A DNA stretch of 64,000 nucleotides. It comes from Myxococcales bacterium (lineage in GTDB: Bacteria; Myxococcota; Myxococcia; Myxococcales; UBA5297). The stretch lies in contig JBBIQS010000033.1 of assembly GCA_037442205.1 (NCBI GenBank), positions 1-64,000 on the forward strand, written 5' to 3'. Under the pieces are notes generated by a model. The model was not told where the DNA came from. It saw only the letters and a list, made by a program, of their open reading frames with translations, and did not search any database. The translations under genes were made by a program, and so were the position numbers. Positions 1 to 64,000 of the stretch are shown here, piece after piece. Within the stretch, counting starts at the first letter, position 1. The number at the start of each line of letters is the position of its first letter.

Positions 1-524
1 ATGCAAAGATGGGCGAGGAAGGCGCGTTCACCTTCTTCCCCAACCGGCATGAGCCGGGCGAACAGGTCGTTTTTGGTAAGCGCTATGCGGATGACGGTGA
101 GAACCAGGGCCGCGCCGTGCTGCTGGTCTCCTCCGAGCTGGACGAGATCCTCGCGGCGAGGTCCCAGGTCGCCGCCCACTACCAGCACATCGGCGAGCTG
201 GACGATTTCGCCGGGATCGCCCTTGATCTTGTCGACCACCCCGTTGCCGCAGGTTTCGTCGGACTTGCAGTTGGCGCTGCAGCCGTCGCCGTCGATCACG
301 TTGCCGTCGTCGCAGACCTCGCCGGGCTGGACCACCCCGTCGCCGCAGTCGTCGGCGATGCAAATGGCCTGGTTGGCGGCGCAGTGCTTGCCGGGCGGAC
401 AGACGACGCCGCTGGGGCAGTCGAGGCTGGCCGGCTCGAAGCAGGTGGTGGGGAACAGCAGCAGCATCGCCAGCAGCGGCAGGCGCTTGAGCGCAGCGGG
501 GGCGCGGGAGAGGTCGGGGAGCAT
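1..524 (-). CDS. N-terminal part of a secreted Myxococcales-type cysteine-rich repeat protein; partial, the ORF runs off the window start
   Basis: Minus-strand ATG at 524 preceded by GAGGA. Signal-peptide-like N-terminus [24 protein letters not shown], then [27 protein letters not shown] and CGNGVVD, matching the CGNGxxExGExCDDGN Cys-rich repeat. The last roughly 60 residues lose the repeat pattern, and a plus-strand ORF (9..539) overlaps, so the strand call is uncertain. Confidence 0.4.
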
Positions 525-535
525 GGGATCCTCGT

Positions 536-1738
536 CTAGAAGCGCAGTTGGGCGGTGACGCCGTTGGCGTCGCCGGAGAGCAGGGGAGCCACCGAGAGGG
601 CGGCGTCCCGGCCGGGCTCGCCGGGAGTGGTCTGGTAGGGGAGGAGGCGGTTGATCCAGGTCAGCACGCCGCCGGCGGCGATGGCCGCCCCGCCGACCAC
701 GTAGGAGGTCAGCCCGACGTTCTGCTTGAGGCTGGCGCTGCTGCGCAGCCCGCTCAGCTCGGACGACGGGACGCAGCCGCCGCAGGAGATGATTCCGGCG
801 TCGAACTGCTTGAAGCCCTGGGCGGCGCTGTAGTGCATCCCGCCGCCGGCGGCGGCCACCGCCACTCCCGCCCCCAGCACCGTCCACGGGATCCACGCCG
901 CCCACTTGCGCCGGTACTGCGTCAGGTCGGCGGTGGTGTGCATCTTGATGTCGAAGACCGTGGTCTCGCCGGCGGGGAGCGCCTTGCTCGACTCGTGGGC
1001 CAGGTAGCCCTCCTTGGTGGCGACGATCGAGTGCGGCCCGGCGCGGACGAAGCCCTCGAACTGCTCCGGGGCCACGAACAGCGGCCGGCCGTCCATCACC
1101 ACCTGGGTCCCCGGCGTGTCGCAGCTGACCTTGACCCGCGCCAGCTGCTTCTCCACCAGCACCTTGTAGGCCTTGGCCTGCTCGAACTTCTCGTGGTCCA
1201 GCGGCTCGGCGCCATAGCGCATCGCCGCCAGCAGGTGCTGGTGGACCTCCAGCGGCTGGTCGAGGTTGAGCAGCGCCAGCACCAGGTTGTAGTGGATGGC
1301 CGGATGGTCCCAGCGGGCCAGCGCCTCGCGGTAGCGGGCGGCGGCCTGGACGAAGACCGATTCCTTGAGCAGGCCGTTGCCCTCGCGGAACAGCGCCAGC
1401 GCCTCGCGCTGGGCATCCTCGGAGACGCCCTTTGCCCAGGGGCGCTCGTCGTTGCCGCTCGGCGCTGCCGCGCCCTTGGCCGGGGTTTTTTCCCCATCGG
1501 GAGTCGGGGCGGTGGCCTTGTCGGGAGCGGGCTGGTCGGCCGGTGTTGGCTCGGTCGCGGCCGTGGGAGCTGGCGCTGGCGCGGGCGCGGGCGCCTTCGC
1601 GGGCCTGGCGGCGGGCTTGCCCGGAGATTTGGCCGCCTTGGCCGCGACCTTGGGCGCAGGAGGCGCGGCCTGCGCCAGGGCGAAGGCGGGGGAGAGAAGC
1701 GCCACGAGCGCGGCGGTCAGGGCTGTCGGGGTTCGCAT
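536..1738 (-). CDS. Secreted PEGA-domain protein with an Ala/Pro-rich linker, a TPR-like helical region and a C-terminal TM segment
   Basis: Internal ATG (M11 of the ORF) with AAGGA RBS. Signal peptide [22 protein letters not shown], then an AP-rich low-complexity stretch. PEGA-like beta strand motif [33 protein letters not shown]. Hydrophobic helix near the C-terminus. Confidence 0.55.
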
Positions 1739-1764
1739 GGCCGATCCTTCGCAAAGGCTCCTGA

Positions 1765-4782
<3,018 letters not shown>

Positions 4783-5202
4783 AGCCGGGCCTTTGCTGCG
4801 GAGTCGAAGGAGCGCCGAGGGCCGCCGCACATGGCTTTCGACCTGGGCCGAAGGCGGGGTGCTGCTCGACCAAGTGCACTCTGCCGGGAGGTCACGGGCG
4901 ACAGAGCGCTTGGTTAAGAGCGCAATATTGCCGCAATTCCAGAACTTGCGCTAATGCCCCCCGGCGGACGGAGTGGGGTCTTAGACACCCATCGGCGCAG
5001 CCCCGGCTCCGCGGCTGGGGCGAGGCAAGTGCGGGCTTGCGGCCGCGGCCGGTGGTCCTCCAGCCGCGCGGCGGGCGAGCGGGAGGCGACTCTCGCTTGT
5101 GTTTTCGCCCGCTTCCGTGCGAAGGGGAACCTGTTCCGAGCGCGGCACGCAGCGTGCGATGCCCGCCGAGGCAAACCGGGCGGGCGGCAGGTGCAAGAGC
5201 TC

Positions 5203-6006
5203 ATGAACCACAAGGCGATCGGGGTCTTCGACAGCGGGGTGGGCGGGCTGACGGTGCTCAAGGCGCTGATGGAGCGCCTGCCGTCGGAGAGCACCGTCTA
5301 CCTGGGCGACACCGCGCGGGTCCCCTACGGCACCAAGAGCCCCGAGGTGGTGATCCGCTACAGCCTCGCCAACGCCCGCTTCCTGCTGGGCCAGCAGATA
5401 AAGCTGCTGGTGGTGGCCTGCAACACCGCCTCCGCGGTCTCGCTGCCGGCGCTGAGTGCCGAGCTGTCGATCCCGGTGCTGGGAGTGATCGGCCCCGGCG
5501 CCGCCGCCGCCGCCAAGGCGAGCCGGGGGCGGGTGGGAGTGATCGGCACGCCCGGGACCATCGCCAGCGGCGCCTACCAGGCCGCACTCTCGCAGCTGAA
5601 GCCGGGGATGTTCCTGCAGGCCCGCGCCTGCCCGCTGTTCGTGCCGCTGGCCGAGGAAGGCTGGATCGAGGGCGAGGTGGTGGAGGCGGTGGCTCGCAAG
5701 TACCTCGCCGACTTCGCTCCCGCCGGGATCGACACTCTGGTGCTGGGCTGCACGCACTATCCGCTGCTCAAGGGCGCCATCCGCAAGGTGATGGGCGACC
5801 AGGTGACGCTGGTCGACAGCGCCGAGGCCACCGCGCAGGCGGTGCAGGCGCTGCTCGAGGAGCGGCGGTGGCTGGCGGCCCCGGGAGCGAAGGCGACGCA
5901 CCGCTACTTCGTGACCGACCTGCCGGAGCGCTTCGCCGAGGTGGGGGCGCGCTTCCTCAACCGCCCTATCGACAAGGCCGAGCTGGTGGACATCCGGCTG
6001 GCGTAG
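5203..6006 (+). CDS. murI: Glutamate racemase
   Basis: MNHKAIGVFDSGVGGLTVL, LGDTARVPYG, VVACNTAS, GCTHYPLL: the canonical MurI motifs, including both catalytic Cys regions. The upstream in-frame part of ORF 4954.. is Arg/Gly-rich and lacks these motifs. Confidence 0.9.
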   Translation: MNHKAIGVFDSGVGGLTVLKALMERLPSESTVYLGDTARVPYGTKSPEVVIRYSLANARFLLGQQIKLLVVACNTASAVSLPALSAELSIPVLGVIGPGAAAAAKASRGRVGVIGTPGTIASGAYQAALSQLKPGMFLQARACPLFVPLAEEGWIEGEVVEAVARKYLADFAPAGIDTLVLGCTHYPLLKGAIRKVMGDQVTLVDSAEATAQAVQALLEERRWLAAPGAKATHRYFVTDLPERFAEVGARFLNRPIDKAELVDIRLA

Positions 6007-6011
6007 CGGCG

Positions 6012-6569
6012 CTACTTCCCGCCGGACTCGCCGGCCAGGTAGGCCAGGATCACTTCGTCCAGGCTCTTCTCGCTGATCAGGTCCTCGCCGAAGAGCGTCT
6101 CGCCGCCTTCCTTGGGCTTGACGTTCTTGAACTCGCGCGCCGCCAGCACCTCGGGGGGGACCTCCGGAGGCGGCTCGGCCAGCGTCTCGAGTTGAATCGG
6201 GCGCGGCTGGGCGGAAACGCCGGCGTTGAGCTTGACGTCCCTGGCCTCGGTGTTGATCTGGCCCGGCTGGTAGGACTTGGTGCGGGAGAGGGCGGCGTCG
6301 GCCTCGTCATAGACGCCGTTGAGGAGGTTGCGCAGCATCTCCTTGTGCTGCTCCTCCATCAGCTCGCGCACCACCTCGGCCAGGTTCTCGGCGTTGACGA
6401 TGTCGGCGTAGCTGGTCTTCTTCGAGGCCAGGATGTTCCCGCCCACGAACATGTGCGTGATGATGTGCGGATTGTTGACGCCCGAGTCCTCGGTCTGGAT
6501 GTGGTAGACCTTGTTCTTGTGCTTGATGTTGTGGTTGAAGCCGGTGATGGCCTTTTTGAAAACGGTCAT
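6012..6569 (-). CDS. Conserved hypothetical protein
   Basis: 185-aa ORF with non-biased composition, unlike the Arg/Pro-rich antisense frames (MTVFKKAITGFNHNIKHKNKVYHIQTEDSG...). No recognisable catalytic motif. Convergent with murI. Confidence 0.45.
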   Translation of the reverse strand: MTVFKKAITGFNHNIKHKNKVYHIQTEDSGVNNPHIITHMFVGGNILASKKTSYADIVNAENLAEVVRELMEEQHKEMLRNLLNGVYDEADAALSRTKSYQPGQINTEARDVKLNAGVSAQPRPIQLETLAEPPPEVPPEVLAAREFKNVKPKEGGETLFGEDLISEKSLDEVILAYLAGESGGK

Positions 6570-6874
6570 GGGGACGGGGACTTAGGCTTCCTTTCCGCCG
6601 GGTCCAGGCAGGGGGCCCACTGTAGCGCGGCGGGTTTGGCCCGGCAACTGAGACCGCTCTCGACTCGCGGCTCCTCGCGCCGCCCACTCCATCGCATTCC
6701 GAGCCGGCCGGCGGGCCGCCGCCTGCTCTTCGTCAAACCGCTCGCTCGCCGCTGGGGCAGAAGTCCGGTGCCGCATTCCGTTCCTTGTCGGCTGGGGCAC
6801 AGTCGGGGTAATTCTCATCGGCCCGACCGACCGCGCCCTGTGGGCTGGCGCCTGGGCGGGCGACTGGAGAGACG

Positions 6875-7723
6875 ATGACGACCGCACTCAAGACCGCGCC
6901 GCGCGCCGAGATCATCGCCAGGCTCAAGGAGCTGGCCAAGGGCTTCCGCGTCGACATCATCCAGATGCTCGAGAAGGCGGGCAGCGGGCACCCGGGCGGC
7001 AGCCTGTCGGCCATCGACCTGGTGACCGCGCTCTACTTCCACCAGCTGCGCCACGACCCCAAGCGGCCCGACTGGACGGAGCGCGACCGCTTCGTGCTCT
7101 CCAAGGGCCACGGGGTGCCGGCGGTCTATGCCGCGCTGGCCGAGGCCGGCTACTTCCCCAAGGCCGAGCTGTCCAAGCTGCGCCATCTGGGCGCGATGCT
7201 CCAGGGCCACCCAGTGGCCTCGTCGACGCCGGGGATCGAGGCCTGCACCGGGTCCTTGGGGCAGGGGCTCTCCATCGCTCAGGGGATGGCGATGGCCTCC
7301 CAGGCCGACGGGGGCAAGTTCCACGTCTGGTGCATGATCGGCGACGGCGAGATGCAGGAGGGGCAGATCTGGGAGGCGGCGATGAGCGCCGCCAAGTACA
7401 AGCTCGACGCCCTGACCTGCATCCTCGACTACAACAAGGGCCAGATCGACGGGCACGTCAAAGACGTGATGCCGGTGGAGCCGGTCGCCGACAAGTGGCG
7501 GGCCTTCGGCTGGAACGTGGTGGCCATCGACGGCCATGACTTCGGGCAGATCCTCGACGGCTTCGACCAGGCGCTGGCCAAGAAGGGCCAGCCGACCTTC
7601 ATCCTGGCCAACACGATCAAGGGCAAGGCGGTCAGCTTCATGGAGGACCGCATCGAGTGGCACGGGTCGACTCCGAACAAGGAGCAGGCGGCCAAGGCCA
7701 TCGAAGAGATCCAGCGCAGCTGA
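6875..7723 (+). CDS. Transketolase, N-terminal (thiamine-diphosphate-binding) subunit of a split transketolase
   Basis: GSGHPGGSLS, LSKGHG, GSLGQGLS, IGDGEMQEGQ: the transketolase N-terminal signature in a 282-aa protein that stops at 7723. Confidence 0.85.
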   Translation: MTTALKTAPRAEIIARLKELAKGFRVDIIQMLEKAGSGHPGGSLSAIDLVTALYFHQLRHDPKRPDWTERDRFVLSKGHGVPAVYAALAEAGYFPKAELSKLRHLGAMLQGHPVASSTPGIEACTGSLGQGLSIAQGMAMASQADGGKFHVWCMIGDGEMQEGQIWEAAMSAAKYKLDALTCILDYNKGQIDGHVKDVMPVEPVADKWRAFGWNVVAIDGHDFGQILDGFDQALAKKGQPTFILANTIKGKAVSFMEDRIEWHGSTPNKEQAAKAIEEIQRS

Positions 7724-7737
7724 CGAGGACTGACACC

Positions 7738-8670
7738 ATGCCTGCCAAAGCAACCCGCGACGCCTTCGGAGAGAGCCTGGCCAAGCTGGGCGAGAAGTAC
7801 CCGCAGATCGTGGCGCTCGACGCCGACCTGGCCAAGAGCACCAAGAGCGAGCTGTTCGCCAAGAAGTACCCGGCCCGCTTCTTCGAGATGGGCATCCAGG
7901 AGGCGAACATGATCGGCGTCGCCGCCGGGATGGCCCTCTCCGGGAAGGTGCCCTTCATCTGCTCCTTCGCCTGCTTCGTGACCGGGCGGTTCGACCAGAT
8001 CCGCATGTCGGTCTGCTACAGCCGCGCCAACGTGCGCATCGTCGGCAGCCACGCCGGAGTGGGCATCGGCGAGGACGGCTACAGCCAGCAGGGGCTGGAG
8101 GACATCGCCATCATGCGCGCGCTGCCGAACATGGTGGTGATCCAGCCGGCCGACGACCTCGAGTGCGAGCAGGCGGTGGAGTTCCTGGTCAACTACCAGG
8201 GCCCGGCGTTTTTGCGCACCACGCGCCAGAAGCTGGAGCGGGTCAACGGCGAGGGCTACAAATTCGAGCTGGGCAAGGCGGTGACCCTGCGCGAGGGCAG
8301 CGACGTGGCGATCTTCGCCACCGGCGGCACGGTGCAGGGCGCGGTCAAGGCCCACGAGGCGCTCAAGCAGAAGGGCGTCGCCGCGCGGGTGGTCAACGTC
8401 CACAGCCTCAAGCCGTTCGACAACGCCGCCGCGGTCAAGGCCGCCAAGGAGTGCAAGGGCGGGATCGTCGCGGTCGAGGACCACAACGTCATCGGCGGGC
8501 TGGGCTCGTGCATCGCCGACGCCCTGGCCGAGGCCGGGGTCGGAGCCAAGGTCCACCGGATCGGCATCGAGGGCTTCGGCGAGTCGGGCACTCCCGAGGA
8601 GCTGCTCCACCACTTCCAGCTCGACGCCGAGGGGATCGAGAAGCGGACGCTGCGTTTCCTCGGGCGCTAG
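7738..8670 (+). CDS. Transketolase, C-terminal (pyrimidine-binding plus C-terminal domain) subunit
   Basis: FEMGIQEANMIGVAAGMA, GSHAGVGIGEDGYSQQ, and a C-terminal domain GGLGSCIAD. Start at internal ATG 7738, 15 nt after the N-subunit stop. The upstream in-frame residues are Arg/Gly-rich and judged not coding. Confidence 0.85.
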   Translation: MPAKATRDAFGESLAKLGEKYPQIVALDADLAKSTKSELFAKKYPARFFEMGIQEANMIGVAAGMALSGKVPFICSFACFVTGRFDQIRMSVCYSRANVRIVGSHAGVGIGEDGYSQQGLEDIAIMRALPNMVVIQPADDLECEQAVEFLVNYQGPAFLRTTRQKLERVNGEGYKFELGKAVTLREGSDVAIFATGGTVQGAVKAHEALKQKGVAARVVNVHSLKPFDNAAAVKAAKECKGGIVAVEDHNVIGGLGSCIADALAEAGVGAKVHRIGIEGFGESGTPEELLHHFQLDAEGIEKRTLRFLGR

Positions 8671-8694
8671 TCCGGGATCCCGGGCGATTTCCCG

Positions 8695-9312
8695 ATGTTG
8701 CCGCTCGCCGATGCCCTCGTTCGCCTCGAAGCGGCGCTCCTGTCCTCGGGCGAGGCGGCGCCGCTGGCGCCGTTCCGCCCGCCGCAGGGCGGCGTCCTCT
8801 CCGGCGAGTTCGAGGTCCGCTCCGCCGACGGCACCGTGCGCCGGATGCAGCCGGCGACTCTCGCGCTGCCCGGGCCGCTCTTGCGCGCCTTCGCCCACAA
8901 GGCGCCGGCGCGCAACCTGCGGATCGACCTCGGCTCGCACGCGCTGACCCTCTGGCAGCCGCTGGAGCTGCTGGAGCTGCAGGTCGGCCACCGCTGGCAC
9001 GGCTTCACCGGCAAGCGGATGCCGGAGTGGGACGAGCGCTACGTGGTCTTCGCCGAGGACGGCGGCGATCCCGTGGCGATGCGCCTCGACGAGCCGGAGG
9101 GGCCGGTGTGGCTGTCGCACCGCGGCGACGGGCGGCACGTCTTCTTCCCGGCGGCGCCGAGCCTGGCCGCGTTCTACCTGGCGCTGGCGCTGTTTCTCGA
9201 GAATCGCGAGCTGGCGGCCCTGGAAGGCGCGCTGAGCACCAGCTTCGGCGAGGCGGCGCAGCAGCTCTGGCTGTGGCGGGAGCTGATCTCGCTGGAAGAC
9301 GCCCGCCGCTGA
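8695..9312 (+). CDS. Hypothetical protein
   Basis: 205-aa ORF with balanced composition and G/C-ending codons. The overlapping antisense ORFs are Arg/Pro-rich. No motif recognised. Confidence 0.45.
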   Translation: MLPLADALVRLEAALLSSGEAAPLAPFRPPQGGVLSGEFEVRSADGTVRRMQPATLALPGPLLRAFAHKAPARNLRIDLGSHALTLWQPLELLELQVGHRWHGFTGKRMPEWDERYVVFAEDGGDPVAMRLDEPEGPVWLSHRGDGRHVFFPAAPSLAAFYLALALFLENRELAALEGALSTSFGEAAQQLWLWRELISLEDARR

Positions 9313-9395
9313 GCTCTCTGCCGCGCCTCGTCGTTGCCCGCCTGCTCTGCTCGCCGCTAAGCTTGTCCACCTTTTCGAACCCAAGGGGTCTCGCG

Positions 9396-9947
9396 ATGTC
9401 TCGAACGCTCCAAAGCGCGCTGGCGGCGCTGGTGTTGCTCGCCGCTTCGCTGGCGCAGGCGACGGTGGTGGCCAAGCTGAGCACCGAGCAGCTGACTCAG
9501 AAGTCGCACCGGGTGGTCCGCGGCACGGTCAAGGCCGCCCACTCCGCCTGGACGCCCGACCGCCGGCGCATCGTGACCTACTACCAGATCGACGTCCTCG
9601 AATCGTTCAAGGGCGAGGGCGCGGTCGAGGTGGTGGTGGTCGGCGGCGAGATGGACGGAGTCGCTGCCTATCCCTCCGGCTTCGCCAAGATGACCCCGGG
9701 CGAAGAAGTGGTGCTGTTCCTGGAGAAGAGCCCGCTGCAGGGATTCGTGCCGATCTCGATGTCGGCGGCGGTCTACCGAGTCGCCCGGCAGAGCGGGCAG
9801 GCGCTGGTCCGGCGCAACCTCGAGGGACTCTCACTGGCGGTGCTGCCGCCGGGCGGCGCCATGAGGCTCGAGGAGCCCAAGCCGATTGAGCCGATGGGCA
9901 CGCTCGACGAGGTCCGCGCCGCCATCCAGCGCGGCCTGGGCCGCTAG
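9396..9947 (+). CDS. Small secreted protein with a signal peptide
   Basis: ATG at 9396 in frame inside the spurious long ORF 8163..9947. Signal peptide MSRTLQSALAALVLLAASLAQATV. 183 aa. Ends 13 nt before the metalloprotease gene. Confidence 0.5.
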   Translation: MSRTLQSALAALVLLAASLAQATVVAKLSTEQLTQKSHRVVRGTVKAAHSAWTPDRRRIVTYYQIDVLESFKGEGAVEVVVVGGEMDGVAAYPSGFAKMTPGEEVVLFLEKSPLQGFVPISMSAAVYRVARQSGQALVRRNLEGLSLAVLPPGGAMRLEEPKPIEPMGTLDEVRAAIQRGLGR

Positions 9948-9959
9948 AGGAGACCGACC

Positions 9960-11732
9960 ATGCGAATCCCTCTCCTCGTCGGTCTCCTCGCCCTGACCCT
10001 CCCCGCCGCGGCGCTCGCCCAGAACCAGTGCGCCACCTCGTGCACCACCGGCAGCACCAACCTCTGCTCCGCCCGCGGCTCGGCCACCCAGGCCTGCCTG
10101 TGTACCGTCTCGCCGCGCTGGCAGGGCGTCTCCACGGTCAAGTACCAGATCTTCAATCACGCCGCCGGCATCCCCAACTCGAACATCAGCCTCAGCCAGG
10201 CGCAGACCACCGTCGCGGCTTCCTTCAACTCCTGGAACGCGATCGGCACTCCGCTCACCGTCACCTTCGACCGGCTCTCGAGCTACAGCTCGCCCTCGCA
10301 GGCCGCCAACGGCAACGACAACCTCAACACGCTGGTGTGGATCGACACCGGCTGGACCTACGGCTCGGGCACCCTGGGCGTGACCACCCCGTACTTCTAC
10401 ACGGGCACCAACCAGATCATCGACGCCGACATCGAGTTCAACGCCCAGGACTGGGGCTGGACCACCAGCAGCAACCCGCCGCAGGGCGAGCTGGACATGC
10501 AGTCGATCGTGACGCACGAGGGCGGCCACTTCTGGGGCGCCATCCACACCCCCGACGCCAGCTCGGTCATGTATTACGCCTACTCCGGCGGCGCCAAGCG
10601 CACCCTGACCTCCGACGACAAGGCGCAGATGACCTGCCTCTACCCCGGTTCCGGGTCGGCCAAAGGCGGCGTCGGCGCGAGCTGCGCCACCAAGACCGAC
10701 TGCCAGACCGGGCTGGTCTGCGCCAAGCCGCTCTCGGGCACCTCGACCGCCTACGTCTGCGCCACTGCCTGCTCGCCGGGCTCCAGCGTCTGCGCCGCCG
10801 GCGAGAGCTGCGGCTCGGCCGCCTCCAGCCCGGCCGGCACCAACAACGCCTGCTTCGCCGCCGCCACCGGCCCCTCCGACCTGTGCTCCTTCTGCCAGCA
10901 GGGCGGCGACTGCACCACCGGCCTGTGCATCGGCGCCGGCACCTACTCGTTCTGCTCGGGGACCTGCTCCGGCGCCAGCGCGTGCGGGACGGGCTTCGCC
11001 TGCTACAACCTGAGCTCCGGCGGGACGGCCTGCGCGCCCTCGTCGGCCGACCACCACTGCCCCACGCCGCAGTGCGGCGCGGGCAAGAGCTGCCCGGCCG
11101 GCTTCAGCTGCGACGCGGCCGGGATGTGCGTCTCCTCCGGCTCCAGCGGCAGCTCCGCTGCCTGCGGCACCTGCGACGGCACCAAGCCGTGCCCGACCGG
11201 CTACGACTGCGTCCAGACCGGCGCCAGCGGCGGCTACACCTGCCACAAGCAGTGCACCTCGGCCTCCAACTGCTCCAACCAGCTGTGCCGCTGGTCGGAC
11301 GGCGCCGGCAGCACCTGGTGCGCCTGCGACGCCGAAGTGGCCGGGCGTGGTCAAGCCTGCGTGACCAGCGGCCCCGGCAAGATCTGCGGCGCCGCCGACC
11401 TGTGCGCCAGCGCCAACGGCCAGAACACCTGCCTCCAGAAGTGCTCGGCCTCCAGCCCCTGCCCTGCGGGCAGCACCTGTGCGGCAGTCACCGGAGGCAG
11501 CGCCTGCGTGCCGAACAGCGGCTCGGCTGCCGATGCCGGCAGCTCCGGCGACTCGGGCTCGACCGCGGGCTCCGGATCGTCCGGGGGCTCGAATCCCAGC
11601 GATACCGCGCCCGCGGCGCAGGGCTGTGGCTGCGGCAGCGCCGGCGCCGCTCCGGCCTCGCTGTTGGGGCTGGCGGGCCTGACCGGAATGCTGCGCGGAC
11701 TCCGGCGCCGCCCGGCCCGCGCGAGCTGCTGA
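9960..11732 (+). CDS. Secreted zinc metalloprotease (matrixin/M10-like) with a Cys-rich C-terminal region and a MYXO-CTERM sorting signal
   Basis: Signal peptide. HEGGHFWGAIHTPDASSVMYY is an HExxHxxGxxH zinc site plus Met-turn. About 300 aa of Cys/Gly/Ser-rich modules follow. The C-terminus GCGCGSAGAAPASLLGLAGLTGMLRGLRRRPAR has the MYXO-CTERM architecture (GC motif, hydrophobic helix, Arg tail). Confidence 0.8.
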   Translation: MRIPLLVGLLALTLPAAALAQNQCATSCTTGSTNLCSARGSATQACLCTVSPRWQGVSTVKYQIFNHAAGIPNSNISLSQAQTTVAASFNSWNAIGTPLTVTFDRLSSYSSPSQAANGNDNLNTLVWIDTGWTYGSGTLGVTTPYFYTGTNQIIDADIEFNAQDWGWTTSSNPPQGELDMQSIVTHEGGHFWGAIHTPDASSVMYYAYSGGAKRTLTSDDKAQMTCLYPGSGSAKGGVGASCATKTDCQTGLVCAKPLSGTSTAYVCATACSPGSSVCAAGESCGSAASSPAGTNNACFAAATGPSDLCSFCQQGGDCTTGLCIGAGTYSFCSGTCSGASACGTGFACYNLSSGGTACAPSSADHHCPTPQCGAGKSCPAGFSCDAAGMCVSSGSSGSSAACGTCDGTKPCPTGYDCVQTGASGGYTCHKQCTSASNCSNQLCRWSDGAGSTWCACDAEVAGRGQACVTSGPGKICGAADLCASANGQNTCLQKCSASSPCPAGSTCAAVTGGSACVPNSGSAADAGSSGDSGSTAGSGSSGGSNPSDTAPAAQGCGCGSAGAAPASLLGLAGLTGMLRGLRRRPARASC

Positions 11733-11738
11733 GCGAGC

Positions 11739-12002
11739 TCAGCCGCGCTTTTCGAGTGCCGTGGCGCCCTGCTCCGGCGGGGCGCCGTGGGCTCGGATGC
11801 GCGCCAGGTACCAGGCCGCCACCGCCGACACCACGCCGAGGTCGTCCAGCCAGCCGAGGATTGGAATGGCGTCGGGGATCAGGTCGACCGGGCTGATCAC
11901 GTAGAGGATCGCCAGCAGCGCCGGCAGCTTCTGCAGCCAGGGCACCTGGCGGTCGCGGAAGTAGGCGAGGGTCTGGCGGAAGCCGACGCGCATGGCGGTC
12001 AC
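11739..12002 (-). CDS. DUF1232/YkvA-family small membrane protein
   Basis: 87 aa; LAILYVISPVDLIPDAIPILGWLDDLGVV matches the conserved DUF1232 core. Confidence 0.65.
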   Translation of the reverse strand: MTAMRVGFRQTLAYFRDRQVPWLQKLPALLAILYVISPVDLIPDAIPILGWLDDLGVVSAVAAWYLARIRAHGAPPEQGATALEKRG

Positions 12003-12044
12003 CTCGAGTCCTCCTACGGCGATCCAAGCCGGCGATTTCTCCCG

Positions 12045-12620
12045 CTACTGCCCGCGCTTGCGCGAGGGCAGCGGCGCGGGGCGCAGCCGTCCGGCAGCGA
12101 GGCGCCTCTTGAGCTCGCGCAGCCGCTCTCCGCGCGGCCGGCGCTTGAGCCCCCAGCGCACCGCGCGCTCGGCCTCGTCGAGGCGCCCCAGCTGCATCAG
12201 CGCCACCGCCTGGTCTTCGGCGATCCACTCGTAGAGCAGGCCGTCGCCGCGCTTGAGCTGCCGCTGGGCCCGGTCGAGGTAGCCCAGCGCCTCGGCCCAG
12301 CGCCCGGCGATGCCGTGGACCGCGGCGATCGACCAGAGCGGCTCGGCCTTGGCCGGCGCCAGCCGCCGGGCGCGGTGGTAGCTGCGCAGGGCCAGAGCCT
12401 CGCGCCCCAGGGCGCACAGGATATCCCCGCGCAGCACGTGGCTGGGGGCGCAGCTGGGCCGGAAGCGGATGGCCAGCTCACTCGCCTGTAGGGCGGCCGC
12501 GAAGTCGCGCTCGATGTAGGCCACCCGCGCCTGGTCCTCGAGGCGCAGGTGGGCCCGCTCGCGCTCCAGCTCGATCGAGATCACCCCGCCCACCTCGCGC
12601 TCCCTTGCCCGCCCACCCAT
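12045..12620 (-). CDS. TPR-repeat protein
   Basis: Repeating A..A...Y..AL..W..A pattern (ALRSYHRARRLAP..., AEALGYLDRAQR...). Lies upstream in the same orientation as the DUF1232 gene. Confidence 0.5.
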   Translation of the reverse strand: MGGRAREREVGGVISIELERERAHLRLEDQARVAYIERDFAAALQASELAIRFRPSCAPSHVLRGDILCALGREALALRSYHRARRLAPAKAEPLWSIAAVHGIAGRWAEALGYLDRAQRQLKRGDGLLYEWIAEDQAVALMQLGRLDEAERAVRWGLKRRPRGERLRELKRRLAAGRLRPAPLPSRKRGQ

Positions 12621-12813
12621 CCAACGACCTGGACTTTCGCTCGCCGATTCCGCCCGGCGGCGCTCGCCCGTCCTGTTGAGGAAACAGCGGCCGCGGCGGG
12701 GCCTTCCCGGCGCCGGAAATCGAGTCCGGGCTCGATTCCCCCGCTCAAAGGTGTTGCCTTTCGGGAGCCGGCTCTGGTAAATCGTCCGCCGCGCTCGAGA
12801 CGAACGAGCGGTT

Positions 12814-12895
12814 GCTCAGGTGGTGGAATTGGTAGACACACCAGCTTGAGGGGCTGGCGCCGCGAGGCATGCGAGTTCGAGTCTCGCCCTGAGCA
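12814..12895 (+). tRNA. tRNA-Leu, anticodon GAG, class II long variable arm
   Basis: Acceptor GCTCAGG/CCTGAGC. D-arm GTGGAATTGGTAGACAC. Anticodon stem CCAGC/GCTGG with loop TTGAGGG (anticodon GAG). 13-nt variable arm. T-arm GCGAG-TTCGAGT-CTCGC. Discriminator A. CCA not encoded. Confidence 0.8.
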
Positions 12896-12902
12896 CTGAA
12901 AA

Positions 12903-12931
12903 GCCCCGGAACTCCGGGGCTTTTCGATTTT
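12903..12931. terminator. Bidirectional intrinsic terminator between tRNA-Leu and the convergent gene 12931..13725
   Basis: GCCCCGGA-ACT-CCGGGGC hairpin flanked by AAAA on one side and TTTTCGATTTT on the other. Confidence 0.55.
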
Positions 12932-13725
12932 CAGGTGGCCGGGACCACCCGCAGCGCCGGCTGGGGCTCGATGCCGGGCAGCTCCATCTCCTCCCAGTGC
13001 GGCAGCGGATGGACCAGGGTCGCCTCGCCGGCCACCCACCGCACCAGGTTCATCACGAAGGTGGCGTAGTCCTCGCCCACCTCGCGGTCCTCGCCCACCG
13101 CCAGCCGCTTCTCGCCCCACTCGGTCAGCCCGCCGCTCCATGGCGGGGCAAGCGGGCAGGCGAGGGCCGCGGTCCGCCCGCAGCGATCGCTCGCCTCCTT
13201 GACCACCAACAGCGGCACCTTCGACTCCGACAGTTGCACGCCGTCGGCGGTGGTTTCGATCTCCCGGCCCACCAGCACGGTGCTGGTCTGCTCGCGGGGG
13301 AGGAAGAGGTTGAAGCCGGCGGCGGCCGGGGGCCTTTCCCAGCGCAGCCCGCGCAGGATCGGGTGGGAGTTGGCAGGCATCAGCAGCAGCCCGGAGGCGG
13401 CGCGCCTCCGGTCGTCCCCGTCGGTCAGGTGGACGGGGAGCAGGTTGCCGATCGGGCAGCGGGCGTAGCCGCCGCGGCCGAAGGAGCGATTGCCCCCGAC
13501 CATCAGCAGGCCCAGCCCCTCCTGCGCCGCCCGGGTCATCAGCGGGGCGAGCTCCCCCAAGGCCGAGCTGGGGAAGTCCGAGAGGACGAAGGCCTGAAAG
13601 CGGGAGAGCTCACGAGGGAGGCGATCGCCGGGGCGGACGATTTCGTGGACGACTCCCATGCGAGCCAGCGTTCCGGAAACGAAAGTGAGTCCGTTGGGAT
13701 CGCCCTCGAGGCAGAGCAACTTCAT
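12931..13725 (-). CDS. Hypothetical protein, possibly a class-I glutamine-amidotransferase-like fold
   Basis: Start at internal ATG (M38, MKLLCLEGDPNG). Motifs VLSDFPSS, LLMVGGNRSFGRGGY. Fold assignment is a guess from pattern only. Confidence 0.4.
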   Translation of the reverse strand: MKLLCLEGDPNGLTFVSGTLARMGVVHEIVRPGDRLPRELSRFQAFVLSDFPSSALGELAPLMTRAAQEGLGLLMVGGNRSFGRGGYARCPIGNLLPVHLTDGDDRRRAASGLLLMPANSHPILRGLRWERPPAAAGFNLFLPREQTSTVLVGREIETTADGVQLSESKVPLLVVKEASDRCGRTAALACPLAPPWSGGLTEWGEKRLAVGEDREVGEDYATFVMNLVRWVAGEATLVHPLPHWEEMELPGIEPQPALRVVPAT

Positions 13726-13854
13726 GGGGCCAAACTTGTCACGGGTCCTTTCGCCGGCAACGCGAGCGGGCGGGCAACCCCGCGAGCTCGAAAGGCAGGC
13801 GAGCGCGGGGCCGCGCTCAAACCTGCTCGCCGGCATCGCACGCTCGGGCTGGGC

Positions 13855-15114
13855 TCAGTCGAGCAGCTGGCGCAGCGCTGCCGCGCAGGAGTCGCGGTCC
13901 ATCGCCGAGGCGGCTTCCTTGATGGCCAGCATCTCGTCGATGACCTTGTAGCGCTTGGGCCCCGACTCGAGCACCGGCCGGAACACGATCCGGATCATGT
14001 CGCCCTGGTTCGAGCCGCCGTCGAAGGCGCCGGCGAGAGCGCGCGCCAGCTCGCTGCGGACGGCCCCGTCGAGCTCGGAGCGGAGGAACTCGCGCAGCCT
14101 GGCCAGGTTGGCCGCCATCTGCGGCGAGTAGGCCACGCGGGTCGGCGCGGCGCGGGTGCGCCCTGGGCTTGTCGCCGGGCCGCCCGAGGGGCGGTTGCCT
14201 CGCGGGGCCGGCGCCCTCGCCGGCGCGCTCGACAGGTCGACGAACTCCAGTGGCTGGGACGGCGCGGGCGCAGGCTCGAGCTTGGTCGAGGGCGACAGCT
14301 TGATGTCCGAGTCGGGGACCTTGGTGACCTCGATCCTGAGCGAGCTGACGTTGTCCGGGCCCGGGGGAAGGGAAGACGGGGTCGCGGCCAGCGGGCCGCT
14401 CGCCTCCTGCGGAAGCGGGAGCGGGCCGCCCAGGCCGAGGTCGAGCGGGGCGGAGGTCTCCATCTGCACCGGGCCCGGCGAACCGGCGAGCGCCGGAGAG
14501 ATCCCGGTTCCCAGCCCAGACAGTGAGGAGCCGAGAGGGGCCGGCCCCGCCGAGCTGGCCTGGGGGCGCGAGCGCGCCAGGTCTTCGCCCCGCTCGAGCA
14601 CCTCGAGGGCACCGGCGGCCAGGTCGAGCACCGCGGCGTGGACCGGGACGCCGGCGGGCAGGAACGGCTGCTGGCGGATGGCGTTGGCGGTGTCGATGGC
14701 CAGCTGCCGCGGGCTGGCCTGGAGTGCGAAGTAGGAGCGCAGATCGCCCTCGATGGCCGCGCGGTCGACGCCGTGTCTGGCGAGGGCGCTGGCCAGGCTG
14801 CCGCCGTCGGCGCGGGTCAGGCCGCAGTCGGTGTGGGCCATCACGAGGATCTCGGCGGCGTCGTAGATGAAGACCGCGCTGGCGATCGCCCGCATCAGCT
14901 CCGCCGGCTGGCTCGGCAGGGCCGGCCCGGGGAGGCGGATGGTCACCGCGTCGCCGCGCTCGAGCCCCAGGCAGCTTGAGAAGAAGCGGTCCAGCCGCGG
15001 GTCGACGCAGGTCACCAGGCAGACCCGCCGCCGGGCGCCAGGGGAGCCGCTGGCGCCGGCGGGGGCCGGGGTGTGGGCTTGGTTGAAGGAGAGGATCTCG
15101 TCCAGCACGGCCAT
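13855..15114 (-). CDS. Beta-class carbonic-anhydrase-like domain protein with a long Pro/Ser-rich linker and an unassigned C-terminal domain
   Basis: N-terminal CVDPRLD and HTDCG match the beta-CA zinc-ligand motifs (C-x-D-x-R ... H-x-x-C). About 150 aa of P/S/A/G-rich low complexity, then about 90 aa of ordered sequence. Same-strand frame 13817..15151 is Arg-rich and rejected. Confidence 0.6.
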   Translation of the reverse strand: MAVLDEILSFNQAHTPAPAGASGSPGARRRVCLVTCVDPRLDRFFSSCLGLERGDAVTIRLPGPALPSQPAELMRAIASAVFIYDAAEILVMAHTDCGLTRADGGSLASALARHGVDRAAIEGDLRSYFALQASPRQLAIDTANAIRQQPFLPAGVPVHAAVLDLAAGALEVLERGEDLARSRPQASSAGPAPLGSSLSGLGTGISPALAGSPGPVQMETSAPLDLGLGGPLPLPQEASGPLAATPSSLPPGPDNVSSLRIEVTKVPDSDIKLSPSTKLEPAPAPSQPLEFVDLSSAPARAPAPRGNRPSGGPATSPGRTRAAPTRVAYSPQMAANLARLREFLRSELDGAVRSELARALAGAFDGGSNQGDMIRIVFRPVLESGPKRYKVIDEMLAIKEAASAMDRDSCAAALRQLLD

Positions 15115-15189
15115 GGTCGCCTCCTGGCGATGGAGCCGATGGACCCGGCACCCGCCGCCGCGGTCGGGCGGCGGGGCGCGGGGGAAGCG

Positions 15190-16707
15190 CTACTTCTTGG
15201 CGGCTGCCGGCACCGGCGGGGCGGAGGGGTGGCTCGCCGGCTGGTTGGTGATTCCGGGGATGCGCCCGACGATCTCCTTGAGCGACAGCCCGCTGAGCGT
15301 CTCCACCACCGGCGGCAGCTGGGCCATGATGTGGGCCACGTCGTTGGTGATCTTCGAGGCCCCCAGCCCGCCGTCGGCGCCGCCCGAGAACATGATGATC
15401 TTCTCGGTCTTGGAGAGCGGCTCGGCCACCGCCTTGGCCAGCTGCGGCAGCATCTGCACCATCATCTCGGTGACCGCGGCCGCGCCGTACTCGCGGTAGC
15501 TCTCGGCCTTCTTCTTCATCGCCTCGGCCTCGGCCACGCCCTTGGCGCGGATGACCTCGGCTTCGGCCTGGCCCTTGAGGCGGATGGCCTCGGCCTCGGC
15601 CTTGCCCTTGGCGGCCACCACCTCGGCGTCGGCGAAGCCCTGGCTCTTGTTGGCCTCGGCGCGGCCGTTGGCCTCGGCTACCAGCTTGTAGCGCTCGGCC
15701 TCGGCCTCGACCTGCACCGCGTAGCGCTTGGCGTCGGCCGGCTTCTGCACCGTGGCCTCGAGCTCCTTCTCCTTGCGCTGGATCTCCTTCTCCTGGACCA
15801 GGATCTGCTGCTCCTTCTCGATGGCCTGGACCGAGACCTCCTCGCGCTTCACCAGCTGCCCGGTCTTGAAGCGCTGCAGGTCGTAGGAGAGGTCGGCCTC
15901 GGCCTTGCGCTGGTTGACCGTGCCCTGGTACTCGGCGCGCTTGAGCTCGTAGTCGCGGGTGGCGGCGGCGATCTCGCCCTCGGCCTTGAGCCGCTCGACG
16001 TCGCCCTCCTTCTTGGCCACCGCGCTCTTGATCGCCGCGTCGCGGTTGGCCTCGGCCTGGGCGATCTGGGCCTCGGAGAGGGCGCGCGACTCCTTGACCG
16101 CCGCCTCGCGCTTGACCTCGGCCAGCCGCGGCTTGCCCAACGCGTCGAGGTAGCCCTGGTCGTCCTTGATGTCGCGCAGGGTGAAGCTGACGATGCGCAG
16201 GCCCATGTTGCGCAGGTCGGTGGCGCTGAACTCTTGGACCTTCTGGGCGAACTTCTCGCGGTCCCTGTAGATGTCCTCGACCTCGAGGGTGCCGAGGATG
16301 GCGCGCAGGTGGCCTTCCACCGTCTGCAGCGCGACCTTCATCACGTCGTCCTGGGTGCGGCCAAGGAACTGCTCGGCGGCGGTGCCGAGGATCGCCTCGG
16401 AGGTGGAGTCGATCTTGATCTGGGCGATGCCGTCGACCATCACCGGCACGCCGCGGGCGGTGTAGACCGCCGGGGTGTGGACGTGGATGGTCATCACGTC
16501 CAGGCTCATGGTCTGGGCGGTCTCGACCACCGGCCAGACGAAGGTGCCGCCGCCGCGGATGATGCGGAAGCCGCGCCGGCCGCCGGAGATCACCAGCGCC
16601 TCGTTCGGGCCGACCTTGCGGTAGCGTGAGCCGAGGATGAACAGCACCGTCGCGAGAAAGGCGGCACCCACCCCGCCCAGGGCCAGAATCAGCTCGTTGC
16701 CGCTCAT
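15190..16707 (-). CDS. Flotillin-like SPFH/band-7 protein
   Basis: N-terminal TM, SPFH core (ALVISGGRRG...PVVETAQTMSLDVMT). Long E/A/K-rich coiled coil with AEAEAI(R)LKG-type repeats typical of flotillin/YqiK. Confidence 0.85.
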   Translation of the reverse strand: MSGNELILALGGVGAAFLATVLFILGSRYRKVGPNEALVISGGRRGFRIIRGGGTFVWPVVETAQTMSLDVMTIHVHTPAVYTARGVPVMVDGIAQIKIDSTSEAILGTAAEQFLGRTQDDVMKVALQTVEGHLRAILGTLEVEDIYRDREKFAQKVQEFSATDLRNMGLRIVSFTLRDIKDDQGYLDALGKPRLAEVKREAAVKESRALSEAQIAQAEANRDAAIKSAVAKKEGDVERLKAEGEIAAATRDYELKRAEYQGTVNQRKAEADLSYDLQRFKTGQLVKREEVSVQAIEKEQQILVQEKEIQRKEKELEATVQKPADAKRYAVQVEAEAERYKLVAEANGRAEANKSQGFADAEVVAAKGKAEAEAIRLKGQAEAEVIRAKGVAEAEAMKKKAESYREYGAAAVTEMMVQMLPQLAKAVAEPLSKTEKIIMFSGGADGGLGASKITNDVAHIMAQLPPVVETLSGLSLKEIVGRIPGITNQPASHPSAPPVPAAAKK

Positions 16708-16762
16708 GACTTCCTCTCTTTCGTTCGACAGCGTGCCGGCTCCCGGCCGGCGGATGCGTGGA

Positions 16763-17452
16763 CTAGCTCTTCACTCTGGTGCGCAGCGGCTCGCCGACCG
16801 CCGAAGGCTCGCCGGCTCCGGGGCCGATCGCCGCCGGTCCCGAGGCCTCGACGACGTAGGCCACTCCCTCGGAGACCCTGCTGACCCTCACCGAGGTGCC
16901 CTGGCGGTGCTCGCGTCCGTCGGCGGAGCGGGCGGTGTAGGTCTGGCGGGTGCCGGCGCTGACGTAGGCGATCTCCCCGGCCCCGTCGGCAGGCACGCTG
17001 ACGGTGACCTCGGCGGCGGCGATCAGGGCGTCGCCGGGGCGGGCGATCCGGTTGGTCTCGAGGGTGCTGGTGATCTTGTAGATGAGGAAGGCCAGGCCCA
17101 GTCCCAGGATCGCGGCGGTGCCGGCGGCCAGCGCTCCCTGGATGAGGTCTCCGGCCGCGGGAAAGAGGTGCTGGTAGAGCAGCCCCGAGCCGCCGAAGGC
17201 GGCGACGAAGGCGCTGAGCACGGTCGGCGACAGCAGCGGCAGGTGCAGCGAGCCGGCGTGGAGATCGTCGGAGACGTCGCCGTCGCCGGCTCCGTGCGCC
17301 CCGCCGCTGCCGGCCTCGAACGAGTGGCTGAAGTCTGGGCCGTGGCTGGGGCCGGCGTGCCCCGAGTCCCCGCCGGCGAAGTAGCCGAGGGCGGCGCTCA
17401 GGAGCGTGAAGGCGAAGCCGAGGCTGAGGCAGAACAAATAGATCGAGCTCAT
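16763..17452 (-). CDS. NfeD/YqiJ-like membrane protein, the usual flotillin partner
   Basis: Multi-TM N-terminal half, then a C-terminal beta domain (EVTVSVPADGAGEIAYVSAGTRQTYTARS). ATG at 17452 overlaps the TGA of the upstream gene (ATGA). Confidence 0.7.
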   Translation of the reverse strand: MSSIYLFCLSLGFAFTLLSAALGYFAGGDSGHAGPSHGPDFSHSFEAGSGGAHGAGDGDVSDDLHAGSLHLPLLSPTVLSAFVAAFGGSGLLYQHLFPAAGDLIQGALAAGTAAILGLGLAFLIYKITSTLETNRIARPGDALIAAAEVTVSVPADGAGEIAYVSAGTRQTYTARSADGREHRQGTSVRVSRVSEGVAYVVEASGPAAIGPGAGEPSAVGEPLRTRVKS

Positions 17453-18429
17453 GGCGCGCCCCGCTTGGTCTCGGCCGCCAGCCCTTCCAGCAGGACGAGC
17501 AGGGCGCGCTGGAGCGCCGCGCCGGTCAGCTCCGCCGCGTGCCAGGCCTTCGCCGCGGCCAGCCGAGCCAGCAGCTCGCCGACCAGCCGCGCTCGCGCGT
17601 TGCTGGGCTTGCGAGCGTCGGCGAGGGTCGCCAGCAGCGCCTCGAGCTCGCGGTCGGCCTGCACGATGACGGAGAGCGGCGCTGGCGCCTTCTCGCGCGC
17701 CAGCTGTTGCTCGCTGGCCTCCCACAGCTCGCTCTTCAGCGACGCGAGCTGCGCCTGGAGCAGCGCCTCATAGGAAGGATCGGGCGCTCCCTGCGAGAGC
17801 TGGTCGCCGGCGCGGCCGAGGGCGAAGGCGAGGGCGGTCCACAGCGGTCGCGCGCCCAGGCCGCTGGCGGCGATGCTCGCCAGGTCCGACGCCGCCCAGA
17901 GCGCCAGTCCCTTGAATCCTCCCCGGTCGCGGTCGATGGCTGTCGCCGCCAGGCAGAAATCGGCGAAGCCGATCGCCGAGCGGCAGGCGCCGCAGACGCT
18001 CTCGAGGAGGGCGACCTCCTCCGGTCCGGCGGGAAGCTTGCCGAGCCATTCGCGGGCGAAGGTGCGGGCGATGAGCGCCTCCCGGCGCAGCCGAGCCAGC
18101 GATTCCTCGTCTTCGACGAGACGGGGCGCCAGCGTGCCGATGCGGGCCAGGCGCTCGCGCAGGTTGAAGAGCGCGCCGCAGCGGGCGAGCAGTCCCTGGG
18201 GCCCGAAGGCGCAGCCGAAATAGCTCGCCAACCGGTCGCGCTCGAAGATCAACGCCTGTGAGAGATCGCGCCGGGCGGCCAGGTCCGCCAGCCGCCGGCG
18301 GGCCGACTCGAACAGCCCGGGCCACTCCGCGCCAGCGCACGACAGGATCTGGGCGCTGGTGGCGCCGACCTGCTCTTGCAGCCGCTCATCGCTGTGGAAC
18401 TCGAGCATCGCATCTCCCAAAGCCCACAT
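17449..18429 (-). CDS. Hypothetical Ala/Leu-rich helical protein, first gene of the nfeD-flotillin operon
   Basis: Start at M53 of the ORF (MWALGDAMLEFHSDE) with GAGG 3 nt upstream; M60 is an alternative. Stop overlaps the NfeD start. The antisense frame is Arg-rich. Confidence 0.45.
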   Translation of the reverse strand: MWALGDAMLEFHSDERLQEQVGATSAQILSCAGAEWPGLFESARRRLADLAARRDLSQALIFERDRLASYFGCAFGPQGLLARCGALFNLRERLARIGTLAPRLVEDEESLARLRREALIARTFAREWLGKLPAGPEEVALLESVCGACRSAIGFADFCLAATAIDRDRGGFKGLALWAASDLASIAASGLGARPLWTALAFALGRAGDQLSQGAPDPSYEALLQAQLASLKSELWEASEQQLAREKAPAPLSVIVQADRELEALLATLADARKPSNARARLVGELLARLAAAKAWHAAELTGAALQRALLVLLEGLAAETKRGAP

Positions 18430-18703
18430 CCTCGGGGCTTCGGCATTTGCTGCGCTGGCAAGCAATCGGCATGCCCAGGGGCAACTGGGCGATTTTCCTT
18501 CGGATCGAGGCGGCGGGTGGCGCCAGGCGCCTGCGAACCTGGCGAGCCGCGCCTGCGAGGAGCGACAGGCTATCCCAAGGTCCAACGAGCTACAACGCGG
18601 GCTGGTTCGCTCGGAAGACGAGAAATCGACGCGCTCGCCGGCGGGTAGGCGATCGGCCGGGCGGTGCTACGCTGCGCTTCGCAGGAGCCTCGAAGGAGGA
18701 GCA

Positions 18704-19525
18704 ATGGGGTTCGGATCGATCCGGAGCGGCCGGGCCAGCCCCGTGAGCCTGCGGCAGAACTTCCGCAACTGGCGGGCGCACTACCAGCGGGATCTGCGGG
18801 GTCGCTACTTCCTGCGCCTCCACATGAGCCTGCTGCTGGCGGGAATGACGGTGGTGGGAGTGACGGCCACCAAGTGGATGCTGTGGGCTGGGATCGGCTC
18901 GATGCCCGTCCGCCTGCCCTTGGCGGTCTTCGCCGCCTACCTGAGCTTCTATGGTTTCGTGGCGCTCTGGCTGCGGGTGGTGAGCGGCGACCGGAGGCTG
19001 GCGGCGGCGCCGGCGGCGCTGGCCGCCGCGGCGGCGATGCCACCTCCGCCGCCTCCAGCCCAGGGCGCGTTCCACGCGCACCACCTCGATGCCCTGCCCG
19101 ACCTCGTCGAGAGCACGATCGACGCCGCCACCGACGGCCCTTCGGCTTCGTCCTCGTCCAGCGGCGTCGGGGATGCGGTGGGGGCGGTGCTCGACGTGGG
19201 GAGCGACGACTTCGGATTCGTGCTGCTGCTGATCGCGGTGGCGCTCTTCGTGCTGTCGGGGATCGGGGCCGCCGCTTACCTGATCGGCTACGCGCCCGAG
19301 ATTCTCGCCGAGATCGCCTTCAACGGCGCCTTCGCCGCGCTGATCGGCCGCACCGTCACCAGCCAGGACGGGATGGGCTGGGCCGGGGTGCTGGCGCGCA
19401 AGACCGCCATCCTCTTCGGGCTCATGGTCCTGACGAGCTGGGGTTTGGGCCTCGCTGCCCAGAAGTACTGCCCGACGGCGGTGACCGTGCAGGGCGCGCT
19501 GCACTGCGGAAGGAGCGCTCCGTAG
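18704..19525 (+). CDS. Polytopic membrane protein, hypothetical
   Basis: ATG at 18704 with AAGGAGGA RBS. Four or more hydrophobic helices (LLLAGMTVVGVTATKWMLWAGIG, FVLLLIAVALFVLSGIGAAAYLIG ...). PPPPPP linker. Confidence 0.5.
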   Translation: MGFGSIRSGRASPVSLRQNFRNWRAHYQRDLRGRYFLRLHMSLLLAGMTVVGVTATKWMLWAGIGSMPVRLPLAVFAAYLSFYGFVALWLRVVSGDRRLAAAPAALAAAAAMPPPPPPAQGAFHAHHLDALPDLVESTIDAATDGPSASSSSSGVGDAVGAVLDVGSDDFGFVLLLIAVALFVLSGIGAAAYLIGYAPEILAEIAFNGAFAALIGRTVTSQDGMGWAGVLARKTAILFGLMVLTSWGLGLAAQKYCPTAVTVQGALHCGRSAP

Positions 19526-19538
19526 CAGCTCTTCGGCG

Positions 19539-21764
19539 CTACCGCCGGCCGGCCTTCTGCTTCTTGTTCTTGCGCGGCGGCTGGGTCTCGTACTTGGGCG
19601 GCGCCAGCGAGCCGGGATAGGGGAGCAGGTCGGGCGAGGGTGTGGCGTCGGGCGGCGGCGTGCTCTCCGCCAGCTCGCGCGGCTCGGGGATGGCCGGCAG
19701 GCGGATCACGAACTCGGTGCCCTCGCCGACCTTGCTGGTCACCGAGATCGCGCCGCCGTGGCTCTTGACGATGCGCTGGCAGATGGCCAGCCCCAGTCCG
19801 GTCCCCTTCTCCTTGGTGGTGTAGAAGGGCACGAAGATGTGCTGCCGGGCGTCGTCGGGGATGCCGCCGCCGGTGTCGCGCACCCGCAGCTCGACTCCCT
19901 CAGCCCCGCTGAAGCGCCAGGCGGGCACTTCGTCCGGCGCCCGGGTCGAGAGCGCCAGCACCCCGCCGCTGGGCATGGCCTGCACCGCGTTCTGCACCAG
20001 GTTGATCAGCACCTGCTTGAGCTGCTCGGCGTCGGCCTGCACCTTGGGCAGCTTCTCCGCCAGCTCCAGCTTGACGGTGATGTGCGCCGGGATGTCGTTG
20101 CTCAACAGCTTGACGGTGCGGTTGACCACGTCGTCCAGGTCGGTGGGGGCGAAGTTCTGCTTGAGCGGCCGCGAGTAGTCGAGGAACTGGCTGACCACGG
20201 TGTTGAGCCGGTTGACCTCCTCGACGATCACCCCCAGGAACTCGCTGGTCTCCGGGGGCAGGTTCTGTGGCGACAGGAACTGGGCGGCGCCCTTGATGGC
20301 CCCCAGCGGATTGCGGATCTCGTGGGCCAGGCCGGCGGCCATCTCGCCCAGCGCCGCCAGGCGGTCGCGCTCCTTCATCCGCTCGTAGAGCTTGCTGTTC
20401 TCGACCACGGTGGCGATGCGCTCGGCGATCTCCAGGATGGCGGCGATCTCGTTGGAGGCGTAGGCCTCGGGCACCCGCTCGTCCCACAGGTTGAAGAAGC
20501 CGATCACCCGGTCGCCGCCCATCAGCGGCACGGTGATGCCGGCGTTCATCTGCTTGAGGGCGGTCTTCAGGTCGCTGAGACGCTTGGCCTCCTCGCGGGC
20601 GCGGCGGTTCTCGGTCTGCTCCAGCTGGCGCAGCTCGGCCAGCCGGCGCTCGACGTTCTCCACCAGCACCGCCTTCTGGCCGCCCTGGGCGACGGTGATC
20701 AGGCTGCGGGCGGCGGCGGCGTCGAGGAAGACGATCGGCAGCGGCCCGCGGCTGTCGAGCAGCCAGAAGCCGGGCCGGTCGTCGGAGAGCAGGTAGATCG
20801 AGGCGTGGGTGACCCGCCGCGACTCGTTGAAGGTGTCGAGCACCAGCTTGGCCAGGTCGGCGACCTCGATCACGCTCACCAGCCGCGCTTTGAGCACGGT
20901 CAGGGCGCGGATCATCTCGAACCGCTCGCGGAACAGGGTGGCGACCACGAACTCCTCGACCCGCGCCCGCACCGGCTCGAAGAGGATCAGCACCACGATC
21001 GACGCCACCAGGCTGTTGAAGAGGAACAGGCCGAAGCGGTCGCCGACCCAGTAGACCAGCAGCACGTAGATGCCGACGAAGATGACGGCCTGCAGCGCCA
21101 GGCCGGCCATCTTTCCCAACAGCTCGTGCAGGTCGAGCAGACGCAGCCGCTGCAGCGTCTGCGCCAGCAGGAACATGTAGAAGGTGGTGACGATCGGGCC
21201 CAGCGGCGGGAAGCCGACGCCGTAGTTGGGCAGAAAGTCCAGGGCGGAGAAGAAGATGGCCAGGCCGGCGCCCACCGCGAGGTAGGTGAGGCGGGCGCGC
21301 TCGATGCGCGACTCGCTGGCCGAACGGCGGCGCATCAACAGCGAGAAGCTGATGATCAGCCCGCCGAACCCCCATAGCGAGACCAGCCCGGTGGCGATGG
21401 GCGAGTAGGTCAGCGGCGAGACGCCCACCGCCAGGCCGAGGGCGGCCCCGGCGATGGCGGCCTTGCGTGCGCGCCGGGCGTTCTTGGGAGTGACGCCCAG
21501 GAACTCCATGAAGAAGGCCAGCGCCGCCCCGGGAATCAGCGCGCCGAAGATCACGCTGGCGCGCACCCACAAGCTGCTGGGAGTGAGCCCGCCCAGGAAT
21601 TCGCCCAGGTAGTAGGCGAACAGGGTCAGGCAGAGGATGGCGAAGACGGTCAGCTCGCGCCGCCGCGGCCGCAGCAGCACCGAGATCCCCAGCGCGAGCG
21701 TGATCAGGCCGGCCAGCAGCGCGCTCTGGATGTGGATGTTCACGGCGGCGGATTGTAGCAGCAC
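19539..21764 (-). CDS. Sensor histidine kinase with an N-terminal multi-TM sensor domain
   Basis: About 300-aa N-terminal region with 8 or more TM helices. Central GAF-like region. HisKA H-box GLAHEIRNPLGAIKGAAQFL. HATPase_c N/G1/G2 boxes (LINLVQNAVQAM, RDTGGGIP, GTGLGL). Pro-rich basic tail. Confidence 0.8.
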   Translation of the reverse strand: MLLQSAAVNIHIQSALLAGLITLALGISVLLRPRRRELTVFAILCLTLFAYYLGEFLGGLTPSSLWVRASVIFGALIPGAALAFFMEFLGVTPKNARRARKAAIAGAALGLAVGVSPLTYSPIATGLVSLWGFGGLIISFSLLMRRRSASESRIERARLTYLAVGAGLAIFFSALDFLPNYGVGFPPLGPIVTTFYMFLLAQTLQRLRLLDLHELLGKMAGLALQAVIFVGIYVLLVYWVGDRFGLFLFNSLVASIVVLILFEPVRARVEEFVVATLFRERFEMIRALTVLKARLVSVIEVADLAKLVLDTFNESRRVTHASIYLLSDDRPGFWLLDSRGPLPIVFLDAAAARSLITVAQGGQKAVLVENVERRLAELRQLEQTENRRAREEAKRLSDLKTALKQMNAGITVPLMGGDRVIGFFNLWDERVPEAYASNEIAAILEIAERIATVVENSKLYERMKERDRLAALGEMAAGLAHEIRNPLGAIKGAAQFLSPQNLPPETSEFLGVIVEEVNRLNTVVSQFLDYSRPLKQNFAPTDLDDVVNRTVKLLSNDIPAHITVKLELAEKLPKVQADAEQLKQVLINLVQNAVQAMPSGGVLALSTRAPDEVPAWRFSGAEGVELRVRDTGGGIPDDARQHIFVPFYTTKEKGTGLGLAICQRIVKSHGGAISVTSKVGEGTEFVIRLPAIPEPRELAESTPPPDATPSPDLLPYPGSLAPPKYETQPPRKNKKQKAGRR

Positions 21765-21913
21765 CGCCGCCGCCAGCCCCGCGTTTGAGGGTGCCGGGCC
21801 GCCTCGGGCTGCCCCGGCGCGGCCTTCTCCTTAAAATGAGATGGCTCGCTCGATCGTCTTCCGAGCAGGCCTAGATTTGACAGCCGGCCGGGCTGAGGAG
21901 AAAAGCGAGTCCG

Positions 21914-24520
21914 ATGCAGCGATTCCTCCCATTCCTGGCGGCGGTGCTCGCACTCTCCTGGGGCCACGCCTGGGGAGCAGACTCGCTGACTGCGGCGGTC
22001 GCCACCGCTCCGGCGGAGAAGGCGACGGCCCCGGCGCAGGCGGACCCGGACGAGACAGCCAAGTCCGCGGAAACGCTGGGAAGTGCCTCTTCGGAAGCCT
22101 CCCCGGCCGAGAGCGGGCCCGGTCCCTCTGTCGCCGACCCGCCCACCGAAGGACGGGCCGAAGCGCCGATTTGCCAAGGGCCGGCTCCGGCCCCGGCGGC
22201 CGCCGCCCAACCCGCGGTGTCGTCGGCGCCCGCGTCCGCCGCGCTGGCGGTGTCTCCCGAGATCGCCCGCGGCGGCGAGGCCGCCTCCGCGAGCGAAACC
22301 TGGATCCGCTCTTCCTTCTTTCCCGCCGTCGACGCCCCGCCTCCGAGCGCGGCCAGCCCCGTGCTCACCGAGGCCGACCTCGCCTCCGCCCTTCGCGCCG
22401 AGCCGCTGGCCGGCGCCAGAAAACTCTTTGATTCCGGCCGCTTCGACGAGGTGATTGCGCAGCTCGGCGGCTCTTCGGCGCCCCAGGCGCGGTTCGTGCG
22501 GGCGATGGCGCTGCACCGCGCCGGCCGCGCCGCCGAGGCCGGGAAGGCCTTCGCCGAGGTGGCGCCGAGCTATCCGCCGCTGGCCGACCGCTGCCGGTTC
22601 CTGGCCGGGACCTCCTTCGAGGCCGCCGGGATGCCCGAGTCGGCTGCCAACGCCTACCGGCTCGTTTCCCCGACCGCGACCTCGTATCTGGAGTCGCAGC
22701 GCAGCCTCGCCCGGGTGCTGCAGCGAGTGGGCGATCTGCGCGGGGCGCTGGCGGTGTGGCGGCCGCTGTCGGAGCGCGTCACCCCGCCCTGGGGCCTGGA
22801 CGTCGCCGGCGAGGCGCTCTTCGAGATCGGCCAGCTGGAGGAGCTGCTCGGCCATCCCAAGGAGGCGGCGGCGGCCTTCCTGCGCGCCTGGGCCGAGCAC
22901 CCGGGGGCGCCGGGATCGGCGGCGGCGCTGTCTCGGGCCCGATCCCTGGGAGCCCAGCCGACCCTCGACCAGACCCTGTCGCGCGCCGAGAGGCTGCTCG
23001 ACCTCAACCAGAGCCGCTCCGCCGCCGAGATGGTGCGCTCGTTCGCCGAGGCCCCGCCGACTGCCGCCAGCGCCGAGCAGGTGTGCCTGGCCAAGTTCGT
23101 CCTGGGCAAGGCCTTCCGCAAGATGCGCCAGCACACCAAGGCGGTGGCGGTGCTAAAGACGGTCCTCTCGCAGTGCGAGCCGTCCGACACCTGGGCCCGG
23201 GCGGCCTTCGTCGCCGGAACCTCGGCCTCGTATCTCGATCCCGAGGAGTCGATCCGCGCCTACCTCGAGCTAGCGCAGCGGATGCCGGAGAGCCCGCTGG
23301 CCGACGACGCGCTCCTGGCTGCCGCCGAGCAGCTGCAGCGCAAGGGGCGGCTGGTGCAGGCCCGGATCGCCCTGCAGCGGCTGACCAAGCTCTACCCCGA
23401 CGGCGATCAGCGCTCCGAGGCGCTGTTCCGCCTGTTCTGGCTCGACCGCGCCGAGGGCCGGCTCCCCCAGGCGCTCTCGGCGCTGGAGCGGCTGGGCCAC
23501 TCGCTGTCGCCGATCGACGCCGACGCGCTGGAGCGCTCCCTCTACTGGCGAGGCCGGACGCTGCTCGACCTGCAGCGCGAGGCCGAGGCCCGGCGCGCCT
23601 TCGAGGCGCTGGCGATCGACCATCCGGCCAGCTACTACGCGCTGCTGGCCCGCTCGCGGCTGGCCGAGTTGGCTCCGCCGCAGGCCGCCGCCATCTCCGC
23701 CCGGCTGGCGACTCCGGCCTACGCCTCCCCCGAGCTCAAGCTCCCGCTGGCGCGGCTGGCGGCCGATCCCCGGCTGGCCTCGGCGATCGAGCTGTTGCGC
23801 CTGGGCTTTTCGGCCGAGGCCGCCGAGGAGCTGGCCGCCATCGACCGCGCCCCGCTGCGCGACAGCGCCGACTCGCTGCGGCTGATCGTGGCCCTGCTGG
23901 GGCGCACTGGCGACCAGCGGCTGGCCCACGCCGTGGCCCGCACCGAGCTGCGGCGCGACCTGGGGGCGGCCCCCAGCGCCGAGAACGCGCTGATGTGGCG
24001 GCTGGCCTATCCGCTGGCCTTCCGCGAGATCATCGAGCGCCACGCCAAGGACGCCGGGATCGACCCCGACCTGGTCCAGGCCCTGATCCGCGAGGAGAGC
24101 GCCCTCGACCCGCGGGTCCACTCCTGGGCCGGGGCGGTGGGGCTGTGCCAGCTGATGGTCCCCACTGCCCGCGAGCAGGCGGCCATGCTCAAGGCCGGCC
24201 GGGTCACCATCGATCGGCTCCACGAGCCGGACTTCAACGTGCGGCTGGGCACGCACTACCTGGCCCGCCTGGTGCGCCAGTTCAAGGGCAACGTCGCTCT
24301 CTCCCTGGCGGCCTACAACGCCGGCGGCGGAGCGGTCGGCAGCTGGATCAAGGCCCTGGACGGCCCGCGCGAGCTCGATGAATTCGTCGAGGACATCCCG
24401 GTGCTTGAGACGCGCAACTACGTCAAGCGTGTGCTCAAGTCGTACGCCGCCTACCAGCTGGTCTACGGGCGCGGCGGGCAGGAGCCTGGCATCGAGCGGC
24501 GGCTGGTGGCCACACGCTAG
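21914..24520 (+). CDS. Soluble lytic murein transglycosylase (TPR superhelix plus SLT catalytic domain)
   Basis: Signal peptide. About 600 aa of TPR-like repeats. C-terminal SLT motifs REESALDPRVHSWAGAVGLCQLMVPTA and AAYNAGGGAV. Confidence 0.8.
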   Translation: MQRFLPFLAAVLALSWGHAWGADSLTAAVATAPAEKATAPAQADPDETAKSAETLGSASSEASPAESGPGPSVADPPTEGRAEAPICQGPAPAPAAAAQPAVSSAPASAALAVSPEIARGGEAASASETWIRSSFFPAVDAPPPSAASPVLTEADLASALRAEPLAGARKLFDSGRFDEVIAQLGGSSAPQARFVRAMALHRAGRAAEAGKAFAEVAPSYPPLADRCRFLAGTSFEAAGMPESAANAYRLVSPTATSYLESQRSLARVLQRVGDLRGALAVWRPLSERVTPPWGLDVAGEALFEIGQLEELLGHPKEAAAAFLRAWAEHPGAPGSAAALSRARSLGAQPTLDQTLSRAERLLDLNQSRSAAEMVRSFAEAPPTAASAEQVCLAKFVLGKAFRKMRQHTKAVAVLKTVLSQCEPSDTWARAAFVAGTSASYLDPEESIRAYLELAQRMPESPLADDALLAAAEQLQRKGRLVQARIALQRLTKLYPDGDQRSEALFRLFWLDRAEGRLPQALSALERLGHSLSPIDADALERSLYWRGRTLLDLQREAEARRAFEALAIDHPASYYALLARSRLAELAPPQAAAISARLATPAYASPELKLPLARLAADPRLASAIELLRLGFSAEAAEELAAIDRAPLRDSADSLRLIVALLGRTGDQRLAHAVARTELRRDLGAAPSAENALMWRLAYPLAFREIIERHAKDAGIDPDLVQALIREESALDPRVHSWAGAVGLCQLMVPTAREQAAMLKAGRVTIDRLHEPDFNVRLGTHYLARLVRQFKGNVALSLAAYNAGGGAVGSWIKALDGPRELDEFVEDIPVLETRNYVKRVLKSYAAYQLVYGRGGQEPGIERRLVATR

Positions 24521-24881
24521 AAGCGCCCGGATCGACTGCGAAAAGCCGATCCAGCCTCGACCTTCTTGCTCGCCCGCTTGCCAGACTGCCGCCTTGGCGG
24601 GCGGGGGGAATCGTAGCTTTCGAGCCCGTGCTATAGTTCACACAAGGCGCCACCATGGAGGCTGAGACAGCCAGAGTGCGCGGGTTTGGAGCGCACGAGC
24701 CTATTGCGGCGAGCCGTCAGCGTTCGCCCAGGTCGCCGACTTCGGTGTGTCCCCCGAAGTCGTACGGTGCCGAGTCCACTGAGCGGTCGCCCGCCTCGAA
24801 GGCCGTCTGCCGAGGCGGGAGAGGGCCGCAGCGCCCGGAGCTGTGCGCAGCTCCCCGGGCCGCAGGACTGGGAAGGCCGCC

Positions 24882-25481
24882 ATGCTGAACAGCAACGTGT
24901 TGGTGCTCAACCGGCTCTATCAACCGATCCACATCACCAGCGTGCGCCGGGCCTTCGCGCTGCTCTACCAGGGCATGGCCCGGGCGATCGACGCCGAGTA
25001 CCGGCTGTTCGACTTCGAGAGCTGGGCCGAGCTGTCGGCCGAGCTGCACCGCGACTCGCTGGGGACGGTGGGCCGGCGGATCCGCATCCCGCGGGTGATC
25101 GTGCTCACCGCCTACGAGCACCTGCCCAAGGTGCGGGTGCGCTTCTCGCGCTTCAACATCTACGCCCGCGACGAGAACACCTGCCAGTACTGCTCCCGCA
25201 CCCTGCCGCGCAGCGAGCTCAACCTGGACCACGTGGTGCCGCGCTCGCGCGGGGGGACCACCACCTGGGAGAACGTGGTCTGCTCCTGCGTGCCCTGCAA
25301 CTTGAGGAAGGGCGGGCGCACGCCCCAGGAGGCGGGGATGAAGCTGATGAAGATGCCCACCCGCCCGCGCTGGACCCCGCTTCTCAGGGCCCCCCTGCGC
25401 AAGGCCACCTACCGCGAGTGGCTGCCGTTCTTGAGCCTGGCCGACGCCAGCTACTGGAACGTCGAGCTGCTCGACGACTGA
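24882..25481 (+). CDS. HNH endonuclease family protein
   Basis: CQYCSRTL...LNLDHVVPRSRGGTTTWENVVCSCVPCNLRKGG is the HNH motif with zinc-finger cysteines. Start at M14 of the ORF, with GGAAGG upstream. Confidence 0.75.
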   Translation: MLNSNVLVLNRLYQPIHITSVRRAFALLYQGMARAIDAEYRLFDFESWAELSAELHRDSLGTVGRRIRIPRVIVLTAYEHLPKVRVRFSRFNIYARDENTCQYCSRTLPRSELNLDHVVPRSRGGTTTWENVVCSCVPCNLRKGGRTPQEAGMKLMKMPTRPRWTPLLRAPLRKATYREWLPFLSLADASYWNVELLDD

Positions 25482-25487
25482 GGGCCG

Positions 25488-25796
25488 ATGCCCGAGCCGG
25501 CTCGACAGCGGCACTGCGAGCGCTGCGGCCGCGCCCTGGAAGACGGGGCGCTGCGCTACCGGGTGGAGATCCGCCTGACCGCCGACTTCGATGGCCTGCT
25601 CGGCACGCCCGGGGAAGGGGAAGGCAAGAGCCTGGAGGAGCAGCTGGCGGCCTGCGAGGGGATGTCCGAAGAGGAGCTGATGGCCGGGGTCCACCGGGCG
25701 CTGCTCTTTTTGGTCTGTCCGGCCTGCCGGAAGGCGATCGAGCGCGAGCCGCTTGGGGCGGGTTCCTTGAAGGGCGCGGGAGGGGTGGTACAGTAG
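25488..25796 (+). CDS. Small zinc-ribbon protein
   Basis: CERCGRAL ... CPACRK cysteine pairs. 102 aa. Starts 6 nt after the HNH stop. Confidence 0.5.
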   Translation: MPEPARQRHCERCGRALEDGALRYRVEIRLTADFDGLLGTPGEGEGKSLEEQLAACEGMSEEELMAGVHRALLFLVCPACRKAIEREPLGAGSLKGAGGVVQ

Positions 25797-25848
25797 CGGC
25801 CGCCCTGCCGCAGGATGCTCCGGCGATTGGGCCCGACGAGGAGCTTCG

Positions 25849-26871
25849 TTGACCGCTTCCCGCCCAGGTAACCTGCCCGCCCAAGGGCCGGTTGGCACTC
25901 ACGCTTCCGGCTCCAGCGCCGCGGCCACGGCCGAGCGCAAGAGGCCTGCCCCCAGGGGCAAGCCCCGCGCCTGGCGGATCCTGGCCGTCGGGGGCGGCAA
26001 GGGCGGCATCGGCAAGAGCATGGTCTCCGGCAACCTGGGGATCGAGCTCGCCCGCCGCGGCAACCGGGTGGTGCTGATCGACGCCGACCTCGGCGGGGCC
26101 AACCTCCACACCTGCCTCGGGGTGCCCGCCCCCAAAGTGACCCTGACCGACTTCCTGACCCACAAGGTGGCCCGGGTCGAGGACGTCATCGTCCCCACCG
26201 GGATCGAGAACCTGGGGCTGGTGAGCGGGGCCTTCGATGCCCTGGACGTCGCCAATCCCAAGTACGCGCAGAAGCTAAAGCTTTTGCGCAACTTCCAGAC
26301 CCTGGACGTCGACTACGCCATCCTCGATCTGGGGGCCGGCTCCAGCTACAACGTCCTCGACTTCTTCCTGATCGCCGACCACGGGATCCTGGTGCTGGTG
26401 CCCGAGCCCACCTCGATCGAGAACGGCTACCGGTTCATCAAGGCGGCCTTCTTCCGGCGGATGGCGAGCGTGCAGGCGGCCTACGGCATCGAGGCGCTGG
26501 TCCAGGACGCGATGAGCCGGCGGCAGGAGAACGGGATCAAGACCCCGTACGACGTGATCGTCGCGGTGAAGAAGCGCGACGAGCAGGCCGGGGCGAGCCT
26601 CGAGCGGGAGATGCGGCGCTTCCGCCCTCGGCTGGTGGTGAACCAGACGCGCTCGCCGGCCGACAAGCTGGTGGGCGAGGCGGTGGTCGGCGCCTGGCGC
26701 AAATACTTCGGCCTGGAGATGGATTATCTGGGCGCCATCGGCTACGACGACGAGGTGTGGAAGGCGGTGCGCAAGCGCCGGCCGATCGTCCTCGAGCAGC
26801 CGGAGGCGCCGTCGGCGCGGGCGATCGCCGCCATCGCCGATCACATCGCGCGCCTGGATAGGGAGCCGTGA
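25849..26871 (+). CDS. ParA/MinD-family P-loop ATPase with an N-terminal low-complexity extension
   Basis: Deviant Walker A GGGKGGIGKS, IDADLGGANL, LDLGAGSS; overall MinD/FlhG-like (COG0455-type) architecture. Confidence 0.8.
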   Translation: MTASRPGNLPAQGPVGTHASGSSAAATAERKRPAPRGKPRAWRILAVGGGKGGIGKSMVSGNLGIELARRGNRVVLIDADLGGANLHTCLGVPAPKVTLTDFLTHKVARVEDVIVPTGIENLGLVSGAFDALDVANPKYAQKLKLLRNFQTLDVDYAILDLGAGSSYNVLDFFLIADHGILVLVPEPTSIENGYRFIKAAFFRRMASVQAAYGIEALVQDAMSRRQENGIKTPYDVIVAVKKRDEQAGASLEREMRRFRPRLVVNQTRSPADKLVGEAVVGAWRKYFGLEMDYLGAIGYDDEVWKAVRKRRPIVLEQPEAPSARAIAAIADHIARLDREP

Positions 26872-26917
26872 GGGAGCGCGCCGCCGGCGGAGGCTGGCCG
26901 GGCGCGGCCGAGAGACC

Positions 26918-28471
26918 ATGAAGCCGTTGAGCGAGCAGAACTACTACGAGCTGCTCGAGGTGGCCCCCGACGCCACCCCGCAGGCGATCGAGAACGCCTT
27001 CGAGCGCGCCATGGCCTTCTACGGCCCCGGCTCGCTGGCCACCTACTCGCTGGCCGATCCCGCCGACGCCGCCAAGCTGGTGTCGCTGCTGGAAGAAGCC
27101 TACCTGACCCTCTCCGACCCCGACCTGCGCCTGCAGTATGACGAGGACCTGCGCGCCCAGGCGGCGGCCTCGCCCCAGGCCCCAGCGTCGGCCCCGGCTC
27201 CGCTTCCGCCCCCGTCGACCGTGCTGCTCGCCCCGCCGGCGGTTCCCGCCAGCCGGCTGCCGGCCAATGCCCAGCTGGCGATGGGCCCGATCCTCGAAGC
27301 TGCACACCGCTATCCCTGGCCGGGCAGCCGCCCGGAGGACGAGGGCGCCGCGCCCGCTCCTGCCAGCGCTCCGCAAGCTTCGCCTGAGCCGGCGCCGCTC
27401 GCCGCAGCAGCGGTGATTGCTGCGGCTCCGGCCAAACCCGCGGTCGAGGAGCCAGTGCCGTCCGCGGTTTCTGCTGCGGCGGCGCCGGCCACAGCGGCGC
27501 CGTCGCGGCTCGAGTCGCCGGTTCCGGGCTGGGTCTCCGCTCCCGGGCCTCAGGCGCGGTCTGCCGCGGCGGAGGCTGTCCGCGAACCGGCTGCCGCTTC
27601 CCCGGCCTCGCCTGGTGCCGAAGCAGCTCCGCCCGCCCCGATTCCGAGCGTCCCCGAGCCGGCGCGTTCCCAGGCTGTGGCCGACAGCGCCCCGACGTCG
27701 CCCGCCGCTGAGCCGGCGGCGGCCTCGAACCAGGCGACTCCCGAATCGGCGCCGGTGCCTGAAGCTCCGGTCGCCCGCGCCCCGGCGTCGGATGCTCCCG
27801 TCGAAGCCGCCCCAGCGCCGCGCTCCGAGGCCCCGGTCGCCAGCGCCCAGCCGGCCGAGACGGTCGCCGCGGCGCCGGCCGCCCCTGAAATCGCCGCCCC
27901 GGCCAAGGATGCTCCGCCCAGCGCTCCAGCTGCCGATCCGGCCGCGGCCGAAGCCCCGGCTCCGAGTGCCGGAGCGGTCCGCGGGCCTGCCCAGCCGCCC
28001 GCCAGCGCTGCGCCCTCCGCCGAGCCCGTCCTGGCAGCCGCCGGCGCCGAGCTCGCCCGCCGGCCCGCGGCCGCAGCCGCCAGGGCAGGGGACAAACCCA
28101 AGCTCGAGAGCACCCCGGCCGAGGTCCGCCCGGCCGAGCCGCGCAACGACAGCCGGCCGCCCCCTCCCACGCCCATCGGCCGGCAGGGATCCAAGAACTT
28201 CGAGATCCCTCCCAGCGCCCCCTTCAACGGCGAGCTGCTGCGCCGCATCCGCGAGTCGCGCAACATCTCGCTGCGCGAGCTCTCCGACCGCACCAAGATC
28301 GCCTGCAGCCACCTGGAGAACATCGAGGCCGACCACTACAAGGCCCTGCCGGCGTCGGTCTACCTGCGCGGCTTCCTGATGCTCATCGCCCGCGAGCTCA
28401 AGCTCGACCCGCTCAAGGTCAGCAAGAGCTTCCTGGAGCTGGCTGCCGGCGCCAAGTCGGCCAAGCCCTAG
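26918..28471 (+). CDS. J-domain protein with about 350 aa of Ala/Pro-rich disordered region and a C-terminal RodZ-type HTH
   Basis: N-terminal YYELLEV..AIENAFERAMAFY is J-domain-like. C-terminal LLRRIRESRNISLRELSDRTKIACSHLENIEADHYKALPASVYLRGFLMLIARELKLDP resembles the RodZ/XRE HTH. No TM segment. Confidence 0.65.
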   Translation: MKPLSEQNYYELLEVAPDATPQAIENAFERAMAFYGPGSLATYSLADPADAAKLVSLLEEAYLTLSDPDLRLQYDEDLRAQAAASPQAPASAPAPLPPPSTVLLAPPAVPASRLPANAQLAMGPILEAAHRYPWPGSRPEDEGAAPAPASAPQASPEPAPLAAAAVIAAAPAKPAVEEPVPSAVSAAAAPATAAPSRLESPVPGWVSAPGPQARSAAAEAVREPAAASPASPGAEAAPPAPIPSVPEPARSQAVADSAPTSPAAEPAAASNQATPESAPVPEAPVARAPASDAPVEAAPAPRSEAPVASAQPAETVAAAPAAPEIAAPAKDAPPSAPAADPAAAEAPAPSAGAVRGPAQPPASAAPSAEPVLAAAGAELARRPAAAAARAGDKPKLESTPAEVRPAEPRNDSRPPPPTPIGRQGSKNFEIPPSAPFNGELLRRIRESRNISLRELSDRTKIACSHLENIEADHYKALPASVYLRGFLMLIARELKLDPLKVSKSFLELAAGAKSAKP

Positions 28472-28527
28472 CAATCTCAGGCGATTAGGCGAGGGTTCGC
28501 CCCCTCGAAAGGCGAGAAGCCGATTAA

Positions 28528-28556
28528 TTGACAGGCCCCGGGCACGCCCATAGCAT
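28528..28556 (+). promoter_or_regulatory. Candidate sigma70-type promoter (TTGACA-N17-TAGCAT) for the small gene at 28604
   Basis: Perfect -35 hexamer, 17-nt spacer and a TAgcAT -10. GGAG lies 13 nt before the ATG. Confidence 0.35.
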
Positions 28557-28603
28557 CGGACCGGCTCGAGCGCTTTCGTTCGAGGCGCGCGGAGTGGCGA
28601 AGA

Positions 28604-28867
28604 ATGACCGACGAGGAGAAGGCCAAGGCGATTCGGCTGGCGCGTGCCATCGCGTCCGACATCTCCCTCTACAACGAGGCGAAGATCGTCCAGGGCATCG
28701 AGCGCGACAACCTCTTCGAGGTCCTCAGGGACGAGATCGAGGAGGGGCGCGAGCTCTACCGCAGCCGGGTCAGCGCCGAGATCTTCGGCAGCACCAACTT
28801 CTTCGACCGCGCCCTGGTCGACGTGGTCATCGCGCGCAAGGGCCACATCAAGTCCAAGATCTGGTAG
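28604..28867 (+). CDS. Small conserved hypothetical protein (87 aa)
   Basis: Balanced, coding-like composition (MTDEEKAKAIRLARAIASDISLYNEAKIVQGIERDNLFEV...). Stop lies 3 nt before the rluD-like gene start. Confidence 0.5.
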   Translation: MTDEEKAKAIRLARAIASDISLYNEAKIVQGIERDNLFEVLRDEIEEGRELYRSRVSAEIFGSTNFFDRALVDVVIARKGHIKSKIW

Positions 28868-28870
28868 CGC

Positions 28871-29821
28871 TTGCCCGCCCGCCAGCACACGGTTCCCCTC
28901 GAGGCGCGCGGTCGGCGCCTCGACGCATTTCTGGTCTCGGTCGAGCCAGAGCTGTCCCGCTCCCGGATCCAGGCGCTGATCGAGTCCGGGGAGATCCTCG
29001 TCGAGGGGCAGCCGGCCAAGCCTTCCCGCCTGCTCAAGGGCGGCGAACAGCTCACCGTCTCGGTCGAGCCTCCCCGGCCGGCGATCCCACAGCCGGAGCA
29101 GATTCCCCTCAAGGTCCTGTTCGAGGACGCCCACCTGATCGTCGTCGACAAGCCGGCCGGGCTGGTGGTCCACCCGGGCGCCGGCAATCTCTCCGGCACC
29201 CTGGTCAACGCCCTGCTGGCCCACGTCCAGGATCTGGCGGGCATCGGCGGCGAGCTGCGGCCGGGCATCGTCCACCGCCTCGACAAAGACACCAGTGGCT
29301 GCCTGGTCGCCGCCAAGACGGAGCTGGCGCTGGCCCGGCTGCAGCGCGAGTTCAAGGCCCACGCGGTCAAGAAGGTCTACCTGGCCCTGGTCCACGGCGC
29401 GACGCCGCCCTCCGGCCGCTTCGACACCCTCCACGGCCGCCACCCGACCGACCGGATGCGGTTCAGCGGCAAGGTGCAGGCCGGCCGCCGCGCCATCACC
29501 GAGTTCAGGACCGCCGAGTCCTTCCCGGGCGCCTCCCTGGTCGAGGTCTCGCTGCTCACCGGGCGCACCCACCAGATCCGCATGCACTTCGCCGAGGCCG
29601 GCCATCCGCTCCTCGGCGATCGGCTCTACGGCGGCGCCAAGCGGGAACAGCGGCTGCCCAGGGACTCCGCGGTCCGCCGCGCGGCAGACGCGCTGGGGCG
29701 GCAGGCGCTCCACGCCTGGAAGCTCTCCTTCGCTCATCCGGTCAGCGGGCAGCTCCTTAGCCTGGAGGCTCCGCTCACGCCTGATTTCTCTGCGGCTTTG
29801 GAGATTCTGCGGGCAGGGTAG
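28871..29821 (+). CDS. rluD: RluA-family 23S rRNA pseudouridine synthase (RluD-like), with an N-terminal S4 domain
   Basis: VVDKPAGLVVHPG, HRLDKDTSGCLVAAKT (catalytic Asp motif), and an S4-like N-terminus (RLDAFLV). TTG start as placed by the ORF track. Confidence 0.8.
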   Translation: MPARQHTVPLEARGRRLDAFLVSVEPELSRSRIQALIESGEILVEGQPAKPSRLLKGGEQLTVSVEPPRPAIPQPEQIPLKVLFEDAHLIVVDKPAGLVVHPGAGNLSGTLVNALLAHVQDLAGIGGELRPGIVHRLDKDTSGCLVAAKTELALARLQREFKAHAVKKVYLALVHGATPPSGRFDTLHGRHPTDRMRFSGKVQAGRRAITEFRTAESFPGASLVEVSLLTGRTHQIRMHFAEAGHPLLGDRLYGGAKREQRLPRDSAVRRAADALGRQALHAWKLSFAHPVSGQLLSLEAPLTPDFSAALEILRAG

Positions 29822-29932
29822 CTGGGCCGGCGACCGCTGGCGCCGCTCGGCGCCTTACCGCATCCGCGGCGACCGGCCCGTAGATCGCGCCGGCCGCTCG
29901 CTATCGGTCACGGTTCATTCCGTCCCACGCCG

Positions 29933-31246
29933 CTACCCGATCGACACCGACTGCTTGTTCTTCCCCAGCACGCGGATCGGCTGGATGGCCATCACCTTCA
30001 TGAACACCTTGAGCAGCTCCGGATCGAACTTGTGCCGCATCTCGGTCCACATCAGCGTCAGGGCGATCTCCGGTCCATAGGCGTCGCGGAACGGCCGCTT
30101 GCTGGTCAGCGCGTCGTAGACGCAGCAGATGGCGACCATCTTGGCGTAAACGCTCAGCTGGCCTTTGGGGATGATCATCGAGATGTTCCCACGGCCGTCC
30201 TTCACCGCGGTGCCGAACTCCTGCTTGTGCTCGGCGGTGGCCACCAGCCGCATCAGGTTGCTGCGGTTGAAGTTCTTCTCCGCCAGGATCTGCTTGAGCG
30301 TCTCGTGGTAGGCGCCCTGCAGCTTGTTCTTCTCATCCTGGGAGAGCGCTCCGGCCTTCTTCAGCAGCTTGTCGTCGACCGAGCTCATCCCGGTCTCGTG
30401 GAACAGGGCGATCAGCCCCACCTCGCGCATCTGCGCCTTGCTGAGCTGCAGCTCGTTGGCGAAGACGATGGCCATCAGCGCCGCGTTCACCTGGTGGAAG
30501 ACGTGGTACTCCGCCTCCTCGCGCATCGAGGTCATGCCCAGGAAGTGGCTGCGCTGCTCGTAGCTGACGTCCACCAGATCCTGGACCACCCGGCCGGCCT
30601 TGGCCGCCGGGATCGGCTTGCCGCCCTTGATCCCCTCGATGTACTGCCGCAGGAAGTAGACCGCCCGGGCGTAGCAGGTGAGCGCGTACTTCTTGCGGTC
30701 CACCTTCTGCTCGTCGGGGTTGGCCAGGTCGTCCTTGTCCAGCTTCTCCTTGAGCCGGCTGTACTTGGTCAGCTTCATCTGGACCAGCTTCTTGCCCGCC
30801 AGCCCGTCCTCCTCCGCCGCCTTGGACTGGTCCTTGGCGAAGATGGAGAGGAAGTTCTTCAGCTCCTGCGGGTTGACCGGCCGCACCAGTGAGAAGCCGC
30901 CCACGTCCTTGGAGCGCATCTCCTCCTCGAGCTGGCGCACGTTGTCCAGGGAGTTGGCGTCCACCTTGACCAGCATTCCGTTGAGGTAGAAGGCGCCCTT
31001 GACCGCCTGCAGCTCGAGCTTTCCGTCGACGGCGATGATCTGGTTGATGTTGTCCTGCAGCTGGGTCAGCGGCTTGGCGAAGATGGCGTTGTCCGGGTCG
31101 TAGAGCCGGACCGAGCGCACCAGCATGTACAGCGAGCTGACCATCTGCCGGGCCATGGTCTGCAGCTTCTCGGAGTAGTCGCGGCCGGTCTCGGAGAGGT
31201 TCTCGGCGCGCTCGCCCTCGTTGCGGGTGATCTTGATGTCGGCCAT
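29933..31246 (-). CDS. HD-GYP-like domain protein with degenerate catalytic motifs
   Basis: Sequence-level similarity to HD-GYP. LFHETGM sits where HD would be (HE instead of HD), YHE where HHE would be, and CVYDALTSKRPFRDAYG where GYP would be (RPF instead). Start at M8 (MADIKIT). Confidence 0.6.
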   Translation of the reverse strand: MADIKITRNEGERAENLSETGRDYSEKLQTMARQMVSSLYMLVRSVRLYDPDNAIFAKPLTQLQDNINQIIAVDGKLELQAVKGAFYLNGMLVKVDANSLDNVRQLEEEMRSKDVGGFSLVRPVNPQELKNFLSIFAKDQSKAAEEDGLAGKKLVQMKLTKYSRLKEKLDKDDLANPDEQKVDRKKYALTCYARAVYFLRQYIEGIKGGKPIPAAKAGRVVQDLVDVSYEQRSHFLGMTSMREEAEYHVFHQVNAALMAIVFANELQLSKAQMREVGLIALFHETGMSSVDDKLLKKAGALSQDEKNKLQGAYHETLKQILAEKNFNRSNLMRLVATAEHKQEFGTAVKDGRGNISMIIPKGQLSVYAKMVAICCVYDALTSKRPFRDAYGPEIALTLMWTEMRHKFDPELLKVFMKVMAIQPIRVLGKNKQSVSIG

Positions 31247-31295
31247 CGACCTTGACCTCGTCGGCACAGGCGCCGAAAGGGCGCCGCAGCGCCGG

Positions 31296-33050
31296 TTACG
31301 CCATCTCCAGGGCCTTCTTGACGTTGAACAGCGCGCGGCGGGCGGCGGAGACCACCTCGGACTCGTTGCCCTTGTCGTCGATCACCGCCTGCAGCGCCTT
31401 GTAGGAGGGGATGGAGGGCATCGCCGACAGGCCGGCGACGGCCAGCAGCTTGTCCTCCTTGATCTTGCCCCGGCGCAGCAGGCTCTTCTGAATCAGCAGC
31501 TGCCCGAAGTAGGCCAGCGCCGCCGGCTGCTCGGTGGAGCCCAGCGCCACGAAGATGGCCTCCTTCTCCGGCATCTCGCGCTTGTCGAACTCCTCCGACT
31601 TGACGACGCCGATCAGGTCGGCGGCCGCCTTGTCGGCAGCCGAGTTGCGCAAGACCTTGGCCGCCTGGATCCGCATCTGCGGGTTGCTGTCGCTGAGCGC
31701 CGAGACGATGAACCGGCGGCACTGCTCGGACTTGGAGCGCGAGAGGATGGCCAGCACCTCCAGGCGCACCGCCAGGTTGGGGTTCTTCAAGGTCTCCCCG
31801 AAGTACTTCATCTTGTCGGGGAAGTCGCACTTGTCGATGATGTAGATCATGTCGCGGACCATCTGCGACTTCTCGCTCTGCAGCCGGCGCAGGAACGGGT
31901 CGGCGTCGTTCTTGCCCAGCGCCGCCAGCGCGTCGCAGATCAGCGGCCGGTTCTCCTGGACCTCGATCGTCTCCAGGATCTCCAGCAGCGGCGGGATGGC
32001 CTCGCGTTCGAGCACGCCCAGGTAGCTTCTGACCTCGGCCGGGTTGCGGGCCTTGCCGGTGTTGAGGATCTCGCCCACTCGCCGCAGGCGCTGCTCCTCG
32101 CCCATCTTGGTCTGCAGGAACTTGCGCAGCCGGGCTCCCTGGGCCGCCAGGTTGGCGTTGCGCTCCAGGCTGCGCAGCTTGACCACCAGGGCGTTGATGG
32201 TGGCGAAGTCCTCCTGCATCAGCATCGAGTCCACCAGCTGCAGCAGCACCTCCTCGAAGGCCGCCTCGTTCTCGAAGCCGGCCTCCTCCAGCACCTGGAA
32301 GATGGCGGCGGAGAGCTTGGGGAACAGCCGGACCTCCTCGTCCTCCTTGAGGTCCTGCTGCAGCTTCTTGACCAGCTTGTCGTCGGCGGTCACTCCGGAG
32401 ACCACCGCTCCGCGCACCTGATCCACGCCCTCCAGCTTCATCTCCAGGTCTTCCGAGGAGACGCGGGCGAAGCGCAGGTAGTCGTCGCTGGTGGAGCGCA
32501 GCCGGCTGTAGAGGTAGCCGACGATCTTGTCGACCTCGACCGCCACCTCCTCCTCGTCCTTCTCGCCGACAGAGAAGCCTTCCACCACGATGTACTCGAT
32601 GTTCTCGAAGCCGGCCTTCCACAGCTGAGCCAGGATGTCCTCGGTGCGGGTCGGGTCGCTGAGGGCGATGAGCACGAACTTGAGGAACTCGTCGGCGGTC
32701 AGTGTGGGCCGGAAGATCAGGTGGCGGATGCCGTCGCGGAAGAACTTGTAGGGGAGGTTGTCGTTGTCGCTGGCCTCGAGGAGCGTCTGCTTGAACATCG
32801 AGAAGCACTGGGCTTCGACCTTGAGCGACAGAGCGCCGTGCTTCTCGCCGTACTTCTGCACCGCCTCGAAGGCCTTCTGCAGGAACTCGGGGTAGCGGCT
32901 GGTGTTGTGGCGGTAGATGCCGATGTTCTTGATGCCCTTGGCCAGGTGGAAGGCGAACTCCTTGGCCAGCTCCAGCTTCTCCTTGTTCTCGGGCAGCGAG
33001 AGCGGATCGATCTCGGCGTTCTCGGCAGGCTTGGCGGCAGCTTTTGCCAT
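31296..33050 (-). CDS. HEAT/ARM-repeat protein with an unassigned N-terminal domain
   Basis: Start at M74 of the ORF (MAKAAAKPAEN) with GAGGA RBS. C-terminal half shows HEAT-like repeats (NPNLAVRLEVLAILSRS, DSNPQMRIQAAKVLRN). Lies 49 nt upstream of the HD-GYP-like gene on the same strand. Confidence 0.55.
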   Translation of the reverse strand: MAKAAAKPAENAEIDPLSLPENKEKLELAKEFAFHLAKGIKNIGIYRHNTSRYPEFLQKAFEAVQKYGEKHGALSLKVEAQCFSMFKQTLLEASDNDNLPYKFFRDGIRHLIFRPTLTADEFLKFVLIALSDPTRTEDILAQLWKAGFENIEYIVVEGFSVGEKDEEEVAVEVDKIVGYLYSRLRSTSDDYLRFARVSSEDLEMKLEGVDQVRGAVVSGVTADDKLVKKLQQDLKEDEEVRLFPKLSAAIFQVLEEAGFENEAAFEEVLLQLVDSMLMQEDFATINALVVKLRSLERNANLAAQGARLRKFLQTKMGEEQRLRRVGEILNTGKARNPAEVRSYLGVLEREAIPPLLEILETIEVQENRPLICDALAALGKNDADPFLRRLQSEKSQMVRDMIYIIDKCDFPDKMKYFGETLKNPNLAVRLEVLAILSRSKSEQCRRFIVSALSDSNPQMRIQAAKVLRNSAADKAAADLIGVVKSEEFDKREMPEKEAIFVALGSTEQPAALAYFGQLLIQKSLLRRGKIKEDKLLAVAGLSAMPSIPSYKALQAVIDDKGNESEVVSAARRALFNVKKALEMA

Positions 33051-33366
33051 GGGAGGATCCTCGGCGACGGCAGTGGCGAAAATGCTACCACGCTCTCCGA
33101 GCGAGGGTCGGAGCGCCCGCCCTTTCCGCCTCAATCCCGGGTGGTACACTCGCCCCCGGCGTGCCCAATTCGCCGCAGCGGCGGTGGATTTCGCGCTGCC
33201 GCCGCTCCGGGGAGCGCCGCAAGCCGGCGATATTGCTGGCCTCTGCCGCCGGGCGTGGGGATTGCACAACCGCCGCCGACGGCGGGTGAAAGAACCTGCG
33301 GGGTACTTCGTACGTTCACAGGGGCGCCAAGCTCTTCAGTTGTGGCCTTGGACTCGGGAGGTCGTC

Positions 33367-35187
33367 ATGGCGGTGCGAACCAGCGGCTCGGCGGTGCCGA
33401 TGTTCTTGCTGTCGAGTCTGGCGGTGGTGGGGGCGGCGGCGGCGCTGGCGACCTGCTCCGGCCGTGCCGGCGGTCACAAGAGCGCTGGGCCGCAGGCCGC
33501 CGCGGATCTGAACTCGGGCGAGCTGGTGGCCGACACCATCGTCGTCGACTTCCAGGACGGCACCACCAAGGCCACCTACGACGAGTTGGAGAAGGGCTGG
33601 GGCATCGACCTGGAGTTCAACAGCGTCGAGGGGACGCAGGACGGCATCACCATCGGCAGGGTCGACCCGGCCCGGCGCGAGGCGCTGCTGGAGAAGATCC
33701 GCCAGGACCCGCGGGTGGAGCGGGCCGAGGCGCTGGTGCGAGTGCACGCCGACTTTGTTCCCAACGACCCGCAGTTCAAGGCGCAGTGGAACCTGCAACT
33801 GATCGGCATGCCCGACGCCTGGGAGGTGTCCGCCGGCGAAGGGGTGACGGTGGCGGTGATCGACACCGGCATCGCCTACGAGGACGCCGGCGAGTTCAGG
33901 ACGGTGCCGGATCTGAAGGGCGCGCGCTTCGTCCAGGGGTACGACTTCGTCAACGACGACGAGCACGCCAACGACGACCACGGACACGGCACTCATGTCG
34001 CCGGGACCATCGCCCAGGTGACCCACAATGGCGAGGGCGTGGCGGGGATCGCCTACAAGGCCACGCTGATGCCGATCAAGGTGCTCGACGCCAATGGCTC
34101 GGGGACCAGCGCCGACGTCGCCGATGGCATCCGCTTCGCCGCCGACCACGGGGCCAAGGTGATGAACCTGTCGCTGGGCGGTGGCGCCCGCTCCCAGGTG
34201 ATGGCCGACGCGGTGGCCTACGCCCGCAAGAAGGGCGTGCTGGTGGTGTGCGCCGCCGGCAACGGCGGTCGGGGAGTGGTCGAGTTCCCGGCGGCCTATC
34301 CCGGGGCGCTGGCGGTGAGCGCCGTCGGCCCGACCGGCGAGCTGGCCAGCTACTCGAGCTGGGGCAAGGAGCTGGACATCGCCGCGCCCGGCGGTGATAA
34401 GCGGCTGCGCGGGCGCGAGGAGGACGGCATCCTGCAGAACACCATCGCCCCCGGCAATCCCGGCCGGAGCGTCTACGCCTGGTTCAACGGCACCTCGATG
34501 GCCACTCCCCACGTGGCCGGGGTGGCGGCGCTGCTGTTCGCCGCCGGGGCCTCGACGCCCGAGGAAGTGGAGCAGGCGCTGTTCGCTGGCGCCGACCACG
34601 CCAGGAGCGGGGAGTGGAGCGAGCGGTTGGGACACGGGGTGCTCAACGCCAAGGGCGCGCTGCAGGCGCTGGGCGCCACGCCGGGCGGGAGCGGCTGGTG
34701 GAAGAGGCTGGCCAGCCTGCTGCTGGCGATCGCCCTGTGGCTGGTGACGCGGATGAGCCTGCCCAGGATGTTCCGCGCCGGCTTCAAGCCCGGGGCCGGG
34801 TTCATCGGGGCGCTGCTGCTGTCGGCGATGGGGCTGTTCTTCCTGCCGTGGCTCGGGCTGGGCAGCGTGCCAGGGCTGTCGGCGCTCTCCAAGCCGGCGA
34901 CCGAGTGGGGCAACTGGCTCTTGGGCAGCGGGAACTGGCTGTTCTCCAGCGCGGCGCTGCCGATCCTGCTGGCGATGATCGGGCTGCGGCGGGGCATGGC
35001 GCGCGGAGCGCTGGCCGGCTTCTCGATCGGCCTGGCGGCGGTACTGCTGGTCAAGGCGTTCACCGGCGCGGGAGTGGCCTGGCTGTCGTCCTCGGTGCTG
35101 GCGGCGATCTTCCTGGCGCTCAACGCCTTCATGGCGCTGCTGATGGCGCGGGCGGTGATGCACAGCGCCGGCCGAGGCGAGCGATGA
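33367..35187 (+). CDS. Subtilisin-like (S8) serine protease lipoprotein with a C-terminal polytopic membrane domain
   Basis: GGGAGG RBS. Lipobox LATCSG. Catalytic triad motifs VIDTGI (Asp), HGTHVAG (His), GTSMATPHVAG (Ser). The last roughly 170 aa carry 5 or more hydrophobic helices. Confidence 0.8.
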   Translation: MAVRTSGSAVPMFLLSSLAVVGAAAALATCSGRAGGHKSAGPQAAADLNSGELVADTIVVDFQDGTTKATYDELEKGWGIDLEFNSVEGTQDGITIGRVDPARREALLEKIRQDPRVERAEALVRVHADFVPNDPQFKAQWNLQLIGMPDAWEVSAGEGVTVAVIDTGIAYEDAGEFRTVPDLKGARFVQGYDFVNDDEHANDDHGHGTHVAGTIAQVTHNGEGVAGIAYKATLMPIKVLDANGSGTSADVADGIRFAADHGAKVMNLSLGGGARSQVMADAVAYARKKGVLVVCAAGNGGRGVVEFPAAYPGALAVSAVGPTGELASYSSWGKELDIAAPGGDKRLRGREEDGILQNTIAPGNPGRSVYAWFNGTSMATPHVAGVAALLFAAGASTPEEVEQALFAGADHARSGEWSERLGHGVLNAKGALQALGATPGGSGWWKRLASLLLAIALWLVTRMSLPRMFRAGFKPGAGFIGALLLSAMGLFFLPWLGLGSVPGLSALSKPATEWGNWLLGSGNWLFSSAALPILLAMIGLRRGMARGALAGFSIGLAAVLLVKAFTGAGVAWLSSSVLAAIFLALNAFMALLMARAVMHSAGRGER

Positions 35188-35402
35188 AGCTCAAAGGCAC
35201 GATCCGCCGCGAGGACCTGGAGGGCGGCTACATCGTCCTGCTGGCCGAGGACGGGCAGCGCTATCTGCTGGGCGGCGCCACCAAGGCCCTGCGCCACGAG
35301 GGGCTCAAGGTCGAGCTCGAGGGCGAAATCGATCCCGGCGGGGTCTCGATCGGCAACACCGGCGAGCCGCTATTCCGGGTCAAGAAGGCCAACAAGTTGT
35401 GA
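35184..35402 (+). CDS. Small hypothetical protein (72 aa), translationally coupled to the S8 protease gene
   Basis: ATG overlaps the protease TGA (ATGA). MKLKGTIRREDLEGGYIVLLAEDGQRYLL... predicted beta-rich. Confidence 0.4.
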   Translation: MKLKGTIRREDLEGGYIVLLAEDGQRYLLGGATKALRHEGLKVELEGEIDPGGVSIGNTGEPLFRVKKANKL

Positions 35403-35537
35403 CTTGGGTCACCGCCGTTCACTTCTGTTGGCTGCCTACTACTAGGCGAAGGTAGACTGAGGACCTTCGTCCGGCTTCTGCCGGGAGAACGCCCGAGCAG
35501 CGGGGCTCGGGCAATCGGTCCTCGTGAGGGCTTCGCC

Positions 35538-38500
35538 ATGAATCGCCGTCTCCTCCTGGTCGCCGGGTTGATCCTGGCTGGCGCCGGATGCACCAGCGAC
35601 GTTCCGCACTCCAACCCGTACGATCCCCAGTCGCCGACCACGGCCCAGGCCAAGTCGCGGCTGGTGGGACGGGTTTCGTTGGAGGGCAAGGGCGACGCCG
35701 ACGATCGCTCGGGGGTGCGGGTGGCGCTGACGGCGTTGGGCCTGGAGTCCTCCACCGTCGCCGACGGGAGCTGGACGCTGGATCAGGTCCCGCCCGGAAC
35801 CTGGTCGCTGGAGGTGTCGAAGGAGGGCTACCGGACCGGCACCATCTACCCGGTGGTGGTGACTCTCGACCAGGGCGGCGCCGAGGTTCAGGTGCCGGCC
35901 ATCGGGTTGCAGCGGTCGCGCGGGTCGGTGCGCGGCAAGGCGCTGCTCGAGGGCGAGGACGTCAGCGCCGGCATCTCGGTGTCGCTCTCCAACGGCGCTG
36001 GCTCCGGCCAGACCGACGCCACGGGCGAGTTCGTGCTCTCGGGGATCGCCAGCGGCACCTACGAGGTCAGCTACTCCAAGGTGGCCTTCCGCGACGTCCG
36101 GGTCGGAAACGTAGTGGTGGCGCCCGACGGGACCACCGTGCTGGCCCCGGTGACCCTCTCCTCGAACCCGGGATCGCTCAGCGGCCGGGTAATCGTGCGC
36201 GGCGCGGCCAACAGCGACGGCGTGCTGGTGACCGCCGACGGCATGACCTTGGGCGGCCACCACAACGTGGTGCAGGTGACCACCGCCGCCGATCCCAGCG
36301 GTCAGAAGCCGGACGGGTCGTTCACGCTGTCCAACGTGGCGGCCGGCCTCTACAACGTCATCTTCACCAAGGACAACTACATCACCGAGCAGGTCTCGGT
36401 GGCGGTCACGCCGGAGAAGGAGAGCGTGCTGGCCCCGGTGACCATGACCGGCGCCGTGGGGGCGCTGACCGGAACGGCCACCCTGGCCGGAGCCCTCGAC
36501 CACTCGGGGATCGAGGTGTCGCTGACCCCGCAGCCGACCACGGCCAACCCCAACCCCTCGGTGGCGGCGGCGGCCATCACCGACAGCGCGGGCACCTGGC
36601 GGCTGGAGGGGCTGCCGGTGGGCAACTACGACCTCCTCTACAAGAAGCGGCCCGGCTACCAGGACAAGACTGGCACGGCCACGGTGGTGCGCGATGCGGT
36701 GGTGTCCGCCGGCGCCGTGGTGCTCGCCGAAATCCCCGGTGAGATCAGAGGCCGGGTGCTGCTGGAGGGCTTCGCCGCCGGGGCCGATCTCTCGGGCACC
36801 TCGGTGCGCCTCGACGGCCATCCGGCGGTGACCACCGACGCCCAGGGCAACTACTCGGTCACCGGCAGCGGCGGCGCCCACCTGCTGCACGTCACGCGCA
36901 CCGGCTACACCGAGGCCAAGGTCCAGGTGGCCATCGCCGCCGGCGACATCCTGACCCTCGACGACGTGACCCTGGCCAAGGCCCGCGGCAGCGTCTTCGG
37001 GATCCTGGCGGTCGAGGAGCGCTCCGACGCCTCGGGAGTGCTGGTGACGCTCTCCAGCGCCACCGAGCCCTCGTTCACCGCGCTCACCGACTCGCGCGGG
37101 GCCTTCCGCTTCTCCGGCGTGCCGGTGGGCACCTGGCAGCTCGACGCCAGCCTGCCCAATTACCTGGGCATCCCCACCGCCACCGCCACCGTGGCCGCCA
37201 ACCTCGACACCGAGGCCCCCTCGGCCACCGCCCCCGCGGCCAGCAGGACCCTGTCGCTGCGCCGCGACGCCGCCATCCTGGGAACGGTCCACTACAGCGC
37301 CGGCAGCGATCAGTCGGGCGTGAACGCCGACCTCTCTGGCGCCGACGTCAACGGGGTGGTGGTCCACCTCACCGCCCGCAGCGATGTTTCCGGGGCCTTC
37401 TCCTTCACCGGGTTGCCGCCGGGCGGCTATCGGCTCTCCCTCGCGCTGCAGGACTACGAGGCCGCCGACCTGGGCTCGGTGGCGCTGGCCGCCGGGCAGA
37501 CGGTGACCCTGGGGGCGGCGAGCCTTTCCCGCTCCCGCGGCGACGCCGCCGGCCAGTTCCTGCTTACCGGCGCCTCCAGCCACGACAACATCAAGGTCAC
37601 CCTCTCCGGAACCGGGGCCATCGCCGGCACGACGGTCAGCGTCCTGACCGATCCTCTCGGCAACTTCTCCGCCGCCGGCCTGCCGGTGGGCACCTACAGC
37701 GTCGCCGCCACCAAGGCCCCGGACTGGGCCTCGCAGACCGGCTCGCTCACCGTCACCCGCAACGCGGTCGGCCAGCTGGTCGGCTCGCCGCTGTCGCTGA
37801 CCGTGATCTCCACCGCCAGCGTCGCCGGCAAGGTGACGGTCGAGAAGGGCGCCACCGCCGGAACCTCGGTGCGACTGCAGGGCAAGGACCTGCGCGGAGT
37901 GGCGGTCGATCTCACGGCCCAGTCGGACGCCACCGGCGCCTTCCTCTTCTCCAACCTGGTGGGCGGCGACTACCAGCTCGGCTATTCGCGCACCGGCTTC
38001 GAGGCCACCTCCTCCACCGCCTTCCGGGTGGCCAGCGCCGCGGCGGTGACCGCCCCCGACGTCGTGCTGCGGGTGCTGCGCGGGACGGTCAGCGGAACAG
38101 TGAAGCTCGACCCGGGCACGGTGGTGGGCTTCGCCGTCGGCACCGATTTCTCGGGAGCGCGGGTGGCGCTGCTCGATGAGACCGGGGCCGAGGTGGATCG
38201 CACCGTCACCGACGCCAGCGGCGCCTTCCAGTTCCGGGCCGTTGCCGTCAGCCTGGTCACCGGCCTGAGCCACACCGTCAATGCCTCGCTCGACCACTTC
38301 AAGACCGCCAGCGCCCAGGTGCAGGTGGCCGCCAATGGAAACACTCCGGTCGGCCCGCTGACCCTGCTGCTACAGCCCGGCTCGATGACCGGCTTTGCCT
38401 ACCTCAACGACAACGTCGGCAACTCCGGGCGCAACGCCGACAGCACCGGGATCGCGGTCTCGGTCTCCGGCGTGGCCTACAACGGAGTGACCTACAGCAA

Positions 38501-41500
38501 GGCCAGCGCCGGCACCGCCGCCAACGGCTCCTGGTCGATCGCCGACCTGCCGCCCGGGACCTTCGACCTGCACATCACCTCCACCGATCGCGCCTGCCTG
38601 GGCGGCGGGACCTTCCCGGTGCGCTCCGCAGTGGCCACCGCCGCCGCCAGTGCCGACTGCTTCGACACCCTGGCTCCCACCGGGCTGACCCTGGTCGCCG
38701 CGCCGGCCTGGACCAGCGCCACTTCCCTGACTCTTTCCCTGGCCAGCCCGGCGGTGGACAACACCAAGCCGACCTCCAACCTGCGCGGCTACCAGTACGT
38801 CAAGGGGCGGCTGCCGGACTGGACTGCCGCCGCCATCGTCGCCCAGACCCCGGCCCAGATGATCTTCAGCCTCGACCTCAACGCCGAGAACACGCTGTGG
38901 GTGCGGGCCGTCGACTGGCTGGGCAACGCCGGTCCCGCCAGCTACGCGGTGGTCCGCCAGGACAGCGTGGCGCCGGCAACCCCGGTGATCCACACCCCGC
39001 GCACCTACCTCAGCGCCACCACCACCTCGGTCAGCCTGAGCGGCGCCGAGGGCGACGCCACCTTCGACAGCTACCTGGTGTGCAGCTCCGAGCGGCCGGC
39101 GGCGGTCGCCTGCCCGGCGCTGCCCGACTGCGCCCTGGCAAAGTCGCCGGCCTCGTTCGCGCTCTCGCTGACCGCGGGCAACCGCACCTGCCTGTGGGCC
39201 CAGAGCAGGGACATGGCCGGGAACACCAGCGCGCTGGCCGGCCCGACCCCGGTGGTGTGCGACGTCTCGCGGCCGGGCGCGCCCTCCATCAGCCCGGTGT
39301 ACGACCCCTCGCTCTACACCGTGCGCGCCGGCAGCGTGGACGTCTTCGTCGCCGCCGGGCCGGTGGACGCGCCGCTGGGCGACCTGAACCATCCCTACCG
39401 CGGCGTCGACTATCTGGAGGTGGACAGCGGCGGCGGCTTCGTCCCGCTCTGCGCCGGCTGCCGCTCGGCGACCGATCCCAACGCCTGGGATCCCTGCTCC
39501 AGCACTTGCACCTGTGCTGACCCGGCGCTGCGCTGCGCCACCGTCCGCAGCGGGGGCGTCAGCTCGCGCGAGCTGCGTTCGATCAACGTGCCGCTGGTCG
39601 CCGGGGCGACCAACCGCATCTCAGTGCGCGCGGTGGACCTGGCGGGCAACATCGGCGACGGCGCCTCGATCATCGTCGGGACCGAGGGGACGCGCGTCTT
39701 CGCCCAAGGGATCGGGCCGCAGATGGCGCCCCGCTTCTACAAGAACATGGTCGCCTACTCGAACAACGGCCTTGCCTCGATGGCCCAGCTCGACGCCCGC
39801 CGGGTTCCGCTCGTCACCTGCTCGCCGGCCGGTGAGGTCGCCCAGATGTCCTTCCTGCGCTCGCAGTCGTGCCAGGGGATGTCCGTCGCCCCGGAGTCCT
39901 TGGCTGCCATCGGGCAGCTCGGGGTGTACTACATCGCCCAGGCCTCGACGTGCGTGACGCCGCCCTGCCCGAGCAGCGATTTCAAGTCCATCAAGCGGGC
40001 GGACCTGCCGGGCATCGCCAGCTGCATGAGCGGCCTCGAGATCCTGGGGCCGACCAAGACTCCTGGCCTGCTCTCTTCGGTGCAATTCTTCGAGAGCGTC
40101 GCGGTCTCCGGACCGGTGCTGGCCTGGGTGGTGGCCGACGACTGGAGCGCTCAGGTCCCCGACACCAAGTCGGTCTTCTGGTGCCAGCTCGACCCGACCT
40201 CCAAGGCCTGCAGCGGTGCCGTGCACCCGCTGGGGGCCGCGGCCGGGCCGGGGCACGTCGCCGGGCTGCGCGCCGCCGGCGACTGGCTGTTCTGGGCCTC
40301 GGAGGTCGTCTCGGGCGCGAACTGCCAGGTGGGGCCGCAGCCGCCCAAGTACCGCTGGAGGGCCTCGTACGTGGGCGCCGCCCGTGCCTGGACCGCCGGC
40401 GCTGCCCATGCTGCCGGAGACCTCGTCTGGCCGACCACCCCCAACGGCCACGCCTACCGGGCGACGAGCGCCGGGACCTCCGGCGCGACCGAGCCGGCCT
40501 GGCCGGTCCCCGTCCTGCCCACGGCGTCGCCCGGCTCGGGGCCGACGGTGGCCGACGGCACGGTGGTCTGGACCGAGATGAGCTGGACGCTGGACGCCGA
40601 GCAGGCGGCCATCTCGGCCGACGGCAAGCTGATCTTCACCGCTGACAACTCCCAGGAACTCCCCTGGACCGCCTCGACGCTCTTCTCGGCCTACGCGCTG
40701 GTGAAGCCCACCGTCGCCAACGGCTTCTTCTACCGGGCGACCCAGACCACCGGCGCGTCGTCGTTCTCCGGCCGCAGCGGCCTGGCGGAGCCGGCCTGGC
40801 CCACCACGATGGGCGCGACGGTCGTTGACAACGAGATCACCTGGACCGCCACCGTGACCACCGACCACATGGCGCCGCCCGCGGTCTATCGGATTCGCAG
40901 CGCCGGTCCGGATGGGCTCTGGGGAACCGCCGACGACCCGGCGCCGGCGAAGAACCAGGGGACGCGCGAGGTGGCCCGGGGCGGGCTGGCCATCGAGCCG
41001 GGCCGGGCCATCGTGCTCAGCCAGACCATCTCCGGCTCGAGCATCACCGACTGGGAGGCCGCCCCCGACGGCACCTTCAAGTCGGATCCGACCGGCGGCC
41101 CGAGCTACCTGCGCCACCTGTCCGCCGGCGGCGCCGAGCTCAGCAGCCCCGAGATCGACCACGGCCTGTTCGTCTACGCCTACGGCATGAACCAGACCGC
41201 CGATCTGGTCGCGGTGGACCTCTCCTCTCAGCGCTGGGAGAGCTCGGTCAGCCGCGAGGACTACCAGACCATCGCCGAGGACGGGACGGTGCTGGTGCTG
41301 CGCAACGACATCGTCACCCGGTGGTTGGCGGTGCGCGACCCCGACGGCAGCGAGCGGACGACTCTTCTGGCCGACTTCGCGGGCTACTCCGGAAGCACTC
41401 CGCCGCTGGCGGTCACCGGCAAGGACGTGCTCTACCAGGTCGCCGGCGGCATCAAGATCCTCAACGCCGGCCCCGACGGGAAGCTCCTCACCGCCGACGA

Positions 41501-42323
41501 TCCCGCGCCGACGGTCGTTTCGCTCGCGACCCTGTGCCTCGCCGCGCTGTCGGCCAGCGAGGGCAACGCCGCCTACTTCGTCGGCCCGTGCAACGGGCAG
41601 GGAGGCGTCACCAGCGTGCAGTCGGGGTACGCCTTGCTCCGCCCTTCGCCCGGAGGCTCGCTGCAAGGGGTGGCACCGGTGGCGCTGGCGGCGCCGGCGA
41701 CCGGAAACACGCTCGAAAGCTGGAGCGCGCCCGCGGTGTCGGCGAACTTGGTCGCTTGGCGGGAGCGAACCTCCAGCTGGGCTCAGGATCTCCGCATCCA
41801 GACCATCGGCGGCGCGCCGCCTGCGCTGTCAGCCACTGCCACCAGCTTCGCCTGCTGGCGCGTGCAGGCTTCCGCGGGGCTGCCGGGGAGCACCATCTGC
41901 GACGTGTCGGGCAACTGGCCCACCTCCGGCTCAGGGCTGAGTTGGCAGGCCGCGTCCGGTTGGAACCTGGCGCTCCTGATCTCCGGCCGGCTCTTCTTCT
42001 ACGACGGCGGCCCGGGGGGCATCTACCTTTCCCCCTTTGGGAACACCGCCGTCGGCTACGAGGTGCCGCTCGGACCGCTGGTTCCCGACACCAGCGGCGG
42101 CAGCAGGAACGGGATCTCCTTCGCCGGCAACTACCTCGCGCTCATCGCCAGCTCGCCCACGCAGTCGGCGCAGGTCTTCCTGTGGGACAAGTCGAGCCAG
42201 GCGCTCATGCAGAGGACCACCCATTTCTCGGAGAAGAGAACGGTGCAGGTGGCGCCCTCGGGGCGGATGGTCTGGGGAGATACCCTGTTCGCCAGCCCCG
42301 CGACCTTCGTCTTCTTGCCTTGA
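35538..42323 (+). CDS. Giant (2261 aa) surface lipoprotein with about 17 carboxypeptidase-regulatory-like/Ig-like repeats and a Trp-rich C-terminal region
   Basis: Lipobox LAGAGC. Repeating roughly 85-aa modules G.V.L.G......GV.V.L......T..DG.W.L..VPPG.Y.L...K.GY. A Cys-containing middle part. C-terminal third has recurring TEPAWP..G.TV.DG.V.W motifs (propeller-like). Confidence 0.8.
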   Translation: MNRRLLLVAGLILAGAGCTSDVPHSNPYDPQSPTTAQAKSRLVGRVSLEGKGDADDRSGVRVALTALGLESSTVADGSWTLDQVPPGTWSLEVSKEGYRTGTIYPVVVTLDQGGAEVQVPAIGLQRSRGSVRGKALLEGEDVSAGISVSLSNGAGSGQTDATGEFVLSGIASGTYEVSYSKVAFRDVRVGNVVVAPDGTTVLAPVTLSSNPGSLSGRVIVRGAANSDGVLVTADGMTLGGHHNVVQVTTAADPSGQKPDGSFTLSNVAAGLYNVIFTKDNYITEQVSVAVTPEKESVLAPVTMTGAVGALTGTATLAGALDHSGIEVSLTPQPTTANPNPSVAAAAITDSAGTWRLEGLPVGNYDLLYKKRPGYQDKTGTATVVRDAVVSAGAVVLAEIPGEIRGRVLLEGFAAGADLSGTSVRLDGHPAVTTDAQGNYSVTGSGGAHLLHVTRTGYTEAKVQVAIAAGDILTLDDVTLAKARGSVFGILAVEERSDASGVLVTLSSATEPSFTALTDSRGAFRFSGVPVGTWQLDASLPNYLGIPTATATVAANLDTEAPSATAPAASRTLSLRRDAAILGTVHYSAGSDQSGVNADLSGADVNGVVVHLTARSDVSGAFSFTGLPPGGYRLSLALQDYEAADLGSVALAAGQTVTLGAASLSRSRGDAAGQFLLTGASSHDNIKVTLSGTGAIAGTTVSVLTDPLGNFSAAGLPVGTYSVAATKAPDWASQTGSLTVTRNAVGQLVGSPLSLTVISTASVAGKVTVEKGATAGTSVRLQGKDLRGVAVDLTAQSDATGAFLFSNLVGGDYQLGYSRTGFEATSSTAFRVASAAAVTAPDVVLRVLRGTVSGTVKLDPGTVVGFAVGTDFSGARVALLDETGAEVDRTVTDASGAFQFRAVAVSLVTGLSHTVNASLDHFKTASAQVQVAANGNTPVGPLTLLLQPGSMTGFAYLNDNVGNSGRNADSTGIAVSVSGVAYNGVTYSKASAGTAANGSWSIADLPPGTFDLHITSTDRACLGGGTFPVRSAVATAAASADCFDTLAPTGLTLVAAPAWTSATSLTLSLASPAVDNTKPTSNLRGYQYVKGRLPDWTAAAIVAQTPAQMIFSLDLNAENTLWVRAVDWLGNAGPASYAVVRQDSVAPATPVIHTPRTYLSATTTSVSLSGAEGDATFDSYLVCSSERPAAVACPALPDCALAKSPASFALSLTAGNRTCLWAQSRDMAGNTSALAGPTPVVCDVSRPGAPSISPVYDPSLYTVRAGSVDVFVAAGPVDAPLGDLNHPYRGVDYLEVDSGGGFVPLCAGCRSATDPNAWDPCSSTCTCADPALRCATVRSGGVSSRELRSINVPLVAGATNRISVRAVDLAGNIGDGASIIVGTEGTRVFAQGIGPQMAPRFYKNMVAYSNNGLASMAQLDARRVPLVTCSPAGEVAQMSFLRSQSCQGMSVAPESLAAIGQLGVYYIAQASTCVTPPCPSSDFKSIKRADLPGIASCMSGLEILGPTKTPGLLSSVQFFESVAVSGPVLAWVVADDWSAQVPDTKSVFWCQLDPTSKACSGAVHPLGAAAGPGHVAGLRAAGDWLFWASEVVSGANCQVGPQPPKYRWRASYVGAARAWTAGAAHAAGDLVWPTTPNGHAYRATSAGTSGATEPAWPVPVLPTASPGSGPTVADGTVVWTEMSWTLDAEQAAISADGKLIFTADNSQELPWTASTLFSAYALVKPTVANGFFYRATQTTGASSFSGRSGLAEPAWPTTMGATVVDNEITWTATVTTDHMAPPAVYRIRSAGPDGLWGTADDPAPAKNQGTREVARGGLAIEPGRAIVLSQTISGSSITDWEAAPDGTFKSDPTGGPSYLRHLSAGGAELSSPEIDHGLFVYAYGMNQTADLVAVDLSSQRWESSVSREDYQTIAEDGTVLVLRNDIVTRWLAVRDPDGSERTTLLADFAGYSGSTPPLAVTGKDVLYQVAGGIKILNAGPDGKLLTADDPAPTVVSLATLCLAALSASEGNAAYFVGPCNGQGGVTSVQSGYALLRPSPGGSLQGVAPVALAAPATGNTLESWSAPAVSANLVAWRERTSSWAQDLRIQTIGGAPPALSATATSFACWRVQASAGLPGSTICDVSGNWPTSGSGLSWQAASGWNLALLISGRLFFYDGGPGGIYLSPFGNTAVGYEVPLGPLVPDTSGGSRNGISFAGNYLALIASSPTQSAQVFLWDKSSQALMQRTTHFSEKRTVQVAPSGRMVWGDTLFASPATFVFLP

Positions 42324-42380
42324 GGTGAGCCCGGGCCTCCGGCCCACAGTGCCGCCCGCCCGGAGCAGCGGGCGGCACCG

Positions 42381-42740
42381 ACCTCCTCGACCTGCCTCGG
42401 CCTCAAGCGCTTGGCCCCCCGGGCACCTCCTCGACCTGCCTCGGCCTCAAGCGCTTGGCCCCCCGGGCACCTCCGGAGCACGTCCGAGGGCAAGCTCTTG
42501 CGCTCCGGGCAGCTCCGGAGCACGTCCGAGGGCAAGCCCTTGCGCTCCGGGCACCTCCGGAGCACGTCCGAGGGCAAGCTCTTGCGCTCCGGGCACCTCC
42601 GGAGCTGCCCGAGGCTGAAAGGCAGGTCAGGTCAGGCACCTCCCGAGCTGCCCTGGACTGAAAAGCAGTTCAGGTCAGGCAGCCTCCGAGGTGCCCGAGG
42701 CTGAAAGGAAGTGCAGGTACGGGCAGGTCCGGAGCCGACT
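42381..42740. repeat. Intergenic tandem repeat array: eight 42-45-bp units in three sub-families
   Basis: 2 x ACCTCCTCGACCTGCCTCGGCCTCAAGCGCTTGGCCCCCCGGGC. 3 x ACCTCCGGAGCACGTCCGAGGGCAAGCTCTTGCGCTCCGGGC, where each unit carries the inverted termini CCGGAGC/GCTCCGG. 3 x CTGCCCGAGGCTGAAAGGCAGGTCAGGTCAGGC-like. Units abut directly with no unique spacers. Confidence 0.7.
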
Positions 42741-43113
42741 GAGGCGAGGCACGCCAAGGTCCGCGGGGCGAAGTCGCGCTGCGGGTTGAGTGCGGCGCCC
42801 CGCCGCGAGGCCGCCGACTGAGGATCGAGAACGAGCTTCGGCGTGCTGCCGGCCAGACCACGGGGCAGGCGCTCAAGTCGAGGCTGCGCCGGCTCGCCGT
42901 TCGGGCTCGCGCTCGCGGCCCGCCCGTCCTTCTCTTGAGGTTGGGCCCCCGCGGCTTGCCGGGCATCTGGCCGTTCGCCGAGCCTGTCTCCGAGTGCTCC
43001 GCCGCCCGTCGGTCCTGCGGATCGCGGGTGCTTATGTTTTCGCTGTCCTGCGCCCCCGAGCGTCCCGGGCGGGCGCGGCCCGAAAAGGCACGGCGAAAAG
43101 GAGCAGACAAAGG

Positions 43114-45126
<2,013 letters not shown>

Positions 45127-45149
45127 ATTCAAGCCGAGGGCGCGACGAA

Positions 45150-45518
45150 ATGGCTTTCGTCAAGTTGGGGCGCGGCCACGGGGCCAAGAAGCAGCTCTTT
45201 CAGCGGGGGCTGCGGAGGGGGTTTCTGACCATCCAGGAGATCGAGAGCTCTCTGCCGCCGGGGACGATGACCGCGGCCGAGCGCTGGCTGCTCTATTACT
45301 CGCTGCGCGCCGCCGAGATCGAGCTGCGCGACGAGACCGGCAACCTGGTGACCGTGCAGCCGCTGTCGCAGGAGGAGCTCAGCCGGCTGGCCAGCGAGCG
45401 CCAGCAGGGCGAGGCGCCGCCGGCCGAGCAGCCTGCCGAGGCGCTCGACTCGGAGGAGGCGAGGCAGATCGAGGAGGCGCTGGCGGCGATGGAGAAGGGC
45501 GCCGCCGACTCCCAGTAG
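45150..45518 (+). CDS. Small acidic hypothetical protein with a sigma-70 region-1.1-like segment
   Basis: QRGLRRGFLTIQEIESSLPP resembles the RpoD region 1.1 pattern (GYLTYxEIndhLP). Acidic tail. Lies 23 nt after ftsH. Confidence 0.4.
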   Translation: MAFVKLGRGHGAKKQLFQRGLRRGFLTIQEIESSLPPGTMTAAERWLLYYSLRAAEIELRDETGNLVTVQPLSQEELSRLASERQQGEAPPAEQPAEALDSEEARQIEEALAAMEKGAADSQ

Positions 45519-45601
45519 CGATTTGACACCTCAAATCGGGTGCTTAGGTTGCGCCTGCCGCGCCCCCAGAGGGGCGACAGGCGCGCCAGGAGCCGACAGA
45601 C

Positions 45602-46252
45602 TTGAACCCGACCGATTCCGCGCCGCAGGGCGCTCCCGAGCCCAAGGCCCCCGCCCCTGAGGCGGCCCAGGCCGAGCAGCCCGAGAAGACCACTCCCCAG
45701 GCGATCAACCCGCTGCTCCTCGAGGAGCTGCGCTCGGAGCTCAACGGCGCACGGGCCGAGTTGGCCGCGGCGCACAAGGAGCGAGAGCAGCAGGGCAAGC
45801 GGCTGGACGAGATCGCCCGGGCCTACAGCGGCTTGCTCGCCGACCAGAAGGAGTTCCGCCAGCGCCTGGAGCGCGAAAAGGAGCGGGTGCTCTTGGGCGA
45901 GCGGGGCAAGGTGGCGCTTGGCCTGCTGGAGCTGGGCGACGAGCTGGAGCGGGCGCTTTCGGCAGCCCGCCAGGACGAGGGGCCGCTGGCGCAGGGGGTG
46001 CGGCTGATCCGCGAGGGGCTGCTCAAGCGGCTGTCAGCGATGGGCATCGAGCGGATGGAACTGGTCGGCAAGCCCTACGACCCGGAGCTGGCCGAGGCGG
46101 TGGACTTGGTGCCGGTAGCGGACAAGGCCCAGGACGACACGGTGGTGGCCGAGGCGGTGCCGGGCTATCGGCTGGGCGAGCGGGTGTTGCGGCCGGCGCG
46201 GGTGCGGGTGGCGCGCTACATGGCGCCCCCGGCGCAGCCGGCGCAGGCCTGA
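45602..46252 (+). CDS. grpE: Nucleotide exchange factor GrpE
   Basis: Coiled-coil N-terminus. GrpE C-terminal motifs RLSAMGIERMELVGKPYDPELAEAV and VPGYRLGERVLRPARVRV. TTG start as in the ORF track. Confidence 0.8.
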   Translation: MNPTDSAPQGAPEPKAPAPEAAQAEQPEKTTPQAINPLLLEELRSELNGARAELAAAHKEREQQGKRLDEIARAYSGLLADQKEFRQRLEREKERVLLGERGKVALGLLELGDELERALSAARQDEGPLAQGVRLIREGLLKRLSAMGIERMELVGKPYDPELAEAVDLVPVADKAQDDTVVAEAVPGYRLGERVLRPARVRVARYMAPPAQPAQA

Positions 46253-46352
46253 GCGGCTTGGCGAGCGCTCGGCGGGAATGAGAGATCCCGCCGCCCGGTT
46301 TGTGGCAGTGACGCAGATCTGCCATTTCGAATCCAAACGCGGAGCATTCTCC

Positions 46353-47873
46353 ATGAACTTCGGATCGGCTCGCGCCGCGGCGCTGGCGGTGGCGCTCTCG
46401 CCGCTGCTGGGGTGCCAGCAGCAGGGCAGCCTGGTGCAGGCCCTCGACTCGGCGGTGGTGGGCACCGCCCACGCCGAGACCCCGTCGACGACCCCGCCGC
46501 CGAACGGATTGTGGCGCGAAGGCGGGCAGAACCTGGGCGACTTCCGGGCCCCGGTGTCGCTGGCGCCGCTGGTCAAGGCGATCAAGCCGGGGGTGGTGAA
46601 CATCAACACCACCAGCATCGCCAAGCGGCAGCAGATGCAGGTGCCCCCGGGCTTCGAGGACTTCTTCCACCAGTTCCACGGAGGCCGCGGCGGCGACGCC
46701 GAGCCCGAGCGCCGGCAGAGCCTGGGCTCGGGGTTCATCATCAATCCCGCCGGCTACGTGATCACCAACAACCACGTGATCGACGGGGCCTCGGAGATCA
46801 AGGTCACCCTCGACGACGGCCGGGAGTTCACCGCCAAGGTGGTCGGCCGCGATCCGAAGACCGACGTGGCGCTGCTCAAGCTGCAGCCCAACGGCCAGGA
46901 GGTCAAAGACCTGCCGACCGTGCCGCTGGGTGACTCGGAGGCGCTGCAGGTGGGCGACTACGTGCTCGCCGCCGGCAACCCCTTCGGCCTGGACCACTCG
47001 GTGAGCCAGGGGATCGTCAGCGCCAAGGAGCGGGTGATTGGCGCCGGGCCCTACGACGAGTTCATCCAGACCGACGCCGCCATCAACCCCGGCAATTCCG
47101 GCGGGCCGCTGTTCAACATGAAGGGCGAGGTGGTGGGGGTGAACACCGCCATCGTGGCCCAGGGCCAGGGGATCGGCTTCGCAGTGCCGATCAACATGGC
47201 CAAGGAGTTGCTGCCGCAGCTCTTGAACAGCGGCAAAGTGGTGCGCGGCTGGCTGGGCGTGTCGATCCAGGAAGTGACCCCGGACATCGCCAAGAGCCTG
47301 GGGCTGGGCAAGGCCGGAGGCGCGTTGGTGGGCGAGGTGATGAAGCGCGGGCCGGCGGCCGCCTCCGGGCTCGAGGCGGGCGACGTGGTGACCGCGGTCA
47401 ACGGCCGCAAGGTCGAGACCTACAACCAGCTGTCGCGCTTCGTGGCCGGGCTGGCCCCTGGGGCTAAGGCCCAGCTGACGGTGATGCGCGGTGGCAAGGA
47501 GCGTGCGATCCCGGTCAAGGTCGGCGAGCGCCCCGAGGACGAGCGCACCGCCTGGCAGCAGGGCGGCGATGAGGAGAGCGCCCAGCCTTCGGCGGTCGAC
47601 AAGCTGGGGATCTCGGTGGCTGCACTGGGCACGCAGCGGGCGCGTCAGGTGGGCGTCGAGGAGGGCGTGCAGATCAGCGCCGTCGAGCCCGACTCCGCGG
47701 CCGCACGGGCCGGCGCCCGACCCGGCGACGTCATCGTCGAGATGCAGCGCCAGCCGGTGCGCAACGTCCGCGACTACGCCCAGATCGCCCATACCCTCAA
47801 GGTCGGCGATACCGCGCTGATCCGCGTGCGGCGCGAGGGCGCGGCCATCTTCATCGCCGTGCCGCTGCGGTAG
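46353..47873 (+). CDS. HtrA/DegP-family periplasmic serine protease with two PDZ domains
   Basis: Signal or lipoprotein leader. Catalytic HVID, D(V)ALLK, GNSGGPL. Two PDZ-like segments (LGVSIQEV..., LGISVAAL...). Confidence 0.88.
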   Translation: MNFGSARAAALAVALSPLLGCQQQGSLVQALDSAVVGTAHAETPSTTPPPNGLWREGGQNLGDFRAPVSLAPLVKAIKPGVVNINTTSIAKRQQMQVPPGFEDFFHQFHGGRGGDAEPERRQSLGSGFIINPAGYVITNNHVIDGASEIKVTLDDGREFTAKVVGRDPKTDVALLKLQPNGQEVKDLPTVPLGDSEALQVGDYVLAAGNPFGLDHSVSQGIVSAKERVIGAGPYDEFIQTDAAINPGNSGGPLFNMKGEVVGVNTAIVAQGQGIGFAVPINMAKELLPQLLNSGKVVRGWLGVSIQEVTPDIAKSLGLGKAGGALVGEVMKRGPAAASGLEAGDVVTAVNGRKVETYNQLSRFVAGLAPGAKAQLTVMRGGKERAIPVKVGERPEDERTAWQQGGDEESAQPSAVDKLGISVAALGTQRARQVGVEEGVQISAVEPDSAAARAGARPGDVIVEMQRQPVRNVRDYAQIAHTLKVGDTALIRVRREGAAIFIAVPLR

Positions 47874-47954
47874 TCCGGCGCCTCATCGACGCGCTCCCTC
47901 CACGGCCAAATCGGCCGCGGGGCGGAGCGCGTCTTTGTGTTTGAAGTTACTGGT

Positions 47955-47982
47955 GGAATTCCTCGCGCAGAGTTTTCGAAGA
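47955..47982 (+). promoter_or_regulatory. Candidate ECF-type promoter (GGAAT-N17-CGAAGA) upstream of the ECF sigma gene
   Basis: AT-rich patch in otherwise GC-rich intergenic DNA, with a GGAAT -35-like element and a CGAAG -10-like element. Speculative. Confidence 0.2.
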
Positions 47983-48040
47983 TCGAGCACTCAACGCCAT
48001 GGCCGCTCGGGTGTACCTAGTGTGACGCCCGAGGTGCCGG

Positions 48041-48655
48041 TTGCGCGAATCCATTCCCAAGCTGCGAGTTCTGCCGGGCGATGCCGAGTCCGCGAATGCC
48101 CTCGACCGGGGCAGCGACGAAGAGCTGATGCTGCTGAGCAGCGCCGGCCGCCGTGACGCCTTCGCCGAGCTCGCCGGCCGTCACTTGCCGCGGCTGACCA
48201 GCTTCTGTGCCAAGTACGTCGGCGATCGCGGCGCCGGTGAGGAGCTCGCGCAGGAGACCATGGTCCAGGTCTGGCTCTCGAGCGCCGACTACCGGCCCGG
48301 CGCCTCGACGGCGGTCTTCCTCTACACCATCGCCCGCAACCGCTGCCGCAACCACCGCCGCGACACGAGTCGGCGCGAGCGGCTCCTCGAGGCCCGGCCC
48401 ACTTCGGAGCAGGAGCCGGCCCAGCTCGATGCGCTGCTCGAATCGGAGCGGCAGCGGCGGGTGTTCGAAGCGGTGGCGCGCCTGCCCGAGAAGTTGCGCG
48501 AGGCGGTGCTGCTGCGCTTCGACCGCGGGCTCGACTACGCCCAGATCGCGGAGATCGTCGGGCGAGGGGAGGCGACCATGCGGTCGCGCGTCTTCCTGGC
48601 CCTCAAGAGCCTTCGCCGCGAGCTCGGCGAGGCGCTGCCCGAGGTGGAGCGATGA
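48041..48655 (+). CDS. ECF (group IV) RNA polymerase sigma factor
   Basis: Region 2 ELAQETMVQVWLS...FLYTIARNRCRNHRR. Region 4 LPEKLREAVLLRFDRGLDYAQIAEIVGRGEATMRSRV. Confidence 0.85.
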   Translation: MRESIPKLRVLPGDAESANALDRGSDEELMLLSSAGRRDAFAELAGRHLPRLTSFCAKYVGDRGAGEELAQETMVQVWLSSADYRPGASTAVFLYTIARNRCRNHRRDTSRRERLLEARPTSEQEPAQLDALLESERQRRVFEAVARLPEKLREAVLLRFDRGLDYAQIAEIVGRGEATMRSRVFLALKSLRRELGEALPEVER

Positions 48656-49446
48656 ACGGCTGCCCCAATCCCTCGGAGTGGCTGCTGCTGGTCGACGGCC
48701 AGGTGTCGGAGGAGCGCGGGCGCCAGCTGCGCGGGCACGTCGAGGCGTGTCGCCAGTGCCGGTCGCGGCTGGCCGCGGAAGAGGAGCTGCTGCGCCGCCT
48801 GGCCCAACCGATTGCCGAGCCGTCGCCGGTTTCGGTGGAGCGGCTGATGGCGCGGCTCGATCAGGCGCCGCCGGTTCGGAGAAGCCCGCTCGGTTGGGTT
48901 GGCGCCGGGGCCTTGGCCGCGGCGCTGGCGACGGGCGTGCTGCTTGCCCCGCGCGGCGCGCCCGAGCTGCAGGCGCGAGGCGGCGAGCCCAGCGACGCGA
49001 TCGGCAAGCGGGCCGGCGTTCAGCTCCGGCGGGTGGACGATCCTTCGCGAGCGATCGAGCCGGGTGCGGCGGTGCCTGCCGAGGCGGCCTTCTTCGCCAG
49101 CTACCGCAACCTCGAGGCAGTGGAGCTCTACCTCGCCGCCTTCGGACTGGACGCATCGGGAGAGATCCACTGGCTCTATCCCGGGTTCGTCGATCCCGAC
49201 AGCGATCCGTTCTCGGTGCCGCTGTCGCCCGCGGAGGTGCCCAGCGCCCTGGGCGAGTCGGTGCGGCTCGAGTCGCCAGCGCCGGGGCCGATGAAGGTGC
49301 TGCTGCTGGTCACGCGGGCGCCGCTGCGCGTATCGCAGATCGAGTCCCTGCCTTCTACGCGGCTCACTGTCGGTTCCCTGCAAGCTCGCTTCCCCGACGC
49401 CTCTGTCGAGGAGCTTCCCCTCATCCTGACTCGGAGTTCCCCATGA
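48652..49446 (+). CDS. Zinc-binding (ZAS-type) anti-sigma factor with one TM and a periplasmic domain
   Basis: ATG overlaps the sigma-gene stop (ATGA). HVEACRQCRSRL is the H-x3-C-x2-C motif. TM LGWVGAGALAAALATGVLLA. About 150-aa C-terminal extracytoplasmic region. Confidence 0.65.
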   Translation: MNGCPNPSEWLLLVDGQVSEERGRQLRGHVEACRQCRSRLAAEEELLRRLAQPIAEPSPVSVERLMARLDQAPPVRRSPLGWVGAGALAAALATGVLLAPRGAPELQARGGEPSDAIGKRAGVQLRRVDDPSRAIEPGAAVPAEAAFFASYRNLEAVELYLAAFGLDASGEIHWLYPGFVDPDSDPFSVPLSPAEVPSALGESVRLESPAPGPMKVLLLVTRAPLRVSQIESLPSTRLTVGSLQARFPDASVEELPLILTRSSP

Positions 49447-51281
49447 CCTCGCTCGTGTCGCTCGCGCTCGGCCTGCTGGTCGCAGCAACGCCAGGCAAAG
49501 CGGATCCTCTGGTCCTGGCGCTCGTGGTCGGCAGCAACCAAGGCGCCGGACTCTCCCAGCCGCCGCTGCACTACGCCGACGACGACGCCGCCCGCTACCT
49601 TGAGACCTTCGAGGCCCTCTACGGGCCGGAGAGCGCGACTCTGCTCACCGCTTTCGACCGCGACAGCGCTCGGCTCTTCGGCCCTCTGGTCGACAAGGCG
49701 CGGGCTCCGACCAAGGCCAACGTGCTCGTCGCCGCGCAGGAGGTCGCTGCCAAGGCCAGAGCAGCCGAGGAGCGCGGGCGAGAGGTAGAGCTCTACTTCG
49801 TCTTCGCCGGCCACGGCGACGTCGATCGCGGCAGCGGCTTCCTGAGCCTGGCGGACGGCCCCTTCACCTCCGAGGACCTCGAGGGGCTGCTCAGGGCTTT
49901 TCCGGCGAAGCGCAAGCACGTCATCCTCGACAGCTGCAACTCGTTCTTCGTGATCAGCCCGCGCAGGCCGGGCGGGCGGCGGTTCGCCACTCCCTCCGAT
50001 GCCGCGCAGGCGCTCGCCCGCCGGATGCCGGAGGTCGGGGTCTTCCTCTCCACCAGCGCCGAGGCCGAGGTCTACGAGTGGTCCGAGCTCCAGTCGGGGA
50101 TCTTCAGCCACGCGGTGCGTTCGGGAATGTTGGGGGCGGCCGACGCCGATGGCGACGGCCAGGTCAGCTACGAGGAGCTGGCAGCATTCGTTGAGACCGC
50201 CGCGGCGCCGGTCAAGAACCCGCTGATGAGGCCCAAGGTCTACGCCCGCGGGCCCGGCGGCGATGACCGAAGCGCCATCTCCGCGCCGGCTCGCTCGGCC
50301 GCGCCGGCGCTGACCATCCACGAGCCCGGGCCGGTGCGCCTGACGGTGCGCGACGAGAGCGAGCTGCGCTGGCTGGACGTCCACGCCGAGCCGGGCGCCG
50401 AGGTGATCCTGCGGCTGCCGGCGGGCCTGGAGAAGGGGATGGTGATCGAGCGCGGGACTGCTTTGGGGAAGGAGCGCCTGGTGGCAGCCGCGGTGCCGGC
50501 CAGGCTGGAGCTGGGCGCCATGAGCTGGGCACCTCAGGAGGCCTCTTCGCGCTCGGCGCAGGAGCAGCTGCAGACCCTGTTCTCGCTGCCCTTCGGTGCC
50601 CGCGCGCTGGAGTCCTGGCGCGCCGAGCGTGCGGCGCAGCCGGAGCCGGTCTACGGGATCACGCGCGAGGACGGCGAGAGGATGGACCGTCTGCTGGGTC
50701 AGCTGGCGGACACCGACCGTTCGCGCCGGCTCAGCGCCGGAATCCTCTCGGCGGCTGGCGGCTTCGGGCTGGGGGTGCTGGGCGCGCTGTCGCTGCGCGA
50801 CGGCCACCGGGAGGGCTACGTCTTCCTGGGCACCGGTGCCGTGATGCTGGGTGTCTCGGCGCTCGCCTTCCTGCCGAGCAGCGGGGAGAAGGCCTGGGCT
50901 GCATTTCGGGAGGAGATGGCGGCCGGGACTGACCCGGTTCAGGTGGTCGCCAGGACCGAAGCGCGCCTCCAGGAGATGTTGGGCGGCGAGCGACTCGCCC
51001 GCCGGCTCAACGCAGTCACCGCCGGCCTGATGCTCGCCAGCGGCATCGGGCTGGTCGCGGTCAGTGAGTCCTCGTCGCGGCCGGATCGACCGACCGCCAC
51101 CGGCTTTGGAGTGGCCCTGGCGGCGCTTGGAGCCTCGATCGGCCTATCGAGCCTGCTGATGGAAACGCCGGTGGAGCGGGTGATCGGCATCTGGAACCAG
51201 GATCCTGGCATCGCCAAGATGCGCCTGGGCCTGGCGCCGGTGAACGGCGGCGGTCTGCTCTCTCTCAGCGGCGAGTTCTAG
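49443..51281 (+). CDS. Exported caspase-like (peptidase C14/metacaspase-type) protein with C-terminal TM hairpins
   Basis: ATG overlaps the anti-sigma stop (ATGA). Signal peptide MTSLVSLALGLLVAATPGKA. His-Gly dyad context YFVFAGHGD and Cys context HVILDSCNSFF, matching the caspase/metacaspase HG...D[SA]C[HN]S pattern. Four hydrophobic helices in the last roughly 170 aa. Confidence 0.7.
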   Translation: MTSLVSLALGLLVAATPGKADPLVLALVVGSNQGAGLSQPPLHYADDDAARYLETFEALYGPESATLLTAFDRDSARLFGPLVDKARAPTKANVLVAAQEVAAKARAAEERGREVELYFVFAGHGDVDRGSGFLSLADGPFTSEDLEGLLRAFPAKRKHVILDSCNSFFVISPRRPGGRRFATPSDAAQALARRMPEVGVFLSTSAEAEVYEWSELQSGIFSHAVRSGMLGAADADGDGQVSYEELAAFVETAAAPVKNPLMRPKVYARGPGGDDRSAISAPARSAAPALTIHEPGPVRLTVRDESELRWLDVHAEPGAEVILRLPAGLEKGMVIERGTALGKERLVAAAVPARLELGAMSWAPQEASSRSAQEQLQTLFSLPFGARALESWRAERAAQPEPVYGITREDGERMDRLLGQLADTDRSRRLSAGILSAAGGFGLGVLGALSLRDGHREGYVFLGTGAVMLGVSALAFLPSSGEKAWAAFREEMAAGTDPVQVVARTEARLQEMLGGERLARRLNAVTAGLMLASGIGLVAVSESSSRPDRPTATGFGVALAALGASIGLSSLLMETPVERVIGIWNQDPGIAKMRLGLAPVNGGGLLSLSGEF

Positions 51282-51285
51282 GGGA

Positions 51286-54200
51286 TCAGAGCGCGAGCGC
51301 CACCGTGGGGCCGGCGAACAAGTAGCCGCGCTGGGCGCCGGCCGGGGCGGTGAAGAACCAGGTTCCTGGAACCTCGAGCCCGAGCGAGAGCCAGCGGGTC
51401 AGCGAAACCTGCACCCCGGCGCTCCCTCCGATGCCAGCGGCGACGGATCGGGCAAAGAGGACCGGGACCTCCAGGGCCAGCACCGGCCGCACCTTCCCCT
51501 GGGCGTTGAAGGGAACCCACTCCAGCCGCGCCAGCAGGCCCATCTGCCCGGTGACCAGAACGCCGGCGCTGGCGGTCAGCGACTGCAACAGCCGGTAGCC
51601 CACGGTCGCGGCGACCGCGCCGCCGCGCTCCTGCGCCAGCATCACTTCGAGCCTCGCCTGGATCACCGTCCGCCCCGCCGACGCCTTCGTTCGCGCCACC
51701 GGCGAGGGACCGAACAGGCCAACTGCCGCCTCCGCCGACATGTCCAGCAGCTCGTCCTCCGCCGATCCGTTGGACTGGGCGCTGTACCGCTTTTCCACCT
51801 GGGCCTTGTGGGCGTTGAAGAGCTGGGCGCTGAAGACCAGGGTGTCGCCCAGTCGGCCCAGGCTGGCGCTGAGCAGCTGGTCGACGCCCAGCGCGCCGCC
51901 GATCTCCGCCAGGCAGCCGCTGTCGGAGCAGCCGATGAGCTGGCGCTGCCGCTCGTAGGAGAGAACGGCCTGCAGCTCCTTGGTGGAGACCACCCGCACC
52001 GTCGGCCGCTCCTGGATGCTGGCTAGAAACGAGGCGCTGACGATCTCCGCGACTCCCGATTCCACCCCGAGGCCGGCCTGCATTCCCAGGAAGGCCACCT
52101 TCACCGCCTTGGGCTTGGCCGGCGATGCGACCGGCGCAGCGGCGGCCTCGGCAGCCGGCGCGCTCGGAGCTGGCGGAGGAGCCGGCTGGGCGCTGGCGGC
52201 TGGCGGAGGTATCGGAGAAGCCGGGGGCGAGGTCGAGGCGTCCGCGGCAGGGGCGGTCGCGGCCGCCGGCGGCGTAGGAGGCTCGGGCGCCTTCTTCGCC
52301 GCCGCAGCCGGCGGCTTGGGCTTGGCCGGTTTCGGCTTTTCCGCAGAGAACGCCATGGCCGGGATTAGCAGCGCGACAGCGAGCGCCGCGGCCGAGCGCC
52401 GCCGACGCAGTGCCACCAGGGCTCCGAGCGCTGCCAACAGCGGTCCGCCGCCGCCCGCGTTGCAGCCGCAGCGAGGGGGCGCGAAGAGGTTGGGGTCGGC
52501 CGCCGCCGGCCCTCCGACCTGGCAGGCGCCCTTCTCACAGTAGCCGCTGGCGCAGTCCTCGGCCGCGGCGCAGCCCTGTCCGGCGGCTCGCTTGCAGGTG
52601 CCCTGGCCGTCGCAGGAGCCGTCGCAACCCCTCCCGGCGAAGGTCTCGTTCTGCGGCACCGCGGTGCAGACCCCCAGGTGGCCCGGCAGCCCGCAGGCCA
52701 TGCAGCTGCCGGCGCAGTCCGAGTCGCAGCACACGCCATCGACGCAGCGACCGTCGGCGCACTCGGTGCCTCCAGTGCAGGGCACCCCGTTGCGCGCCTT
52801 GCACTTGCCGGCCCCGTCGCACGCCAGCGCCAGGCCGCCACAGTCGCGATCCTGCTCGCCGGCCGGGACGAAGGCGCACTGGCCCTCCTTGCCCGGCAGA
52901 TTGCAGGAGCGGCACTGGCCGGCGCACGAGTTCTCGCAGCAGACGTTCCCCACGCACTGGCCGGTGACGCACTGGGACCCGTCTCCGCACGGCTGCCCCT
53001 GCCGCCACAGGCAGGCCCCGGCTCCGTCGCAGGCCTGGGCGCCGACGCAGGCCTTGCCGTCGCCCTGGCCGCGCGGGACGCTGCTGCAGATGCCCTGGCG
53101 CTCGGGGACGTTGCAGGCCTGGCAGGCCCCGGCGCAGGCGCTGTCGCAGCAGAAGCCATCGATACAGTGTCCCGACAGGCATTCCGCCGCCGACTGGCAG
53201 ATCTGCCCGGACGGCTTCATGGCGCAGCCGCCGCTGCCGTCGCAGGCGTTGGGGGCGGCGCAGGTGTCGGGGTCGAGCTGCCCCTTGGGCACCGGCGAGC
53301 AGCGGCCGATCGATCCGGGCACGTTGCAGGCCTGGCAGGTGCCGGTGCAGGCGCCCTCGCAGCAGACCCCGTCCACGCACTGGCCGCTGGCGCACTTCGA
53401 TTTGTCCGAGCAGGGCTGGCCAAGGCTGGCGCAGGCGCCCTCGCAGCACTTGCCGTCGACGCACGATCCGCTCAGGCACTCGCTCGGTCCGGCGCAGCTC
53501 TGTCCGGCAACCTTGAGGCAGGCTCCGGCGCCGTCGCAGACCGCCGGGGCCAGGCAGGTGTCGAGATCGGCCGCTCCCCTCGGCACCGGGGTGCAGCTGC
53601 CGAGCTTGTTCGGGACGTTGCACGCCTGGCAGATCCCGGTGCAGGCGCTGTCGCAGCACTGGCCGTCGACGCAGAAGCCGCTCAGGCAGTCGGCGGGCGA
53701 GGCGCAGGCCTGGGCCGCCACCAGCTTGCAGACCCCGGCGCCGTCGCAGGCCCGCGGCGCGGCGCAGGCCGGCGCGCTCAGCCCGGCCGGGACCGGGAGG
53801 CACTTGCCCAGGTTGCCGGCCAGGCTGCAGCTCTCGCAGGGGCCGGCGCAGGCCGCGTCGCAGCACAGCCCGCCGGCGCAGAAGCCGGAGAGGCACTCGC
53901 CATTGGCGGCGCAGGCCTGGGCGGCGGTGAGCTTGCAACTCCCGCTCCCGTCGCAGGACTTGGGGGCGGCGCAGGTGTCGGGGTCCGGGGCGCCGGCGGC
54001 GACCGGGGTGCAGGTCCCGCGGCGCCCGACCAGATTGCACGCCTGGCAGGTGCCGCCGCAGGCGCCGTCGCAGCAGAGCCCGTCGACGCAGAAGCCGCTG
54101 GCGCACTGGCTGGCGCCGGTGCAGGCGCTGCCGGCCACCAGCAGGCATTTGCCCAGCCCGTCGCAGGCGTTGGGGGCGGCACAGCTGGCGGTGGTCTGTC

Positions 54201-57200
54201 CGGCGGCGACGTCGGCGCAGCTCCCCAGCTTCCCCGGCAGGTTGCAGGCCTGGCAGGGGCCGCAGCTACCCCCGCAGCAGACCCCGTCGGCGCAGCGCCC
54301 CGAGGCGCAGTCGGCCCCGGTCGCACAGGCCTGGCCGTTGGCCAGCTTGCAGGAGCCGAAGCCGTCGCAGGACTGCGTCGCCAGGCAGCCGCGCGCGGAG
54401 AACTGCGGCGCCGGCCCGCAGGCCCCCTGGTGCTGCGGGTTGTTGCAGGCCAGGCAGGCTCCGGTGCAGGGCAGGTCGCAGCAGAAGCCGTCGGCGCAGA
54501 AGCCGGTCTGGCACTCCGAGGCCGCGGCGCAGGGCTGGCCCGAGAGCTTCTTGCAGGCGCCGGCGCCGTCGCAGGCCGCGGTGCCGCTGCAGCCGGAGCG
54601 CGCGGGCTGGCCGGCCGGGGTCGGGACGCACATTCCAGGGACGGGGGCCACGTTGCAGGACTGGCAGGTCGCGGCGCAGGCGCTCTGGCAGCAGACCCCG
54701 TCCACGCAGAAGCCGCTCAGGCAGTCCGAGCCGGCGGCGCAGGGCTGCCCGGAGCGCAGCCGGCACAGGCCGGTGCCGTCGCAGGCGCGCGACAGGGTGC
54801 AGGTGCGGCCGTCCTCGGCGCCGGCGGTGACGCTCAGGCAGATCCCGGGGGTCGGGGCGAGGTTGCAGGCCTGGCAGGTCCCGCAGACCGAGGCGCAGCA
54901 GACCCCGTTGACGCAGTGGCCGGAGGTGCACTGGACGTCGGCAGTGCAGGGACCGCCGACGACCCCCTTCCCGATCTGCATTGGGGCGGCGACGCTCGGG
55001 ATTCCGGCGGTGGTGACGAAGAGCAGGTAGTGGCCGATTCCGAGTCCGGCGGGGAGCTTGGCGGTGAGGGTGGAGTCGTCGAACGAGCTGGCCGGAAAGC
55101 GGTGCAGCCCGGAGCCGTCGGCGGGCATCAGGGTGAGCACCGGTAGGTCGGCGACGGCGCCGGACGAGGTGCCGCCGCTGGCGCCGGCGGGGCCGCGGAA
55201 GCCGGAGCCGGTGAGGGCGACGGTGTCGCCGGGAGCCGCCCAGGCCGGAGCGGTGGCGATGGTCGGGCGAGCCGGAGCGAAGACGTCCAGCCCGGGATCC
55301 GAGAGCAGCGCCTCAGTGGTGGTCGCGCCGTTGGTGGTGCCGACCAGGAGGGCAGCGGCGCCCGGCATCAGGAGCGCTGCCTGGAGCAGGTGGGCGTTCT
55401 CCATCGGGATCGTCGGGCGCCAGGTCTCGGTCTGCGGATCGTAGAACTCCGCCGAGGCATTGGACATGGTCGAAGCGTTGGTCGGCGGGAAGTAGATCGG
55501 CGGTGCGGCGCCTGCCACCAGCACCTTGCCGGTGGGGAGCAGGACGGCGGAGTGGCCTACGCGGGGAAAGGTCATCGGGGCGGTGAACGCCGAGGCTCCC
55601 TTGGCGGGGTCGAACAGCTCGGCCGAGGCCAGCGCGGCGCCGCTGGCGTCGACGCCACCGGCGACGAGCACCTTCCCCGACGGCAGCAGGGTCAGGGTCG
55701 GGTCGCCGGTGATGCGCAGGGTGCGCAAGTATCCGGCGATGGACCAGCTGTTGGTGGTCGGGTCGTAGATCCGGAACGAGCCGTCGGTGCGGTGCAGGCC
55801 CAGCACCTTGCCGTCGGCGAGCCGTAGCATCTGGCTGACGCAGGTCAGGGTCGCCGAGGTGGTGGCGGTGAAGGACCCGGTGGAAGGATCGAAGATATCG
55901 TGAGTGTAGTCGCAGCTGGTGGCGCCGCCGGCGATCAACACCCTGCCGTCGGCCAGCGCGACGGCAGAATGGCGGAATCGGGCGACCGCCATCGGGCCGG
56001 TGGTCGGCGTCCAGGAGTTGGCGGTCGGGTCGTAGATTTCAGCGGTGCTGACTTGCTGGAAGTACGAGAGGCCGCCGCCGGTCACCAGCACCTTGCCGGT
56101 GGGCAGCAGCGTGGCGGTGAACGGGGACGGGCGCGGATCTCGATCTAGCGGATCGACGCGCACGGTCCCCATCGAGGCCGCCCGGGTGAAGGTGCCGGTC
56201 GCCGGGTCGAAGATCTCCGCCGAGCTGATGGTCCCCGACCCCAGGATCAGCGCCTTCCCCCCAGGGAGCGGAGTGGCGGCAAGCGGCCTGAGCAGCTGGG
56301 TCATCGGTGCCGGCCGACGCCAGCCTCCGACCTGCTCGCGGTAGAGCTCGGCGGCGGCGGTGGCGGGGGCGGTCCCGGGGTTGCCGCCCGCCATCAGGAT
56401 GCTCCCGTCGTGCAGCACCGCCGCCGAAAAGGTCATCCGAGCCAGCGCGAGGCCGGGCGAGGGGAGCCAGCGGTCGACCCCGGGATCGTAGAGCTCGACG
56501 CTGGCAGTCATCGGGCCGGTGAGGCCGGGCTGGCCGCCGGCGACCGCCACCCTCCCGCTGGGCAGCGTGAGTGCGACGTGCTTGTAGCGGGCCTGGGCCA
56601 GCCCCGGCGCCGCGGTCCAGGACGAGGTCTTCGGGTCGTAGATCTCCGCAGTGGCCACGCGGTTGCCGGCGGCGTCCTCGCCGCCCGCCACCAGGACCCT
56701 CCCGTCCAGGAGCAGGCTCGCGGTGTGCGAGGCGCGCCCGGCCGCCAGCGGGCCGGCGAGCGCCCAGGCGCCAGCGGGGCCGGCGGCCGGATCGAAGACC
56801 TCGCAGCTCGCCAGGACCGTGCCCGCCCGGCCGCCGGCGAGCAGGACCTTGCCCGTGGAGAGCCGGGTGAGCGTGCCGCCGATGCGGGGAGCATTCATCG
56901 GCGGCGTGGACACCCAGGTTCCGGTGTTCGGGTCGAGCAGCGACGCCCCCGAGGCGGTCACCGCCAGGATGCGCCCGTCGGCGAGCAGCGCCGTGGTCCG
57001 ATAGGCGGCCAGAATGGTGGGTCCCAGCGCGGACCACAGGTTGGTTGCCGGGTCGTAGATCTCGGGCTGGATCGACTGCGTGGAATAGGGCGGGAAGGGG
57101 ATCACTTCGGCCGGAATCTTCACCACCCGGCCATCGGCGAGCAGGTGTGCGGAGTGCCCCACCTCCGGATACACCATCGAGCCCGCCGGCGCCCAGGAGC

Positions 57201-58956
57201 CGGTGGCCGGGTCCAGCAGCTCGGCGGTGGCGGTGACGGTAGTGCCGTCAGTGTATCCGCCGGCGACCAGCACCTTGCCGGAGGCGAGCACGGTCATCGA
57301 GGCGCCCTTCCTGGGAATGGCCATCGAGTTGACCGGGGTAACGGCGGGGTCGACCGTGTACCTCTCGGACGACGACAGGGCGGCGCCGGCGGCCTTGCCT
57401 CCGAGCACCAGCACGTCGCCGCTGGCGAGCACCGCCGCCGAGGCCTGCTGGCGCGCTGCCTTGAGCGGCACCGATTGCCAGAACCCCTTGGAGAGCCCGT
57501 CGTAGAGCTCGGTGCTGGCCAGGGACGCAGCGCCGTCGCTGCCGCCCAGCAGCAGCGCTTTGCCGGAGGGGAGCAGCACCGACGCATGGGCGCGGCGGCC
57601 GGTCACCAGGCCGGAGGCCGTGGCAGCCCAGGTGCCCTTGGCCTCGTCAAAGAGCAGGGCGCTGGCCAGGACGTCGGTCCCGGTGCTGGTGCCGCCGGCG
57701 ACCAGCACCCCGCCGGTGCGCAGGCGGGTGGCGCTGTGCTCGGAGCGGGGGGAGGGGAGGTTGGCCGCGGTCCAGCTGCCGGTGGCCGGGTCGTAGAGGT
57801 CGGCGTTGGCCACCGGGCCGGAGGCAATCGTTCCGCCGACGACCAGCACCCGCCCGTCGCCGAGCCGGGCCGCTGCCGCGCGCGCGCGCGGGGCGATGCT
57901 CCCGGCGGCCGAGAAGCTGCGCTTGGTGGGATCGTAGAGCTCGGCGAGACCGGCGGCGTCGCCTCCGGCAATCAGCACCCTGCCGTTGGCCAGCAGGGTG
58001 GCGGTGGCGAAGCTGCGCGGCGCGGCCATGGGAGCGGTGGCGGTCCAGGCGCGCAGCACCGGGTCGAAGGTCTCGCAGCTGGCGTTGCCACCGCCGCAGA
58101 CGAGCAAGGTTCCGTTGCCCAGCAGCGTGGCGGTCGCGCCCAGGTGGCCGACGGCCATCGGGCTCGGTTCGGCGGTCCAGGTTCCGGCGAGTGGCTCGTA
58201 CCAGTCGCAGCGGGCCAGCGCGGTGGTCCCGTCGGCGGTGCCGCCGCAGGCGAGCAGCCGCCCGTCGCTCATCAGCGCCAGGGCCTGGTCGTAGCGCGCC
58301 TGGCCGAAAGTGCCCACTGTCGTCTCCCAGGAGGGATCGAGCAGGATTGGCGCCTCCAGTCCCGAGGTGTCGAGGGCGATGGTGAGCTGGTCTCCTTCGA
58401 TCGAGAGGCTCGCCTCCGTCCGGCGGCCCCTGGCGTCGAGTGCCCAGGGCGGCGCCAGGCGCAGGCGCGCCATCCCCGAGTCGTCCACCACCTCGCCGCT
58501 GGGGAGCAGCCGGCCCCCATCGACAATCACCTGGTAGTCGAAGCGGCGCGGCGCACTCGGCCCCCGCAGGAACAGCAGTTCCTCGTAGCGCCCGGGGCTC
58601 GCCACCTGGACGACGTCGGTGTCCGAATAGGCGTCGCGGAAGACCGTGGCCGCGCCGTCGCTGGCTGCGGCGGCGACGCTCGCTCCCAGCGCGCGAACCT
58701 GAAGCTCGAGGCCGGCCGCCGACAGCCGGAGCGGGGCCTCGGCAGAGGCGGGCGGAGCCCCCACCACGTCGGCAGAGCGCCCGGTGGGCAGGCGTTCGTC
58801 CGCTCGGCTTTGCAGGCGGTCGGCGGCGGCGGGGAAGCGCTCTCGCAGCTGCTGGAGGAAGTGCTCGGCGCGAGTGCGGTCAGGGTCTCGGCAGGCGCTC
58901 CCGGCCAGGGTCAGCAGCGCGGCGAGGGCAATCGCCGCGCGAGCATGGCGTGGCAT
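51286..58956 (-). CDS. Giant (2556 aa) secreted protein: Kelch-type beta-propeller repeats, about 11 Cys-rich tandem modules, an internal MYXO-CTERM-like segment, and a 368-aa C-terminal lipoprotein/beta-rich domain
   Basis: Signal peptide. Recurring LL.DGRVLV.GG...LYDP....W Kelch motifs over about 1100 aa. Roughly 70-aa modules C.SG.C.DG.CC...C.G.CQ.CN.PG..G.C.PV. The segment RCGCNAGGGGPLLAALGALVALRRRRS is followed in frame, with no stop, by AAALAVALLIPAMAFSAEKP and a further domain. Confidence 0.75.
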   Translation of the reverse strand: MPRHARAAIALAALLTLAGSACRDPDRTRAEHFLQQLRERFPAAADRLQSRADERLPTGRSADVVGAPPASAEAPLRLSAAGLELQVRALGASVAAAASDGAATVFRDAYSDTDVVQVASPGRYEELLFLRGPSAPRRFDYQVIVDGGRLLPSGEVVDDSGMARLRLAPPWALDARGRRTEASLSIEGDQLTIALDTSGLEAPILLDPSWETTVGTFGQARYDQALALMSDGRLLACGGTADGTTALARCDWYEPLAGTWTAEPSPMAVGHLGATATLLGNGTLLVCGGGNASCETFDPVLRAWTATAPMAAPRSFATATLLANGRVLIAGGDAAGLAELYDPTKRSFSAAGSIAPRARAAAARLGDGRVLVVGGTIASGPVANADLYDPATGSWTAANLPSPRSEHSATRLRTGGVLVAGGTSTGTDVLASALLFDEAKGTWAATASGLVTGRRAHASVLLPSGKALLLGGSDGAASLASTELYDGLSKGFWQSVPLKAARQQASAAVLASGDVLVLGGKAAGAALSSSERYTVDPAVTPVNSMAIPRKGASMTVLASGKVLVAGGYTDGTTVTATAELLDPATGSWAPAGSMVYPEVGHSAHLLADGRVVKIPAEVIPFPPYSTQSIQPEIYDPATNLWSALGPTILAAYRTTALLADGRILAVTASGASLLDPNTGTWVSTPPMNAPRIGGTLTRLSTGKVLLAGGRAGTVLASCEVFDPAAGPAGAWALAGPLAAGRASHTASLLLDGRVLVAGGEDAAGNRVATAEIYDPKTSSWTAAPGLAQARYKHVALTLPSGRVAVAGGQPGLTGPMTASVELYDPGVDRWLPSPGLALARMTFSAAVLHDGSILMAGGNPGTAPATAAAELYREQVGGWRRPAPMTQLLRPLAATPLPGGKALILGSGTISSAEIFDPATGTFTRAASMGTVRVDPLDRDPRPSPFTATLLPTGKVLVTGGGLSYFQQVSTAEIYDPTANSWTPTTGPMAVARFRHSAVALADGRVLIAGGATSCDYTHDIFDPSTGSFTATTSATLTCVSQMLRLADGKVLGLHRTDGSFRIYDPTTNSWSIAGYLRTLRITGDPTLTLLPSGKVLVAGGVDASGAALASAELFDPAKGASAFTAPMTFPRVGHSAVLLPTGKVLVAGAAPPIYFPPTNASTMSNASAEFYDPQTETWRPTIPMENAHLLQAALLMPGAAALLVGTTNGATTTEALLSDPGLDVFAPARPTIATAPAWAAPGDTVALTGSGFRGPAGASGGTSSGAVADLPVLTLMPADGSGLHRFPASSFDDSTLTAKLPAGLGIGHYLLFVTTAGIPSVAAPMQIGKGVVGGPCTADVQCTSGHCVNGVCCASVCGTCQACNLAPTPGICLSVTAGAEDGRTCTLSRACDGTGLCRLRSGQPCAAGSDCLSGFCVDGVCCQSACAATCQSCNVAPVPGMCVPTPAGQPARSGCSGTAACDGAGACKKLSGQPCAAASECQTGFCADGFCCDLPCTGACLACNNPQHQGACGPAPQFSARGCLATQSCDGFGSCKLANGQACATGADCASGRCADGVCCGGSCGPCQACNLPGKLGSCADVAAGQTTASCAAPNACDGLGKCLLVAGSACTGASQCASGFCVDGLCCDGACGGTCQACNLVGRRGTCTPVAAGAPDPDTCAAPKSCDGSGSCKLTAAQACAANGECLSGFCAGGLCCDAACAGPCESCSLAGNLGKCLPVPAGLSAPACAAPRACDGAGVCKLVAAQACASPADCLSGFCVDGQCCDSACTGICQACNVPNKLGSCTPVPRGAADLDTCLAPAVCDGAGACLKVAGQSCAGPSECLSGSCVDGKCCEGACASLGQPCSDKSKCASGQCVDGVCCEGACTGTCQACNVPGSIGRCSPVPKGQLDPDTCAAPNACDGSGGCAMKPSGQICQSAAECLSGHCIDGFCCDSACAGACQACNVPERQGICSSVPRGQGDGKACVGAQACDGAGACLWRQGQPCGDGSQCVTGQCVGNVCCENSCAGQCRSCNLPGKEGQCAFVPAGEQDRDCGGLALACDGAGKCKARNGVPCTGGTECADGRCVDGVCCDSDCAGSCMACGLPGHLGVCTAVPQNETFAGRGCDGSCDGQGTCKRAAGQGCAAAEDCASGYCEKGACQVGGPAAADPNLFAPPRCGCNAGGGGPLLAALGALVALRRRRSAAALAVALLIPAMAFSAEKPKPAKPKPPAAAAKKAPEPPTPPAAATAPAADASTSPPASPIPPPAASAQPAPPPAPSAPAAEAAAAPVASPAKPKAVKVAFLGMQAGLGVESGVAEIVSASFLASIQERPTVRVVSTKELQAVLSYERQRQLIGCSDSGCLAEIGGALGVDQLLSASLGRLGDTLVFSAQLFNAHKAQVEKRYSAQSNGSAEDELLDMSAEAAVGLFGPSPVARTKASAGRTVIQARLEVMLAQERGGAVAATVGYRLLQSLTASAGVLVTGQMGLLARLEWVPFNAQGKVRPVLALEVPVLFARSVAAGIGGSAGVQVSLTRWLSLGLEVPGTWFFTAPAGAQRGYLFAGPTVALAL
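52470..54980. repeat. Coding tandem repeats (about 11 units of roughly 210 nt) encoding the Cys-rich modules of the giant protein
   Basis: Periodicity is evident in the translated sequence. It generates long spurious plus-strand ORFs (52592..55030, 52678..55146) through shared wobble positions. Confidence 0.5.
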
Positions 58957-59188
58957 GGCTGCTCCAATGGATGGATGGCGGGCAAGAAAGCGACGACATC
59001 CTACCTTCCCCAGCAGGCGGAGTGGGGTTCACTTGTTTGCCTTGTTTGGAATGCAAAACAGCGGCGGCTCCTCGGGCGCGACGGGGCCGCGGCCAACTGA
59101 GGAGCCGCCGAAAGCGGCAGCGAGAGCGGCACTCCCGTCCGGCGTCAGGGCGGCCGGCTGCGAAATGGAGCGCGCCGCGTCGCGGGAG

Positions 59189-59806
59189 CTACCTGGAGAC
59201 GCGCAGCGCCACCTCGTCGCCGGTGCGGGCGTTGGTCAGGCGCAGAGCCACGAACTTGGCCTTGACGCCCTGCAGCTTCTCCTTGCCCTTGCCCGGCAAG
59301 GTCCAGATCCCCAGCGGCCTGAACACCAGGTGGATCTTGAGGTTGCCGGTGCGGATCATCCGGTCCATGTCCATCGGCATCCAGTCGTTGGGCAGTTGGA
59401 CGTCGAGCGGCATCAGCGGCACCCGCGGGTTGCCGTTGGCGTCCTGGCCCACCGGCGCGCCCTCGGTCAGCGCCAGGCCGTTGCCCTCGAAGAACGGGGT
59501 CAGCTGCAGCTTGTACTGGCGGGTGGCGGGGTTGAAGCTGCCGGCCTGGATCATCCGCGAGGCTGCGTCGCCCAGGATCACGTGGAAGCTCTTGCCGGTC
59601 AGCTCGGCGCGGACCTTCTTGGCGTTGGCCTCGCACTCGCGCTTCTCCAGCGAGGCGCCGCACTCGCCGACGTACTTGTCGAGGAACGAGGTGAGGCTGT
59701 CCAGGCTCTCGGCGGCGTCGCGCAGCTTGGCGAACTCGGGCGGGGCCTCGCCCAGGGCAGGAGTCGCCAGCGTCAGCATCAGCAGCGCGGGAAGGCAAGG
59801 CCTCAT
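59189..59806 (-). CDS. Secreted hypothetical protein
   Basis: Start at M41 of the ORF with GGAGGA RBS. Signal peptide MRPCLPALLMLTLATPALGEA. 205 aa. Confidence 0.5.
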   Translation of the reverse strand: MRPCLPALLMLTLATPALGEAPPEFAKLRDAAESLDSLTSFLDKYVGECGASLEKRECEANAKKVRAELTGKSFHVILGDAASRMIQAGSFNPATRQYKLQLTPFFEGNGLALTEGAPVGQDANGNPRVPLMPLDVQLPNDWMPMDMDRMIRTGNLKIHLVFRPLGIWTLPGKGKEKLQGVKAKFVALRLTNARTGDEVALRVSR

Positions 59807-59960
59807 GAAGTCGTTCCTCCAAAGCAAGGGGTCGTTGCCTTGTACCGCAACTGGCCGTTCACTTTCGACGGAGGGCGGTGTGTGCCGGGGTGCGTCATGG
59901 TAGCTTTTTTGACTACATCTGCGCACCCGCTACAGTGAGCTCAAACGTCGGAGGTGAGCA

Positions 59961-60329
59961 GTGAAAGAGCGCAGAGACTCGATCCGGTTCGACAAGGCCT
60001 TCACGGTCTACCTCGCGGGCGAAGAGGGAATGACCCGAGGGATCGCCCGAAACATCAGCGACGGCGGCATGTTCATCGAGACCCGCGAGCCGTACCGGCT
60101 GGGGGCGCGGATCAAGGTGACCTTCGTGTCGCCGGAAAATGGGACCGAGATCACAGTGGTGGGCGAGGTCCGCTACCAGTGCTTCCTGTCCTACGGCGCC
60201 GACAACAACGGCGAGAACCAGCTGCGGGGCATGGGCGTGCGCTTCGTGGAGATCGCCGAGTCGGAGCAAGGGCTGACCCAGCCGCTGGCCGGGGCCGCCG
60301 GCGCCGAGCGCAGCCGGGTGTTCCACTGA
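59961..60329 (+). CDS. PilZ-domain protein
   Basis: GTG start with GGAGG RBS. RRDSIR ... NISDGGMF are the c-di-GMP-binding RxxxR and D/NxSxxG PilZ motifs. Confidence 0.7.
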   Translation: MKERRDSIRFDKAFTVYLAGEEGMTRGIARNISDGGMFIETREPYRLGARIKVTFVSPENGTEITVVGEVRYQCFLSYGADNNGENQLRGMGVRFVEIAESEQGLTQPLAGAAGAERSRVFH

Positions 60330-60381
60330 GCCGGAGCGGGGAGCGGGCGGCGGGCCGGCAGCAGGCCTGCCGACTTCGTAG

Positions 60382-61914
60382 CTAGCTGTGGGAGAAGCCT
60401 TCGAGCGTGTAGTGCGACGAGATCCGCTTGAGGGCCAGGACCATCGCCGCCAGCCGCAGGTCGCACTCCTTGCCGACGGCGAAGGGGCGCGAGTCGTGCA
60501 GGTCGGAGCGCGACGGTGAGTTGGCGGCGATGTCGCGGATGATCCGGTAGTTGGCGCGCAGCGTCCGCTCCAGGCGGCTGACCACGTCCTGCTCGGACCA
60601 GTGCTCCATGCGCTGGTTCTGCAGCCACTCGTAGTAGCTGACAGTGAGCCCGCCGGCGTTGGCGATGACGTCGGGGATCAGGTCGATGCGCCGGGCGTAG
60701 AGGATCTCGTCGGCCTCGGGCAGGCAGGGGTTGCTGGCGGCCTCGGCCACCACCTTGACCTTGAGGCGCTGGGCGATCTCGCCGGTGATCTCGCCGCCCA
60801 GGGCGGCGGGGATCAGCACGTCGGCCGGCAGCTCGAAGAAGTCCTTCTTGGAGATGGCGCTGGCCAGCGGGAAGCCCGCCACGGTCTTCTTGAGATTGGC
60901 CGGGTTGTCGAAGACGTGGCGCAGCAGCGCGTCGACGTCGATGCCGTCGGGGTTGTAGATGGTGCCGAAGGCGTCGTTGATCGCCACCGGGCGCATCCCG
61001 GCCTGGGCCAGCACCACCGCGGCGTTGGAGCCGACGTTGCCGAAGCCCTGCAACAGGAAGCTCTTGCCCTTGAGCGACTCGCCGCGGCGCTGGGCCCACT
61101 CGTCGAGGCAGTAGCTCAGCCCCATGCCCACCGCGCGGTGCCGCCCCTCGGAGCCGCCGATGCGGATGTCCTTGCCGGTGACCGCCCCGCGCACCCGGTG
61201 GCGCTCGCGCTCCCCGTCGGTGAACTGGCGGAGCATGATCGCCATGGTCTCGGAGGTGGTGCCGACCTCGGGAGCCAGGATGTCGAGCTCGGGGCCGACC
61301 AGGCGCTTGAGCCGGTACATGTAGCGCAGGCTGATCTGCTCCAGCTCCTCCTTGCCGTAGGCCAGGGGGTCGATCTTGATCCCGCCCTTGGCCCCGCCGA
61401 AGGGCAGGTCGACGATGGCGCTGCTCCAGGTGACGCGGGCGGCCAGCGACTTGAACAGGTCGAGGGAGACGTCCTTGTGGAATCGGACGCCGCCCTTGTA
61501 CGGGCCGCGGGCCTGGTTGTGCTGGACGCGGTAGGCCTTGAAGCGCTTGACCTGGCCGGGCTCGAGGCGGAACAGGGAGCCGCCGGGCAGGCGGATGACG
61601 CCCTGGCGGATGGTGACGTCGGAGCCAAGCAGGGCGCGGCCTTTGAGGAGCAGGGTGCCGTCGGCGAGGTGCTCGAGGGCGTTGGGGTCGCGCAGCACCG
61701 AGGCCGGCAGGTCGGCGAAGCGCGGCTGCTCGGAGTCGGGGACCGGGACCAGCCGGTCCTTGAGCCTGACCGTGACGTAGAAGATGTGCTCGTAGTCCGG
61801 CTCCTCGAGCTCGAGGCGGACGCGGTGGTCGAGGGTGACCAGGTCGGCGGCGCGATGGAAGATCTCCATCGAGTCGGTGTAGACGGTCCGCTTGTGACCT
61901 TCGCGCGCGCGCAT
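60382..61914 (-). CDS. Glutamate dehydrogenase (Glu/Leu/Phe/Val dehydrogenase family) with an N-terminal extension
   Basis: FGGAKGGIKIDP catalytic lysine motif. Rossmann GFGNVGSNAA. The start could instead be M16 (61869). Confidence 0.85.
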   Translation of the reverse strand: MRAREGHKRTVYTDSMEIFHRAADLVTLDHRVRLELEEPDYEHIFYVTVRLKDRLVPVPDSEQPRFADLPASVLRDPNALEHLADGTLLLKGRALLGSDVTIRQGVIRLPGGSLFRLEPGQVKRFKAYRVQHNQARGPYKGGVRFHKDVSLDLFKSLAARVTWSSAIVDLPFGGAKGGIKIDPLAYGKEELEQISLRYMYRLKRLVGPELDILAPEVGTTSETMAIMLRQFTDGERERHRVRGAVTGKDIRIGGSEGRHRAVGMGLSYCLDEWAQRRGESLKGKSFLLQGFGNVGSNAAVVLAQAGMRPVAINDAFGTIYNPDGIDVDALLRHVFDNPANLKKTVAGFPLASAISKKDFFELPADVLIPAALGGEITGEIAQRLKVKVVAEAASNPCLPEADEILYARRIDLIPDVIANAGGLTVSYYEWLQNQRMEHWSEQDVVSRLERTLRANYRIIRDIAANSPSRSDLHDSRPFAVGKECDLRLAAMVLALKRISSHYTLEGFSHS

Positions 61915-62093
61915 GAGGAGCCCGGGGGCGGTTCGAAAGGGGCGGGAGGATAGTGCCCGAGGGATGCGGGGTCAAACGGCGATCCAGCCGTGCTGCAGAG
62001 GGGCGAGCGGCTGGCTGCACTCAGGGATTGAAGGCGCAACCGTCTGTGCTATAACGCCGCCCCGCCGTGTCCGGAGCAGAGCAGTCCGGGGAC

Positions 62094-62166
<73 letters not shown>

Positions 62167-62296
62167 CAAGAAAATCCGCTGTGCTTACGGGCTGTTTCCC
62201 TCGGGAGGCGGCCCGTTTTCGTTTGCGGGAAGCCCTGACACTCGAAAACGGGACTTCCTTAGAGGCCGGACTCGCGGCGCGCAAAGATGCTCCGTT

Positions 62297-62312
62297 TGCA
62301 GTTCATGAACTG
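62297..62312. promoter_or_regulatory. Perfect 16-bp palindrome GCAGTTCATGAACTGC, operator-like
   Basis: Exact dyad symmetry. Followed by GCGAACAG, which also forms the arm of the second palindrome. Confidence 0.35.
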
Positions 62313-62442
62313 CGAACAGGCTCGATTCGTGCCCCCTATGAAGCGCAAGCCTCGAGTCGTGCTCGTGCTCATACCGCACCTTCAACTCTCTCGGGTGCGG
62401 CACCTGTCGCGGCCAGGAAGATACCACTCATCGCGGCGTGCC

Positions 62443-62468
62443 TGTTCGCTGTTTGCAAACAGCGAACA
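62443..62468. promoter_or_regulatory. Perfect 26-bp palindrome TGTTCGCTGTTTGCAAACAGCGAACA ending 1 nt before the ATG of the wHTH gene
   Basis: Exact dyad (11-bp arms, 4-nt centre TGCA) overlapping the ribosome-binding region of the gene at 62470. Confidence 0.4.
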
Positions 62469-62469
62469 A

Positions 62470-63015
62470 ATGGCTAGATTCTGGGACGTGATCCTCAAGC
62501 CCCAAGACGTGCTGGTCTTGCTGAAGGTGTGCCTCCATCCCGAAGTCCGATGGACTGTTCGCGCCATGGGCGCGGAAGTCGGCCTAAGTGGCTCTGAGGC
62601 TTCTGCCGCGACGAAGCGATTGGTGCAGGCTCGTCTGGTGGTGTCGGGCGCGGGGGGGCGGGCGATTCCGGTTCGGGAGAGCGCGGTCGAGTTCTTGGTC
62701 CACGGGGTTCGATACATCTTCCCGGCTGTTCGCGGGCCAGTCACTCGGGGAATCCCAACCGCCCATGCGGCCCCCGTTCTCATCGGGAATTTCGCCAAGC
62801 TCGAGGGGCTTCCGCCTGTCTGGCCTCACCCCGAGGGAATCGCGCGCGGCGAGTCCTTCAAGCCGCTCTACTCCTCTGCGCCGAAGGCGGCGTCCCGCGA
62901 TACAGCGATGTATGCGGCACTGGCCCTCATCGACGCGATTCGCGGAGGGAATGCTCGGGAGCGCGCGCTGGCGACGAAGCTGCTCAGCGAAATGATCATG
63001 AAGGCGGGAGAGTGA
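62470..63015 (+). CDS. Winged-helix-like small protein, a putative transcriptional regulator or antitoxin partner of the downstream nucleotidyltransferase
   Basis: Start chosen at M62 of ORF 62287.. because the upstream in-frame part contains the palindromes and biased codons. Stop overlaps the next gene start (ATGA). Confidence 0.4.
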   Translation: MARFWDVILKPQDVLVLLKVCLHPEVRWTVRAMGAEVGLSGSEASAATKRLVQARLVVSGAGGRAIPVRESAVEFLVHGVRYIFPAVRGPVTRGIPTAHAAPVLIGNFAKLEGLPPVWPHPEGIARGESFKPLYSSAPKAASRDTAMYAALALIDAIRGGNARERALATKLLSEMIMKAGE

Positions 63016-63704
63016 GTCAGAACCTCGAAATGGTAGCGCTCGTGGCCGAGCGGCTGGGCGACCTTCGAGGAGAGGTTGTCTTCCTCGGCGGCGCGGTGAC
63101 GGCTCTGCTTGTCACCGACCCGGCAGCCGCCGAGGTCAGGCCCACGACCGACGTGGATGTGATCGTGGACCTCGCTACTCATACCGACTACGCCCGACTT
63201 TCCGAGCGTCTACGCAAGCTGGGATTCCGGGAGGACACCTCCGAGGGCGCTCCGGCCTGCCGATGGCTTGTGGCAGGCGTGAAGGTGGACGTGATGCCCA
63301 CGAACGAAGCGGTGCTCGGCTTCGGCAATCGCTGGTACGGCCCGGCCATCGAGCACGCCGAGGCGCGCACCGTTGGGGAACTGGCGGTGCGGGTCGTATC
63401 TGCGCCTTACTTCCTCGGGACCAAGCTCGAAGCTTTCGATGGACGCGGCGAGGGCGACTATCGAGCCAGCCATGACCTTGAAGATGTCATCGCAGTCGTC
63501 GACGGAAGGTCGGAGCTGGTGGCGGATGTTACAGCGGCGCCGGAGGCCCTTCGCAACTATCTCAAACGGCGGATAGGGCAGCTTCTCGACGCCCCCAGGT
63601 TCATCGAGGCGCTCCCCGGCCATCTGCCTGGCGACGCTGCTAGCCAGGGCCGTGCGCCGCTTGTGCTGGCGAGGCTCAAGGCACTCGCCGGAAGAGCAGG
63701 ATGA
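63012..63704 (+). CDS. Nucleotidyltransferase-fold protein (AbiEii/MNT-like)
   Basis: VVFLGGAVTALLVT...RPTTDVDVIV fits the GS/GG-x9-13-DxD nucleotidyltransferase motif. Confidence 0.55.
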   Translation: MSQNLEMVALVAERLGDLRGEVVFLGGAVTALLVTDPAAAEVRPTTDVDVIVDLATHTDYARLSERLRKLGFREDTSEGAPACRWLVAGVKVDVMPTNEAVLGFGNRWYGPAIEHAEARTVGELAVRVVSAPYFLGTKLEAFDGRGEGDYRASHDLEDVIAVVDGRSELVADVTAAPEALRNYLKRRIGQLLDAPRFIEALPGHLPGDAASQGRAPLVLARLKALAGRAG

Positions 63705-63754
63705 GTGCGAACAGTGGGATGCCGTCCGGGCCGTCGCCCGACCTATCTTCAGGT

Positions 63755-64000
63755 CATGGCCGTCCCAATCACCCGCTTCCCCCTCCGCTTCGACGCCTGG
63801 TACCGCGCCCTCTCCTCAACGCTGCTCCTGCCGCCCTCGAAGGCGTACGTCGAAGTGCAGGATGATCGAATCGCCGTCCGCATGGCATGGGCTTTCCGGG
63901 CCGAGTTCCCGAGAGCCGCGGTGCGCGCCGCATCCGAGCTGCACAAGCACCCGCTAAGCCGAGGAGTCCACGGGTGGGGAGGCCGCTGGCTGGTCAATGG
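63755..64000 (+). CDS. Possible partial CDS running off the window end, hypothetical
   Basis: ATG at 63755, open to the window end. G/C-ending codons and balanced composition (MAVPITRFPLRFDAWYRALSS...). Absent from the ORF track only because no stop is reached. Confidence 0.25.

Follow-up and report, generated by a model that had tools for sequence, protein, structure and literature searches.

ParA/MinD-type ATPases have been described in several positioning pairs (MinD-MinE/MinC, ParA-ParB, PomZ-PomXY, McdA-McdB and ParC-ParP), all following the same logic of a dimerising ATPase beside a dedicated adaptor. The adaptors of these pairs have a charged N-terminal region, and PomX/PomY and McdB also have long disordered segments. 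Here we surveyed a gene pair of the same logic in a myxobacterial window, i.e. the whole stretch of 64,000 nucleotides which was analysed. Its ATPase differs from those of the described pairs in having no membrane-targeting sequence, and the protein encoded beside it joins a J fold with a RodZ-type helix-turn-helix (HTH). No described system is listed with such an adaptor, and a 2024 review of ParA/MinD proteins nowhere mentions DnaJ, J-domain, RodZ, SMC or helix-turn-helix. We read the pair as a putative new two-component ParA/MinD-type module.

Among the known ATPases, FleN/FlhG (PDB 5j1j, 4rz2, 8p53) share the deviant Walker A lysine, the DxDLGxANL switch I, the PEPT-type motif and the fold with the window ATPase, at approximately 24-27% identity and with only the N-terminal half aligning by sequence. 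In contrast to them, the window ATPase carries an additional helical insertion (about 40 aa), lacks the N-terminal DQAxxLR, the C-terminal amphipathic helix and the flagellar neighbours, and is partnered by a J-like/HTH protein and not by FlhF or FleQ. The partner resembles RodZ (HTH_25-TM-DUF4115; PDB 2wus, 3fym, 4gqm) by a common LP..Y.RGF...A..LGLD, 30-33% identity and an rmsd of 1.7-1.9 Å, but its HTH_25 is C-terminal instead of N-terminal, is connected through a long linker with a J-like domain, comes without a TM helix and periplasmic DUF4115, and is always paired with the ATPase. With J-domain proteins of the DnaJ/CbpA/DjlA class it shares the four-helix J fold and a DnaJ score over the cutoff, and its orthologue in M. 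xanthus was recovered together with DnaK paralogues (PMC11019930). It differs from this class in the net negative charge of the domain and in the loss of HPD throughout the family, with an additional short helix in place of the HPD loop, and it lacks a G/F region, zinc finger and client-binding domain.

The window has about 71% G+C, flat along the locus, and real frames are set apart by a third-position GC of 0.85-0.98. Four genes lie on the + strand, namely an HNH gene (24882-25481; 199 aa from ATG, with an alternative GTG at 24843 likewise open), a zinc-ribbon gene (25488-25796; 102 aa, GC3 0.87), the ATPase gene (25849-26871; 340 aa) and the J/HTH partner gene (26918-28471; 517 aa). The boundaries of the first three were reproduced by an independent gene call on a public contig. 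The first-pass annotation had described four same-strand genes with gaps of 6, 52 and 46 nt, which were matched exactly in coordinates and spacing, and its domain assignments were recovered as Pfam HNH/HNH_5, ParA/CbiA/AAA_31, DnaJ and HTH_25.

The comparison was done over 80 related loci, and in 79 of them the flank is long enough to show what comes after the ATPase gene. In each of the 79 the next gene encodes the J-like/HTH protein, at a gap of -1 to about 200 nt. The same pair architecture occurs in Myxococcota, in Nitrospirota and in a MAG labelled Bdellovibrionales, and holds in further contigs too; the partner family comprises 1373 clusters at 50% identity with E<=1e-30. The conserved unit is two genes, an uncharacterised MinD/FlhG-type ATPase and its partner, present in at least two phyla, and these are probably a dedicated ATPase-adaptor pair. 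The earlier suggestion that the ATPase is coupled with a disordered J/HTH adaptor-like protein has been strengthened into a dedicated adjacent pair across phyla. The view that it matches neither Par nor Min modules also held, as the pair falls outside the Par, Min and FlhG definitions and the ATPase scores under every curated family cutoff.

The neighbours of the pair, romX in myxobacteria and scpA/scpB in Nitrospirota, are informative and had been overlooked in the first-pass annotation. The gene at 28604..28867 (+, 87 aa) matches PDB 8zna 'RomX' over residues 1-87 (E 1e-38), and its product is assigned as RomX, which pairs with RomR in the MglA polarity module and is orthologous to MXAN_3350. 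RomX is MXAN_3350 in M. xanthus (bioRxiv 10.1101/2024.02.20.581209), so the partner is the MXAN_3349 orthologue and the ATPase, by position, the MXAN_3348 orthologue; in addition, the J-domain sequence given for MXAN_3349 in Data Set S4 (PMC11019930) identifies it as the orthologue of the partner. romX lies directly downstream of the pair in 56/56 non-Nitrospirota loci with enough flank, at a median gap of 73 nt (usually 3-120), and this synteny is the only link to RomR-RomX-MglA of M. xanthus, whereas the Nitrospirota pair has no adjacent romX. In M. xanthus the orthologues of the pair map to a locus other than pomXYZ, PomZ being MXAN_0635, apart from MXAN_3348/3349.

The ATPase carries its Walker A motif, GGGKGGIGKS, at 25990..26019 (+; residues 48-57, with signature lysine K51 and P-loop lysine K56), confirming the deviant form read at first. 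The motif is invariant in the ATPase alignment, GGGKGGIGK[ST] is present in 81/82 orthologues, and switch I together with Walker A is invariant in 81/82. A disordered basic N-tail (residues 1-39) precedes the core, the extra helical insertion covers about 205-256, and the AF2 model has a pLDDT of 82. The last helix is packed on the core and is followed by only 2-9 non-conserved residues, and neither the sequence end nor the AF2 model has a C-terminal membrane-targeting extension. Identity is about 55-63% to Anaeromyxobacter/Myxococcus and 52-53% to Nitrospirota orthologues. The protein is assigned to the deviant-Walker-A proteins of the MinD/FlhG clade.

In the partner, the J-like domain (26918..27169, +; residues 1-84) scores 32.7 bits for Pfam DnaJ against a cutoff of 27.8. 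AF2 gives a confident four-helix J fold for these residues (pLDDT >90), and Foldseek matches it to J domains at an rmsd of about 2 Å. The window sequence at the HPD position is FYGPGS; HPD is present in 0/73 partner orthologues and 0/138 further cluster representatives, with the Pro of the motif kept. The domain has a net charge of -10 in the window and a mean of -6, versus +3 for the ATPase core. Lys at position 2 is conserved, with K/R within residues 2-5 in 67/73 orthologues, and inter-phylum identity is 44-47% for this domain against 37-39% for the HTH. The architecture originally proposed, a J-domain, disorder and a RodZ-like HTH without TM segment, stands except that the J-domain is not a canonical one, HPD being absent; since the fold is HPD-less and acidic, it is unlikely to serve as a canonical Hsp70 co-chaperone.

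The Ala/Pro linker (27170..28207, +; about residues 85-430) is disordered, with 32% Ala, 23% Pro and an AF2 pLDDT <50 over most of it, the disordered stretch covering approximately residues 89-425. Linker length differs strongly between lineages, with about 60 aa in the Nitrospirota proteins and about 500 aa in those of Myxococcus, and whole partners have 209-661 aa. The RodZ-type HTH_25 domain (28208..28471, +; residues 431-517) scores 65.7 bits in Pfam and is modelled confidently by AF2 at residues 430-515, and the partner has no transmembrane segment and no DUF4115 domain after the HTH. In the PDB its sequence matches Chlamydia CT009 and T. maritima RodZ (2wus), and Foldseek matches are YmfM (3fym) at 1.7 Å and 2wus at 1.9 Å and 32-33% identity. 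It shares LP..Y.RGF with canonical RodZ, and its invariant Y482 and its F/I/L486 align to T. maritima RodZ Y53 and Y57, which reportedly contact MreB (van den Ent 2010).

Based on these features a two-protein mechanism is proposed. The ATPase would dimerise as an ATP sandwich through the signature lysine, having no membrane-targeting helix of its own, and the partner would be its dedicated adaptor. The acidic, HPD-less J-fold N-domain with the conserved Lys2 may dock on the mildly basic ATPase and probably triggers ATP hydrolysis, as the N-terminal regions of ParB, MinE, PomX and McdB do. The C-terminal RodZ-type HTH_25 would hold a polymeric scaffold, with the Ala/Pro-rich linker serving as a flexible spacer whose length differs between lineages. 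The candidate scaffold is MreB filaments at the inner membrane face, and the partner would then be an MreB adaptor that resembles RodZ but is soluble. In myxobacteria this may link the module to cell envelope and polarity, the themes of its neighbours, RomX downstream and, upstream of the pair in most loci, a Slt70-like soluble lytic transglycosylase (21914..24520, +; Pfam SLT 86 bits, TPR families, superhelical repeats).

As the anchor of the partner, MreB is favoured slightly over DNA, though the choice is tentative, and the same caution applies to the ParA/MinD-type module with an MreB-anchored adaptor as a whole, which we put forward as a possible reading. RodZ proteins are the best sequence and structure matches of the HTH, including T. 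maritima RodZ from the MreB co-crystal, and PMC4508894 connects MglA, to which RomX binds, with MreB. Against MreB stand the mildly basic character of HTH_25 and its XRE/lambda-repressor fold, which is usually DNA-binding, the second MreB-contact position (486), which is Ile or Leu and not aromatic in many myxobacteria, and the translational coupling of the Nitrospirota pair to scpB, which points to the chromosome.

The last of these leads to the rival which survives best, though we consider it somewhat unlikely, namely that the ATPase-adaptor module works on the nucleoid. HTH_25 would bind DNA, either at particular sites or without sequence preference, the ATPase would cycle on or near the chromosome, and the module would aid in organising or positioning the chromosome or the SMC-ScpAB complexes bound there. 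The order scpA-HEAT-scpB-ATPase-partner is found in 13/13 Nitrospirota loci with enough upstream flank and also in locus L085, the scpB stop overlapping the ATPase start by 4 nt. These loci form one fairly close clade, their ScpA being 64-94% identical, so this synteny counts as a single observation, and no scpA or scpB occurs in the 64-kb window or the myxobacterial flanks. The XRE fold of HTH_25, with Foldseek matches to SinR-DNA and ClgR structures, and its net charge of +3.5 favour DNA, as does the basic N-tail of the myxobacterial ATPases (+7 in the window). A role on DNA would also suit the HNH nuclease, whose gene lies upstream of the pair in 53/58 non-Nitrospirota loci with sufficient flank, and within 600 nt in 47 of these. 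However, the HTH is most closely related to MreB-binding RodZ proteins and not to known DNA binders, and the ATPase belongs to the MinD/FlhG clade and not to the DNA-binding ParA clade.

It is improbable that the partner is a genuine atypical Hsp70 co-factor recruiting DnaK paralogues to the target of the HTH, in which case the adjacent ATPase would be its client or regulator, or have nothing to do with it. Stimulation of the Hsp70 ATPase requires the His of HPD, as known from DnaJ H33Q, and this His is missing in 73/73 orthologues and 138/138 further representatives, although the Pro is retained and the Pfam DnaJ score is over the gathering cutoff. MXAN_3349, so far described solely as a DnaK interactor, co-immunoprecipitates with both DnaK paralogues of M. 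xanthus, MxDnaK1 and MxDnaK2, with confirmation by split-NanoLuc, and its expression falls on heat shock (PMC11019930). Due to this co-immunoprecipitation the J-like domain may engage Hsp70 instead of the ATPase. The disordered Ala/Pro region of 340-500 aa could, however, simply make the partner a client of DnaK, the tables of DnaK interactors (PMC11019930) do not contain MXAN_3348, the J-like domain is acidic where a canonical helix II is basic, and the strict pairing with the ATPase is left unexplained by this reading.

A regulatory pair of FleN/FleQ type, in which the MinD-like ATPase would be an ATP-dependent anti-activator of an HTH transcription factor, is slightly less credible still. 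FleN, including FleN-FleQ complexes, is the closest solved structure to the ATPase (27% identity, TM up to 0.83), the partner carries an HTH, and the cluster has a divergently oriented histidine kinase gene on its upstream side, accompanied by a sigma-54 activator in Anaeromyxobacter. But this activator is not conserved beside the kinase in the window, and FleQ, an AAA+ enhancer-binding protein, is contacted at its AAA+ domain, which the partner lacks. The long disordered linker would be unusual in a repressor or activator, and HTH_25 is not known to serve as a transcription-factor domain.

The idea that all four genes work together as a single system, such as a defence or DNA-associated module with a nuclease, is very improbable and is already largely refuted by missing conservation. 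Tight one-strand spacing in the window and the HNH gene as usual upstream neighbour in myxobacteria favour it. The HNH protein (Pfam HNH_5 57.9 bits, HNH 49.8 bits) has a CxxC...CxxC zinc site, a D-H...N...N catalytic core and an N-terminal domain of about 95 aa of unknown function, and its resemblance to IscB/Cas9d and PDB 4h9d is limited to the HNH core. Its gene is present in 0/16 Nitrospirota loci, is missing from 5 myxobacterial loci and is displaced by 1.9-4.1 kb from the ATPase in 6, at least two of them with an extra gene of 580-620 aa between, so we regard this stand-alone endonuclease as a myxobacterial neighbour outside the conserved core. The zinc-ribbon protein (Cys10/13 and Cys77/80, Cys4) gave no above-threshold match in Pfam, NCBIfam, PADLOC or PDB, has a homologue in 1/80 loci (L004, 59% identity), and is best taken as the product of a gene that was inserted between HNH and ATPase within a particular lineage. 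PADLOC gave generic HNH-domain matches only and no known defence or nuclease system, and the locus, with its flat G+C, is a stable syntenic chromosomal region and not an island. Of the four-gene order proposed at first, the ATPase-partner part is kept in all loci with enough flank, the HNH part in most myxobacterial loci only, and the zinc-ribbon part in a single related locus.

The reading of the ATPase as an ordinary FlhG or MinD, which the automatic JGI naming of many orthologues ('flagellar biosynthesis protein FlhG') and the best PDB matches (FleN, FlhG and MinD, about 27% identity) suggest, is rejected as a membership claim with hardly any doubt, since the protein scores under every NCBIfam cutoff (96 bits vs 202 for archaeal MinD, 77 vs 213 for bacterial MinD), has DQAxxLR in 0/82 sequences checked, has no C-terminal amphipathic extension and no flhF, fli, minC or minE among the annotated neighbours of the pair, and Myxococcus has no flagella.

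Downstream of romX by 3 nt lies a gene for an RluD-type 23S rRNA pseudouridine synthase (28871..29821, +), with 287.5 bits vs a cutoff of 192.7 for the NCBIfam RluA subfamily and 244.6, under 351, for the RluD equivalog. It is conserved downstream in the myxobacterial loci and is probably functionally unrelated to the pair; because the synteny includes this gene, a conserved neighbourhood within one phylum is weak functional evidence. In the 132-nt gap before romX a sigma-70-like match, TTGACA-17-TAGCAT (28528..28556, +), is a possible internal promoter by its consensus only; it is the sole such site in 24400-30000, where shuffled sequence averages 0.1 sites.

The G+C content of the window is about 71% and raw ORF lists are therefore noisy, so the gene set was chosen by third-position GC, by which one coherent set stands out. 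On the forward strand it holds genes for an HNH protein (24882-25481, 199 aa), a Cys4 zinc-ribbon-like protein (25488-25796, 102 aa), a deviant-Walker-A ATPase (25849-26871, 340 aa) and a 517-aa protein, hereafter the partner, which carries a J-like domain and a helix-turn-helix (HTH) domain (26918-28471). They are followed on the same strand by an ORF of 87 aa (28604-28867). The first-pass annotation had given the first four as a same-strand run with gaps of 6, 52 and 46 nt; these values are exact, and the first three gene boundaries are the same in gene calls on an independent public contig. Its domain assignments were borne out by Pfam and NCBIfam, with HNH/HNH_5, ParA/CbiA/AAA_31 and DnaJ plus HTH_25. 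Neither Pfam nor NCBIfam gives a hit for the 87-aa ORF, which the first-pass annotation had missed; it was identified as RomX by its match to PDB 8zna (E 1e-38, residues 1-87).

The same annotation had suggested that the four genes may be a positioning or DNA-associated system. The window proteins were mapped onto 80 loci encoding a relative of the ATPase, which were obtained by a scan of one genome per species. The J-like/HTH gene lies directly 3' of the ATPase gene in all loci with enough downstream DNA, the two genes overlapping by 1 nt at the closest and lying about 200 nt apart at the widest, and a two-gene core is strongly supported. The pair is present in Myxococcaceae, Anaeromyxobacteraceae and Vulgatibacter, as well as in one Bdellovibrionales-labelled MAG and 16 Nitrospirota loci, whose ATPases are 52-53% identical to the ATPase of the window. 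The architecture of the partner is constant across these loci, with a linker of ~60 aa in Nitrospirota and ~500 aa in Myxococcus. The four genes as one unit are unsupported because the gene order is not conserved and PADLOC gives no defence match: a zinc-ribbon homologue was found in only one of the 80 loci (L004), and the HNH gene is restricted to the myxobacterial side, where it stands 5' of the pair in 53 of the 58 non-Nitrospirota loci with room, is missing from five, and has no counterpart in any Nitrospirota locus. In the PADLOC scan the HNH protein gave generic HNH-domain hits only (PtuB, REase, Cas9 HNH), and nothing significant was obtained for the four other proteins. A four-gene system or a defence island was rejected on these two grounds.

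Six of the 53 loci show the HNH gene displaced, by 1.9-4.1 kb, and in at least two of them an extra gene encoding 580-620 aa accounts for this. Such a gene is inserted between the HNH and ATPase genes of some Myxococcaceae (L005:5112-6851, L039:4990-6864), and the L005 product carries a hydrophobic stretch, possibly a signal peptide, at its N-terminus. Archangium-type loci (L040, L041, L053, L056, L057, L065, L069, L071, L072, L077, L081) carry two HNH genes: ~2 kb 5' of the orthologous one lies a divergent paralogue (36-38% identical to the window HNH), placed between the orthologous gene and slt where slt is within the flank. On a more distant myxobacterium-like contig a gene for SelA (selenocysteine synthase; L084:4886-6220) separates slt from the HNH gene, whose start it overlaps by 4 nt.

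The ATPase belongs to the ParA/MinD superfamily by its deviant Walker A motif with the signature lysine and its switch I and II aspartates. The Walker A sequence GGGKGGIGKS occupies residues 48-57, and GGGKGGIGK[ST] is present in 81 of 82 orthologues; switch I reads DADLGGANLH (D.DLGGANLH in 81/82) and switch II LDLGAG, and the motifs are invariant in alignment A3. Membership in MinD and ParA was judged by the curated NCBIfam cutoffs, and the protein stays far below all of them. The ATPase scores 77.1 bits with the bacterial MinD model (TIGR01968, cutoff 212.9), 96.2 bits with the archaeal one (TIGR01969, cutoff 201.75) and 28 bits with the partition ParA model NF041546 (cutoff 180). No ParB domain was found in the partner, and no MinC or MinE family protein among the annotated neighbours of the pair. 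The FlhF-activating motif DQAxxLR of FlhG occurs in 0 of 82 sequences, and the context is not a flagellar cluster with flhF or fleQ, the neighbours being Slt, HNH, romX and rluD or scpA, HEAT and scpB. The first-pass annotation had named firm clustering with a known system such as FlhG or chromosome ParA as an outcome that would overturn its proposal; an identity as FlhG or MinD was rejected on cutoffs, motifs and context. In databases the protein is called 'FlhG' or 'P-loop NTPase', the former even in organisms that have no flagella; for non-flagellated myxobacteria the name FlhG cannot be right.

The nearest solved proteins to the ATPase are FleN, FlhG and archaeal MinD, with a sequence alignment that covers residues 40-199 only. 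Structural comparison of the AF2 model (pLDDT 82) gave identities of 27% with FleN, 24% with FlhG, 22-25% with MinD and 21% with Soj. In the model we infer an extra helical segment relative to FleN, FlhG and MinD, at roughly residues 205-256, its position being taken from the model helices and the end of the sequence alignment. A C-terminal amphipathic membrane-targeting helix was not found in the ATPase. The final helix (residues 321-338) is packed against the core at high pLDDT and is followed by 2 residues only, and the C-tails of the orthologues have 2-9 non-conserved residues, so there is no conserved membrane-anchor extension. This structural argument was used because in a crude hydrophobic-moment calculation a real MinD targeting sequence scored no higher than the ATPase. 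Two other identities were set aside. ParA1 and ParA2 of Bdellovibrio are described as Soj-like, with neighbours of no described function, and the accessible text of PMC7186360 mentions no J or HTH protein, so no link as orthologues was made. The gliding gene agmE, which we had presumed to be a ParA-like ATPase at this locus, found no support in the literature searches.

The AF2 model of the partner has a confident four-helix N-domain (residues 1-84), ~340 disordered residues (32% Ala, 23% Pro) and a confident C-terminal HTH (430-515), which agrees with the architecture first described for it, a J-domain, an Ala/Pro-rich disordered stretch and a C-terminal HTH with no transmembrane segment. The hydrophobic maxima are Pro-interrupted Ala/Val stretches and contain no TM helix. 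No coiled coil is predicted in this model; in the Pom system PomZ is encoded alongside the coiled-coil PomX and the HEAT-containing PomY. The M. xanthus orthologues of the pair map to MXAN_3348/3349 and not to the pom locus. Within the Ala/Pro low complexity of Myxococcaceae linkers a short aromatic patch (F/Y-S/T-[FY]-[AV]-...) recurs, at residues ~185-200 in L035, ~118-128 in L071 and ~108-118 in L072, and it might be a short linear motif.

The term J-domain, used by the first-pass annotation, holds for the fold and not for the HPD signature. The Pfam DnaJ model scores 32.7 bits (cutoff 27.8), Foldseek matches the N-domain to J domains with TM up to 0.86, and the J fold of the partner is real. 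The HPD tripeptide, which defines functional J-domains and belongs in the loop that joins helices II and III, is missing from all 73 complete orthologues, as it is from all 138 additional representatives of clusters. Its position reads G-P-G in the window, S/A-P-D in Myxococcus and E-P-N in Nitrospirota, within a loop motif Y-x-P-x-S-[LIV]-A-x-Y-x-L that forms a short extra helix. Helix II of canonical J-domains is basic, whereas the J-like domain is strongly acidic: its charge averages -6 and is -10 in the window. A lysine or arginine stands at one of positions 2-5 in 67 of 73 partner orthologues. The partner thus differs from canonical J-domain proteins in keeping the J fold without HPD, which suggests that the fold was repurposed.

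The C-terminal domain scores 65.7 bits with Pfam HTH_25 (cutoff 24.6). Its best PDB sequence matches are Chlamydia CT009, a RodZ homologue, and the T. maritima RodZ of the MreB co-crystal, and in structure it comes closest to S. aureus YmfM and the same T. maritima RodZ (rmsd 1.7-1.9 Å, 30-33% identity). The partner and the canonical RodZ proteins retrieved have the signature LP..[YF]..G[FM]..R.YA..LGLD in common. Residues K36, Y53 and Y57 of T. maritima RodZ, which are said to be MreB contacts in the 2010 work of van den Ent, fall in the HMMER alignment on partner H465, Y482 (invariant) and F486 (F, I or L). The layout of the partner differs from that of RodZ: there is no PF13464 domain (RodZ_C/DUF4115), no TM helix, and the HTH is C-terminal instead of N-terminal. 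A profile with the full-length partner (alignment A1) was swamped by the low-complexity linker and gave 56 hits, and the short-linker alignment A2 was used in its place. The family is large and comprises 1373 clusters at 50% identity with E<=1e-30. Its members are named generically in databases, as 'helix-turn-helix' or 'DnaJ domain' protein.

The surroundings of the pair differ between the two phyla. romX lies 3' of it in 56 of 56 non-Nitrospirota loci, at a median gap of 73 nt, with rluD close behind; in the window it begins 132 nt after the partner gene and ends 3 nt before rluD, and its product is 74% identical to that of the M. xanthus locus (L035). The 132-nt gap contains a sigma-70 promoter match close to the consensus (TTGACA-17-TAGCAT, 28528-28556, forward strand), the sole one in 5.6 kb; the mean for shuffled sequence is 0.1. 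RomX is MXAN_3350 (bioRxiv 10.1101/2024.02.20.581209), and by position the ATPase and partner are the orthologues of MXAN_3348 and MXAN_3349; for the latter the assignment is confirmed by the J-domain sequence in Data Set S4 of PMC11019930. In the MglA polarity module RomX partners RomR; a current debate (PMC9481161 against PMC13408092) is on the role of RomR-RomX, as a GEF or as an effector of MglA-GTP. In Nitrospirota the order is scpA, HEAT-repeat gene, scpB, ATPase and partner in every locus with enough flank, and the ATPase gene starts within the end of scpB, with a 4-nt overlap.

The HEAT gene of this operon, flanked by scpA (kleisin) and scpB (L058:4443-6929; same region of L060, L062, L063, L073-L076, L079, L080 and L085), encodes ~290 aa with weak Pfam hits to Cnd1, PDS5 and Adaptin_N, which HEAT repeats in general may produce; even so, a protein of this type within a kleisin operon recalls the eukaryotic HAWK subunits. 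In the window, convergent and 3' of rluD, the reverse strand carries genes for an HD_5 (HD-GYP-like) protein (29933-31267) and a 657-aa HEAT protein (31296-33269) with a weak stromalin SCD domain hit, and both are kept in many Myxococcaceae loci. An HD_5 gene is also found directly 3' of the pair in two Nitrospirota loci (L085:9171-10802, a response regulator; L075:~9100-10800), and it could be a second shared neighbour or a coincidence.

The safest inference from these data is that the two proteins are probably a ParA/MinD-type ATPase and its dedicated adaptor. No catalytic or dimerisation motif is missing from the ATPase, which has no surface-binding element of its own, and the partner has two folded ends on a flexible tether. 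The acidic J-like domain with its N-terminal lysine would be the end that contacts the ATPase and stimulates hydrolysis, and the HTH_25 end would grip a polymeric scaffold. Identity between the phyla is 44-47% for the J-like domain against 37-39% for the HTH, and the ATPase core is net basic; conservation of the J-like domain would fit a contact with this very conserved, net-basic ATPase.

For the scaffold we favour MreB, tentatively. Binding of MreB is, to our knowledge, the only demonstrated activity of an HTH_25-type domain, whose signature residues are retained here. The myxobacterial neighbours Slt and RomX fit an envelope and polarity theme, and MglA, to which RomX is linked, connects to MreB (PMC4508894). 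That the scaffold is DNA is somewhat less probable: the HTH fold is XRE-like and mildly basic, and the Nitrospirota operon couples the pair to ScpAB. The two are nearly tied and neither context signal is decisive, because each comes from a single clade and the myxobacterial synteny also carries rluD. A genuine DnaK-recruiting role of the partner is kept as a rival. In the accessible text of PMC11019930, MXAN_3349 is among 15 predicted J-domain proteins, its expression drops upon heat shock, and it was recovered in co-immunoprecipitation with both DnaK paralogues (DnaK1, DnaK2), which was confirmed by split-NanoLuc; the same text reports no assay of DnaK ATPase stimulation by it. The universal loss of HPD and the reversal of charge argue against a canonical J-domain function, however, and a disordered region of 340-500 aa could make the partner a DnaK client.

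Returning to the ATPase-adaptor pair, a broader reading seems improbable, by which MXAN_3348/3349 would be a previously unrecognised, phylum-spanning ParA/MinD positioning system whose soluble RodZ-like adaptor, with a repurposed J fold as the domain that activates the ATPase, couples the ATPase to MreB or the nucleoid. By this reading the myxobacterial system would set or read a spatial cue for RomR-RomX/MglA and the Nitrospirota one would act with SMC-ScpAB. If true, the pair would supply a link that has been missing between cell polarity and the organisation of cytoskeleton or chromosome. Spatial order in bacterial cells is mainly the work of ParA/MinD ATPases, and every new type of adaptor has revealed a new cargo. 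The pair follows the same logic as known ParA/MinD pairs, with an ATPase that is distinct from MinD, FlhG/FleN and partition ParA, and by sequence it appears to be a widespread ATPase subfamily with a new adaptor architecture, for which a function is only proposed. The adaptor family extends across Myxococcota and Nitrospirota, and its combination of a J fold lacking the Hsp70-activating motif in every member with a RodZ MreB-binding-type HTH is unprecedented. A 2024 review of ParA/MinD proteins contains none of the terms DnaJ, J-domain, RodZ, SMC and helix-turn-helix, and a literature search by domain names, locus tags and accessions returned only the DnaK interactome paper (PMC11019930); researchers of romX may already have looked at its neighbours without publishing. 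The pair lies directly 5' of romX, a core polarity gene, in M. xanthus, a genetically tractable model organism, where it could help to explain how polarity module, MreB and chromosome are coordinated, and the scpA-scpB arrangement of Nitrospirota suggests a second, chromosome-related entry point.

Three other regions of the window were noted. At 42790-46252 (forward strand) FtsH is followed by a 122-aa protein that marginally matches sigma-70 region 1.1 and by GrpE, which at 17 kb from the J-like gene is too far for a link. Overlapping opposite-strand ORFs at 17449-18585 (reverse) and 18359-19525 (forward) have high third-position GC and no Pfam hit; Anaeromyxobacter has at this position, beside the histidine kinase, a sigma-54 response regulator, which is missing from the window. 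The 2261-aa product of the gene at 35538-42323 (forward strand) is built from numerous CarboxypepD_reg/prealbumin-like repeats and is probably a secreted or surface protein of very large size.

Follow-up and report, generated by a model that had tools for sequence, protein, structure and literature searches.

A MYXO-CTERM sorting signal, composed of a Cys motif, a hydrophobic helix and an Arg cluster, is expected at the extreme C-terminus of a protein. In the stretch of DNA analyzed here (the window: 64,000 nucleotides, positions 1 to 64,000 of contig JBBIQS010000033.1 from a Myxococcales bacterium, assembly GCA_037442205.1), such a signal instead lies inside a gene. An earlier sequence-only reading of the window had pointed out this internal signal and had left four readings open: (i) loss of a stop codon fusing two genes; (ii) a sequencing or assembly error; (iii) a two-product locus with internal initiation at a GTG codon; and (iv) a protein processed at the sorting signal to release its C-terminal module. 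Translation of the 64-kb window bears out the observation itself. A single ORF of 2556 aa (51286..58956, minus strand) has no stop after RCGCNAGGGGPLLAALGALVALRRRRS, which runs directly into SAAALAVALLIPAMA|FSAEK and then 354 further residues. The in-frame continuation past the Arg tail (RRRRS) amounts to 368 residues, and in the orthologues the signal is likewise not the extreme C-terminus. The features of the locus are the following, with L003 designating the orthologue described below:

51286..58956, minus strand: whole fused ORF, 2556 aa plus stop; the same protein is encoded in the Logan assembly L002.
58891..58956, minus strand: N-terminal Sec signal MPRHARAAIALAALLTLAGSAC, recognized by inspection.
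55387..58329 (limits approximate), minus strand: Kelch beta-propellers in the passenger, recognized by Pfam Kelch_1/4/6 and related families (best E 1e-59).
52507..55086 (limits approximate), minus strand: Cys-rich tandem repeats, the passenger stalk, from the translation; 71% identity to L003, dN/dS 0.33.
52393..52473, minus strand: internal MYXO-CTERM-like sorting signal RCGCNAGGGGPLLAALGALVALRRRRS, from its TIGR03382/TIGR03901 scores.
52462..52470, minus strand: Cys motif of the sorting signal, part of RCGCNAGGGGPLLAALGALVALRRRRS.
52408..52443, minus strand: TM1, part of RCGCNAGGGGPLLAALGALVALRRRRS.
52396..52407, minus strand: Arg cluster, part of RCGCNAGGGGPLLAALGALVALRRRRS.
52351..52395, minus strand: TM2, the putative h- and c-region of an internal signal peptide, SAAALAVALLIPAMA, which lines up with the signal peptides at the start of stand-alone homologues.
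Between 52351 and 52350, minus strand: predicted signal peptidase I cut after AMA, by the AxA rule.
52414..52416, minus strand: in-frame GTG (a Val codon in TM1) with GGAG 5 nt upstream, a candidate internal start that is not conserved.
52117..52350, minus strand: Ala/Pro/Lys-rich low-complexity linker of ~78 aa; 40% identity to L003, dN/dS 0.57.
51712..52116, minus strand: predicted alpha/beta domain in the periplasm, TolB-N/PelC/CsgG/LpoB-like in fold; it carries the nearly invariant Cys pair GCSDSGC.
51289..51669, minus strand: predicted 8-stranded outer-membrane beta-barrel.

The N-terminal Sec signal MPRHARAAIALAALLTLAGSAC, evident by eye, is probably of the lipoprotein type, and the orthologues L003 and P0008 carry a canonical lipobox, LAGC. 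As for the internal tag, the window peptide cut after its Arg tail scored 23.5-23.7 bits with TIGR03382, above the NCBIfam cut-off of 15.85, and 19.0-19.2 bits with TIGR03901, slightly below the cut-off of 20; the counterpart in L003 reached 22.9 bits with TIGR03901. Across the family, this latter profile matched 23 of 27 junction peptides at E<=0.01 (best E 5e-7), and TIGR03382 matched 15 of the 27. The window tag has the signature motif RCGCNAGGGG, followed by the uncharged hydrophobic helix PLLAALGALVAL and RRRR, and its Cys is nearly invariant both among the 27 junction peptides and among 22 fused proteins. The sorting-signal architecture seen by eye is thus recovered by profile searches. 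The same window also encodes a protease with a canonical terminal MYXO-CTERM (9960..11732; TIGR03901 22.3 bits, cut-off 20).

The sequence-only reading had called for a check of support across the junction and of orthologues for a stop after the Arg tail. An independent Logan assembly of run SRR11582159 (L002) proved 100% identical over 10,565 bp, giving the same DNA across the junction and encoding the identical protein. A search of genome contigs returned a single orthologue, L003 (Archangiaceae MAG JBBIOE010000169, 1038..8819, 2593 aa), and this orthologue has the same junction with no stop. The window and L003 are separated by a dS of about 0.7 (~0.65-0.8), with a dN/dS of about 0.33 on both sides of the junction; taken one by one, Cys repeats, junction, alpha/beta domain and barrel have values of 0.33-0.35. 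Since the independent assembly is identical and orthologues at this distance keep the junction, a sequencing or assembly error is excluded.

To describe the C-terminal module, we used an alignment-based AlphaFold model; a single-sequence AlphaFold model was discarded (pLDDT 39.9). In the former, an alpha/beta domain with a predicted TolB-N/PelC/LpoB/CsgG-like fold precedes eight antiparallel strands predicted to close into a barrel of the OmpA-TM/OprF-N/NspA type. Sequence identity to proteins of the TolB-N/PelC/CsgG/LpoB fold and to the OmpA/OprF/NspA barrels is 9-16%, and no solved chain matched as a whole the combination of the two domains in one small protein. The HMM search proposed earlier for this part, run on the last 376 aa, gave no match to any Pfam or NCBIfam model. 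The window protein has no match to PF13505 (OMP_b-brl), a family that is on record for the relatives P0169 and P0176, nor to PF11684 (DUF3280), for which weak hits were seen in 3 of the 22 fused relatives (best E 6e-6). The earlier assignment of an LpoB/CsgG-like domain stands as a fold similarity and not as a PF11684 match. PF00691 (OmpA/MotB) is absent from the whole window protein, the last 376 aa included. The chain ends in VALAL rather than in the aromatic residue typical of outer-membrane-protein C-termini, and many relatives end in F or W.

Between the tag and this module, TM2 reads by rule and by eye as a Sec signal peptide, with RRRRS as n-region, AAALAVALLI as h-region and PAMA|F as c-region; the shortness of the h-region (~10 residues) fits a signal peptide, although TM2 is internal rather than at the N-terminus of a product. 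In alignments, TM2 coincides with the N-terminal signal peptides of the stand-alone homologues P0001-P0005. An AxA motif is found at 32 of 32 junctions, an argument that is weak taken alone, because AxA is easily found in Ala-rich sequence. The proposals that a near-perfect signal peptide with an A-x-A site lies at the junction, and that the Arg cluster doubles as its n-region for the in-frame module, are consequently supported and hold across the family. The GTG at 52416..52414 is in frame and where it was claimed to be; the product starting there would have 376 aa and not 368 aa, a minor point. Our literature search found no bacterial precedent for internal signal peptides or polyproteins.

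We then asked how common the junction is. An exhaustive search that left the linker out of the query returned 6044 relatives of the module at E<=1e-3, in contrast to an earlier 376-aa query including the Ala/Pro linker, which was swamped by the linker (5 hits). The junction was surveyed in the best 150 of the 50%-identity cluster representatives of these relatives. About 30 of these 150 carry the succession of Cys motif, TM, Arg cluster, TM and AxA behind unrelated passengers, and L003, P0007, P0008 and more than 25 other clusters share this junction. Nineteen of the 150 combine the barrel with an N-terminal extension of at least 150 aa, and in 18 of the 19 we recognized the Cys motif-TM-Arg-TM arrangement (15 by regular expression, three by eye); several more diverged or partial representatives have it beyond these 18. 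The passengers are mutually unrelated, Kelch types (10 of 22) being followed by Big_9/cadherin, TIG, DUF1565 and Cys-rich types. The linker after TM2 shrinks to a few residues in several relatives, P0015 for example, and in P0015 and P0017 the alpha/beta domain begins ~3-10 residues past the AxA. As judged from these sequences, internal MYXO-CTERM tags are the stereotyped junction of a whole family of fused proteins and no one-off oddity. P0158, an apparent stand-alone module, was rejected as such, its ORF being open to the contig edge and carrying the fused junction. A metagenome scan returned mostly stand-alone relatives consisting of the alpha/beta domain only, which have little bearing on the barrel-containing subfamily.

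In two loci, the two halves of the fusion are encoded separately, in line with the earlier suggestion that the downstream domain might be its own gene in relatives. At L010, a Cys-rich gene ending in NPFACNCDAGSGTPLLVLGILGLRAIVRRRPVSKA and a stop codon is followed, after a 74-nt gap, by the module gene P0026; at L004, 8 nt separate the module gene P0019 from a downstream gene, whose 945-aa product has a terminal MYXO-CTERM. Both P0026 and P0019 begin with signal peptides of their own. When 2817 ORF tails from 87 loci were scanned with a profile built from the junction peptides, only the partner genes at L010 and L004 matched. No MYXO-CTERM neighbour was found beside the stand-alone module genes at the L037 and P0170 loci. 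Two other candidate partners were rejected: the 483-aa protein downstream of P0003 (L001), a distant homologue from a subfamily without the barrel, has no such tail, and the tail similarity of a convergent caspase-like neighbour to P0001 was not significant (E 0.1). The separate, neighbouring module genes constitute Rosetta-stone evidence for functional pairing, from which we infer that a surface lipoprotein works together with a small barrel protein of the outer membrane. Loss of a stop codon thus holds as evolutionary history, but not as a pseudo-fusion, given the age of the fusion, the purifying selection on it and the split versions. On these comparisons, the gene is an ancient fusion, maintained by selection, of two genes that elsewhere lie next to each other.

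Among the four readings, processing with release of the C-terminal module has the best support, and we consider it fairly probable that one precursor is cut into two cooperating envelope proteins. The fusion would have joined a surface protein (Kelch propellers and Cys-rich stalk) to an outer-membrane partner (signal peptide, TolB-N/PelC-like domain and barrel), with loss of the intergenic region and of one of the two basic clusters, such that the TM helix of the tag, the single Arg cluster and the signal-peptide core of the partner would form a helical hairpin. Sec export of the ~2140-aa passenger would be started by the N-terminal lipoprotein-type signal and stopped by TM1, with RRRR kept in the cytoplasm; TM2 would then restart export of the C-terminal module, signal peptidase I would cut after AMA, and the barrel would be inserted into the outer membrane. 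[quoted passage not shown] One precursor would yield the two envelope proteins in a 1:1 ratio. The module would have to leave the inner membrane, because it ends in a predicted outer-membrane beta-barrel.

Two rival readings differ from this one in which cuts are made, or in whether any is. The protein may stay uncut, with TM1-RRRR-TM2 as a permanent hairpin that holds it in the inner membrane and with both large parts periplasmic or, in a variant for the window protein, with the barrel reaching the outer membrane on its long Ala/Pro linker. Two hydrophobic segments around a basic loop do form a classical positive-inside hairpin, and a linker of ~78 aa makes an uncleaved, periplasm-spanning tether possible. 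The hydrophobic cores, of about 12 residues in TM1 and about 10 in TM2, are nevertheless short by the standard of stable TM helices, the sorting-tag Cys is conserved, and TM2 aligns with cleaved signal peptides and keeps the AxA, often preceded within a few residues by a Pro or Gly. The short linkers of P0015 and P0017 moreover make a barrel tethered to the inner membrane impossible in those proteins, and we regard the permanent hairpin as unlikely. Only one cut might be made: signal peptidase would free the module and leave the passenger anchored by TM1, or myxosortase would cut and leave hairpin and module in the inner membrane. [quoted passage not shown] (PMC11980579), but conservation across the family extends to both the Cys motif and the AxA end, and that paper also cites internal LPXTG and PGF-type tags that are processed in other systems; we hold a single cut to be distinctly improbable.

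We judge about equally poor the prospects of a two-product locus, in which the module would be translated from GTG 52416 with VALRRRRSAAALAVALLIPAMA as its signal peptide, beside or instead of cutting. The window does have an SD-like GGAG 5 nt upstream of the GTG, and TM1 of L009 likewise contains GTG codons in frame. L003, however, contains no in-frame ATG, GTG or TTG in TM1 or at or before the Arg cluster, so internal initiation is not conserved, and GTG is just the common Val codon at 71% G+C. A full-length read-through product would be made in any case because there is no stop codon; internal initiation is therefore compatible with the favored processing reading, not exclusive of it. That the locus is an artefact or a recent, functionless pseudo-fusion (by sequencing or assembly error or stop-codon loss) has a negligible probability: the gene is highly repetitive and has 71% G+C, and the P0007 (L011) orthologue is a 5'-truncated copy, which indicates that such genes do get rearranged, yet the identical independent assembly, the recurrence of the junction and a dN/dS of ~0.33 past it at a dS of ~0.65 all speak against this.

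MYXO-CTERM proteins form the main class of surface proteins in myxobacteria, and MrtX, their protease, was identified experimentally only in 2025; TraA/TraB is the sole studied pair for how they are organized at the outer membrane. The junction described here offers a natural substrate for asking whether myxosortase accepts non-terminal tags, and it bears on whether bacteria use stop-transfer and re-initiating signals to make a single chain yield two envelope proteins. The module is detected here by no Pfam or NCBIfam model, and its genes are currently annotated as 'hypothetical' or 'TolB-like'. A bolder and rather doubtful extension of the processing reading is that the module is dedicated to docking its own MYXO-CTERM lipoprotein at the outer membrane or exporting it, as a general class of TraB-like partners, and that the fused genes encode a true bacterial envelope polyprotein. 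Myxosortase would cut this polyprotein on one side of a hairpin and signal peptidase I on the other, the hairpin being discarded and cargo and partner arising 1:1. If true, this would be a new surface-display route, perhaps not reliant on the type II secretion system alone.

In known systems, the structural polyproteins of flaviviruses and alphaviruses alternate stop-transfer and re-initiating signals and are cut by signal peptidase. They are alike in that one chain gives several membrane or exported proteins, but they belong to viral or eukaryotic ER systems. Tripartite signals away from the C-terminus are exemplified by LPXTG (Navarre & Schneewind 1994) and a Haloferax ArtA substrate (Abdul Halim et al. 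2017), both as cited in PMC11980579; there too, a motif, a TM helix and a basic cluster are recognized off the extreme C-terminus, by different enzymes and in different phyla.

A closer parallel is TraA/TraB, the receptor pair of outer-membrane exchange, in which a MYXO-CTERM surface protein with Cys-rich repeats is encoded immediately upstream of a translationally coupled envelope partner that starts with a signal peptide of its own; the genes traA and traB overlap by 4 bases (PMC3325183). The two-gene order at L010 is the same, and the window protein shares the layout of a MYXO-CTERM passenger followed by a predicted secreted barrel protein that is seen in TraAB and MXAN_5598. TraA and TraB are, however, encoded by two ORFs, the head of TraA is a PA14 domain and not Kelch propellers, and TraB has an OmpA/MotB domain plus an N-terminal region of ~400 aa without detected homology. 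By analogy, the two products described here probably act together as TraA and TraB do.

One internal MYXO-CTERM noted before is that of MXAN_5598 of Myxococcus xanthus, a TraA+TraB-like fusion (Guo, Haft & Wall, mBio 2025, PMC11980579). That paper calls internal motifs rare, with MXAN_5598 as the one example, and its authors regard the protein as a fusion of two genes whose N-terminal part they propose to be processed and surface-anchored. By this published description, MXAN_5598 shares with the window protein a large adhesin-like N-terminal region, an internal MYXO-CTERM and a C-terminal outer-membrane beta-barrel. The two differ in that MXAN_5598 is described as having an OmpA cell-wall-binding domain besides its barrel, whereas the window protein has a TolB-N/PelC/LpoB-like domain before the barrel and no OmpA domain. 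The available text on MXAN_5598 mentions no second hydrophobic segment or signal peptide, while here a hairpin runs through the family and split counterparts exist. Because MXAN_5598 was already noted, the present case is a new and widespread variant of the internal MYXO-CTERM.

A single 2556-amino-acid reading frame carries a MYXO-CTERM sorting tag internally, between a passenger with Kelch and Cys-rich repeats and a C-terminal module:

51286..58956, minus strand: fused ORF, a single 2556-aa reading frame
52393..52473, minus strand: internal MYXO-CTERM tag RCGCNAGGGGPLLAALGALVALRRRRS (residues 2162-2188), by translation
52416..52414, minus strand: in-frame GTG
51286..51288, minus strand: stop codon of the fused ORF

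Translation of the ORF showed that RCGCNAGGGGPLLAALGALVALRRRRS leads directly in frame, without a stop, into SAAALAVALLIPAMA and then FSAEKPKP, confirming the internal tag of the sequence-only reading, which had also placed the GTG correctly. The peptide ending at the Arg tail was recognized by the NCBIfam MYXO-CTERM sorting-signal profile TIGR03382 'GC_trans_RRR' (23.5-23.7 bits; cut-off 15.85) and scored 19.0-19.2 bits with TIGR03901 (cut-off 20). The N-terminal signal (58891..58956, minus strand) reads LTLAGSAC-RD, and orthologue signals have the canonical lipobox LAGC (LAGC-RD in the Archangiaceae locus L003, LAGC in the relative P0008). Should this signal be of the lipoprotein type, lipid would anchor the mature passenger at both ends.

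A sequencing or assembly error, previously left open, is ruled out by an identical independent assembly and a stop-less orthologue under purifying selection. In the Logan assembly of run SRR11582159, one contig encodes the exact 2556-aa protein and matches window positions 50954..61518 with 100.000% identity across 10,565 bp. One orthologous locus was found among GTDB species genomes (Archangiaceae MAG JBBIOE010000169; L003); its 2593-aa ORF has the same layout and its junction (...DPNLFSLPRSCGAAPDAPLWVALGALGLLTRRRRSAALLTLAVLVPALALAGDK...), where a stop after the Arg tail had been the point to check, is also stop-less. Between the two genes dS is ~0.65-0.8, and dN/dS is near-equal for the Cys-rich repeats (0.33), junction (0.35), alpha/beta domain (0.34) and barrel (0.33), with a higher value for the linker (0.57). 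Purifying selection therefore acts on the two halves alike and in one frame, and the feature is both real and conserved.

The last 376 aa of the fused protein had no Pfam and no NCBIfam match, leaving the proposed HMM search of this part blank in those databases; when 1.84 billion cluster representatives were searched exhaustively with HMMER, using the 276 residues following the low-complexity linker, 6044 relatives were found at E<=1e-3. An AlphaFold2 model built from an alignment of 39 relatives (mean pLDDT 92.6) has an alpha/beta domain in module residues 1-135 and, after it, eight beta-strands in module residues 150-275. The N-terminal half resembles TolB (12.1), PelC (11.3), CsgG (11.0) and LpoB (10.8), bearing out the LpoB/CsgG-like fold suggested earlier, although the outer-membrane barrel had been overlooked. 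The Cys pair of GCSDSGC, kept in at least 90% of 150 representatives, is consistent with a periplasmic disulfide. In metagenome loci (L012-L091), the barrel is absent from most alpha/beta-domain relatives, which are small secreted proteins encoded on their own; in some the domain is tandemly duplicated. They form a large uncharacterised family variously called 'TolB-like'.

Among the best 150 of the 6044 representatives, 19 combine a detectable barrel with an extension of at least 150 residues ahead of the module. In 18 of these (15 by regular expression, three by eye) the junction runs from an aromatic/small residue-Cys motif through a Gly-rich stretch, a hydrophobic helix (TM1), an Arg cluster and a second hydrophobic segment (TM2) to AxA. 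The exception, P0043 (1013 aa), keeps the Cys motif (MYSCSCS) and has lost the TM-Arg-TM hairpin, and its passenger and module would remain covalently linked after export. The junction also occurs in additional diverged or partial relatives, and peptides ending at the Arg clusters matched TIGR03901 in 23/27 cases (best E 5e-7) and TIGR03382 in 15/27. Passengers are mutually unrelated: Kelch propellers occur in 10 of 22 fused proteins, the others being Big_9/cadherin-like, TIG/DUF7948, DUF1565 or one of several Cys-rich types without Pfam match. By inspection, every complete fused member starts with a Sec or lipoprotein signal. Those members that carry a name are entered as 'TolB-like protein' or 'hypothetical protein [Myxococcales bacterium]'. 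Linkers span ~3 to ~80 residues, except in P0014 (1942 aa), where a ~190-residue, helical-looking Ala/Lys/Glu-rich insert (~1510-1700) separates the alpha/beta domain from the internal signal peptide. The module's closest relative, P0007 (L011 9001..11124; 71% identity), is a 5'-truncated copy holding only the last Cys-rich repeats, junction and module; it has no N-terminal signal and an in-frame stop immediately upstream, adjoins sugar-nucleotide genes, and could represent a remnant or a rearrangement, or else a chimeric contig from the metagenome.

In two loci the module is a separate gene next to one for a protein with a terminal tag; whether it occurs as a separate gene was a check proposed by the earlier reading. 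At L010, a Cys-rich gene whose tag is genuinely terminal (...NPFACNCDAGSGTPLLVLGILGLRAIVRRRPVSKA*; TIGR03382, 18.7 bits) is followed after 74 nt by the module gene P0026, which has its own signal peptide (MLKHFRVGIALLVLASSIATAADLKI). At L004 it is the module gene, P0019 (MTSWHFFAVCWLVVAAPVRAEEP...), that comes first, and its partner, 8 nt downstream, encodes a 945-aa secreted protein ending in FQPGCGCGSGGEPVVALMTLLGLIRRGRRPARA*. Only these two partner genes matched when a junction-peptide profile was compared with 2817 ORF tails taken from 87 loci. Stand-alone module genes in the L037 and P0170 loci have no MYXO-CTERM neighbour, and the large alpha/beta-only branch showed no link to such neighbours. 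At the P0170 loci (L005-L008), a Rce1-like/CPBP protease gene (PF02517, the family to which myxosortase belongs) lies 2.4 kb upstream of the module gene in four independent contigs (e.g., L005 2696..3565).

In alignments, TM2 falls on the N-terminal signal peptides that stand-alone homologues carry, supporting the earlier proposal that the Arg tail doubles as a signal-peptide n-region. The h-region of TM2 is short, and in 32/32 junctions the segment finishes with AxA, but AxA is frequent in Ala-rich sequence. An outer-membrane barrel must exit the inner membrane; this need and the likeness of TM2 to signal peptides lead us to read the junction as probably a stop-transfer helix, an Arg cluster and a re-initiating, cleavable signal peptide. 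A permanent inner-membrane tether is implausible in P0015, P0017 and similar relatives, since their alpha/beta domain starts within ~3-10 residues of AxA. Internal initiation at GTG 52416 could, in addition or instead, yield a separate product of the fused gene, and a GGAG does lie 5 nt upstream; however, this start is not conserved, since L003 offers no ATG, GTG or TTG in frame here, either within the Arg cluster or ahead of it, and we consider it improbable. Under stop-transfer and re-initiation, TM1 would halt transfer, the single Arg cluster, common to both signals, would stay cytoplasmic, and TM2 would re-initiate export; signal peptidase I would presumably cut after AMA, while the Cys would be lipidated and TM1 removed by myxosortase, following the model of PMC11980579. 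This two-protease processing is a testable proposal.

Elsewhere in the window, 9960..11732 (plus strand) encodes a matrixin-like metalloprotease of 590 aa (PF00413) that weakly matches NF041905 'myxosortase-dependent metalloprotease' and has a canonical terminal MYXO-CTERM (...QGCGCGSAGAAPASLLGLAGLTGMLRGLRRRPARASC*; TIGR03901, 22.3 bits, cut-off 20), so the organism probably uses the ordinary sorting pathway as well. The convergent neighbour of the fused gene (49443..51281, plus strand; stop-to-stop distance 4 nt) encodes a caspase (Peptidase_C14) domain, an EF-hand and hydrophobic segments; its tail (...LAPVNGGGLLSLSGEF*) is similar to those of the distant alpha/beta-domain homologues P0001-P0005, though below significance (BLASTP E 0.1). 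A second giant envelope protein (35538..42323, plus strand; 2261 aa) has many CarboxypepD_reg/SdrD_B/PEGA-type beta-sandwich repeats.

Haft's in-silico paper is silent on internal tags, and the overlap known for traA/traB is four bases (PMC3325183). PMC11980579 portrays MXAN_5598 as a large adhesin followed by an internal MYXO-CTERM and then by an outer-membrane barrel that has an OmpA domain, and evidence cited there has LPXTG and an archaeosortase signal working when non-terminal. Compared by this published description, the window protein shares the concept of fused adhesin, internal tag and barrel, whereas its partner has no OmpA domain and a TolB-N/PelC-like domain precedes the barrel; the window-type junction is also stereotyped and widespread, and the fusion has split counterparts. 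The literature has noted internal-tag fusion once, and the window type adds a new, apparently common form of it.

Follow-up and report, generated by a model that had tools for sequence, protein, structure and literature searches.

A tRNA-Thr-associated islet with a candidate self-repressing AbiE/MenAT-type toxin-antitoxin pair of the PDC-M21 family in a Myxococcales bacterium

The locus downstream of tRNA-Thr

The window, i.e. the whole stretch of 64,000 nucleotides analysed here, ends in a short patch that follows a tRNA-Thr gene and carries two overlapping genes, A and B, together with several palindromic elements. From the tRNA to the window end, the features are:

62094..62167, + strand: tRNA-Thr, anticodon CGT (ARAGORN; Rfam tRNA, 70.8 bits)
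62187..62225, + strand: intrinsic terminator of tRNA-Thr from a terminator scan, a 13-bp hairpin (62187-62216) followed by TTTTCGTTT
62212-62221 / 62243-62252, no strand: 10-bp inverted repeat CCCGTTTTCG / CGAAAACGGG (dyad 1), read from the sequence
62294..62317, no strand: predicted operator O1, GTTTgcaGTTCatGAACtgcGAAC, a zero-mismatch match to the family pattern; contains dyad 2
62298-62313, no strand: perfect 16-bp palindrome GCAGTTCATGAACTGC (dyad 2), read from the sequence
62318..62369, + strand: probable degenerate duplicate of the gene A 5' end (…ARF…MKRKPRVVLVL versus MARFWDVILKPQDVLVLL), collinear with O1 at a 150-bp offset
62443-62468, no strand: perfect 26-bp palindrome (dyad 3), the longest in the window
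62444..62467, no strand: predicted operator O2, GTTCgctGTTTgcAAACagcGAAC, core sequence of the 26-bp palindrome, ending 2 nt short of ATG 62470
62452..62480, + strand: candidate core promoter, -35 TTTGCA (62452-62457), 17-nt spacer, -10 TAGATT (62475-62480)
62470..63015, + strand: gene A (181 aa; GTG 62488 as another possible start), winged helix at the N terminus and conserved alpha/beta C-terminal domain
62556..62562 and 62727-62733, no strand: isolated TGTTCGC half-site heptamers, the first inside gene A
63012..63704, + strand: gene B (230 aa; GTG start), DUF1814/AbiEii/MenT-type nucleotidyltransferase, putative toxin
63707-63713, no strand: GCGAACA heptamer just past the gene B stop
63756..64000, + strand: ORF3 (129 aa; truncated by the window end, complete in contig L001), a widely conserved small protein outside any Pfam family

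The drop in GC content after tRNA-Thr, to which a preliminary description of this DNA had drawn attention, is real but modest. Upon recalculation GC is not uniform (window 70.9%, the 302-bp intergenic stretch 58.9%, gene A, or ORF1, 64.8%, gene B, or ORF2, 65.8%), and the GC3 of the pair is also low (0.75 and 0.735 for A and B versus 0.90 +/- 0.06 in 38 host ORFs). The patch is compositionally foreign and lies at a tRNA integration site. The tRNA-Thr(CGT) gene is a conserved landmark and a repeated integration site in Myxococcota: a divergent gene of the glutamate dehydrogenase family (GDH) adjoins it, an arrangement found in most of 80 related genomes, and the gene content past the tRNA is not conserved among its relatives. 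The 3' half of this tRNA recurs downstream as a direct repeat in four of 67 related genomes, with one copy 9.5 kb off.

In the minimum-free-energy fold of 62168-62262 (-39.7 kcal/mol, z = -3.6) the terminator hairpin of the tRNA is dominant and the pairing of dyad 1 is unused; arm 1 of this dyad coincides with the 3' stem and U-tract of the hairpin. The inverted repeat exists at the coordinates first given; it belongs to the tRNA terminator region and probably is no operator. No counterpart was found at the locus of the sister genome discussed below. An Rfam scan returned the tRNA alone, plus a spurious sub-threshold antisense match.

Extent and origin of the islet

The patch had been taken for the edge of an integrated element whose remainder lies past the window end. 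Such a larger element, with an integrase, an att repeat, and more cargo beyond base 64000, would agree with the tRNA-proximal position, the lower GC, and the downstream copies of the tRNA 3' half in related genomes, but is very unlikely given what follows the window. Contig L001 shares 1889 identical bases with the window and runs 5 kb further; this extension encodes ORF3, an acyl-CoA dehydrogenase (GC3 0.94), LigB, and the universal GTPase HflX. No integrase was found in the window or the 5-kb extension, and when both were searched for another copy of the tRNA-Thr 3' end, only 9-14-mers no better than chance were found, one of them a 13/14 match within gene B. Essentially all of the islet lies within the window. 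Its right border can be placed only between 63705 and 64178, because the 651 homologues of ORF3 (approximately 65% identity) have inconsistent neighbours; the GC3 of ORF3 (0.81) falls between host and islet values.

Conservation of the pair at this site in all relatives, named in the preliminary description as an observation against its reading, was not found: the pair stands beside GDH and tRNA-Thr in only one of the 80 related genomes, sister genome L002, and is absent from the other 79. In the sister genome it is part of a decayed integrative element of 2.3 kb with att flanks at tRNA-Thr: the tRNA stands on one side of the pair and a copy of its 3' half (44-51 bp, 90-95% identity) on the other, and remnants of an integrase and an excisionase are also present. 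These are hallmarks shared with tRNA-targeting tyrosine-integrase islands, which the window pair resembles in its position directly 3' of a tRNA and its foreign codon usage. Unlike such islands, however, the window genome has about 1.6 kb of foreign DNA with neither an integrase nor an attR, and its islet is a relic rather than a mobile element. Since both are lacking there, integration in the window genome is inferred from the sister genome. When the DNA just 3' of the window tRNA was aligned to the two att flanks from the sister genome, homology ended at the tRNA; inspection of a 2-kb att-flanked islet in another related genome (L056) for comparable cargo revealed nothing informative.

The gene pair and its family

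Genes A and B overlap by 4 nt. The coupling noted previously stands, but the overlap reads GTGA (GTG start at 63012, TGA stop at 63013-63015) and not ATGA; the pair of the sister genome has the GTGA overlap, too. By sequence, the pair belongs to the PADLOC defence candidate PDC-M21, a large catalogued family, as the two adjacent genes match both models in the expected order (gene A to PDC-M21A with 1.1e-43 and 147 bits, gene B to PDC-M21B with 4.4e-67 and 224 bits). PDC-M21 is a putative defence candidate found through guilt-by-embedding. PADLOC candidates are unvalidated (PMC12988326), and no published mention of PDC-M21 was found in the literature.

The identification of the second product as an AbiEii/MenT-type nucleotidyltransferase is borne out by Pfam, family profile, and fold matches. 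Its match to Pfam AbiEii (PF08843) barely exceeds the cutoff (23.4 versus 22.5 bits) and recurs in 38 of 52 gene-B relatives. The B family profile matches MenT1 at 5e-4, with R43-P-T45-T-D47-V-D49 aligned to PRFTRDVD of MenT1. In fold searches with the AlphaFold model (pLDDT 96), the best PDB matches are MenT1 (8an5, 8an4), then 5uvd and MenT3; the similarity to MenT1 is moderate (TM 0.53-0.65) and comparable to that with ANT(2'')-Ia. Single-sequence PDB searches gave marginal matches only, and NCBIfam had no match for either product. The GG...DVD signature pointed out earlier corresponds to G26 G27 ... R43-P-T45-T-D47-V-D49. In keeping with the conserved motifs I-IV of DUF1814 nucleotidyltransferases, GG, R-x-T-x-D-x-D (including T45), K138, and D155-x-E-D are invariant among the 52 relatives, and T45 occupies the place of the phospho-acceptor in the R-x-[ST]-x-D-x-D motif of MenT-type toxins.

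The MNT-like character formerly ascribed to the pair was not recovered, as neither protein gives an NTP_transf_2 or HEPN match, and an MNT/HEPN reading was rejected on the profile evidence (AbiEii and MenT1 matches). HEPN-MNT modules share with A/B a nucleotidyltransferase of the polymerase-beta superfamily in a two-gene module, but A/B has no HEPN partner and B is not of the minimal NTP_transf_2 type. In some relatives, the A protein is joined to a true MNT domain, which is a different architecture.

The first product does carry an N-terminal winged helix (about residues 9-57), as claimed before, whereas an AbiEi identity is not detectable by Pfam, family profile, or fold searches. The AbiEi Pfam families matched none of 51 gene-A family members at E <= 0.1; the A family profile and both PDB fold searches retrieved generic wHTH proteins, with AbiEi and Rv2827c absent among the matches listed; and no homology to AbiEi/COG5340 or any MenA antitoxin was detectable. 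The C-terminal domain matches neither Pfam nor PDB entries. The PDC-M21A model aligns from residue 27 onward and thus does not cover the N-terminal part of the winged helix, which diverges from the family. The gene A product is a putative antitoxin and autorepressor; as it has neither AbiEi/MenA homology nor a match for its C-terminal domain, the antitoxin role is argued from gene order, coupling, and analogy.

Across the family, the order A-then-B is kept in nearly all of 83 loci. Relatives occur on 118 plasmids and in islands with integrase or restriction-modification genes, and some stand beside IS elements; one lies alone among housekeeping genes. At about 10 metagenomic loci gene B is frameshifted or interrupted while A is intact. 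One clade links the pair to a PP2C phosphatase, a Lit-like protease, and VapC, and on Agrobacterium pAt2 the operon continues after B with genes for a PP2C phosphatase and a Lit-like protease. Among 50,697 phage genomes no relatives were found, and viral contigs contained only two.

Instead of a toxin-antitoxin system, the pair might consist of a self-repressed regulator and a non-toxic nucleotidyltransferase, e.g., one acting by ANT(2'')/Lnu-like nucleotidylation, or be a harmless domesticated remnant. The fold matches to ANT(2'')-Ia, LnuA, and TM1012, with TM-scores similar to those for MenT, would be in line with this view, as would the lack of an AbiEi homologue, the reliance on analogy for the toxicity of B, and the relative among housekeeping genes. 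However, the sequence-profile matches are to AbiEii and MenT1 and not to resistance enzymes, and the DUF1814 motifs are invariant, phospho-acceptor threonine included. Further points against a non-toxic role are the patchy spread on plasmids, in islands, and beside IS elements, the repeated decay of B with A intact, and the clade with PP2C phosphatase, Lit-like protease, and VapC linkage. A non-toxic role is therefore considered unlikely, and the more specific reading of B as an antibiotic-resistance nucleotidyltransferase was rejected on profile evidence.

Palindromes and predicted operators

The 26-bp palindrome lies exactly where it had been reported; simulated 64-kb windows contain on average 0.28 palindromes of at least 20 bp. 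The 16-bp palindrome is indeed perfect but sits one base to the right of 62297-62312. They are not "nested", as they stand 150 bp apart, and share the GCGAACA half-site as described. Six of the 15 window copies of GCGAACA/TGTTCGC fall in 62312-63713; three are extra heptamers beyond the operators, versus approximately 0.18 expected from the rest of the window.

From about 60 unrelated family loci the pattern RTTY-N3-RTTY-N2-RAAY-N3-RAAY was derived, in which two direct tetramers face two inverted ones around a 2-bp centre. The four tetramer sequences and their fixed 7-bp register are conserved across these loci, and the N3 and N2 spacers vary freely. In the 64-kb window the pattern matches only twice, at O1 and O2 (0.00 expected by chance). 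With at most one mismatch, it is found 30-50 nt upstream of the leucine codon of the conserved LKPQD motif of A in approximately 63 of 83 loci, and elsewhere there are only three occurrences in the other 382 kb. The position of O2 fits this family norm (-50 to -30 nt from the LKPQD leucine codon), and the mean dyad score is 8.8 upstream of A versus 5.4 in coding controls. This layout of the predicted operator is a conserved trait of the PDC-M21 family.

The operator also co-varies with a residue of the recognition helix of A. His45 accompanies ATTC tetramers in 61 loci; the window protein has Ser45, and the tetramers of O1 and O2 are all G-first; the Agrobacterium plasmid protein has Ala45, and its operator contains GTCC four times. 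Two lineages without His45 underlie this covariation, and two loci with Phe45 fit it imperfectly. The family-wide pattern and the covariation favour the earlier proposal that the palindromes are operators of the wHTH product, and O1 and O2 are best read as predicted operators of protein A.

Alternatively, the palindromes could be RNA hairpins, terminators, or chance occurrences. The 16-bp palindrome is unremarkable by itself (four others of at least 16 bp occur in the window, where 3.6 are expected), the 26-mer would give the message a strong 5'-terminal hairpin, and dyad 1 overlaps a terminator. However, the tetramer sequences and the 7-bp register are conserved and not pairing alone, with free spacers; the pattern is nearly lacking from the flanking DNA and is expected 0.00 times in the window; and the operator co-varies with the recognition-helix residue. 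An origin of this kind is thus extremely improbable.

O1 sits in what is probably a decayed duplicate of the operator and of some 17 initial codons of gene A. The local alignment of this copy scores 20, versus 8.8 +/- 1.4 for shuffled sequences, one of which reached 19, and the repeat families D1 and D5 show the same 150-bp spacing. Four other loci have a second operator 64-103 bp upstream and no coding relic, so that O1 may be functional and not a mere duplication scar.

The start codon of gene A is ambiguous (ATG 62470 or GTG 62488). A sigma-70 scan of 61.8-64 kb returned no promoter on the + strand, so that the candidate core promoter, which matches 8/12 positions and falls under the threshold of the scan tool, is proposed by eye and analogy only. 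At family loci the operator is overlapped by -35 and -10 elements or lies between them, and translation starts 6-7 nt past the -10 element. By analogy, the candidate promoter would yield a leaderless mRNA beginning with GTG 62488.

The stretch from 62168 to about 63750 is probably a stripped-down acquired islet, the sole intact cargo of which is a self-repressing toxin-antitoxin (abortive-infection) candidate of the AbiE/MenAT type within the PDC-M21 family. It would have been acquired horizontally at the tRNA-Thr(CGT) integration site and subsequently stripped down. The winged helix of A would bind the four-tetramer operator, present twice in the window genome 150 bp apart; as this operator would overlap the operon promoter and start, A may repress its own operon. 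When unleashed, the gene B product would extend tRNA 3' ends with nucleotides and halt translation, by analogy with MenT1, MenT3, and AbiEii; the pair may have a role in phage defence. The C-terminal domain of A would neutralise B, perhaps by causing B to auto-phosphorylate at its invariant active-site T45. MenT1 and MenT3 modify tRNA 3' ends, and MenT1 T39 and MenT3 S78 are antitoxin-induced phospho-acceptors (PMC11375011); AbiEi likewise triggers auto-phosphorylation of AbiEii (preprint 10.64898/2026.01.19.700257).

The closest known systems resemble A/B in part. AbiE of Streptococcus agalactiae and lactococcal plasmids is also bicistronic, with the antitoxin gene first and a DUF1814 nucleotidyltransferase as toxin, next to which B is a distant and short (230 aa) member. 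The AbiE antitoxin consists of an N-terminal wHTH followed by an antitoxicity domain at the C terminus, and its repression of its own promoter works through inverted repeats (PMC7319586, PMC3985639). Unlike AbiEi, A has only 181 aa and no COG5340/AbiEi sequence or fold match beyond a generic wHTH, and its predicted operator is a four-tetramer array instead of a single pair of long inverted repeats. Of the MenAT1 and MenAT3 systems of Mycobacterium tuberculosis, MenT1 comes closest to B in both structure and profile, and its T39, which is auto-phosphorylated through MenA1, aligns with the invariant T45 of B. In contrast to this similarity, B and MenT share approximately 20% sequence identity, with TM-scores of 0.5-0.65, and A resembles neither MenA1, a short helical peptide, nor MenA3, an AbiEi homologue. 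As MenT toxins partner with unrelated antitoxin families (PMC11375011), a further antitoxin family is plausible.

A bolder extension is put forward tentatively and is rather doubtful: the C-terminal domain of A might represent a fourth, very widespread class of DUF1814/MenT antitoxins (about 2400 sequence clusters) that acts as type VII via auto-phosphorylation of T45, one recognition-helix residue might switch operator specificity (His45 with ATTC; Ser45/Ala45 with GTTY/GTCC), and the PP2C phosphatase of the rhizobial operon might re-arm the toxin.

For the source genome the islet carries little weight, being a small relic that occupies a tRNA hot spot and contains a toxin-antitoxin-type module. 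PDC-M21, however, gains testable handles, which comprise the operator consensus TATTCGCTATTCGCGAATAGCGAATA, a recognition-helix residue predicted to determine specificity, a toxin threonine predicted to be the phospho-acceptor, and a natural operon variant with its own PP2C phosphatase. The model of antitoxin-induced auto-phosphorylation of DUF1814 toxins thereby becomes testable on antitoxins unrelated to AbiEi/MenA.

A PDC-M21 gene pair behind tRNA-Thr

Directly 3' of a tRNA-Thr gene lie the genes for a winged-helix putative antitoxin-repressor (A) and a putative toxin of the DUF1814/MenT type (B), a pair catalogued in PADLOC as PDC-M21.

Features of the locus (window coordinates)
62094-62167: tRNA-Thr, anticodon CGT (ARAGORN)
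62187-62216: terminator-like hairpin, 13-bp and GC-rich, followed by TTTTCGTTT (terminator scan)
62470-63015: ORF1, gene A, 181 aa
63012-63704: ORF2, gene B, 230 aa
63756-64000 (1645-2034 on contig L001): ORF3, 129 aa

The preliminary description had reported a drop in GC content after the tRNA, and recalculation bears this out: the 302-bp spacer (62168-62469) has 58.9% GC, ORF1 64.8% and ORF2 65.8%, against 70.9% for the window. The contrast with the host is sharper at third codon positions (GC3), with 0.75 for A and 0.735 for B versus 0.90 ± 0.06 in host ORFs (n=38). The hairpin is the sole terminator-like site of the region and dominates its predicted RNA fold (-39.7 kcal/mol, z = -3.6). 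A 10-bp inverted repeat lies where it had been described (62212-62221 and 62243-62252), but because its first arm coincides with the 3' side of the terminator stem plus the U-tract, and its pairing is absent from the minimum-free-energy structure of the region, this arm is treated as part of the tRNA transcription stop. A minus-strand Rfam match to 'Plastid-ycf2 5UTR' exactly over the tRNA was sub-threshold (34 bits; gathering score 65.7) and was rejected as an artefact of tRNA-like sequence within that model.

The two genes overlap, as had been stated, by four nucleotides, which read GTGA (GTG start at 63012, TGA stop at 63013-63015) and not ATGA; the sister genome discussed below has the same GTGA overlap. 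Pfam yielded only a sub-threshold MarR_2 match for A and an AbiEii match barely over the cutoff for B (23.4 versus 22.5 bits), and NCBIfam had no match for either protein. PADLOC-DB matched both strongly, A as PDC-M21A (1e-43) and B as PDC-M21B (4e-67). PDC entries are unvalidated 'putative defence candidates' obtained via guilt-by-embedding (PMC12988326), and a literature search found no paper naming PDC-M21. A 90%-clustered database contains more than 1800 relatives of B and more than 850 of A; the A family comprises 2401 clusters at 50% identity (E ≤ 1e-10). The lengths of A relatives (approximately 167-185 aa) support a start of A at or near 62470. The A frame is open for 61 codons upstream of this ATG, and an annotator could by mistake call a 242-aa ORF from ATG 62287, which we regard as spurious since the homologue lengths disagree.

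Operators and the protein that may read them

The perfect 26-bp palindrome described previously is present at 62443-62468, and the perfect 16-bp palindrome exists at 62298-62313, one base off its reported position; neither is nested. The 26-mer is the longest palindrome of the window, for which first-order Markov simulations predict 0.28 palindromes of at least 20 bp per 64 kb. A survey of 80 metagenomic and 2 viral-contig loci carrying an A relative, nearly all of which have B following A where they reach far enough, placed these palindromes in a wider context. The strongest dyad within 130 nt upstream of the conserved LKPQD motif of A has a mean score of 8.8 versus 5.4 in coding controls, and nearly always lies 45-15 nt upstream of this motif. 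The common site architecture is RTTY-N3-RTTY-N2-RAAY-N3-RAAY (consensus TATTCGCTATTCGCGAATAGCGAATA). Allowing at most one mismatch, approximately 63 of 83 loci have the pattern 30-50 nt ahead of the LKPQD leucine codon, and it occurs just three times across the remaining 382 kb. Conserved tetramers separated by variable spacers argue for a protein-binding site and not an RNA stem. Although derived from other organisms, the pattern has exactly two matches in the window (0.00 expected by chance). The palindromes are putative operators of a family-wide design:

Putative operators (window coordinates)
62294-62317: O1, holding the 16-bp palindrome, GTTTgcaGTTCatGAACtgcGAAC, zero mismatches
62444-62467: O2, the core of the 26-bp palindrome, GTTCgctGTTTgcAAACagcGAAC, zero mismatches

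Lone operator heptamers (TGTTCGC/GCGAACA) also occur at 62556-62562 and 62727-62733 within A and at 63707-63713, 3 nt past the B stop, whereas approximately 0.18 would be expected from the rest of the window.

The recognition helix of the A family reads S-x-S-E-V-H-A-A. At position 45, 80 of 84 loci have His, and their operators use ATTC. In the A protein of the window this residue is Ser, and each of the eight O1 and O2 tetramers is G-first; an Agrobacterium plasmid relative has Ala45 and four GTCC tetramers in the same register. Four G-first tetramers occur in none of the 61 His45 loci whose operator is recognisable (nominal Fisher p ~5e-4, with non-independent lineages), and the two Phe45 loci fit the covariation poorly. 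Of the evidence available, this covariation speaks most strongly for A itself as the reader of the operator. Together with the operator pattern, it suggests that the autoregulation proposed in the preliminary description is right, and that A would bind O1 and O2 and repress its own operon.

Many relatives have a -35 element (TTGCnn) directly adjoining the operator and a TAnnnT -10 element in or just after the last repeat; the start codon comes 6-7 nt further on, which implies leaderless messages. Other relatives have TTGACA 23 nt upstream, with the first operator heptamer doubling as the -10 element. O2 of the window ends 2 nt ahead of ATG 62470, which has no Shine-Dalgarno sequence, and a promoter scan of the region reported no promoter on the + strand. 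An alternative reading comprises a candidate -35 element TTTGCA (62452-62457), a 17-nt spacer, a -10 element TAGATT (62475-62480) and, after 7 nt, GTG 62488; this start would yield M-I-L-K-P-Q-D, the commonest N-terminus in the A family. Whether A starts at ATG 62470 or GTG 62488, O2 covers the promoter or start region. O1 and the next 50 nt align with O2 and the first A codons at a constant 150-bp offset (aligned translations ...EQ-ARF...MKRKPRVVLVL and ...EQMARFWDVILKPQDVLVLL), with a score of 20 versus 8.8 ± 1.4 for shuffled sequences, one of which reached 19. With this moderate statistical support, the O1 region resembles a degraded duplicate of the operator and the A 5' end. O1 may still function, because four other loci keep a second operator 64-103 bp upstream that flanks an AT-rich promoter region without a coding relic. 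Two sets of repeats are also used by Rv2827c (PMC7319586).

Extent and probable origin of the islet

The preliminary description had suggested that the locus is the edge of a larger element continuing past the window end. The Logan contig L001, which matches the window without a difference over 1889 bases and continues for another 5 kb, contradicts this. Its extension contains ORF3, an acyl-CoA dehydrogenase gene with host-like GC3 (0.94), LigB and HflX and no integrase, and the tRNA 3' end is not repeated anywhere in the window plus extension. Thus, the foreign stretch is approximately 1.6 kb long, or up to 2.0 kb if ORF3 is included. ORF3 does not settle the border, because its family (at least 651 homologues, ~65% identical across Myxococcota, Burkholderiales and Acidobacteriota, without a Pfam model) is widely conserved and has no constant neighbours.

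The host is an uncultured member of the Myxococcota, and its best relatives share 71-74% identity in the glutamate-dehydrogenase-family gene (GDH) beside tRNA-Thr. Most of 80 related genomes share the GDH-tRNA-Thr(CGT) neighbourhood, while the region after the tRNA varies, and only one of them, the sister MAG MFD01476.bin.1.33 (L002/L010), has the pair at this locus (A 62%, B 81% identical). There, tRNA-Thr is followed by an integrase remnant, an excisionase-type HTH fragment, a SEC-C protein, A, B, a copy of the tRNA 3' half and a terminator. The remnant comprises ~40 codons from the 3' end of a tyrosine integrase gene (Phage_integrase positions 141-168 of 172, E 3.5e-4), and the tRNA copy measures 44 bp (95% identity) to 51 bp (90% identity), depending on the alignment. 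Direct repeats of the tRNA-Thr(CGT) 3' half also lie downstream in Archangium gephyra (L041; 9.5 kb, 46 bp exact), L024 (0.7 kb) and L056 (2.0 kb), identifying this tRNA as a site of recurrent integration in Myxococcota. The window copy, which probably entered at the tRNA site, is best read as a more eroded form of the sister-type att islet. Nucleotide identity between window and sister is ~76-77% for GDH and the A-B pair alike, and the islet may have been either inherited or separately acquired.

A SEC-C-motif protein is encoded directly upstream of A-B in the sister genome and on a Candidatus Thiodiazotropha chromosome (L002 9095-9403, L003 657-965, L166 6626-7324), which may be coincidence or a loose association. 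Just past the sister islet, L002 11458-15188 carries four copies of TGTCACGCGC(c/a)(g/t)GCTTCG before genes for a ParB-HTH protein, a Mu-type transposase and an IstB-like ATPase, and resembles a transposon end bearing several transposase-binding sites. Within the otherwise syntenic FtsH-GrpE-HtrA...DUF6066-GDH region, the window has ~11 kb extra relative to the sister genome (47836-59164), with a 1024-aa ORF without Pfam match (48207-51281, + strand) and a gene for a 2556-aa Kelch-repeat protein (51286-58956, - strand).

The nucleotidyltransferase and its partner

B is a nucleotidyltransferase of the MenT/AbiEii type; the preliminary description had already named AbiEii. Besides the Pfam and PADLOC matches, its AlphaFold model (pLDDT 96) is closest among solved structures to MenT1 (8an5, 8an4; E 6e-7; TM 0.53/0.65), the fungal nucleotidyltransferase-like protein 5uvd and MenT3, followed by ANT(2'')-Ia, TM1012 and LnuA. 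A profile of 52 B relatives, 38 of which match Pfam AbiEii, detects MenT1 by sequence (5e-4) and aligns R43-P-T45-T-D47-V-D49 of B with P-R-F-T-R-D-V-D of MenT1. G26, G27, R43, T45, D47, D49, K138, D155, E157 and D158 are invariant across the B family. MenT1 and MenT3 modify tRNA 3' ends by adding pyrimidines; the antitoxins of the two have unrelated structures and cause auto-phosphorylation of active-site T39 and S78, respectively (PMC11375011). AbiEi/AbiEii behave likewise according to a 2026 preprint, with a Ser/Thr phosphatase reversing the phosphorylation (10.64898/2026.01.19.700257). T45 of B is equivalent to these phospho-acceptors.

A (model pLDDT 95) consists of a winged helix and a second domain that is unclassified. 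It resembles AbiEi (PMC7319586) in combining a DNA-binding and a second domain and in being encoded upstream of the toxin, but shows no detectable homology to it: none of 51 A relatives matched the AbiEi Pfam families, and among the PDB matches listed for the A-family profile there was no AbiEi, Rv2827c or MenA protein. The C-terminal domain is conserved at least as strongly as the winged helix, as expected for a part that handles a conserved partner. Some A relatives carry a C-terminally fused minimal MNT-type nucleotidyltransferase (NTP_transf_2/Polbeta; P0217, P0250, P0357, P0304), and others form the N-terminus of 1000-1468-aa proteins without Pfam domain (P0260, P0270, P0271, P0282, P0307).

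B relatives, often named 'AbiEii/AbiGii toxin family' by NCBI while A is 'hypothetical', occur on 118 plasmids (Rhizobium, Bradyrhizobium, Agrobacterium, Pseudomonas, Acinetobacter, Deinococcus) and in none of 50,697 phage genomes. One chromosomal copy lies within an island with a type I restriction specificity subunit, AAA ATPases, a PLD nuclease and an integrase; others lie beside an IS21-like element, beside a reverse transcriptase and an MNT gene, or alone among housekeeping genes. At about 10 metagenomic loci B is broken and A intact, through frameshift or internal deletion (L135, L141, L147, L148, L159, L163) or insertion (L101, L102, L120, L160). This decay fits a toxin, but assembly errors could also explain it. 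The interrupting genes include a DUF433+PIN pair and those for ParB-like and Fic-like proteins. On the Agrobacterium tumefaciens plasmid pAt2 (NZ_CP048524.1, 2420-5389), A and B are followed by a PP2C-domain phosphatase gene, which overlaps B by 4 nt, and a 'phage exclusion protein Lit family' protease gene; the operator keeps the four-tetramer register with GTCC/GGAC. This operon extension fits phospho-control of a toxin. A VapC toxin gene lies nearby.

By analogy with these systems, B would be toxic with tRNA as its target, A would neutralise it, possibly through phosphorylation of T45, and the pair may act in defence. The locus itself is of modest interest, the family-level operator design and its covariation with A of somewhat more.
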